A stretch of DNA of 32,000 nt from Telmatocola sphagniphila (GCF_018398935.1 NZ_CP074694.1:4410001-4442000), one strand, 5' to 3'. Shown: positions 1-32,000, numbered from the stretch's first letter. Program-made: numbers and translations. The notes: generated from the sequence alone by a model not told the origin.

Positions 1-1
1 T

Positions 2-763
2 GAATATCCTAATTTTTTTACCAAAGAACTCCCACCTGTAATCATAGATGATGATGATGCCGAACTAATTTCGACAACGTTCACAGTAAAAAATGATAGA
101 GAACGGGCGATCACTTTTTCTCCTGTGAGGATGTCTTGTTCATGTCAGGATGCTGAACTCAGTAAGCAAACTTTACAACCGGGCGAATCGACGATACTGC
201 GCATGGGACTGAGACCCGCGACCCGATCAGGTGCTCAAAAGATCACCTGTGCTATCGATGAAATAGGTGGCGATACAAAAACGTTCGAACTTCGGACTAC
301 GATCTATCGAAAAGCCCAATTTTCAGAACCGGTGATTCATTTCGGAATGGTTGATCCTTTATCAGTATACGAGAAGTCGTTCGCGATCACATTTGCAGCG
401 ACTACCGAAACACAACTACCGAAGAATATCGTTTTCTCATCTCAAGGTACCGTAATATCGAAAATAAATGAGGTCATAGAGCCAATGAAGGATGGCTGTT
501 GGGTCAAGCGGATATCCGCCACTAGCAAACTGATAGCACCGACGGAACTCGGATCAGGCGGATCGAATTTGACGGCTACATACTCAATCGGTACAGAATC
601 GCCGCAAATGCAATCTATCCAAGTCGATTGGTTTGTCCGATCGCCGTTTTCTGTCAGTCCATCTCGAGTAGGGATACTGCCTGCCGAAGTTAAAGACGCA
701 AAGCAAAGCAAATCAGACGCAACCTTCAAATTCGGTCTTCAACAAATAAACCCTTCAAAATAA
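2..763 (+). CDS. DUF1573-like Ig-fold repeat protein, 5' end outside the window
   Basis: Frame 2 is open from base 2 (EYPNFFTKELPPVIIDDDDAELISTTFTVKNDRERAITFSPVRMSCSCQDAELSKQTLQPGESTILRM...). The tracked ORF start at 125 is an internal GTG. The pattern F-x-V-x-N ... sCsC ... L-x-PGE matches my memory of the DUF1573 repeat. The stop is TAA at 761-763. Confidence 0.6.
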   Translation, partial: EYPNFFTKELPPVIIDDDDAELISTTFTVKNDRERAITFSPVRMSCSCQDAELSKQTLQPGESTILRMGLRPATRSGAQKITCAIDEIGGDTKTFELRTTIYRKAQFSEPVIHFGMVDPLSVYEKSFAITFAATTETQLPKNIVFSSQGTVISKINEVIEPMKDGCWVKRISATSKLIAPTELGSGGSNLTATYSIGTESPQMQSIQVDWFVRSPFSVSPSRVGILPAEVKDAKQSKSDATFKFGLQQINPSK

Positions 764-951
764 CTAAAATTATCAGCCCACATTCATCAATTCAGGCAAA
801 AGTAATCAACAAAGATGAAACTCTTGCAATGATCGAAGTAACTATATTGACGAACACTTTAGCTGATTTTCAATATGGCGACCTGATAATTGAAACCGAC
901 AATCCAAAAGCACTTACAGTTACGATACCCGTAGCCATAATGCCTAGTTAA
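694..951 (+). other. Out-of-frame 3' continuation of the DUF1573-like gene (frameshifted C-terminal Ig-like module)
   Basis: Frame 1 is open from 694 to the TAA at 949-951. It reads ...NKPFKITKIISPHSSIQAKVINKDETLAMIEVTILTNTLADFQYGDLIIETDNPKALTVTIPVAIMPS, which is protein-like with a typical module end (xTDNP...TvtIPV). The only start is an ATG about 40 codons from the end. It overlaps the end of the frame-2 ORF. Confidence 0.5.
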
Positions 952-985
952 TAAAAAACCTTTTTACTCATCAAGGGGACATCAG

Positions 986-1450
986 ATGGCAAACGCAAGA
1001 ACTACGGTGACAGCATGGAGCGTGATCGCAACGGGAGTTTTGCTCATTGCAGCCTCCGCGTCAAACGCAACCGATTGGCCCACCTTGGGAACTGCGACAA
1101 CTTTTGTTAGGAATAGATGTATCCAACAAGACCCATACTCTAACGGCGGTAGTTGCACGCATTATAATTATTGCATTGCTAGAAATAACACAGATCCAAA
1201 CTTAACTGGGGTGTGCCCAGGATTTCCGAATATGAAACGAACTGATTTTCGTTCATATGGCTATTGCGTTTTGGATGGACTTGAAAATGGAGGTAGCAGC
1301 TGCGATCAATATACTAATCCTGTTTGCGCTCGAATTACCTTTTATGAGAATGCAGGTTGTACTAGTATGTCAACCTGTAATATGTGGGTGATCATCAATG
1401 GCAACGCCTGCCTCGCGCCTGTCGCTGTTGCCCCTCCGCCTGCTGATTGA
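986..1450 (+). CDS. Small secreted cysteine-rich protein, unknown function
   Basis: ATG start with the purine-rich AAGGGGA upstream. N-terminal signal peptide (VIATGVLLIAASASNA). There are 10 Cys in about 125 mature residues and a Pro-rich tail (APVAVAPPPAD). I recognise no family. Confidence 0.6.
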   Translation: MANARTTVTAWSVIATGVLLIAASASNATDWPTLGTATTFVRNRCIQQDPYSNGGSCTHYNYCIARNNTDPNLTGVCPGFPNMKRTDFRSYGYCVLDGLENGGSSCDQYTNPVCARITFYENAGCTSMSTCNMWVIINGNACLAPVAVAPPPAD

Positions 1451-1506
1451 TAAAGTTAATTAATTTCTAGGGCAGTAATATTTGCAACTTCAAGCATGGA
1501 TACTCT

Positions 1507-2667
1507 ATGAAATACAATTGGCCCTTTCGCGACTGCGGTACCGTTGTCGCAATCTGCATTTTACTTGTCTTGTGCCCGAATATTTGCCATGCACTTTCTG
1601 ATGATGAGCAAATCACTCGGTCGGCAATAATAGGATATTCATCTAATATTGAGTCGTTTTCGTTTTACACAGTTAAATTCCAATTCACATCTGCAAAATC
1701 TTCAACTCATGAAGATGCTATACAAGGAAAGTGGGAAGGCGCAAAGTCATATATTGGCGTTCATACTGTGGATGGTGAATTCGAATCTTACGAACACGAT
1801 GGAAAACCTCCACCTAAAATATCGGCCCCTTCAAATGGCAAAGCAAAAGGTGGTGTGTTTTTCCAACAAATAAATGACTTTATGGAAGAAAAGTATATTC
1901 GATCTCCATCGGGCACAGCAAAGTATACTCGGGGTATTGATGCTATTAACTTGCGGCGGTTAGATACTGATGACCCATTTGACTTTGCGACGCCACTATC
2001 GATGGGATTTTTAGGCCACCGATTTACACGTGGCCCAGACAAACTTTTGCAAGATAAATCAAATTTTGAACCTTCATTCTTGGGGAGAATGGAAAGAAAT
2101 GGTAAGCACTTGATCGGCGTGCGTTTTACTGAGCCTAGATACGGTCAAATTCACGATTTCTTTTTCGATCCGACTCAAGGCTTCTTGGTCGCCTATTATG
2201 AACTTCGCGTGGATAATAAATTGAATTGCCGTGCTCTATTATTAGAGGCTAAGGAAGTAGCACCGAATCGATGGTTTCCAATGCGGACGATGATGATTTA
2301 CGAACCCTCATTAGCCGGTTCAGGCAAATGTTTAGTCTATGAGATCAAAACACTCACCCTTGATGTAGACCGTCGACCAAAACCTGAAGATATTTCATGT
2401 AGTTTTCCCGCAGGTACTCAAGTATTTGTTGTCGGTGAGAAAGGTTTGTTCTATTTAAAACAAAACGAGACAGTTACGGCGTATGGTTTGGCAGAATTAT
2501 TCGATAAAGTTGATAAATCGACAAAATTATCTGTCATGGATACCGCACTCATCGCTCAGCGCCCAAATTTTAAAAGGCAAATTTGGTTTTCGCTTTTTGG
2601 TGCTCTTCTCGTCCTCATTGGAGGGGTTTGGTTATGGCTCCGCAAAAAGCAAAACACAAATGCGTAA
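1507..2667 (+). CDS. Hypothetical exported protein with a C-terminal transmembrane anchor
   Basis: 386-aa ORF. N-terminal hydrophobic segment (VVAICILLVLCPNICHA) and C-terminal TM helix followed by a basic tail (IWFSLFGALLVLIGGVWLWLRKKQ). No recognisable domain. Confidence 0.6.
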   Translation: MKYNWPFRDCGTVVAICILLVLCPNICHALSDDEQITRSAIIGYSSNIESFSFYTVKFQFTSAKSSTHEDAIQGKWEGAKSYIGVHTVDGEFESYEHDGKPPPKISAPSNGKAKGGVFFQQINDFMEEKYIRSPSGTAKYTRGIDAINLRRLDTDDPFDFATPLSMGFLGHRFTRGPDKLLQDKSNFEPSFLGRMERNGKHLIGVRFTEPRYGQIHDFFFDPTQGFLVAYYELRVDNKLNCRALLLEAKEVAPNRWFPMRTMMIYEPSLAGSGKCLVYEIKTLTLDVDRRPKPEDISCSFPAGTQVFVVGEKGLFYLKQNETVTAYGLAELFDKVDKSTKLSVMDTALIAQRPNFKRQIWFSLFGALLVLIGGVWLWLRKKQNTNA

Positions 2668-3533
2668 GCCGATTAGGTATTACCCTTCTCGAGCTTCTTG
2701 TTGTGATTTCAATAATTACTGTTCTTTGTGGATTACTGTTATCCGGCATTCAAAATGTTCGCAGTGCTGCAACACGCTCCGATTGTCAAAATCGAATGAG
2801 GCAAATCGGTCTCGCTCTTCACCAGTATCACTATTCCAATTTAAGCTTCCCGGCCGGAGTTACAAATCGGAACGACCCATACCTCTATCTAAGTTGGAAT
2901 GCCCGCATTCTCCCTTATCTGGAAAGAAACGATCTTTGGCAGCAAACGGTTCAAAACTATGCAAAAAGCCCACTAACATTATTAAATCCTCCTTACCATG
3001 TTACCCTTTCTACACCCGTAGAAGCGTACCGGTGTCCGAATGCTGATCGAATGACCGGTAAAACTCCAGAAGGAGTCGATGTGGCATTTACCTGGTATCT
3101 CGGGGTATTGGGAAGTGATGCTACACTTGCAAATGGAGTTCTCTATGCCAATTCAAAAGTTCGATTAACCGATATTAGCGATGGTACGAGTCAGACAATT
3201 TTCGTAGGCGAGCGCCCTCCCAGTCCTGATTCGCGATGGGGCTGGTGGTATGCAGGAGTTGGCCAAAATGGCACTGGGTCCGGTGACATGATTCTTGGAG
3301 CGGCAGAATATAACAATTCATTTCGACTTCCGGAATGCACTCATGGACCACATCTTTTTAAACAGGGCAAACTCGATAATATGTGCGACACCTTGCATTT
3401 CTGGTCTCTCCATCCAGGCGGGGCAAATTTTACCTTTGTTGATGGATCGGTAAAGTTTTTGACATATTCAGCAAACAAAATCCTGTCTGCACTAAGCACC
3501 CGTGCGGGTGGGGAATCTTTTGATGTTCCGTGA
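2634..3533 (+). CDS. DUF1559 / H-X9-DG family protein with a prepilin-type N-terminal cleavage-methylation signal (pseudopilin-like)
   Basis: N-terminus MAPQKAKHKCVSRLG|ITLLELLVVISIITVLCGLLLSGIQNVRSAA...QIGLALHQYH. C-terminal HPGGANFTFVDGS is H, nine residues, then DG. I prefer the ATG at 2634 over the tracked TTG at 2583, because GGAGG at 2620-2624 lies 9 nt upstream. It overlaps the upstream gene by 34 nt. Confidence 0.9.
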   Translation: MAPQKAKHKCVSRLGITLLELLVVISIITVLCGLLLSGIQNVRSAATRSDCQNRMRQIGLALHQYHYSNLSFPAGVTNRNDPYLYLSWNARILPYLERNDLWQQTVQNYAKSPLTLLNPPYHVTLSTPVEAYRCPNADRMTGKTPEGVDVAFTWYLGVLGSDATLANGVLYANSKVRLTDISDGTSQTIFVGERPPSPDSRWGWWYAGVGQNGTGSGDMILGAAEYNNSFRLPECTHGPHLFKQGKLDNMCDTLHFWSLHPGGANFTFVDGSVKFLTYSANKILSALSTRAGGESFDVP

Positions 3534-3903
3534 TTCCTTCATCAATTTTTTTGTACCCGAATGGTCAAAAGATAGATCGACGTAAAAGAACCTTGATTTC
3601 CCTGCCATGATTCGTTCGTTACGTGCTGATTCTCAGTCGAGCGATGTTAGTTGACAACCTCAGAATACTAACGGTCCGCAGCGTTCTTCATGGCGGGTTC
3701 GTTTTATCTTATCACTTATGATGCGCAGCTGTCAGTGCCCGAGAATCAAGATTACCATCCTATTTCGTCGACCTTCTTCGCATTTCTCTAAAAACCATAG
3801 AATAACTTGAGAATCTCCGATCCCGGCCCAGCTTCTTTCGGATCCTGGTTTTTCCTGTACCAGCGCCGATTGTCCCAGCACCCTGCTCAAAGAGGAGAAC
3901 AGA

Positions 3904-4515
3904 ATGCGAACTTTTGCATTTTTTTGGTTCCTACTCCTTACTGTTTCCGGAATTTCCTGCCAACGAAGCAGCCCGCTAGTCGAACAAAAAACCCAGCCCT
4001 TCCTCAAAGTGGGCCAGTATCCAGGTAACGTGAATGAAACGGATTGTGAACTCATTAACTGGGATATCGAAGGCAAAGCGCTTACAGAGCTCACTTTCCA
4101 ACTTTCGGTTATTGCGAATGGTAAGGTAGAAGTCCTCCAAAAGGAAACTTGTTCCTGGAATCAATACATACCGGGTCCGAAGGAAATCACGGGGCGCTTG
4201 CACCTCGTGATGCGGGAAGGTGATCCTTTTGGATTGAAGAAAAAAATCTCCCCTATTTTCATTCTGAATCTTGGCCCTCTGGAGCCCGGGACACGCGTCC
4301 GTGAACATTCGACCAAAATTCTCGATGCTACAAATCGCGGTGCAACTCATATCCTGCGTGTGGTGACTGGGATGGCTTCTACACAGCCGCGGATTTTTGG
4401 AGCCTATTTTGGCGACTTTCTAGGACCATATCCCAGTGACTGTACGCTGGAGGAATTGAAAAAGAACATGATCAACGGCCTTTCTTACTTGGAACTCACC
4501 GTGGATTACAAATGA
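3904..4515 (+). CDS. Hypothetical lipoprotein or secreted protein
   Basis: ATG preceded by GAGGAG about 6 nt upstream. Signal sequence FFWFLLLTVSGISC with a lipobox-like G-I-S-C. No recognisable domain. Confidence 0.6.
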   Translation: MRTFAFFWFLLLTVSGISCQRSSPLVEQKTQPFLKVGQYPGNVNETDCELINWDIEGKALTELTFQLSVIANGKVEVLQKETCSWNQYIPGPKEITGRLHLVMREGDPFGLKKKISPIFILNLGPLEPGTRVREHSTKILDATNRGATHILRVVTGMASTQPRIFGAYFGDFLGPYPSDCTLEELKKNMINGLSYLELTVDYK

Positions 4516-4665
4516 CGTGGGCAAGCCTACTCACCCGTGCGCCGGACCACCCAAAAAATTTGTCTACTTCAGATTCCCAGTCGTTGAGATTGGTTCGACA
4601 ATAGCGAGCTTCTTTCATTTGAATTGACCGATTTTGGCAACCGCGATTCTGGTGGAGGCAGCTTT

Positions 4666-5163
4666 ATGATCACGGCTCTGATTTGTCAGATCGTGCTGCT
4701 GGTCTATCACCAGGCTACTACCTTTCTGGATCTCTTCCCCTTCAATGGTGTCCGGAACTACACCCGACACGAGCGACTGGTCGAGATGGGAGTCAACGCG
4801 GTACTCATGGGGTTGGCTCCGCTGGGCTTTGCGTTTGACATCCACGCCCTTCAGATCTATGGCGTCATTTACTATTTTTTCCTGTTCCTGACCGAACTGC
4901 TCATCTGGTGGGTGCCGTACTTCGTCGTTCCCCAAGGGGTATGGCGTCGGGTTTACAATAACGCACTGGCAATCGGCACTTCCAATTTCGAGCCTGGGGA
5001 TACGTTGAAGCACTGGATCAATATTCACGAGCGCTTGCACTCGGAGACGATTACGATCTTTCCCCGGCGAGCGGGACGAATCGTACCCAACCTGGAGCAC
5101 ACGATACTGCACCTGTGGACCCTGGTGACGGCCCTGGTCACGCTTCGGGCAGTCTCCGCTTAA
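4666..5163 (+). CDS. Hypothetical integral membrane protein
   Basis: I prefer the ATG at 4666, with GGAGG 7 nt upstream; the tracked start at 4624 is TTG. Several hydrophobic helices (ITALICQIVLLVY, AVLMGLAPLGFAF, IYGVIYYFFLFLTELLIWWVPYF). The overlapping 231-aa minus-strand ORF looks non-protein-like. Confidence 0.55.
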   Translation: MITALICQIVLLVYHQATTFLDLFPFNGVRNYTRHERLVEMGVNAVLMGLAPLGFAFDIHALQIYGVIYYFFLFLTELLIWWVPYFVVPQGVWRRVYNNALAIGTSNFEPGDTLKHWINIHERLHSETITIFPRRAGRIVPNLEHTILHLWTLVTALVTLRAVSA

Positions 5164-5429
5164 GGGAATGGAAACCAGAGGATTACGATTTATGGGCAGC
5201 GGCAAGTGGGACTGAAACGGTAGAGCTTGGCAAGGGGCCGGAACTCTTAAAACTGTTGGTACCATTCGATCACGATTCGCGACGGCTGTCTCAGTCGAGA
5301 ACAATCCCAAAGAACTCGCTATGGCAATTTAATAAAATACACAAATCTTTTGCGTAAAAATGTAAGAAGAAAGATTCTAAAGCTGGTATTCGCACTGGCA
5401 GATAGTCAATGCGACCCGCTGTGTTCCCC

Positions 5430-6632
5430 TCACACCCCCAGCTGCAGACTATGGTGCGAATCGGTGTCCGAAAATTTCTTCAACAATTTCGGCGTCGGGA
5501 TTTCCTTGAAGCACTCGGTGGCCGGCATCAGATTCTCCTCGAACTTTTCGAATTTGCGCACCAGTTTCGACTCCAGCACAATGTTCGTATTGCTGTCGAA
5601 CGGAGCCAGCAGACGCATCACATCTTCCAGAGCCCAGGCCACATGCGCTGGACGGCGATAACGACGGCGCGGCTTCTTCTCCAGCAGGCGATGAATGAGC
5701 TTCACCAGCGGCTTGGGCAAATCGCCTCGAAGCTGCTCGATCGGCTTCGGCTGGCTGAAGCACTGATGGTATAACTTGTCGACGACCGGCACCGATTCAA
5801 AAGGGGCTCGCCCGGCCAGCAAATGGTACAGTGTACATCCCAGGGAGTAGAGATCGGAACGGATCGTGGCCGAGCGCGGATCCTGAATCTGCTCGGGAGA
5901 GATGTAATCGGGGGTGCCGATCAGAATGCCCAAGCGCGTCAAATTGCCCGAGTACTGCTGGTGATCGGGCTGAAAACGCGCCAGACCCAGATCGAGCAGT
6001 TTAATGTGCTGTTCCCTTTTTGCCAGCAACAGATTGGAAGGCTTGATGTCGCGATGCACCAGCCCTGCCTGGTACAGACTTTCCAGCGCCAGAGCTACCT
6101 GCTGAGCAAATTCGCAAGCCCGGGCCACATTCAATGGGCCGCTCTTTTGCAACACCCGACCCAGGTCGATTCCCTCGACCAGTTCCATGGCGTAGTAAAT
6201 CACATCGCTCACCGCATCGGCATCATAAACCGACACGATATTGGGATGGTTCACCTTACTGAGGGCTCGAATCTCGCGCTGAAATCTTCGCACGGCCAAT
6301 TCATTGGAGGCCAGTTCATCCCGAATCAGTTTCAGAGCAACCGTCTTCTGGGTCTTCCAGTTGCGAGCCAGGTAGACCTTTCCCATACTACCGGAGCCCA
6401 GCGGTTCCAGCAGCGTATAAGACCCCAAAAATAGCTTTCGAGCCTTGTTTTGAACGATCATTTCCAGTTGAAATGGGGTAAGCCAGCCGCGATAGATCAA
6501 TTCGGAAGCAATGATTCGCGGCTCCTCGCAGAGCGCAAGAATCTGCTCGTTGAATTCTTTGTTTCGTTCCGAGTTCAGGAGCCGTCGATCTGACAACGAC
6601 TCAACCAAACACTGTAAGCTGAGATCCGACAT
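5430..6632 (-). CDS. Serine/threonine protein kinase (Hanks type)
   Basis: G-loop LGSGSMGKVYLA, the VALK lysine, catalytic loop HRDIKPSNLLL, DLGLAR, and GTPDYISPEQ. ATG start at 6632. Confidence 0.95.
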   Translation of the reverse strand: MSDLSLQCLVESLSDRRLLNSERNKEFNEQILALCEEPRIIASELIYRGWLTPFQLEMIVQNKARKLFLGSYTLLEPLGSGSMGKVYLARNWKTQKTVALKLIRDELASNELAVRRFQREIRALSKVNHPNIVSVYDADAVSDVIYYAMELVEGIDLGRVLQKSGPLNVARACEFAQQVALALESLYQAGLVHRDIKPSNLLLAKREQHIKLLDLGLARFQPDHQQYSGNLTRLGILIGTPDYISPEQIQDPRSATIRSDLYSLGCTLYHLLAGRAPFESVPVVDKLYHQCFSQPKPIEQLRGDLPKPLVKLIHRLLEKKPRRRYRRPAHVAWALEDVMRLLAPFDSNTNIVLESKLVRKFEKFEENLMPATECFKEIPTPKLLKKFSDTDSHHSLQLGV

Positions 6633-6872
6633 GATACCAACTCAACCGGCTGTGAGCGGGGGTATTATAATTTATGAGAGATTCATGAGTCCAAGGTATT
6701 TTTGATGAATTACCCATTTTTCGAAATAATCGGTTTAACCCGGATAAATCGCATATTAAAACCGACAATAGAATGAGATTTCGGCGGGCTTTTCCCCGCG
6801 AGACTTGCCTGACGAAAGGGCGTCTTCTAAATTAGCTATTTAGTTTGAACGAAAATTTCAGGGAATCGGGTT

Positions 6873-7043
6873 ATGGTCGAACGTCGCGCGGAATTGAAGC
6901 GTCGCTATCACCGCAAGAAGAAAGTGCCTAAGTTGAAGGCCAAGTTGGAGAAGGCCACCAGCGAGCAGGACAAGGAAAAGCTGATCTACAAGATCCACTC
7001 CTTGAGCCCCTGGATTAACCTGGCTCCCGCCAAGCAAGCCTAA
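6873..7043 (+). CDS. Small highly basic protein (56 aa), not in the supplied ORF track
   Basis: ATG at 6873 to TAA at 7041-7043, translating to MVERRAELKRRYHRKKKVPKLKAKLEKATSEQDKEKLIYKIHSLSPWINLAPAKQA. A canonical intrinsic terminator follows 13 nt downstream. GC-rich codon usage resembles neighbouring genes. Confidence 0.6.
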   Translation: MVERRAELKRRYHRKKKVPKLKAKLEKATSEQDKEKLIYKIHSLSPWINLAPAKQA

Positions 7044-7055
7044 GTTCAATTTTTC

Positions 7056-7082
7056 GACCAGCCGCTGGCTGGTCTTTTTTTT
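7056..7082 (+). terminator. Rho-independent terminator
   Basis: GACCAGC-cgctg-GCTGGTC is a perfect 7-bp stem at 7056-7074. It is followed directly by T8 at 7075-7082. Confidence 0.8.
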
Positions 7083-7163
7083 GCCCACAGCCACCCAAGC
7101 TATTTGCGACGCAACGAAGGGTTTCCGGAGATGCGTTCTGACAGCCCGCATTCTGGAGACACA

Positions 7164-7188
7164 ACGCATCTCACGATGCGTCGCTAAA
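7164..7188. repeat. Extra copy of the 3' module of the 170-bp repeat (hairpin CGCATC-tcac-GATGCG plus cgctaaa)
   Basis: acgcatctcacgatgcgTcgctaaa at 7164-7188 matches 7379-7403 and 7549-7573 except for one base. An inverted CACAGAG module (7208-7223) follows it. Confidence 0.8.
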
Positions 7189-7256
7189 TGCTTTTCACCA
7201 CTGAGTGCACAGAGCCCACAGAGATGCTCTGACTTTCGGCGATCCCCCGACTCTCG

Positions 7257-7573
7257 TTGAAAATGCATCGCATTTTCAACCTCAACCAGTCGATGCAATC
7301 TCCCTCGAATCTCCTGTCTTTCTCTGTGCTCTCTGTGGTCTCTGCGGTTGAATTCTTTCTTCAGACATTCAGCACACTACGCATCTCACGATGCGGCGCT
7401 AAACAAACGGAATTCCCGCTCACGAGTTGAAAATGCATCGCATTTTCAACCTCAACCAGTCGATGCAATCTCCCTCGAATCTCTTGTCTTTCTCTGTGCT
7501 CTCTGTGCTCTCTGCGGTTGATTTCTTTCTTCAGACATTCAGCACACTACGCATCTCACGATGCGGCGCTAAA
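7257..7573. repeat. Tandem direct repeat, period 170 bp (about 1.9 copies), containing two perfect palindromic hairpins per unit
   Basis: 7257-7403 and 7427-7573 are alike apart from about 3 substitutions. Each has TTGAAAATGC-atc-GCATTTTCAA (7257-7279, 7427-7449), a CTCTGTG-type heptad run (7322-7344, 7492-7514) and CGCATC-tcac-GATGCG (7380-7395, 7550-7565). Confidence 0.9.
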
Positions 7574-7590
7574 AGTCACACGAAGGCCCA

Positions 7591-8883
7591 CTATTCCGTG
7601 TACAACTTCTCAAAATCCTGCCAAAAACCCGGGTAGGTCTTGGCCACGCACCCGGGATTTTTGATTCGCATCCCCGGGCTGCGTAAACCTAGAAGCGCCA
7701 AGCTCATGGCCATGCGATGATCGTTGTAGGTGTTGAACCTCGTAGCTCGGAACTTCTCAACGGGGTATATCGTCAGGCCCTCTTTCCAGATTTCCACTTC
7801 CACGCCGGCTCGTCGTAATTCGTTCCCGATGGCCTCGATGCGATCGGTTTCCTTGTGGCGGATATGCTCCACATTGCGGATCTCGGTTTCCTTGTCCGCA
7901 TAGCAGGCGACCACGGCCAACGTCATCACCGTATCGCTGATCGCATTCATATCGATGTCGATGCCGTGCAGTTTTCCGCCGGTCACCGTGATGCCCGCCG
8001 GGTCTTTCTCGACCTGACAGCCCATTTCCGCCAGCGCGTCGGCGAATTTGATATCGCCCTGCAGACTCTGTTCGTTCAGCCCTTCGACGCGAACCGTACC
8101 GCCGGTGATGGCCGCGGCCGCGAAGAAGTAGCTGGCCGAGGAAGCATCGGGCTCGACGTCGATCACTTGGCAATTCAACTTTTGATTGCCGGGAATTCCA
8201 AACCGCCCACTCGTTGAAGTATCGATTTGAATACCGTTCTGCTGAAGCATCGCAACCGTCATCTGGATGTAGGGTTCGGAAACGATTTCCCCTTCCAATT
8301 CGAGAATCGAATCGCCCTGCGCAAACGGCAGCACCATCAGAAGGGCCGAGACGAACTGGCTGCTTAACTCGGCGTTCAGCTTGGCGTGACCGCCCTTTAG
8401 TCCCCTGGCATTCAACAGAACCGGCGGGCAACCACTTTGGGTTTCGCTGACGGCATCGACGTTCAATTGCTTCAGACAATCGAGGAGATCCTGAATCGGC
8501 CGTTCGCGCATGCGGGCGATGCCATCCAGTCGAAACCGACCTTGACCCAGCGAGCAGAGGGCCGTCAGGAACCGCATGGAGGTCCCCGAGTTGCCGATGA
8601 ATAGTTCTGCATCTTTTTTCAGAGAATCGGCGGTCGACTTCACGGAAATTCGGTTGACCGGCCAGTCGGTCTCTACGAGGTAGCGGAGCTTCTGAAGGGA
8701 GTCGACCATCACTTCGGTGTCTTCGCTGCGCAGTGCGTTGGTCACCGCGCAATCGCCACTCAGCGCCGCCAGAATCAGAGCCCGATTGGTGATACTTTTG
8801 GAGCCGGGCACACGCAGAGTGAGTTTCGCCGGGTGGTGCAGCGGGCGAATATCCAGTGCCTGGGGATAGACAAACTCACTCAT
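7591..8883 (-). CDS. aroA: 3-phosphoshikimate 1-carboxyvinyltransferase (EPSP synthase)
   Basis: LRVPGSKSITNRALILAAL, GNSGTSMRFL, and the full length of 430 aa are typical of EPSP synthase. ATG at 8883; overlaps the truA stop by 8 nt. Confidence 0.95.
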   Translation of the reverse strand: MSEFVYPQALDIRPLHHPAKLTLRVPGSKSITNRALILAALSGDCAVTNALRSEDTEVMVDSLQKLRYLVETDWPVNRISVKSTADSLKKDAELFIGNSGTSMRFLTALCSLGQGRFRLDGIARMRERPIQDLLDCLKQLNVDAVSETQSGCPPVLLNARGLKGGHAKLNAELSSQFVSALLMVLPFAQGDSILELEGEIVSEPYIQMTVAMLQQNGIQIDTSTSGRFGIPGNQKLNCQVIDVEPDASSASYFFAAAAITGGTVRVEGLNEQSLQGDIKFADALAEMGCQVEKDPAGITVTGGKLHGIDIDMNAISDTVMTLAVVACYADKETEIRNVEHIRHKETDRIEAIGNELRRAGVEVEIWKEGLTIYPVEKFRATRFNTYNDHRMAMSLALLGLRSPGMRIKNPGCVAKTYPGFWQDFEKLYTE

Positions 8884-9613
8884 AAGAAACTCGCATCAGG
8901 TAGAGCCCTTCGGGGGGTGCGGTCGGCCCCGCTTCCATGCGATCCTGAGCTTCCAGGATTTTCTTCACGCAATCGACCGGCCAGCGATCCCGGCCAATCT
9001 GGATCAGGGTGCCGACTATGGAACGGACCATGTTATAAAGAAACCCATCGGCTTCGATATCGACCCAGATGAATTCCCCTACCCGGTTCACGGAAATGTG
9101 CAGGATAGTGCGAATGCTGGTATTGCGGTTAGGCCAGTTGGTTTCGAAGCTGTGAAAGTCGTGGGTGCCGAGAAAAGCCTTGCAAGCCTCGGCCATTTTA
9201 CGGGCATCGAGCCGATGCTTGCAGCGGAAGGCATACTTCCGCATAAAGGGATTTTTCAGCGGGCTATCGAGAATGATGTAGCGATACAGCTTACGTACGG
9301 CGTGCCGGGACGAATCGAACGAGTAATCGACTTCGCTCGCCTCGCGAATGCAAATATCTTCAGGAAGCTTGGTAGTGACGGCCCGCAAAAAAGCGTCCGG
9401 AGTAAGCCGACTCGAAGTCCGAAAATTGGCGACCTGGCCGACGGCGTGCACCCCGGCATCAGTCCGGCCACTGCCTAAAACGTGAACTTTCTCGCCCGTG
9501 ATTTCCTTGATCGCGTTCTCGAGCGTTTCCTGCACGGTCCGACAGTCGGGCTGGGTTTGCCAGCCCTTGAAGTCGGTTCCATCGTAGCTCAGAACGAATT
9601 TGATGTTCCGCAT
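8876..9613 (-). CDS. truA: tRNA pseudouridine(38-40) synthase
   Basis: N-terminus IKFVLSYDGTDFKGWQTQP and catalytic GSGRTDAGVHA. 245 aa, ATG at 9613. Confidence 0.95.
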   Translation of the reverse strand: MRNIKFVLSYDGTDFKGWQTQPDCRTVQETLENAIKEITGEKVHVLGSGRTDAGVHAVGQVANFRTSSRLTPDAFLRAVTTKLPEDICIREASEVDYSFDSSRHAVRKLYRYIILDSPLKNPFMRKYAFRCKHRLDARKMAEACKAFLGTHDFHSFETNWPNRNTSIRTILHISVNRVGEFIWVDIEADGFLYNMVRSIVGTLIQIGRDRWPVDCVKKILEAQDRMEAGPTAPPEGLYLMRVSYE

Positions 9614-9620
9614 CGCCGCT

Positions 9621-10637
9621 TCATTTCACGATTCCGCGGCGGATCAATTCCTCGGCGACTTGAACCGCGTTGGAGGCCGCGCCTTTTCGCAGGTTATCGG
9701 CCACGACCCAGAGGTTAAGGGCGTTGATATTTCCCGGATCTTGACGCACCCGGCCGACAAACGTGTGATCCGATCCGGTGGCGTGCACCGGCTGAGGGAA
9801 TTCGCCCTTGAGCTCATCCATCAGAATCACGCCGGGGGCCGTCGCCAGCGCGGCCTTGGCCTGCTCGACCGAGATCGGTTCGAAGAATTCGACATTGATC
9901 GATTCGCTATGGCTGATTTTCACCGGCACGCGCACACAGGTCGGGGAAATGCCGATCTGGCTGTCTCCGAGGATCTTGTGCGTCTCGTTGATGACCTTGT
10001 TCTCTTCCTCGGTGTAGCCGTTGGGATCGAGCGTCCAGTCGAGCGTCACGACGTTCCCGGCCAGTTGAGCGCGGTGAGCCGTCGGCTTGGGGACGCTTTC
10101 GCCGCGGACCCACGGCCCGAGTTGTGCATCGAAATCGGCGAGTCCCTTGGCCCCTTTGCCGGAGGAGGACTGATAGGTGGAGATAATGATGCGCTTGATG
10201 CGCGAAATTTTTTGTAAGGGTTTCAGGGCAACGCACAAGGGAATGGCCACGCAGTTGGGGTTGGCGACGATTCCCTTGGGGATGTGGTCGAGCTCTTCGG
10301 GATTGACTTCCGGCACCACGAGGGGAACCTGCGGATCCATACGCCAGGCCGAGGAGTTATCGACCACTATCGCGCCATGTCGGGCGGCGATCGGGCTCAT
10401 TTCCTTGCTGACGGAAGACGGCGTGCTCGAAAGAACGATCTGCACCCCGGCGAACGCTTCGGGACGGATCAGTTGAACGGTATGTTTCTCGCAGGCGAAC
10501 TCGATCTGTTTACCGGCCGATTTCTCGGAAGCCAGGAATTTGATCGATTTCAGAGGGAATTGACGTTCCAGAAGGACCCTTCGCATCAACTCGCCTACCG
10601 CACCGGTAGCGCCGACAACCGCCACGTTCACAGACAC
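9621..10637 (-). CDS. asd: Aspartate-semialdehyde dehydrogenase
   Basis: VAVVGATGAVG Rossmann N-terminus, active-site region ANPNCVAIP, 338 aa. GTG start with AGAGGTG upstream. Gap of 7 nt to truA. Confidence 0.93.
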   Translation of the reverse strand: MSVNVAVVGATGAVGELMRRVLLERQFPLKSIKFLASEKSAGKQIEFACEKHTVQLIRPEAFAGVQIVLSSTPSSVSKEMSPIAARHGAIVVDNSSAWRMDPQVPLVVPEVNPEELDHIPKGIVANPNCVAIPLCVALKPLQKISRIKRIIISTYQSSSGKGAKGLADFDAQLGPWVRGESVPKPTAHRAQLAGNVVTLDWTLDPNGYTEEENKVINETHKILGDSQIGISPTCVRVPVKISHSESINVEFFEPISVEQAKAALATAPGVILMDELKGEFPQPVHATGSDHTFVGRVRQDPGNINALNLWVVADNLRKGAASNAVQVAEELIRRGIVK

Positions 10638-10794
10638 GTTCGCACCTCTTGGAAATTATGCGGGCGAAGAGTTTATCTTAGAGGAAAAGTCCGATTTGTC
10701 TGAGGCAAGGTTCGCGTTCGGAGAGCGCAATACAGGATTGAGGCGGTCTATTTGGAAGGAAGCTGGGCTGAGCGATAAAAGTAGTGGCCGCCGG

Positions 10795-11022
10795 TCAGAT
10801 GCGGTAGACCTTCAGGCGGTTCAGAAGCTTGCGGGTGCCCAAGTGGCTTCGCACGGCTTCCTGGGCAGCCTGCTTGGCGGTGTAGCTGGGAACCGATCCT
10901 TGCAAAACCACTTGATCTTCCGATTCCTCTACCAGGACATCGGTGCTTTCGACAACGGTTTCGCGAAGAACTTTTAGGATGGCGCTGTCGGAGGTGGTTG
11001 GTAAAAAGGTTGCCGCGTTCAT
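10795..11022 (-). CDS. Small BON-domain-like protein
   Basis: I prefer the ATG at 11022, with AGGAG 7 nt upstream; the tracked start at 11061 adds 13 aa. The sequence VLVEESEDQVVLQGSVPSYTAKQAAQEAVRSHLGTRKLLNRLKV fits the BON pattern (V-x-L-x-G-x-V ... A ... G ... V-x-N-x-L-x-V). Confidence 0.6.
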   Translation of the reverse strand: MNAATFLPTTSDSAILKVLRETVVESTDVLVEESEDQVVLQGSVPSYTAKQAAQEAVRSHLGTRKLLNRLKVYRI

Positions 11023-11443
11023 GGTGAAACTCCTAGTGAAGAACGGCCGGTTTAATTGCAAGCCTTTGCGTAAACCGTATTACCCAACCTTCGCAATTGA
11101 CGTTACTATCGGCAAAATGGGATAAGCAACTGTATTGCGTAGTCGGAAAAGTAATAACTTTCAGATTAGAACGCGCCTATTGCGGGAACGCAATTGCAAT
11201 TTGGCGGAATCTGAATGAATTTATGGAAAAAAGGGGATGGGCGGACAATAGGGGTTATAGGACTACGCTGGTGCTCGTTAAAGGCGGCAAAAAAGAGGCC
11301 TGCTGATTGCTGGATGCTCGGCCACCCGGTAGTGGAGATGCAGATTCGATTTGCTTGAAGATTCCCACCAGTTCTATTAAAACAATCTCAAATTCAATTT
11401 ATCTTCGTAGCTTTTTCCATCAGTTTTTTTCGGGGAGTTAGCC

Positions 11444-12979
11444 ATGAGATACCCACTCTTATGTTTGGCCTTATTATTCAATTTGTTCGCCTGCGTCGCC
11501 TTCGCTCAGGACGATGCCGTTGCCAAAAATCTCGATGCGGCCAAGGATCGCTACGACAAGGCACTGCGGGAGTGGTACACCTCGGTTAGCAATTGGCTCG
11601 ACCAGCGTGAGGAAGCAGCCCGAAAAGAAAGCAACAATAAGACGGCCGAGTTGATCAAGTTGGATCGACAAGCTTTTCTGGACAAAGATGAAACTCCCGA
11701 ATCATTACCGAATCCCCTCAAACAGGATATTTCCGACGCACGCAAGACTTTGATCGCGGCCTACGAAACGGCCATCAAAGAGTATACTAAAGCCTCTAAA
11801 GATACCGAAGCCACGGCCGTCGAGAAAGAACTGGCCGCATTCAAAGCGAAGATCGCGGTCAGTAATGGAGACCCCCTCCGTCGCAAGCTCAACGCAGCCA
11901 AGGCGACTTACATCTCCGAAATGGAAAAGTATCTGAACGCATCCCGGGACTGGTTCGAGCATCGGGAAGAGGCGGCTCGAAAAGACGGTAACAAAAAGCT
12001 CGTAGATCAGATAAAAGCCGAGTGGCTGCTTTTCCATGATAAGGGTGACTTGCCCAAATCGGCTCAGCCTCCTTTGAGCTTAAAAGCCAAGTCGCTCCGC
12101 ACGGCCCTGGAGAACAGCTTCACGTCGGTCGTGAAAGAGTACAAGAAACTCAAGAAGGACGAACTGGCGACTGCGGCCGAGAAGGAGCTAAAGGAAGTTG
12201 CGAATTGGAAGCTGACGGTAGAGGCGGTGGCTGCGATCACGCGGGAAAACAACGAGGAAAAGATCCAGAAACAGTTGCGAGAGGAGATGAAACCGGCGGT
12301 TAAATTGCCCGAAGGTTACAAACTAGTTTGGAATGACGAATTCGACGGGACGAAAGTAGACGTTGAGAAATGGAATTTAAAAAGAGATAATTGGGTCGGA
12401 CATCCGGTATCAAAAGATTCGATCTACCTGGATGGTAAGGGGCACATGATTCTGGAAATTAAGAAAATCAATCAGGCCGTGTTCGGCGGTTTAGCGATGT
12501 CTAATGGCAAATGGAAATATGGTTACTTCGAAACACGAATGCGAACCCAACAATTGAAAGGCCATTTTGCAGACTTTGCTTTACTAGGAGATCGTGTGGG
12601 ATGGATTAGCATCTTTCACTATGTAAAAGCTCCTGAGGAACCGATTGGTGGTAAGACTATTCAGTTCAGCCATGCTAATGGTGGAACAACCAATTTTGTA
12701 CCCAAGCTCGAAACTTATCTCAAGCAAATTTCCAGTATAAAGGCATTTCAAGGGATTGGAGAAGATTACCATATTCATTCTCTTCTCTGGACGGAAAAGG
12801 AATGCGTTTTCTACCTGAATGGCATTGAAATTCTTCGGGCACATGACCCCAAAATTAACGATGAATTGGCTATCGAACTGCTACTTTCGGAAGACAGGAA
12901 CGATCTTGCAGCACAAGACAATCGTAAGCCTCCCTATCTGATGTCAGTCGACTACGTGCGGGTTTTTCAGAAGCCCTGA
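11444..12979 (+). CDS. Secreted protein: signal peptide, two ~115-aa helical repeats, and a C-terminal GH16-like (concanavalin-A-like glucanase/lectin fold) domain
   Basis: Signal peptide MRYPLLCLALLFNLFACVAFAQ. Internal repeats share L-x-AAK..Y...REEAARK...KEY.K..KD..AT..EKEL. The C-terminal YKLVWNDEFDGTKVD..KW ... KWKYGYFETRMR resembles the GH16 family signature, but the catalytic motif position reads WISIFH. Confidence 0.8.
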   Translation: MRYPLLCLALLFNLFACVAFAQDDAVAKNLDAAKDRYDKALREWYTSVSNWLDQREEAARKESNNKTAELIKLDRQAFLDKDETPESLPNPLKQDISDARKTLIAAYETAIKEYTKASKDTEATAVEKELAAFKAKIAVSNGDPLRRKLNAAKATYISEMEKYLNASRDWFEHREEAARKDGNKKLVDQIKAEWLLFHDKGDLPKSAQPPLSLKAKSLRTALENSFTSVVKEYKKLKKDELATAAEKELKEVANWKLTVEAVAAITRENNEEKIQKQLREEMKPAVKLPEGYKLVWNDEFDGTKVDVEKWNLKRDNWVGHPVSKDSIYLDGKGHMILEIKKINQAVFGGLAMSNGKWKYGYFETRMRTQQLKGHFADFALLGDRVGWISIFHYVKAPEEPIGGKTIQFSHANGGTTNFVPKLETYLKQISSIKAFQGIGEDYHIHSLLWTEKECVFYLNGIEILRAHDPKINDELAIELLLSEDRNDLAAQDNRKPPYLMSVDYVRVFQKP

Positions 12980-13015
12980 GCAATAAATGGGAGGGGGCGC
13001 TGAATTGGGAATGAC

Positions 13016-13034
13016 GCACTGGCGGAGCCAGTGC
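13016..13034 (+). terminator. Candidate stem-loop downstream of paralog 1 (GCACTGGC-gga-GCCAGTGC)
   Basis: Perfect 8-bp stem with a 3-nt loop, 37 nt after the stop. A T5 run follows only after 10 nt, so it is not a canonical intrinsic terminator. Confidence 0.3.
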
Positions 13035-13138
13035 CACGCAAAGTCTTTTTGGTTAATAGGTTATGACTATTATTCGTGTACACTGGCATAGCCATTGGCA
13101 CGCAACTTTTTTCATCAGTTTTTTTCGGGGAGTTAGCC

Positions 13139-14673
13139 ATGAGATACCCACTCTTATGTTTGGCCTTATTATTCAATTTGTTCGCCTGCGTTGCCTTCGC
13201 TCAGGACGATGCCGTTGCCAAAAATCTCGATGCGGCCAAAGATCGCTACGACAAGGCACTGCGGGAGTGGTACACCTCGGTTAGCAATTGGCTCGACCAG
13301 CGCGAGGAAGCAGCCCGAAAAGAAAGCAACAATAAGACGGCCGAGTTGATCAAGTTGGATCGACAAGCTTTTCTGGACAAAGATGAAACTCCCGAATCAT
13401 TACCGAATCCCCTCAAACAGGATATTTCCGACGCACGCAAGACTTTGATCGCGGCCTACGAAACGGCCATCAAAGAGTATACTAAAGCCTCTAAAGATAC
13501 CGAAGCCACGGCCGTCGAGAAAGAACTGGCCGCATTCAAAGCGAAGATCGCGGTCAGTAATGGAGACCCCTCCGTCGCAAGCTCAACGCAGCCAAGGCGA
13601 CTTACATCTCCGAAATGGAAAAGTATCTGAACGCATCCCGGGACTGGTTCGAGCATCGGGAAGAGGCGGCTCGAAAAGACGGTAACAAAAAGCTCGTAGA
13701 TCAGATAAAAGCCGAGTGGCTGCTTTTCCATGATAAGGGTGACTTGCCCAAATCGGCTCAGCCTCCTTTGAGCTTAAAAGCCAAGTCGCTCCGCACGGCC
13801 CTGGAGAACAGCTTCACGTCGGTCGTGAAAGAGTACAAGAAACTCAAGAAGGACGAACTGGCGACTGCGGCCGAGAAGGAGCTAAAGGAAGTTGCGAATT
13901 GGAAGCTGACGGTAGAGGCGGTGGCTGCGATCACGCGGGAAAACAACGAAGAGAAGATCCAGAAACAGTTGCGAGAGGAGATGAAACCGGCGGTTAAATT
14001 GCCCGAAGGTTACAAACTGGTTTGGAATGACGAATTCGATGGCACCAAAGTGGATGCTAGCAAATGGAACTCGGACAGGGACAATTGGAATGGACTTCCT
14101 CTTTCAAAAGATTCTGTCTATCTGGATGGAAAGGGGCATGCGAATATTGAGTTGAAGCGGGTGAACCAAACACTTTTCGGCGGATGTTTGACTTCAAAAG
14201 TTAAATGGAAATATGGTTATTTCGAAGCGAGGATGAGATCTCAACAACTTGATGGCCACTTTGTGGGCTTATCTTTGTTGAGTGAAGTCACAGATTGCAT
14301 AGATATCTTCCACTACACAAAAGGCGCTGAACAACCCCTTGGTGGAATCGTCCTCAATTCGAGCCAACCTAACATGGGCAAAATTGACTATCTCCCCAAG
14401 TTAGCATCCTATGCCAAGCAAAATACCAAGCTAAAAGCCACTCAAGGACTCGGAGAAGACTACCATATTCACTCTTTACTTTGGACCGAAAAGGAATTCA
14501 TCTTCTACTTGAACGGCATAGAAATTTATAGGACAGAAGCTGTAAAAATTATTAAAGAGTTAAAAGTAGAAATCCTTTTTGATGGAGTTCGATATGACCC
14601 TTCTGGTAATAGCGAGCGCAAGCCTCCCTATCTGACGTCAGTTGACTACGTGCGGGTTTTTCAGAAGCCCTGA
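13139..14673 (+). pseudogene. Paralog 2 of the GH16-like secreted protein, interrupted by a 1-nt deletion (tracked as ORFs 13076..13630 and 13615..14673)
   Basis: Protein identical to paralog 1 up to ...AVSNGDP. The C5 run of copy 1 (11872-11876) is C4 here (13567-13570). This shifts the frame to a TGA at 13628-13630. The correct frame stays open through to 14673. The true start, ATG 13139, matches copy 1. Confidence 0.8.
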
Positions 14674-14709
14674 GCAATAAATGGGAGGGGGCGCTGAATT
14701 GGGAATGAC

Positions 14710-14728
14710 GCACTGGCGGAGCCAGTGC
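14710..14728 (+). terminator. Candidate stem-loop downstream of paralog 2 (identical to 13016-13034)
   Basis: Same GCACTGGC-gga-GCCAGTGC hairpin. A degenerate second copy of the flanking motif (cactggcaGTGCCACGCAAGTCTTTGTTTGGTAATAG) follows at 14775-14811. Confidence 0.3.
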
Positions 14729-14829
14729 CACGCAAAGTCTTTTTGGTTAATAGGTTATGACTATTATTCGTGTACACTGGCAGTGCCACGCAAGTCTTTG
14801 TTTGGTAATAGTTTAAAACTAGATTTCGT

Positions 14830-15441
14830 TCACATCTCGGCGAAGTTTTGCAGCATCTTCAAACCGACGTTTTGACTCTTCTCCGGGTGGAACTGCGTGG
14901 CAAACAGGTTATCCCGCCAGATCGCCGAGGTAAACGGCTTCGGGTAACAGGTCTCGGTGATCGTCAAATCATCTTCCATCGGCTTCACATAATAGGAATG
15001 CACGAAGTAGACATCGGGCTCGGGTGGAAGGCCTTGGAACAACGGACAATTTCGCAGGATCTTGATCTGATTCCAACCCATATGCGGCACTTTTAAGCCC
15101 GGCTCGGCTGCAAAACGCACGACCTCGCCCGGGAAGATATCCAGACCGGCGTGCAGGCCATCCTCGCTACTGCGCGTGAAAAGCATCTGAAAACCTAGGC
15201 AAATGCCCAGAAACAACCGGCCCTCGGCAATATGCTCGTCGATGAGTTGATCGAGCCCCGTTTCGCGCAGCTTGGCGATGGCATCCTTGAAGGCTCCCAC
15301 GCCGGGCAGTACCAGCTTTTCCGCTTCGGCTAACTCATTCAGGTCGGAAGTGACCACCGCCTCGTGCCCGACCCGCTCGAACGCTTTCTGGACACTGCGG
15401 AGATTAGCCATTCCGTAATCGACAATCGCAATTTTCGCCAT
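14830..15441 (-). CDS. hisH: Imidazole glycerol phosphate synthase, glutamine amidotransferase subunit
   Basis: IAIVDYGMANLRSV, LPGVGAF, active-site GICLGFQML, YFVHSY, and FATQFHPEKS. 203 aa. Confidence 0.95.
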   Translation of the reverse strand: MAKIAIVDYGMANLRSVQKAFERVGHEAVVTSDLNELAEAEKLVLPGVGAFKDAIAKLRETGLDQLIDEHIAEGRLFLGICLGFQMLFTRSSEDGLHAGLDIFPGEVVRFAAEPGLKVPHMGWNQIKILRNCPLFQGLPPEPDVYFVHSYYVKPMEDDLTITETCYPKPFTSAIWRDNLFATQFHPEKSQNVGLKMLQNFAEM

Positions 15442-15445
15442 GCTC

Positions 15446-16573
15446 TTACTTTCCCGCCGGCTCTTCGGGCCCCCGATTCAACACGAATGTCACCAGAGGC
15501 GTGATGACCAGAATGCCGCCCGACATAAACACTGCCAAGGCTCCCAGAATGAAGGGAGAGAACAGAATGTCCTGAAGTTCACGCCCCAGCCAACGCCAAC
15601 TGAACCAGGTGATCAAAGTCCCGAGCACTAACCCCGGCCCGAACGGAAATCCCTCCTCCTGATCCTTCTTCTTGAAGATTTCCAGTGGCAAATTGATGAA
15701 CAGTGCCGCCAGACAGCCGACGAAGAAGCTGATAATGGTCATCTGCCAGCCGAGGAAGGCCCCAACCATCATCATCAGATCGGCATCGCCCAGCCCCAAG
15801 GGTTCCCGGCCCAGCACAATCATAAACAGAAAACGCACGGCCCGGACAAAGAACATCCCCGCCAGAGCCCCGGCCAGAGCATTCGCCAGACCGAGTTGAA
15901 TACTGCCCGGGGGCAGAAATTCGGGCAGCGGCCCCCAAACCGGCCACGCAGTCAGCCCGGCCGGGATCAGGCCGTGCAGTTCCGGCATGAACCAACCCTG
16001 ATTGTTCGGCAGGCCCGCGGCCACCATTGGATTATTCGGCCAGGGCCAGGGGAGCAGAGTCGTGAAGATCAGGCCGAAGACAGTGCCCGGGAGGGTGACC
16101 GTCAGCGGAATCAGCTTGTGGTCAATATCGCACCAGGTGGCCACGATGAGATAGCTGAGGAACAGGGCATCCCGAACGAACAGAACCAGCATCTGCCAGG
16201 GGATATCGCCATGTTCCAGACGATATTTGTGAGTTTTGATGAAGGGAATACCTTCAACGTTCCAGTGAAATTCGACATAGAAAAGCAGCGCGAATAGAGT
16301 GCCGGTCATCAACTCGATCCACATATACCGGCTGGAATAGGGCACGCCGCAATGACGGCACTTACCGCGCGAGATAATGTAGGAGAGTACCGGGATGTTG
16401 CTCCAGCCGCGCAGCGGCGTCAGGCAGTTCATGCAGCGTGAACCGGGCCAGAGAATGCTCTTTTCCAGCGGCAGCCGATAGATGCAGACGTTCAGCAGGC
16501 TACCGATGATGGTGCCCAGAACGAAAGCGCAAATCAGGAAATAGGGTTCGAAGACGAAAAGCGGGAATCCCAT
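15446..16573 (-). CDS. Type IV prepilin peptidase (A24 family), unusually long
   Basis: N-terminal GSLLNVCIYRLP with the CxxC...CxxC pair (CMNC, CRHC). Aspartate motifs WCDIDHKLIP and GLGDADLMMMVGAFLGW. 375 aa, with a Pro/Trp-rich insertion between the two Asp motifs. Confidence 0.9.
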   Translation of the reverse strand: MGFPLFVFEPYFLICAFVLGTIIGSLLNVCIYRLPLEKSILWPGSRCMNCLTPLRGWSNIPVLSYIISRGKCRHCGVPYSSRYMWIELMTGTLFALLFYVEFHWNVEGIPFIKTHKYRLEHGDIPWQMLVLFVRDALFLSYLIVATWCDIDHKLIPLTVTLPGTVFGLIFTTLLPWPWPNNPMVAAGLPNNQGWFMPELHGLIPAGLTAWPVWGPLPEFLPPGSIQLGLANALAGALAGMFFVRAVRFLFMIVLGREPLGLGDADLMMMVGAFLGWQMTIISFFVGCLAALFINLPLEIFKKKDQEEGFPFGPGLVLGTLITWFSWRWLGRELQDILFSPFILGALAVFMSGGILVITPLVTFVLNRGPEEPAGK

Positions 16574-17079
16574 GCTTCCAGAATAGCAGCGGCAACGCGG
16601 TCCGGGAATAAGGAGTCACATGAAATTTGAAGATCGGCCAATTGTGTGTAGAGCGGCGTGCGAATATCCAGCATTTGCTGAATTTCGGACAATCCGCCGC
16701 CAGCAAGGTTCGGCCGACGGTCCGCTGTGGTCATATCGGCGTGAATCCGGCCGAATAACGTCTCCGGGCTGGCACTCAGCCAGACCACGAAGCCGGTATT
16801 CTTCATAATTTTCCGATTTTCTTCCCGGAGAACGATGCCGCCGCCGGTGGAGATGACCGTTTTGTGTTCCCGGCTCAGTTCGAGAAGATTTTCCGACTCC
16901 CGATCGCGAAAGGCCGGCTCGCCCTGTGCGGCGAAGTATTCCCGAATCGTCGTCTGGTGCTTCTGTTCGAAAAGGGTATCGGCATCGACATAGCGCCAAT
17001 TCAAATGCTGCGCCAGAAGGGGGCCGACCGTGCTTTTGCCCGAGCCGCGATAACCGATGAGATAAATGCGATCCTTCAT
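16534..17079 (-). CDS. aroK: Shikimate kinase
   Basis: Walker A IYLIGYRGSGKSTVG, DADTLFEQ, and ISTGGGIV. 181 aa. The 3' end overlaps the prepilin peptidase start by 40 nt. Confidence 0.9.
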   Translation of the reverse strand: MKDRIYLIGYRGSGKSTVGPLLAQHLNWRYVDADTLFEQKHQTTIREYFAAQGEPAFRDRESENLLELSREHKTVISTGGGIVLREENRKIMKNTGFVVWLSASPETLFGRIHADMTTADRRPNLAGGGLSEIQQMLDIRTPLYTQLADLQISCDSLFPDRVAAAILEAWDSRFSSSNPIS

Positions 17080-18464
17080 ACCACGGCTCCCGCAAGGATG
17101 CCCGCTTCGCCCGGAACGGCCAGAAAAGGAGTCTGGCAGTTCTCGCAGGTGATCAATCGCTGCTTCCAGAGGAGTTCGTGGTAAGCGTCCTTCTCCTGCT
17201 GCTGATAATACTCGACATAATGCTGGAACGTTTCAAAGTAGTAGTCGGTCCAGGAGTGCAATTTGCGAACAATTTCCTTGGGAACTTTGGGAGAGACGGT
17301 GAACTTGACATCGTCGATTTTCTTCTTGTCGAAAAACAGCCCTTCTTCGCAAAGCACAATGGCATGTTCAGCCGTTCCACCCAGAGCTTCCGAGCGCTGA
17401 ATCATCATCAACAGATCGGGTTCCTTGAGGAGGATCTGGGAGAGTTCGCCTTCCGTCCCTGCCAGCGAGAAGACCGTTTCGACTTCGCCGAGGGTCTTCC
17501 AGTCGTAGACTTTGCCTCGTTTCCAGAGCGTGTAAAGGTTCCAGAGTCCCGATTCATTTTCGCTGGCGATGGCCTGACCCAGACTGGGGTAGAGTTTTCC
17601 CATCAAATGCAATTTTCGCGGCTGCCAGCCGACTTCGAACCATTTCTGGCAGAGCAGGACGCGCAGCCGGACGCGAACTTCGCGGTCTTCGGTCGCGCGG
17701 GGCAGCATCTGCAGTACTTCATCCGCATAAGCTAGCGGCAATTCTCCTGAAGCGACCGAGGCAATGTGATCGAGGAGGCGCAGGACTAACGCAACTGCAG
17801 TGATATCCTCGACCTGCAGCATCCGCAGCGTGCTGGATACCATCAGCCGGTACATCCGGGTGTTGCCGTTCTCCTCCATGCGGGAGTTGACGGCATTGGC
17901 ACAGATTTTTGTCTGTCGCAGAATTTCCCCGAAGCGGACAATCGGCATCCGCTGGTGCGATTCAAACAGACAGATCTCATAGACCATGGCCATTTGCTTG
18001 ACGTTGAAAGCATTGGCGTGAAACTGCGGGGCGGCCTCTTCCCAGAAGGCTTCCACCAGTTCCTGATCCTGGTCGATTTTCTTATCAGCGCGGTTATTGA
18101 TGAGCCACAGGGGAACCGCCGACACGATCAGACTGATGAGGATCAGCACGACGTGATTGCCATGAATATTCGAAATGAATAAGGCCAGCAGCAGACCAGC
18201 GATCAGGACCGGCATCGTCGTGAGCCAGATGTAGGCCCGAGAGGATAATTCGCTGACCAGCACCATACGCTTGGGTCGATTGTCGCCAGGGTATTCGAGC
18301 AGATAGCGGTCGTAGAAATAGGTTTCGTCCTTGCGGAGTTCCCAATTGGTCCAGACGATACGGTCGCCCTCGCGCAGTACGCTGGGAGGTACGGCGGCCT
18401 CCACCAGCACGGCTTCGCGGGCGCACTTCGGACAGACCGTAATTTGGCGAACGGGATACGGCAT
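17076..18464 (-). CDS. Hypothetical membrane protein with terminal CxxC pairs
   Basis: 462-aa ORF. CPKC near residue 11 and CENC near residue 440. Two adjacent TM helices (IWLTTMPVLIAGLLLALFI, VVLILISLIVSAVPLWLI). ATGA overlap with the aroK start. No family recognised. Confidence 0.7.
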   Translation of the reverse strand: MPYPVRQITVCPKCAREAVLVEAAVPPSVLREGDRIVWTNWELRKDETYFYDRYLLEYPGDNRPKRMVLVSELSSRAYIWLTTMPVLIAGLLLALFISNIHGNHVVLILISLIVSAVPLWLINNRADKKIDQDQELVEAFWEEAAPQFHANAFNVKQMAMVYEICLFESHQRMPIVRFGEILRQTKICANAVNSRMEENGNTRMYRLMVSSTLRMLQVEDITAVALVLRLLDHIASVASGELPLAYADEVLQMLPRATEDREVRVRLRVLLCQKWFEVGWQPRKLHLMGKLYPSLGQAIASENESGLWNLYTLWKRGKVYDWKTLGEVETVFSLAGTEGELSQILLKEPDLLMMIQRSEALGGTAEHAIVLCEEGLFFDKKKIDDVKFTVSPKVPKEIVRKLHSWTDYYFETFQHYVEYYQQQEKDAYHELLWKQRLITCENCQTPFLAVPGEAGILAGAVV

Positions 18465-18476
18465 CTATTCAATCAG

Positions 18477-19259
18477 TTAGGCGATTCGCATCCGCTGGAG
18501 CGGAGAATCAGTTGAAGGCAGCGGTCTTCGAAGAAGGGCTTCGACCACTTCCCCGAGCCGTTTCACAGCGGCTTCCAGCAGGGCTTTACCGGTCTCGGCC
18601 GTGGCGAATTCCGGATAGCCGACGGCTCCCTGCCGGGTGCACTGGCTCATATCCTCGGCTACGTAAACACCCCGGCAGGCCTCGTCGCGGTATCGGGTGT
18701 CGTCGTTGCGGATGCGATCGGTTCGCACCAGATCGGGACGAAGAGCCATAATCATCGAGGTTTCGTACTCGCAGGCGTGGCCCATCTTTCGGCGCGGCCC
18801 CTGCCCCAACTCGGCGAATTCCGCCTCGGCCACTTCCCAGTAGGTGGCCGCCGTCATCAGTCGGTCGGGGAATTCCGGTTGCAGCCGTTGCAAAGCCACC
18901 TTCATCGTATCGATGTTCCCGCCATGCCCGTTGAGGATCATAATTCGGGTGAACTGACTCTTCAGGACGGAACGAATCAAGTCGCCCACCAGATCGATAT
19001 GGCGATCAACCTGCGCCGAGAGTGTTCCGCCAAACGGCAGATGGTGATCGCTGGCTCCCAGCCATTGCGTCGGCAGCAGGAGCACCTTTGCCTGCAAGGC
19101 GCGTTCCAAACCCTCGGCAATAGCCGTCGTCAGAATCGTATCTGTAAAAACCGGCAAATGCAAACTGTGCTGCTCGCAGGCGGCTATAGGGATAACCACC
19201 ACCACCCCGTCGCACGGGATCTCCTGAATATCGGGCCAGGTCAGATCGACGAAACGCAT
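18477..19259 (-). CDS. Creatininase-family amidohydrolase
   Basis: VVIPIAACEQHSLHLPVFTD, LPTQWLGASDHH, and ILNGHGGN are the metal-binding motifs I associate with the creatinine amidohydrolase family. 260 aa. Confidence 0.8.
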   Translation of the reverse strand: MRFVDLTWPDIQEIPCDGVVVVIPIAACEQHSLHLPVFTDTILTTAIAEGLERALQAKVLLLPTQWLGASDHHLPFGGTLSAQVDRHIDLVGDLIRSVLKSQFTRIMILNGHGGNIDTMKVALQRLQPEFPDRLMTAATYWEVAEAEFAELGQGPRRKMGHACEYETSMIMALRPDLVRTDRIRNDDTRYRDEACRGVYVAEDMSQCTRQGAVGYPEFATAETGKALLEAAVKRLGEVVEALLRRPLPSTDSPLQRMRIA

Positions 19260-19323
19260 GTGCTAATTCCTTTCGCTTTTCCGCTCCAAGGAATAACATA
19301 GGGACAGGGAAAGGATTTCGAAT

Positions 19324-19701
19324 ATGAAGAATTGTTGGCCATTACTCGCACTCCTCTTTTGTGCCGGCTGCAATCGCAACGATGTGGAAATCGTGATCAA
19401 AATCGGTTCTATCGTCTCCGAACGGACCAACGCCGTTCTCGAAAAAACTCCTCGTTTGAATAATCCCCTTCAAGCAAAACTTAGCAAAAAAGAGCGGGTA
19501 AAAATCCGCTTAGAATCGGAAAAGGCTCTGGCCAATTGCAATTTCGAAGTCTTCGAGACCGAACGAGGTGTGCGAATTAAGGGCGAGGTTCCGGACGAAG
19601 CCTGCAAGTCGACTGCTCTCGATCTGTCCCGGGGCACGGTGGGTGTGGAAGAGGTGGAAGACGAATTGACGGTAGTGAGCAAATCTTCGGATTCGAAGTG
19701 A
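19324..19701 (+). CDS. BON-domain lipoprotein
   Basis: Signal and lipobox-like LLALLFCAGC. C-terminal RGVRIKGEVPDEACKSTALDLSRGTVGVEEVEDELTV fits the BON pattern. Confidence 0.65.
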   Translation: MKNCWPLLALLFCAGCNRNDVEIVIKIGSIVSERTNAVLEKTPRLNNPLQAKLSKKERVKIRLESEKALANCNFEVFETERGVRIKGEVPDEACKSTALDLSRGTVGVEEVEDELTVVSKSSDSK

Positions 19702-19707
19702 ATCTTA

Positions 19708-20535
19708 TCAGTTCCACTTGGCGACCATGGAGGTCGCCTGGTTCAGTATTTTGCTGATCGCCTGGGCGTCGCTGGCCCCGGGTACCAATTCCAGATATTG
19801 CTTCAAATTATCGATGGCCGCCCCGTAACGAAGCAGTTGCACCTGACACAGCCCGAGATCTCGCTTCTGATGCGGATCGGCCGGTAGGAGAATCTTCAGC
19901 CGTTCGATGACTCGGCCGCAGCGGAGGAAATCTCCCTTTTCGAGATAGATTCCCTTCAGGTTGTTCAGCATTCGGACCACGATTTCGCCGGGTAAGGCGG
20001 TTTGGAAAGTGTCCTGAGTCACCGTGAAGGGCTTACCGGTAATCCGCTCGATCAACTGTTCGCACTCGGTAATGTCGAGTATCCGGCCGTCGTTGAACGG
20101 ATCGAAAAATATAATTTCGTCCTCGTATTGAGCTCGGGCAATGAAATGTCCGGGCAACGCCACCCCGAGAATGTTCATCCCGGCCCGCTGTCCGACGCTG
20201 ATGGCCAGCGCTGAGAGAGTGATCGGAATGCCTAGCTTCCGATGCATCACTTCGTTCATGTAGCTGTTGCGAGGGTCGTAATAGTCTTCCTGGTTGCCGG
20301 TGAAACCGAGTTCCCCGAAGAGAAACTGGCAGAGTTCCAGGACTTTGGTTTCGAGGGAGTGCACGCCGCGCAATCGGGGCCGGAGCGTCGCCGCGTAGGT
20401 GTCCAGACGTTCCACCAGCGGGTGCACATCCAGATTGGGATATTCGTCGGTCGATAGAAGTAGATTGATCTCCGTCACATCGACGGGAGTTTCCGGCTCA
20501 TCGGCGAGCAAATGCAGAAGGGGTTCAAGATTCAT
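19708..20535 (-). CDS. SirB1/UPF0162-like protein (transglutaminase-like N-domain plus TPR-like C-domain)
   Basis: YYDPRNSYMNEVMHRKLGIPITLSALAISVGQRAGMNILGVALPGHFI is the core I associate with this family. The C-terminus has TPR-like helices. Confidence 0.7.
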   Translation of the reverse strand: MNLEPLLHLLADEPETPVDVTEINLLLSTDEYPNLDVHPLVERLDTYAATLRPRLRGVHSLETKVLELCQFLFGELGFTGNQEDYYDPRNSYMNEVMHRKLGIPITLSALAISVGQRAGMNILGVALPGHFIARAQYEDEIIFFDPFNDGRILDITECEQLIERITGKPFTVTQDTFQTALPGEIVVRMLNNLKGIYLEKGDFLRCGRVIERLKILLPADPHQKRDLGLCQVQLLRYGAAIDNLKQYLELVPGASDAQAISKILNQATSMVAKWN

Positions 20536-20542
20536 TTAAGGG

Positions 20543-20568
20543 GTTGGCGCGACTTGTATCGCGCCAAC
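20543..20568. other. Intercistronic perfect stem-loop (10-bp stem)
   Basis: GTTGGCGCGA-cttgta-TCGCGCCAAC lies between the oxidoreductase stop (20579) and the SirB1-like start (20535). No U-tract on either strand. Confidence 0.5.
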
Positions 20569-20578
20569 CTTTCACAGT

Positions 20579-21997
20579 TTAGACTAACGGATCGATCTCC
20601 CATCCCTTGCGGGCGGCGAGCTTGATGTACTGGGCGGCTTCGGGGCAATTGGTGCAGGTCAGCTTTTCCGCATCCCACTGCAGCGGCTTGCCGGTACGAA
20701 TCGCCACGTTGCCCAGCAGAATGGCTTCGGTCAGAAGGCCCGCATAGTCGAAGTTGGAGAAAGCCAATTCGGGTTTGCTCGCCTTGATCGCTTCAATCCA
20801 TTCTTTCTTCTGACCATCGTCGCCGCCGTTGTTCTTGGTCAACTTCTCAGGAGTCCTGAGATTCATGCCCTGAAACTCCGCTTCGGGGAAGATGTGGAAA
20901 TCGGCACCGTAGTCGTTCGGGGAATAGAGAATTCCCTTGTCGCCGACGATGATCGAGCCGCTATCCACCAGCTTTTCATTCGGACGGAGAACTTTGGCCA
21001 GAAGATCGGCGGGAGGCAGAACCTTGTTGCCCGAGTTCTTATTATCCTTGTCGATATTCTTCTTGCCTTCGTACCAGTTGAAGGTGATCGGTCCGCGACT
21101 TCCAACCGCGGGGAACTCGAACTTGATCTGCGCCCATGAGGGGCAAGTTTCGGGGTTCACATCGCCCGCTTCAGCGACGATGCTGGTCGGCGAGGTCAGC
21201 TTCAAGCCCATGAACGCCAGGTTGGCGGTGTGGCAGGCCATATCGCCCAGGGCACCGGTTCCGAAATCCCACCAGCCACGCCAGTTGAAAGGGTGATAGC
21301 CGGGAGCGTATTCGCGATCGGATGCTGGCCCAAGGAAGAGATCCCAGTGGACCGTATCAGGAACGGGGGTTTTGCCCAATCGAGCAGTCACCCAGGGAGC
21401 TTGCGGCCAGATAGGACGGTTGGTCCAGACGTGAACTTCGGTGACTTTACCGAGTTTACCTTCCTGGATCAATTCGACGCCGCGACGCAGAACATTGGCC
21501 GCCGTTCCCTGGTTGCCCATCTGGGTGCAGACACCATGCTTTTTGGCTAGAAGTCGCATCTGGCGAGCTTCGAAGACGCTGTGGGCCAATGGCTTCTGGC
21601 AGTAAACATGCTTCTTCATGTTGATGGCCGTGAGGCTGGCCAGAGCATGCGTGTGGTCGGGAGTACTGACCGTCACGGCATCGATATCCTTGCCCATTTC
21701 GTCGAGCATTTTGCGGAAATCGTTATATTTTTTGGCGCTGGGGAACTTGTCCGAAGCGCCGCCGAGGTGACCACCGGTTTCATCGATATCGCACAGAGCG
21801 ACAACTTCGCTGAGTTTGCCAGCTTGTTCGATATCGCTGCGGCCCTTGCCACCAACGCCGATACCGGCCAAATGAACTTTACCATTAGGTCCGCTGGCCG
21901 CGCGAGCAGCGGAGTTAGCGTTTGCCGTTAAAAAGTAGCCCAGTCCGGCGGCCGTGGTGCCGACGAAGGACCGTCGATCAATGTGCTCAAAAACCAT
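20579..21997 (-). CDS. Gfo/Idh/MocA-family oxidoreductase with a twin-arginine (Tat) signal
   Basis: Tat motif DRRSFVGTTAAGLG. Rossmann GIGVGGKGRSD and DAVTVSTPDHTHA. I prefer the ATG at 21997, with AGGAG 8 nt upstream, over the tracked TTG at 22015. Confidence 0.88.
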   Translation of the reverse strand: MVFEHIDRRSFVGTTAAGLGYFLTANANSAARAASGPNGKVHLAGIGVGGKGRSDIEQAGKLSEVVALCDIDETGGHLGGASDKFPSAKKYNDFRKMLDEMGKDIDAVTVSTPDHTHALASLTAINMKKHVYCQKPLAHSVFEARQMRLLAKKHGVCTQMGNQGTAANVLRRGVELIQEGKLGKVTEVHVWTNRPIWPQAPWVTARLGKTPVPDTVHWDLFLGPASDREYAPGYHPFNWRGWWDFGTGALGDMACHTANLAFMGLKLTSPTSIVAEAGDVNPETCPSWAQIKFEFPAVGSRGPITFNWYEGKKNIDKDNKNSGNKVLPPADLLAKVLRPNEKLVDSGSIIVGDKGILYSPNDYGADFHIFPEAEFQGMNLRTPEKLTKNNGGDDGQKKEWIEAIKASKPELAFSNFDYAGLLTEAILLGNVAIRTGKPLQWDAEKLTCTNCPEAAQYIKLAARKGWEIDPLV

Positions 21998-22152
21998 GGA
22001 GAGAGCTCCTGACAAAAGGTGGGATAATTGAGGTGTAATCTATGCCAACGGAGAGTTCGTTGCAACAAAAAAGCCCGAGTACCCGGCGCAAATTGTTGCT
22101 CGAGTCCGTTAAAACAAGGTGCATTTGTCAACGAAAAGTCATCGTCCCGACT

Positions 22153-22854
22153 TCAGCTCAGGAATTCGACTTTGCTGATCATCTCGGGAAAAAGGCGTTG
22201 CGTCCAAGGGCTTTGGCCCGGTATCAGCGCGACGTAAGCTGTCGGAATCTGATCGATTTTGGGGAACAGCCGCGGCGAAGCCCAGTTCCCCAGCCGATGA
22301 ATCGATTGAGTTGGGCGCCGCTGGTCAGAAAGTAGACAATCGGCCGGGTCGTCAAACAGCGCGCAGGTCCCCAGAGCAGAGGGATAGAGCATCGTGAGTA
22401 ATTCTTGGCCCAGCTGAGCGTTATTTTCGATTCCGACCAGGTGAAAGAGACCTTGAGTACCGGTCTGAGGCTGTATGATTCGGACCCGCCAGTCATCCGC
22501 CACTTCGAGAAGCTGTACCAGTCTCCTGAGCATTCGAGTATAGATGGCCGCGGCGTTCAGCCGCGCCTGGAAATGAGGAATGGCCCGGGCCATCCGGCGG
22601 GCAACCAGCGAATGCACCAACCGGTTTTCGGCCTCGACGACCAAAACGCGCAGCCGTTTGGCCTGAAGTTGAATCAACTCGGAAACGTATGCGGTTTCCT
22701 CGAGATCGCACAGTGATCCCTGAGGTAGGAGATAATTCAATTCCTGCAGGATTTCGCGCACTTCATAAAGTGAGGAGGCTTCAAAGTTGACAGCTTTCGA
22801 GGAGGGGGCAAAATAGGAGTCGCGAGCAACTGATGCCAGTTCCATGCGGTTCAT
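22153..22854 (-). CDS. Hypothetical protein
   Basis: 233-aa ORF, the longest in this interval, lying between the ABC-F and oxidoreductase genes on the same strand. No recognisable motif. Confidence 0.5.
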   Translation of the reverse strand: MNRMELASVARDSYFAPSSKAVNFEASSLYEVREILQELNYLLPQGSLCDLEETAYVSELIQLQAKRLRVLVVEAENRLVHSLVARRMARAIPHFQARLNAAAIYTRMLRRLVQLLEVADDWRVRIIQPQTGTQGLFHLVGIENNAQLGQELLTMLYPSALGTCALFDDPADCLLSDQRRPTQSIHRLGNWASPRLFPKIDQIPTAYVALIPGQSPWTQRLFPEMISKVEFLS

Positions 22855-22944
22855 CCCTGAATCGAGCGTGCGAGTTCCACCTCATAGCCGCCGTGCGAGG
22901 TGTTGAAGCACTATCTAACCATATTCCAATCGTCTTTGGAAGTG

Positions 22945-24888
22945 CTAATTCAATTCCATGGCTTCTTCGAGATGTTCATAAAGTCTTTGCAATTGGACCT
23001 TAGTGTCTTCCGCGTCCTGCAAAGTCTCCTTCATGCGGTTGGCGTCGCGGTAAAGATCGGCGGAATTCAAAGCCGTCTCGATCTCGGCCGAGCGGATTTC
23101 CAGTTCCAGAATCTCCGCTTCCAGCTCTTCCACTTTGCGATAGGGGAACTTTCGCTTTTTCTTGGTCGGTTTGGCAGGGTTAGCGTTATTGACGGCGGCC
23201 GGCTTATTCTTGGCCGCTTCCCGGGCGACTTTCCGCTCGGCTTCCTCCTTGGCGGCCGCTTCGCGGTTGGCCCGGAGTAGTTCGTAGGTGTCGTAGTTGC
23301 CATAGACGACTTCGACGCGGCCCGGCTCCATGACCAGCAGAATATCGGAGACGCGATTGAGGAAGTAGCGATCGTGGCTGACCACGATTACCGTGCCTTC
23401 AAAAGCTAACACGGCCTCTTCGAGCGCTTCGCAGGCCCAGATATCGAGGTGGTTGGTCGGTTCGTCCAGAATCAGCACGTTCGCACCGAGTACGACGAGC
23501 CGGGCCATCGCGGTACGACTTTTTTCACCGCCACTGCATTCGCGAACCGGTTGTTCGATGATCCTTCCGGACAAGCCGAAGCGGCCGAGCAGATCGCGCA
23601 TCTTTTGCTCGGTCATACTGGGGTCGCCTTCGGGCCAGGCCGCCTGCATGATCGATTTGTTTTCGTCGAGGAGCTTCAGGTGCTGATCGAGATAGCCTAA
23701 CTCGGTGAGGGCTCCTTTTTTGACCCGTCCTTCGGTCGGTTTTTCTTCGCCGAGGAGGATTTTCAGAAGTGTGGTTTTGCCGCAGCCGTTGGGCCCCATG
23801 ATGCCGAGCCGTTTGCCGCGCTGCAGATCGAAGCTGAGATCAGTAAAGAGTCGCTTCTCGCCAAAGGCTTTGCCGACATTTTCGACCTGGAAGATGATGT
23901 CGCCAGCGCGCACGACCGGTCCGAAGCGCATATCGGGTGCGGTGATTTTGGTGGGAGCCTCAAAGCGTTCGATCTTGTCGAGCTTCTTCATTCGCGACTG
24001 AGCGGTGCGGGCCATCTGCCCATAGTGAATGCGGCGAATGTACTCCTCTTCTTTTTCGATGTACTCCTTCTGAGCTTCGAACTCCTTGAGCTGACGCTCG
24101 TAGGTTTCTTCGCGGAGACGCATGTACTGCTGGAAGTTGCCGGGATAGCTGGTGATCTTGCGATTGTGCAGTTCGAAGATCTTGTTGACGACCTTGTTGA
24201 GGAAATAGCGGTCGTGGCTGACAACGATCATCGCTTGTTGCTGCTGGGAAAGGTAATCTTCCAACCAGCGGGTGGTGTCGATGTCGAGGTGGTTGCTCGG
24301 TTCGTCGAGCAGCATGATATCGGGGCTGGCGAGCAAAAGCTTCGCCAGGAGCAGGCGTCTTTGCTGGCCGCCGGAAAAAGTTCGAACATCGCGGTTGTAA
24401 TCGACGGTGTTGAAGCCCAGACCGCCGAGCACGGTTTCGACTTTGTGGTCGAGGGCGTAGGCGTCGTTGTGGTGCAGTTGTTCGTTGAGCCGTTCGTAGC
24501 GGGCTTCGAGGACTTTCTGTTCCTGGGGATCGTTGACGCCGGACATCTTCTCAGCGACGCGCACCAGTTCTTCCTGAGCTTTCAGCAATTTGGCAAAAGC
24601 CGACTGGGCTTCGGCAAAGAGCGTGCGGCCCGGAGCAAACTCCGCGACCTGATCGAGGATGACTGCCTCGGCCCCGGCGTGGAAGCGCACATCGCCGGAA
24701 TCCGGAGAATCCTGACCGGAGAGAATCCGCATCAGAGTCGTCTTGCCGGCGCCGTTGGGGCCGACCAGTCCAATGCGGTCTCCATGGAAGACCTCGAAAC
24801 TGACTTCATCGAACAATTGGCCGCGGTCGTAAGCCCGGCTCAGATTGTTCACACTCATCAAAAGCATCGGCGAATCCTTCAAGGGCAT
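22945..24888 (-). CDS. ABC-F family ATPase (two ABC domains, no TM domain, C-terminal coiled coil)
   Basis: Two Walker A motifs (GPNGAGKTT, GPNGCGKTT). Two signature motifs (SGGQQRRLLLA, SGGEKSRTAMA). Two Walker B motifs (LLLDEPSNHLD, LILDEPTNHLD). Lys/Glu-rich helical tail. The start could also be one of the internal ATGs at 24867 or 24858. Confidence 0.95.
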   Translation of the reverse strand: MPLKDSPMLLMSVNNLSRAYDRGQLFDEVSFEVFHGDRIGLVGPNGAGKTTLMRILSGQDSPDSGDVRFHAGAEAVILDQVAEFAPGRTLFAEAQSAFAKLLKAQEELVRVAEKMSGVNDPQEQKVLEARYERLNEQLHHNDAYALDHKVETVLGGLGFNTVDYNRDVRTFSGGQQRRLLLAKLLLASPDIMLLDEPSNHLDIDTTRWLEDYLSQQQQAMIVVSHDRYFLNKVVNKIFELHNRKITSYPGNFQQYMRLREETYERQLKEFEAQKEYIEKEEEYIRRIHYGQMARTAQSRMKKLDKIERFEAPTKITAPDMRFGPVVRAGDIIFQVENVGKAFGEKRLFTDLSFDLQRGKRLGIMGPNGCGKTTLLKILLGEEKPTEGRVKKGALTELGYLDQHLKLLDENKSIMQAAWPEGDPSMTEQKMRDLLGRFGLSGRIIEQPVRECSGGEKSRTAMARLVVLGANVLILDEPTNHLDIWACEALEEAVLAFEGTVIVVSHDRYFLNRVSDILLVMEPGRVEVVYGNYDTYELLRANREAAAKEEAERKVAREAAKNKPAAVNNANPAKPTKKKRKFPYRKVEELEAEILELEIRSAEIETALNSADLYRDANRMKETLQDAEDTKVQLQRLYEHLEEAMELN

Positions 24889-25050
24889 CAGAAATTATAG
24901 AAAAGTGTCTGGCATCTGGTGTGCTGGAGAGATTCTTAAGTATTGGCAATTCCGAAATTTCTGGGGTTTGAATGACAATTTCGTGTAAGAGATTTGTCTT
25001 TTCAATGAAAGTGCCCTTAGAATTCGGTATCTTCACGTGGAGGTTAAATC

Positions 25051-25797
25051 GTGCGATACCTGACCGCCATACCGATTTACAATGAAGAAAAGACTCTCCG
25101 GAACGTGCTGCGCGAGGTTCGCCGCTATGCTTCCGAGATTCTGGTTATCAACGACGGTTCGACCGATTCGACAGGTGAACTGCTCCGTTCCGAATCCGAT
25201 CTGCATGTCGTCACTCATGCCCGGAATCTCGGGTACGGGGCGGCCTTGGTCAGCGCCTTCGGGTATGCCATTGCGCACCGTTACGATGTGCTGGTCACCA
25301 TGGATTGCGACGGCCAGCACGAACCCTCCCGCATTCCGGTTCTACTGGAAGCGATAGACCAGTGCGATATCGTTTCCGGCAGCCGTTATCTTCGCGATTT
25401 CCGCCAGGATACGCTGGCCCCGAGCGATCGCCGGTATATCAATGAGACGATTACGGAAGAGTTGAATCAGAAATTCCAATTGAACCTCACCGATTCCTTC
25501 TGCGGTTTCAAGGCTTACCGTCGGGATGCCCTGGAAATGCTGCGGATTACCGAGCGCGGTTGGGGCATGCCGTTGCAACTGTGGGTGCAAGCGGCCCGTC
25601 AGAAACTGCGAATTAAAGAAATTGCCGTGCCCCGACTTTATCTCGACCCGAATCGGGCCTTCGGTGGTGTTCTGAACGATAGCCAGGCGCGCCTGCAATA
25701 CTATCGGGATATAATTGCCCGAGCGGAACGGGATTGCCTGCCACCCAATCTCTGCACCGACTTCCTGGAATTGATGTCTATGGAAAACTGTCTGTGA
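25051..25797 (+). CDS. Family 2 glycosyltransferase (polyprenol-phosphate glycosyltransferase-like)
   Basis: GTG start with GGAGG at 25039-25043. IPIYNEEKTL...ILVINDGSTDST...MDCDGQH (the DxD region) is typical of GT2. Confidence 0.85.
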   Translation: MRYLTAIPIYNEEKTLRNVLREVRRYASEILVINDGSTDSTGELLRSESDLHVVTHARNLGYGAALVSAFGYAIAHRYDVLVTMDCDGQHEPSRIPVLLEAIDQCDIVSGSRYLRDFRQDTLAPSDRRYINETITEELNQKFQLNLTDSFCGFKAYRRDALEMLRITERGWGMPLQLWVQAARQKLRIKEIAVPRLYLDPNRAFGGVLNDSQARLQYYRDIIARAERDCLPPNLCTDFLELMSMENCL

Positions 25798-27236
25798 ACC
25801 AGCGGGAACTCTATCGCGCCCCTAAAGAACATGGAAAGATTCTCGAAATTCCGTCTGGTGCCCAGTACCCTTCTTTGATCGCGTCGAATCTCCAGCGGCT
25901 TGAAACTTCCCCGTTGGAGATCGACCATACTCCCCTGGCGGATTTTCGAAAAAAGGCTCGTCAGGAAGCTCTGGTAGCCGCGAAAAATTATCATCAAGCG
26001 CTCGGCGAACCGTTGCCCGCAATCGAATTCGATCAACTCCTGGTGGCGGGTCATCAGCCCGAATTGTTTCATGCCGGGGTTTGGATCAAAAACTTCGCCT
26101 TGAACAAAATCGCCCGGGAAAATCAGCTGGTTCCCCTGAATCTCATTGTTGATACCGATCTGGTGAAATCGACGGTGCTGGCCGTGCCCGAAGCCATCGC
26201 AGGGGGCTACAAATCGGTGGCGGTGCCGTTCGATGAAGCTCGCTCTGGCCGCATCTACGAGGGAAGTCATATCTGCAAACCGGAACTGTTCCGGCAAGTG
26301 CCGCACGAAGTCGACAAGATTCTGGGACCGAAAGCCGACCGACTTCTGAATCGCTATTGGGCTCGAGAAACGACCGACTTAACTACTGCCTTGACGGCAC
26401 CGCGTCGGCAGGCCGAACGGGATTGGGGCTGCCATAACTGGGAACTGCCGATCAGCCAGTTGTCGCAGACGCCGAGCTTTCTGAAGTTCGTTCGTTACCT
26501 GCTGAACGATCTGGAGAATTTTCGCTCGATTTACAATCAGGTAGTTTTGGACTATCGGAGGAAGTATAAGCTTCGCAGCGAGAATCACCCTGTACCGCTT
26601 TTGGGACAAAAGGGCGCAGCTCTCGAAACTCCCTTCTGGTGCATCGACCCAAAAGCCAATAATCGACAGAGTTATTTTCACTCGCCGGAAAGTTCCGTCG
26701 ATCCCAAGTATCTTCGCTCCAAGGCGTTGATTACAACGCTTTACGCCCGAGTTTTCCTCGGGGCGGGTTTCATTCATGGCATCGGCGGCGGCAAATACGA
26801 CGAAGTAACCGACGCTCTCATTGAACGCTGGCTGGGAATAGAAGCTCCCGGTTATGGCGTGGTGAGTGCGACCGTTCACCTGCCGCTCGACTGGCAGAAA
26901 ATTGAAGGGGACCGGATCCAAAACATCGGCCGACAAATCCGGGACCTGACTTGGAACCCCCAACGACACTTGGCGGAGGATGGCCGGACGCAAAAGAAGC
27001 AGGAGTTAATTGCCGCCGAGCCTACCGGAAAGGCGGAGCGTCGCAAGTGGTTCCGAGAGTTGCAAGAGATTACGGGCGAGTTGCGGCAACCGTTACTGGG
27101 AGAGATTGAGAAGAAAGAATCCGAGCGAAGCAAGGTGGAACATCAACTGGCCATTCAGAAAGTGGCTTTGAGCCGGGAATACAGTTGGGTGTTATTCCCG
27201 GAATCTGTTTTGAAACCGATTATGCAAAACGTTTGA
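25794..27236 (+). CDS. Conserved-looking hypothetical protein (~480 aa)
   Basis: Long uninterrupted ORF. I prefer the GTG at 25794, which overlaps the GT2 stop as GTGA; the tracked TTG at 25734 is the alternative. Notable segment LLVAGHQPELFHAGVWIKNFALNKIA...NLIVDTD. No family that I can name. Confidence 0.7.
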   Translation: MNQRELYRAPKEHGKILEIPSGAQYPSLIASNLQRLETSPLEIDHTPLADFRKKARQEALVAAKNYHQALGEPLPAIEFDQLLVAGHQPELFHAGVWIKNFALNKIARENQLVPLNLIVDTDLVKSTVLAVPEAIAGGYKSVAVPFDEARSGRIYEGSHICKPELFRQVPHEVDKILGPKADRLLNRYWARETTDLTTALTAPRRQAERDWGCHNWELPISQLSQTPSFLKFVRYLLNDLENFRSIYNQVVLDYRRKYKLRSENHPVPLLGQKGAALETPFWCIDPKANNRQSYFHSPESSVDPKYLRSKALITTLYARVFLGAGFIHGIGGGKYDEVTDALIERWLGIEAPGYGVVSATVHLPLDWQKIEGDRIQNIGRQIRDLTWNPQRHLAEDGRTQKKQELIAAEPTGKAERRKWFRELQEITGELRQPLLGEIEKKESERSKVEHQLAIQKVALSREYSWVLFPESVLKPIMQNV

Positions 27237-27238
27237 GC

Positions 27239-27889
27239 TTATTTTTTGAAGTGGGCCGCAACCGCGTCTTCAATCGCTTTGAGGTCTTCTTCGGTCGGTC
27301 CTTTGTCGGCAGCAAATTTCCAACGCTGAATCACTTTAAGCCGGTCGTAGAAAATGACCGTGATGTCGTCCCCTTCGCCAATACCGTAGGCGGTGACTTT
27401 ATCATCCGGCACCGTTTTTTCGCCCTTCACAACGGTGGCTTCGGCCAGACCCATGGGAATATTCTTGAGGATTACCTGTCGGCCAAAGTTGGCGACTTCG
27501 GCAATTTTGGTCTCGCGAGTCTGATCGTCCTCATAAAGCTGTTTCAGACCCAGGAAAATTACAAAACTTCCCAGACGCTTGGTGGTGTACTTCTGAACAA
27601 GTTCGTCCTGTTTTTTCAGCAGCCCGACCAAAGGAGCATTAGCATCCTTGGGAATGGAACGGGAAAATGTAGCGATTACAGGATTTAATCCGTTTTCGCA
27701 GACCGGGCAATGCAGTTTGCCGGTCCGGTTCTTCTCATCGTTCAGAGGGAAGCGTTCATCGCGAACGATATAGGCCCGGAACCCGCCGTTGAGTTTGGTC
27801 GAGTCGCCCTCGGCCGGCGGCTGGGCTTCCAGCGGCGTGCAGATCAGGCCAACGACCAGACAGAATAAGATCCTACGAATGGACTTCAT
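27239..27889 (-). CDS. Hypothetical secreted protein with a CxxC motif (possible thioredoxin-like fold)
   Basis: Signal peptide ILFCLVVGLICTPLEA. Single HCPVC motif. The stop lies 2 nt from the convergent upstream gene's stop. The fold assignment is a guess. Confidence 0.6.
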   Translation of the reverse strand: MKSIRRILFCLVVGLICTPLEAQPPAEGDSTKLNGGFRAYIVRDERFPLNDEKNRTGKLHCPVCENGLNPVIATFSRSIPKDANAPLVGLLKKQDELVQKYTTKRLGSFVIFLGLKQLYEDDQTRETKIAEVANFGRQVILKNIPMGLAEATVVKGEKTVPDDKVTAYGIGEGDDITVIFYDRLKVIQRWKFAADKGPTEEDLKAIEDAVAAHFKK

Positions 27890-28130
27890 AACATTTCCCC
27901 AATGGTGGATTCTCTTTCAGAATGACGGTTTCGGGGGCCGTCGTCAAGCGATGAAAAGAATCTGGCTCGCGGAGCCGCGAAGTGTCTACGTTAAAGCCCG
28001 TACAGTCGGCAGACTTTTGGTCCCGGACAACGAATACGCGTTAAAGCGAATTAGTAACTTGCGAATCCTGCCCCGGTTTCGTTAAGATTGTATAAATCAT
28101 CCAGACTACGATATCGAGCGGGGTAACCTG

Positions 28131-29573
28131 ATGGCATTTGCGTTCACCTGTCCGCATTGTGACTCCACCTTGCGAAGTTCCAAGGAAGTTGCCGAGGGGA
28201 AAAAGATTAGTTGTCCCAAGTGCGGTGGCCAATTCAAGATGTCGGAAGATCTGATTGTGGATGATAACGGAGACGAGGAAGATGCTCCTTCTAAACCGTC
28301 TGTTGCCAAAAAATCGGTGAAGAAAATTGCTAAGGATGAGGAAGCCCCCGAGCCCAAATCGGTACCCAAGCGACGCGTGCCGGAACTCGGTCCGGACGGA
28401 CTGCCCAAGAAAAAGAAGAAGAAGAAAAAGAAGAAAAAGGGAGCCGGGCTCATCATCGGTGCGGCGGCAGTCGTTTCCTTGCTCTTCTTCGGGGTTTTCG
28501 GCTACATCGTTTACACGGTGGCGCTGAAAACCAGCATGGATGTGGCCGCGCTGGCTTTTGCACCGGCCTCCTCGGAGATTTTTGTTGGGTTGGAAGCCCA
28601 GGAAATCGTCAACAACGACCAGACGTCCAAACAGGCCAATCAGATTGTGATGGGGCTGACGACAGTCGATCTGGCCAAGTTAAAATCGGCGGGCGTTAAC
28701 GAGGCCGATGTCGGCAAAATCCTGATCATGTCTAATGATCGCGAGTCGGTGACCGCCGTTCGCTTCGTCGTACCAGTTGAACCCGAAAAGTTGGCAACCA
28801 GTTTCGGAGCCGAGAAAGCGACCGAACAGGACAAAACCATTTACAAACTCAAGGATGCTCAAAAACGAGTTCTTTACTTTCCGGAAAAGGACCTCATGCT
28901 TTACATTCCGGAGAGCATGCTCAAAGGAGACATCCTGAAACGAGACATCAAGAAGTATCAACTCTCTGAAGATTCGGAGAGGTTGCTGAAAGTCTGCTGG
29001 ACCGCCGATTTCTTCTGCGTGATGTCCAAAGGATGGGGGACGAGCGCCAATAATATCTTCAAAGGAATGAGACTGGATTCGGCCCCCCAGCCGGTGCAGA
29101 TGGCTTACACAGTCCGAACGCAATCCGAACAGGTGGAAGTATCGATTCTCAGTCTGATGAGTTCCGCTGATGATGTCAAAAAGTTGCTCGGCAACGGCAC
29201 CTACACGGATGAGCAGAAAACTCAGATCACTCGGGCGGGCAATCAAATCGGGGCCATGAGCAATGAGATTCGAAACATGATCAACGATCTGCTCGAGTAC
29301 CGCGGTACCAGTCGGAGCGGCAATTTGGCCACGGAATACTTCAAGACCAATTACAAAAATGTCGTCGGGCTCGTAAATCGCTTCGCTGCCGGTGTTCCCG
29401 GAGGAGGCGGTAATTTGGGTGGCGGAGCGCCCCGAAATTCAGGTCCAGGTGCGCCGGGCGGACCTCCCGGTGGACCTCCTGGGGGGCCCCCGGGTGGTCC
29501 GCCCGCTGGCCCAGGACGACCCGGAGGCAAACCCGGACCAGGTGGACCGGGCGGACCGGGCGGTAATCAGTAA
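28131..29573 (+). CDS. Zinc-ribbon membrane protein with a poly-Lys tract and a Gly/Pro-rich tail
   Basis: N-terminal CPHC...x17...CPKC zinc ribbon. An acidic/basic linker ends in a run of 11 lysines, followed by a TM helix (LIIGAAAVVSLLFFGVFGYIVYTVAL). There is a ~300-aa extracytoplasmic region. The tail reads GGPPGGPPGGPPGGPPAGPGRPGGKPGPGGPGGPGGNQ. Confidence 0.75.
   Translation: MAFAFTCPHCDSTLRSSKEVAEGKKISCPKCGGQFKMSEDLIVDDNGDEEDAPSKPSVAKKSVKKIAKDEEAPEPKSVPKRRVPELGPDGLPKKKKKKKKKKKGAGLIIGAAAVVSLLFFGVFGYIVYTVALKTSMDVAALAFAPASSEIFVGLEAQEIVNNDQTSKQANQIVMGLTTVDLAKLKSAGVNEADVGKILIMSNDRESVTAVRFVVPVEPEKLATSFGAEKATEQDKTIYKLKDAQKRVLYFPEKDLMLYIPESMLKGDILKRDIKKYQLSEDSERLLKVCWTADFFCVMSKGWGTSANNIFKGMRLDSAPQPVQMAYTVRTQSEQVEVSILSLMSSADDVKKLLGNGTYTDEQKTQITRAGNQIGAMSNEIRNMINDLLEYRGTSRSGNLATEYFKTNYKNVVGLVNRFAAGVPGGGGNLGGGAPRNSGPGAPGGPPGGPPGGPPGGPPAGPGRPGGKPGPGGPGGPGGNQ
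28407..28443 (+). repeat. 37-nt uninterrupted homopurine tract (encodes poly-Lys)
   Basis: aagaaaaagaagaagaagaaaaagaagaaaaagggag contains only A and G on the + strand. Confidence 0.9.
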
Positions 29574-29665
29574 GTTCGCCGTTTTGAAAATTTCGCCGGG
29601 CTGGAATGCATATCCTGACTTTCCAGACTCAGCGAGGAAAAATGAGTTCGTTTAAGAAGAGATTT

Positions 29666-32000
29666 TCAATTCTGGCGTTCCAACGCCAGTCGTGCCATGA
29701 GCCCGGACCAGTCCGCCCCCTTCGCTAGCTCTCGCAGGTACTCCCAGGCTTCGGGGGTACCGATTTTCTCAACGCATTCCACCAGTCGCACTGCCAATAT
29801 CTCATCGTTCGCCTGACGTGGAAAAATCGGCTGCTCCTGCATCTGCTTGAGCCATTCCCTTTCGTCCAGATCCCGGGATTCCTGCAACTTCTTTTCCAGC
29901 CATCCCGGCAAGATCGGAGTGAGTTTGACGAGCTCGGCATAAGCTTCCTGCCGGAGTCTATACTTGCGATCCTTCAATTGATTGTGCCACTGCGCCACCC
30001 GAACGGCATCCGGTCCGGGGTGCGGCTTGAAGTGGGTTTTGAAGTACTGGAGGGTCTCCGCGGGTTGATTTAAGGCGAAGCCCAACGCGGCGTACCAGCG
30101 AGTGGCGTCCTTTCCTTTCATGGCTTGATACATCTGATCGAAATTGGCGGGCGCAGGAGTCCGATAACGGGGAGACTGCGGATCGATATCCCAAAGTAGA
30201 ATCACACCGCTTTCCAGAGCCGTGGCAAAGAAACGGGAATCGCCGGAAAACTCACAATCGTTCACCGAAGTGTTCTCTCCCGGTCGGCTATACAACCAGG
30301 AGCGCACGATTTTGCCCGTCACGATCTCGGTCATCTGGATTTTCTGTTCGCCTGCATCGATGCTCAAGCAATAGCGGCCGTCCCGGGTGAAGGCCGCGCA
30401 TTGAAGGCTGGGAACCACCGGATTCCAGGTTCGACTGCTCTGCAGATCGATCAACCGGGCGGCGATCTCGTTATTGAACAGGGTGTTATTGAGATTGTTC
30501 AGAAATCGGCATTCCTTGCTGAAGGCTGCCCCGGGGCGTTTTTCGGCGGGGATTCTCTTCCCCGTTTCGGCATCGAAGTACAAGAGGGTATTCGGCTGAA
30601 GCAGACAGGCGATGATTTTTCCATCATTGCTGAATGAAAAATCGCGGAAGTTGACCCGGCTCATTTCCACATCCAGAAGCTTCGCGGAGTCGCCCCGCAA
30701 GACTGAAATCTTGCGATTCACAAAGTCCTGAAGCACGGCGGCCTGTCCATCGGCCGAGAGGACGATGGCCCCGGTATTCTCCGCTGGGAACTGACGGGTA
30801 TTCAATCGCCGACCGCTGCGCAGATCGTAGTCGATTATCTGGTTCTCGGTCGTGATGGCGGCGAGTCGATTGCCTCCATCGATAAAATTGAAAGCATTGA
30901 TCCCGCCATAAGGTTGCTGCGATTGTCTGGGGTGAAGATTCAGGTTGCTGTGAGTGCGAAACGTATAAGGGTTGCTGCCGCTTTCCCGTTCTTCCGCGAA
31001 ATGGGATTTGGGCCGCCAGCTCCAGATTCGCAAATTCTGGCTAGCGGCGGAGACCAGAAGCGGAAGCGTGGGATGAAACTTGAGCGAGGAAATCGTTTCG
31101 GTATGCCCCGGATCGATCAGCTCCCTGCCCGTGGCCCTATCCAGAAAGCGGATCACGCGCCCCAACTCGGTTGCAAAGGCAATTTTTTTACGATCCGGCG
31201 TGAAGGTCATGCAGCTGACGTTGCCCGAACCGTTGGTATTCCACTGTTTCCAGATCGGCTTGAAGGACGGGAACTCCGAAAGGCACAAGGCCCCGGAGAG
31301 ATCGACGAAGCAAATCTGCTTGTTGTCGATCATCGCGATGGGCACAAGATTCGTTCCATTATTCGCGTCCAACCGGGTGTCAAGTTGTTTGCGGACGATC
31401 ACCCGACCCCGACCTGCCGGATCGCGGTGCGGATTCGCAATCACCTGAAAGCCCTCGGGATAGCGGACGACCAGACTTTCTTCATCGGGCGTGAAGAAAA
31501 AGTGCAGCGGCTCCGAATGGCAATTGTGGACGGCATAGCGAAGCCGCCTGTTAGTCTCCAGATCCCAGAAAACAAAATCATTCGTGAAAGTTTCAAAGCC
31601 CTGATCGCGCGTTTCGACCATCGCGGCGAATCGACCGGAGTACGACAGGCTGCGCAAGACGTTCCCGTTCCACAAAAGTCGCTGCTCGAGCTTTTGAATC
31701 TTAAGAGGGGGGCCTACAGTAATTTTGGAGACTTCAATGCGCCCGCCCGCTCCATTGGGCGCATTGAGAAGCTCCATTTTCAAACCTATTTTCCCGTTAC
31801 CACTCAGCTCCATGAAGGAATTTCGGGGTTGGCTGTTGTCCTGGGACAGCAAATTCCGGGCTTTGCGGGTGCGCATATCGAACTGCAAGAGGTAGCCGGG
31901 TCCGTCGAGCGCCGTGAACACATAGCGGTCATCCAGGGAAGCTGCGACATGATTTCCCGAGAAGCCCATCCCTGGAAAGCCGATCTGGGATAGAGTTAAA
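29666..32000 (-). CDS. WD40/beta-propeller repeat protein with a helical C-terminal domain, probably 5'-truncated by the window edge
   Basis: Repeated beta-propeller-like segments (e.g. ISSLKFHPTLPLLVSAASQNLRIWSW, FFATALESGVILLWDI). The reading frame stays open upstream of the tracked ATG (31969) to base 32000 (...LTLSQIGFPG-MGFSG), so the true start may lie outside the window. Confidence 0.75.
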   Translation of the reverse strand, partial: LTLSQIGFPGMGFSGNHVAASLDDRYVFTALDGPGYLLQFDMRTRKARNLLSQDNSQPRNSFMELSGNGKIGLKMELLNAPNGAGGRIEVSKITVGPPLKIQKLEQRLLWNGNVLRSLSYSGRFAAMVETRDQGFETFTNDFVFWDLETNRRLRYAVHNCHSEPLHFFFTPDEESLVVRYPEGFQVIANPHRDPAGRGRVIVRKQLDTRLDANNGTNLVPIAMIDNKQICFVDLSGALCLSEFPSFKPIWKQWNTNGSGNVSCMTFTPDRKKIAFATELGRVIRFLDRATGRELIDPGHTETISSLKFHPTLPLLVSAASQNLRIWSWRPKSHFAEERESGSNPYTFRTHSNLNLHPRQSQQPYGGINAFNFIDGGNRLAAITTENQIIDYDLRSGRRLNTRQFPAENTGAIVLSADGQAAVLQDFVNRKISVLRGDSAKLLDVEMSRVNFRDFSFSNDGKIIACLLQPNTLLYFDAETGKRIPAEKRPGAAFSKECRFLNNLNNTLFNNEIAARLIDLQSSRTWNPVVPSLQCAAFTRDGRYCLSIDAGEQKIQMTEIVTGKIVRSWLYSRPGENTSVNDCEFSGDSRFFATALESGVILLWDIDPQSPRYRTPAPANFDQMYQAMKGKDATRWYAALGFALNQPAETLQYFKTHFKPHPGPDAVRVAQWHNQLKDRKYRLRQEAYAELVKLTPILPGWLEKKLQESRDLDEREWLKQMQEQPIFPRQANDEILAVRLVECVEKIGTPEAWEYLRELAKGADWSGLMARLALERQN

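Follow-up and report, generated by a model that had tools for sequence, protein, structure and literature searches.

Results

Layout of the tandem unit

Two direct repeats lie next to one another in the Telmatocola sphagniphila (Gemmataceae) genome, inside the 32-kb stretch of DNA analyzed here (the window). The units occupy 11406-13094 and 13101-14788 and align at an offset of 1695 and then 1694, the spacing given in an earlier sequence-only reading of this DNA. The features that define the unit are as follows.

11406..11443, plus strand: 5' leader of copy 1, part of the duplication, which reaches only about 38 nt upstream of the ATG
Within 11406..11443, plus strand: GGGGAG ribosome-binding site, part of the duplicated leader
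11444..12979, plus strand: copy 1 coding sequence, intact, 511 aa, GenBank QVL30675.1
12346..12925, plus strand: diverged core of copy 1, codons 301-494; GH16-like jelly roll without its first and last strands
12980..13094, plus strand: 3' flank of copy 1, equal to the copy 2 flank through 13088
13016-13034, plus strand: 8-bp hairpin inside the copy 1 3' flank
13029-13082, plus strand: 54-nt element inside the copy 1 3' flank
13095..13105, no strand: duplication junction, at which the 5' leader adjoins the start, in diverged form, of a second 54-nt-like element
14040..14619, plus strand: diverged core of copy 2, placed by alignment and breakpoint scan
14674..14788, plus strand: copy 2 3' flank, equal to 12980-13088 as far as 14782
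14781..14834, plus strand: older copy of the 54-nt element, 72-80% similar, directly 3' of copy 2; it overlaps the stop codon of hisH

The full alignment places the differences between the copies in the 5' part at 11417, 11497, 11545, 11608, 12256, 12259, and 12325, together with a 1-nt deletion. Position 11417 falls in the leader, at -27 from the ATG. The substitutions listed by the sequence-only reading at 11497, 11545, 11608, and 12325 were right, and those it gave at 12255 and 12258 each lie one position too low. Two sites differ within the last 17 codons, in keeping with the near-perfect ~18 codons described before, and 12950-13088 (139 nt) is identical in both copies. This segment includes exactly 109 nt 3' of the stop codon, the same length that had been called identical earlier.

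The duplication junction contains a short CTTTT microhomology. The duplicated unit has its outer edge at the 14781..14834 element, whose first ~16 nt are found, diverged, after copy 1 as well. The outermost ~12-20 nt of the unit are diverged at both edges; the first ~12 nt of the copy 1 leader already differ in part from the copy 2 leader. RNA folding gave the spacer a stability no greater than that of shuffled sequence (z = 0.07), a promoter and terminator scan returned a below-chance number of sites, all of them outside the intergenic spacers, and Rfam and tRNA searches had no matches.

A GH16 fold that lacks its catalytic residues

The copy 1 protein consists of a signal peptide (residues 1-21), module 1 (~22-140), module 2 (~141-262), a linker, and a GH16-fold domain (284-511). 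PF00722 matches both copies above the cut-off of 22 but weakly, with 26.3 bits (E = 6e-6) for copy 1 and 35.9 bits (E = 6e-9) for copy 2. The AF2 model has a pLDDT of 82.5 and a pTM of 0.84, and the top 50 Foldseek matches in the PDB are all GH16-fold proteins (TM ~0.7, E down to 8e-14). The catalytic motif E-x-D-x(x)-E, with E, D, and E invariant in 43/43 aligned homologues, is absent from both copies; the corresponding positions read (W/gap)-I-S-I-F-H in copy 1 and (C/gap)-I-D-I-F-H in copy 2. The same 43/43 homologues also share three invariant cleft tryptophans, and these residues, like both catalytic glutamates, are replaced in both copies. Changes affect 17 of the 46 highly conserved GH16 columns, W172, W215, and W307 among them, and an 11-residue loop is deleted in both cores.

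The GH16 fold is kept but the catalytic residues are lost; thus, these proteins are members of the fold and are not to be filed as active hydrolases. Judged by their residues, the two T. sphagniphila "glycoside hydrolase family 16" annotations almost certainly do not denote hydrolases. The proteins are most likely secreted or envelope-associated binding modules rather than enzymes, a putative role that derives solely from the loss of catalytic residues. The missing ExDxxE residues in both copies lend some support to the lectin-like function proposed by the sequence-only reading, and the additional loss of the cleft tryptophans means that the ligand could be something other than a glycan.

Catalytically inactive GH16-fold proteins include the invertebrate beta-glucan recognition proteins and the M. 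tuberculosis Rv0315 "pseudo beta-1,3-glucanase" (PDB 4wzf). The Telmatocola proteins share with them the GH16 beta-jelly-roll and the replaced catalytic glutamates, and 4wzf is among the Foldseek matches. They differ in that sequence identity is at most ~20%, the three conserved cleft tryptophans and the 11-residue loop are also missing, and the double helical N-terminal region is unique to the Telmatocola proteins.

The N-terminal helical module is Gemmataceae-restricted and uncharacterised, is without a Pfam model, and gave no significant match in a PDB fold search with the N-terminal model. The family has 46 members found here. Like the Telmatocola genes, these encode a signal peptide, a four-helix module of ~115 aa in which the motif REEAARKDGNKKLVDQIK is conserved, and then a C-terminal domain that differs between members; elsewhere in Gemmataceae the module is fused to other beta-sandwich domains, for example PF06439 and NPCBM. 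Members at times occur in tandem clusters, as on metagenome contig L083. The Telmatocola genes, unlike the others, are the sole members seen with two modules and the sole members with a GH16-like domain, and near-identical modules between neighbours occur only in Telmatocola.

Two sharp breakpoints enclose the diverged core

A two-breakpoint scan delimited the diverged core at 12346-12925, where 213/580 sites differ versus 13/1109 outside it. The max-chi2 was 415 versus a maximum of 23.7 over 300 permutations. Both breakpoints are sharp, with identity falling from 98% to ~67% inside roughly 20 nt, and no smooth identity gradient is seen. The sequence-only reading, which proposed a breakpoint test, had placed a core of ~60% amino acid identity at ~12341-~12925; the values obtained in 12346-12925 are 56% amino acid and 63% nucleotide identity.

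The two regions also differ in the kind of change they hold. Codons 1-300 contain six differences, all synonymous as noted before (sd = 6, nd = 0; dS 0.031), an outcome with a chance of ~1e-4 if six coding differences were randomly placed. This indicates that purifying selection acted on both copies up to the very recent past. The core has a pS of 0.74 (saturated) and a dN of 0.33, and saturated dS with a much lower dN points to ancient divergence and not to ongoing diversification. Core substitutions are balanced between 106 transitions and 107 transversions with no A bias, and they are distributed evenly across strands and loops. The substitution pattern indicates that both GH16-like cores are under purifying, not diversifying, selection.

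Codons that encode the same amino acid in both copies were compared between the regions. Such codons differ at 6/291 positions in the 5' part versus 52/104 in the core (Fisher p = 6e-29), so protein-level constraint cannot account for the identical flanks. The tandem paralogues on contig L083 have module amino acid identities of 63-70%, showing that the 100% module identity in Telmatocola is not intrinsic to the module. Nucleotide- or protein-level constraint on the flanks is ruled out by these two results. The same codons exclude simple duplication followed by drift, which the sequence-only reading had considered insufficient.

The locus thus contains near-identical tracts, synonymous sites included, that are sharply bounded by diverged paralogous sequence, the signature of interlocus gene conversion. 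The probable explanation is an old tandem duplication with flanks repeatedly homogenised by interlocus gene conversion around a core too diverged to convert. Recombinational homogenisation of the flanks had been proposed earlier, and the 6/291 and 52/104 same-amino-acid codons make it the best explanation. Mosaic divergence of tandem paralogues by this route has precedents (bioRxiv 10.1101/2025.10.29.685298; PMC6053082).

One tract stands out in the 5' part.

11609..12255, plus strand: 647-nt perfect tract, identical to 13304-13949 except for a 1-nt deletion

The 647-nt gap among the seven 5' differences is significant in a largest-gap test (p = 0.002), with few sites underlying the test, and it is nested within a block diverged by 2-3%. 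On these few sites, the tract may be the youngest homogenised tract and may point to more than one conversion event. The comparison involves two sequences only, and how many conversion events took place, and in which direction, is read from the spacing of a few differences. The diverged unit edges and the 647-nt gap form the pattern expected if conversion tracts rarely reach the edges of homology.

Base composition follows the domain

The GC content is 51% in the 5' part and 42% in the core of either copy; the 42-43% estimated earlier for the core was right and the ~57% for the 5' part was too high. GC3 is 0.40 in the copy 1 core and 0.43 in the copy 2 core, compared with 0.60-0.69 in the gene's own 5' part and 0.60-0.73 in neighbouring housekeeping genes. 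The GC drop starts at the domain boundary (~12250-12290), 60-90 nt ahead of the identity breakpoint, and the GC contrast therefore follows the GH16-like domain and not the conversion tract. gBGC as the source of the contrast is unsupported, with the drop at the domain boundary and the N-terminal part at genomic GC3.

As assembled, copy 2 is split by a frameshift

The 1-nt deletion that separates the copies lies within the coding sequence, in a run of C residues (GACCCCCTCC in copy 1 and GACCCCTCC in copy 2).

11868..11872, plus strand: C5 run of copy 1 at the module 1/module 2 junction (SNGDP followed by LRRKL), in-frame state
13563..13566, plus strand: C4 run of copy 2; 1-nt deletion relative to copy 1, causing a frameshift
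13139..13630, plus strand: first open reading frame of copy 2, 163 aa, QVL30676.1; signal peptide and module 1
13567..14673, plus strand: remainder of copy 2 in the shifted frame; module 2 and the GH16-like domain

The first reading frame ends with 19 out-of-frame codons and then a stop. The second, 13615-14673, begins at an internal ATG at 13615 and encodes 352 aa (QVL30677.1) without a signal peptide. The C5 to C4 frameshift explains why GenBank annotates copy 2 as two pieces, of 163 and 352 aa. The sequence-only reading had recorded the indel and missed that it frameshifts copy 2. As assembled, the locus holds one intact and one disrupted paralogue. No X XXY YYZ slippery heptamer was found by eye at the C-run, and programmed -1 frameshifting was rejected as a candidate.

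The frameshift sits inside the youngest homogenised tract and thus reflects either inactivation in the very recent past or a homopolymer error that escaped polishing. Near-identical 0.9-kb repeats are hard to polish, and the lone frameshift is at a homopolymer in the middle of a 647-nt multi-mapping tract, so the frameshift specifically could be an error. It is scarcely credible that the duplication or its identical flanks were made by a collapsed or falsely expanded repeat or a chimeric consensus. That two real copies exist follows from the 213 sites at which the cores disagree and from the open, homologous, and structurally sensible domain that each of them encodes. The junction is structurally defined and carries microhomology, the genome in the record is closed (6.59 Mb), and no further split gene was evident in the larger open reading frames of the window. 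Short reads map ambiguously in the stretch that holds the copy 2 C-run.

The cores are each other's sole close relatives

A phmmer search of 1.84 billion cluster representatives found the cores to be each other's only close relatives, with 62% identity versus at most 36% for others. The exhaustive search with the core, covering representatives of ~15 billion proteins with the organism's own proteome included, returned no third relative above 36% identity. The loss of ExDxxE, the deleted 11-residue loop, and the replacement of three cleft tryptophans are shared derived features that identify the cores as sisters. A scan of a genome collection recovered just two distant GH16 loci. A metagenome scan with generic peptide patterns gave a best identity of 31% among the matches listed, with no close relatives among them. 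The genome-collection, metagenome, and protein searches found no orthologue or second strain.

These searches bear on whether the core of one copy came from elsewhere. A recent tandem duplication (dS ~0.03) followed by replacement of one core with a divergent allele from another strain or species would yield the same two sharp breakpoints in a similar number of events, and the GC3 of 0.40-0.43 in both cores is compatible with a foreign origin. This import is unlikely. The low GC3 is found in both cores rather than in one, and the ~15 billion proteins contain no candidate donor. Donor flanks at least 97% identical around a 37% diverged core would be a mosaic that itself needs conversion. The N-modules of L083, the sole other tandem array seen, differ by 30-37%, and any relative distant enough to be the source of the core would therefore lack recombinable flanks. 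The unit edges are also diverged despite the perfect 139 nt adjacent to them. More amelioration might be expected of cores that had diverged to saturation within this genome, and the low GC3 of both leaves room for divergence elsewhere and subsequent import.

The sequence-only reading had likened the locus to cassette exchange in variable-tip gene families. Neisseria pilE/pilS, Borrelia vlsE, and DGR systems share its superficial layout, in which a variable segment sits between constant flanks and homologous flanks recombine with each other. A fixed scaffold bearing exchangeable cassettes would also fit the varied C-terminal domains of the N-module family, and the C5 versus C4 tract within one assembly is a homopolymer-length difference that turns one copy off. 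Such programmed variation, with the C-run switching copy 2, is nonetheless highly improbable. Only two copies, both ancient variants, are present; the further copies and silent cassettes that the earlier reading suggested searching for are absent from the 32-kb window, and the protein representatives hold no cassette archive or additional close relatives. Core dS is saturated with dN much lower, the differences are evenly spread, and selection is purifying. The gene products scanned between 8.9 and 18.5 kb included neither a recombinase nor a reverse transcriptase. Homopolymers at contingency loci are typically longer than the C5 tract. A DGR target was rejected on the equal transitions and transversions, the lack of adenine bias, and the lack of a reverse transcriptase among the neighbouring products scanned.

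Discussion

Interlocus gene conversion would account for the locus as follows. The gene that duplicated encodes a signal peptide, two helical modules, and a GH16-fold domain that had already lost its catalytic residues. The two GH16-like cores have diverged to synonymous saturation under purifying selection. Intrachromosomal conversion would repeatedly have overwritten both ends of the unit: 0.94 kb on the 5' side, from the leader and signal peptide through both modules to the first beta-strand, and 0.16 kb on the 3' side, made up of the last beta-strand and the 3' flank. The latest event would have left the 647-nt perfect tract. Conversion would halt at 12346 and 12925 because the core, at 63% nucleotide identity, no longer pairs homologously, and selection for different ligands may also hold the cores distinct.

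Bacterial tufA/tufB are an example of concerted evolution by interlocus gene conversion. The Telmatocola genes resemble known cases of conversion between tandem paralogues in that they are side by side in one genome, tracts near-identical at synonymous sites adjoin deeply diverged sequence, the boundaries are sharp, and nested tracts appear to differ in age. Unlike these cases, homogenisation is limited to the two ends and leaves the main globular domain untouched, and one copy is frameshifted at present. Gene conversion between neighbouring duplicates is a familiar kind of event, found here in an uncharacterised gene family, and nothing reported here overturns current understanding.

The pair is a clean case of bacterial partial concerted evolution, with a dS of 0.03 and a saturated dS in one gene pair. 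Breakpoints sharp to ~20 nt make it a possible textbook case or a Planctomycetes test locus for mapping conversion tracts. A speculative and rather improbable extension is that the helical module is an envelope "display scaffold" for interchangeable beta-sandwich domains (pseudo-GH16, DUF1080/PF06439, NPCBM), with conversion keeping the scaffold identical between ligand-specific variants and the C-run toggling the second variant. The analysis brings to light a lineage-restricted, uncharacterised N-terminal helical module, and the pseudo-GH16 annotations bear on CAZyme-based inferences of polysaccharide degradation in peat planctomycetes.

Mosaic divergence of the tandem copies

Two units lie head-to-tail in the window with start-to-start spacings of 1695 nt and then 1694 nt, and each carries one copy of a gene for a secreted GH16-fold protein.

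~11406-13094: unit 1
~13101-14788: unit 2
~13095-13105: duplication junction, short CTTTT microhomology, 54-nt 3' element versus leader
11444-12979: copy 1 ORF, 511 codons, intact
13139 (ATG): copy 2 first ORF, 163 codons
13615 (internal ATG) to 14673: copy 2 remainder, 352-codon ORF in the other frame
11507-12229 and 13205-13923: helical module regions of copies 1 and 2
13029-13082 and 14723-14776: 54-nt 3'-flank element

Full alignment places the differences in the 5' part at 11417 (leader), 11497, 11545, 11608, 12256, 12259 and 12325, together with a 1-nt deletion in copy 2. The core (12346-12925), a GH16-like segment, differs at 213 of 580 sites. Beyond it, 12942 and 12949 differ and 12950-13088 is identical throughout, a span that takes in exactly the 109 nt 3' of the stop codon. 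The outermost 12-20 nt at both unit edges are far more diverged than the neighbouring sequence. A two-breakpoint maximum-chi-square scan, the kind of test an earlier sequence-only reading had proposed, recovered sharp limits at 12346 and 12925 (chi2 = 415; largest value in 300 site permutations, 23.7). That reading had described the repeat spacing, the mosaic profile and the identical 109 nt accurately, and its 5' substitution sites are borne out except that two coordinates were off by one.

The dS/dN comparison it had also proposed gave 6 synonymous and 0 non-synonymous differences in codons 1-300 (dS = 0.031), in agreement with its six synonymous substitutions, and a saturated pS of 0.74 with dN = 0.33 in the core (codons 301-494; 56% amino acid and 63% nucleotide identity). 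Among codons for the same amino acid in both copies, 6/291 differ in the 5' part versus 52/104 in the core (Fisher p = 6e-29). This contrast rules out protein constraint as the cause of the identical flanks; the flank synonymous sites have been homogenised. Spacing of the seven 5' differences is uneven: a continuous 647 nt (11609-12255) of the 934 nt carries none (p = 0.002), which indicates a very recent tract nested in an older block diverged by 2-3%. The 6 coding differences among the seven are all synonymous (chance ~1e-4), so both copies were functional until very recently.

A frameshift splits copy 2 as assembled

The single indel between the copies lies inside the coding sequence, where copy 1 reads GACCCCCTCC with a C5 run (11868-11872) and copy 2 reads GACCCCTCC with a C4 run (13563-13566). 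The earlier reading had counted this indel without placing it in the reading frame; it splits the copy 2 coding sequence. Public annotation of the 6,592,641-bp Telmatocola sphagniphila genome agrees with the three-ORF layout: QVL30675.1 (copy 1 product, 511 aa, 'family 16 glycosylhydrolase'), QVL30676.1 (first piece of copy 2, 163 aa, hypothetical) and QVL30677.1 (second piece, 352 aa, GH16). The frameshift lies centrally within the 647-nt perfect tract, exactly where the two helical modules meet. It either postdates the last conversion event or is an uncorrected homopolymer error within sequence to which short reads have no unique placement. No further obviously split gene was noticed across the 32-kb window, so errors are not pervasive.

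Probable gene conversion and its alternatives

The best-supported account begins with an old tandem duplication at the CTTTT microhomology of the ~13095-13105 junction. The cores would then have diverged for a long time under purifying selection, and inter-copy gene conversion would repeatedly have replaced 0.94 kb of 5' sequence and 0.16 kb of 3' sequence. Conversion would halt where nucleotide identity drops to ~63%, too low for homologous pairing, and a second contribution to this barrier may come from selection for keeping the cores distinct. The diverged unit edges are expected if conversion tracts rarely extend to the ends of homology and the duplication is old. We infer the occurrence and number of conversion events, and what stops them, from a mosaic and a contrast in rates between segments that are plain in the alignment. 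The central part of the earlier gene conversion proposal holds.

Base composition bears on a different history. GC3 is 0.63-0.73 in the housekeeping neighbours (truA, asd, hisH, prepilin peptidase and aroK), 0.60-0.69 in the gene's own 5' part and 0.40-0.43 in both cores. That both cores are still far from genomic GC3 despite saturated divergence is the main point for a recent duplication followed by import of a divergent core. We consider this unlikely: the donor would need flanks of ≥97% identity on either side of a 37% diverged core and would itself be a conversion product, and no matching donor was present in the databases searched. GC falls from ~12250-12290, at the start of the GH16-like domain; the identity breakpoint comes 60-90 nt further downstream. 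Low GC is thus a property of the domain and not of the unconverted state. The 5' GC of ~57% estimated earlier was too high; the measured value is 51%.

A programmed system of cassette exchange or phase variation is unsupported because there are two copies only, with no silent cassettes in the window, no diversifying selection, a balanced substitution spectrum, and no recombinase or reverse transcriptase among the neighbouring genes scanned. The analogy to variable-tip gene families drawn from the sequence is likewise unsupported.

Other features of the window

A third copy of the 54-nt element (14781-14834, 72-80% similar) lies directly 3' of copy 2, overlapping the stop codon of hisH; there are no others in the window, and this one may be a terminator region common to the convergent genes. 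A perfect 8-bp GC-rich hairpin, GCACTGGC-GGA-GCCAGTGC, stands 37 nt past each stop (13016-13034 and 14710-14728) and was not called by the terminator scan because the T-run is not adjacent. Positions 1-4000 are low in GC (0.42-0.47 versus ~0.55 elsewhere) and are possibly a foreign or otherwise atypical island; a 386-aa ORF there (1507-2667, GC3 0.36, no Pfam match) adjoins a DUF1559 (PF07596) protein (2583-3533). Large ORFs at 17076-18464 (462 aa), 25734-27236 (500 aa) and 28131-29573 (480 aa) reach the gathering score for no Pfam family; the 500-aa one shares 64 nt, in a different frame, with the end of a GT2 glycosyltransferase ORF (25051-25797).

The GH16-like domain lacks the catalytic residues

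Over its last 228 residues the protein matches Pfam GH16, a weak hit that still clears the threshold. With 45 sequences as input, AlphaFold gave a model (pLDDT 82.5) whose best PDB matches are all GH16 enzymes (TM ~0.7). Catalytic E-x-D-x-x-E residues are invariant in 43 aligned homologues (29-34% identity), and the corresponding positions read (W)-I-S-I-F-H in copy 1 and (C)-I-D-I-F-H in copy 2. Both copies lack an 11-residue loop ahead of the catalytic-motif strand, and 17/46 columns conserved at ≥90%, three tryptophans among them, are altered. These changes predict that both copies are pseudo-enzymes, and the derived features common to both predate the divergence of the cores. In an exhaustive HMMER search over 1.84 billion cluster representatives, the sole relative with E < 1e-30 was copy 2, and the next-best match to the core has 31-36% identity. 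The domain is an orphan lineage known from two members, both of them located at the Telmatocola locus.

A candidate helical domain family

In the N-terminal half, a signal peptide is followed by two ~115-residue helical modules, mutually 37% identical and each predicted by the structure model as four helices. The module, whose conserved motif is REEAARKDGNKKLVDQIK, matched no Pfam family, and a PDB fold search gave no significant match. Single modules following a signal peptide were found in 46 proteins (160-370 residues) encoded in Gemmataceae genomes and metagenomes. The C-terminal domains of these proteins are PF06439 (4), NPCBM (4) and FKBP (1), and most have none recognisable. The module appears restricted to Gemmataceae-type planctomycetes and is a candidate new domain family. 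An L-F-A-C17 sequence in the signal peptide (11444-11506) is lipobox-like by eye, and several members, not all, have a Cys close to the end of the hydrophobic region; lipoprotein anchoring is possible.

The members checked are mostly singletons. One metagenome contig (ENA k141_250157, 1-6815) carries four module-family genes within 6.8 kb:

567-1451, 1536-2513 and 2568-3545, +: tandem members
5996-6814, -: fourth member

Two types of C-terminal domain, both unannotated, occur among them, and the modules share only 63-70% amino acid identity. Clustering is thus a trait of the module family, and near-identity of neighbours is peculiar to the Telmatocola pair.

Mosaic divergence of tandem paralogues via interlocus gene conversion is already known (PMC6053082; bioRxiv 10.1101/2025.10.29.685298). 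New, descriptively, are the unnamed Gemmataceae helical module family, the second copy with its frameshift, and a pseudo-GH16 orphan lineage mis-annotated as a hydrolase. Since neither catalytic glutamate is present in either copy, the annotation 'glycoside hydrolase family 16 protein' of 11444-12979 and 13615-14673 is functionally misleading, which bears on CAZyme counts for Telmatocola sphagniphila.
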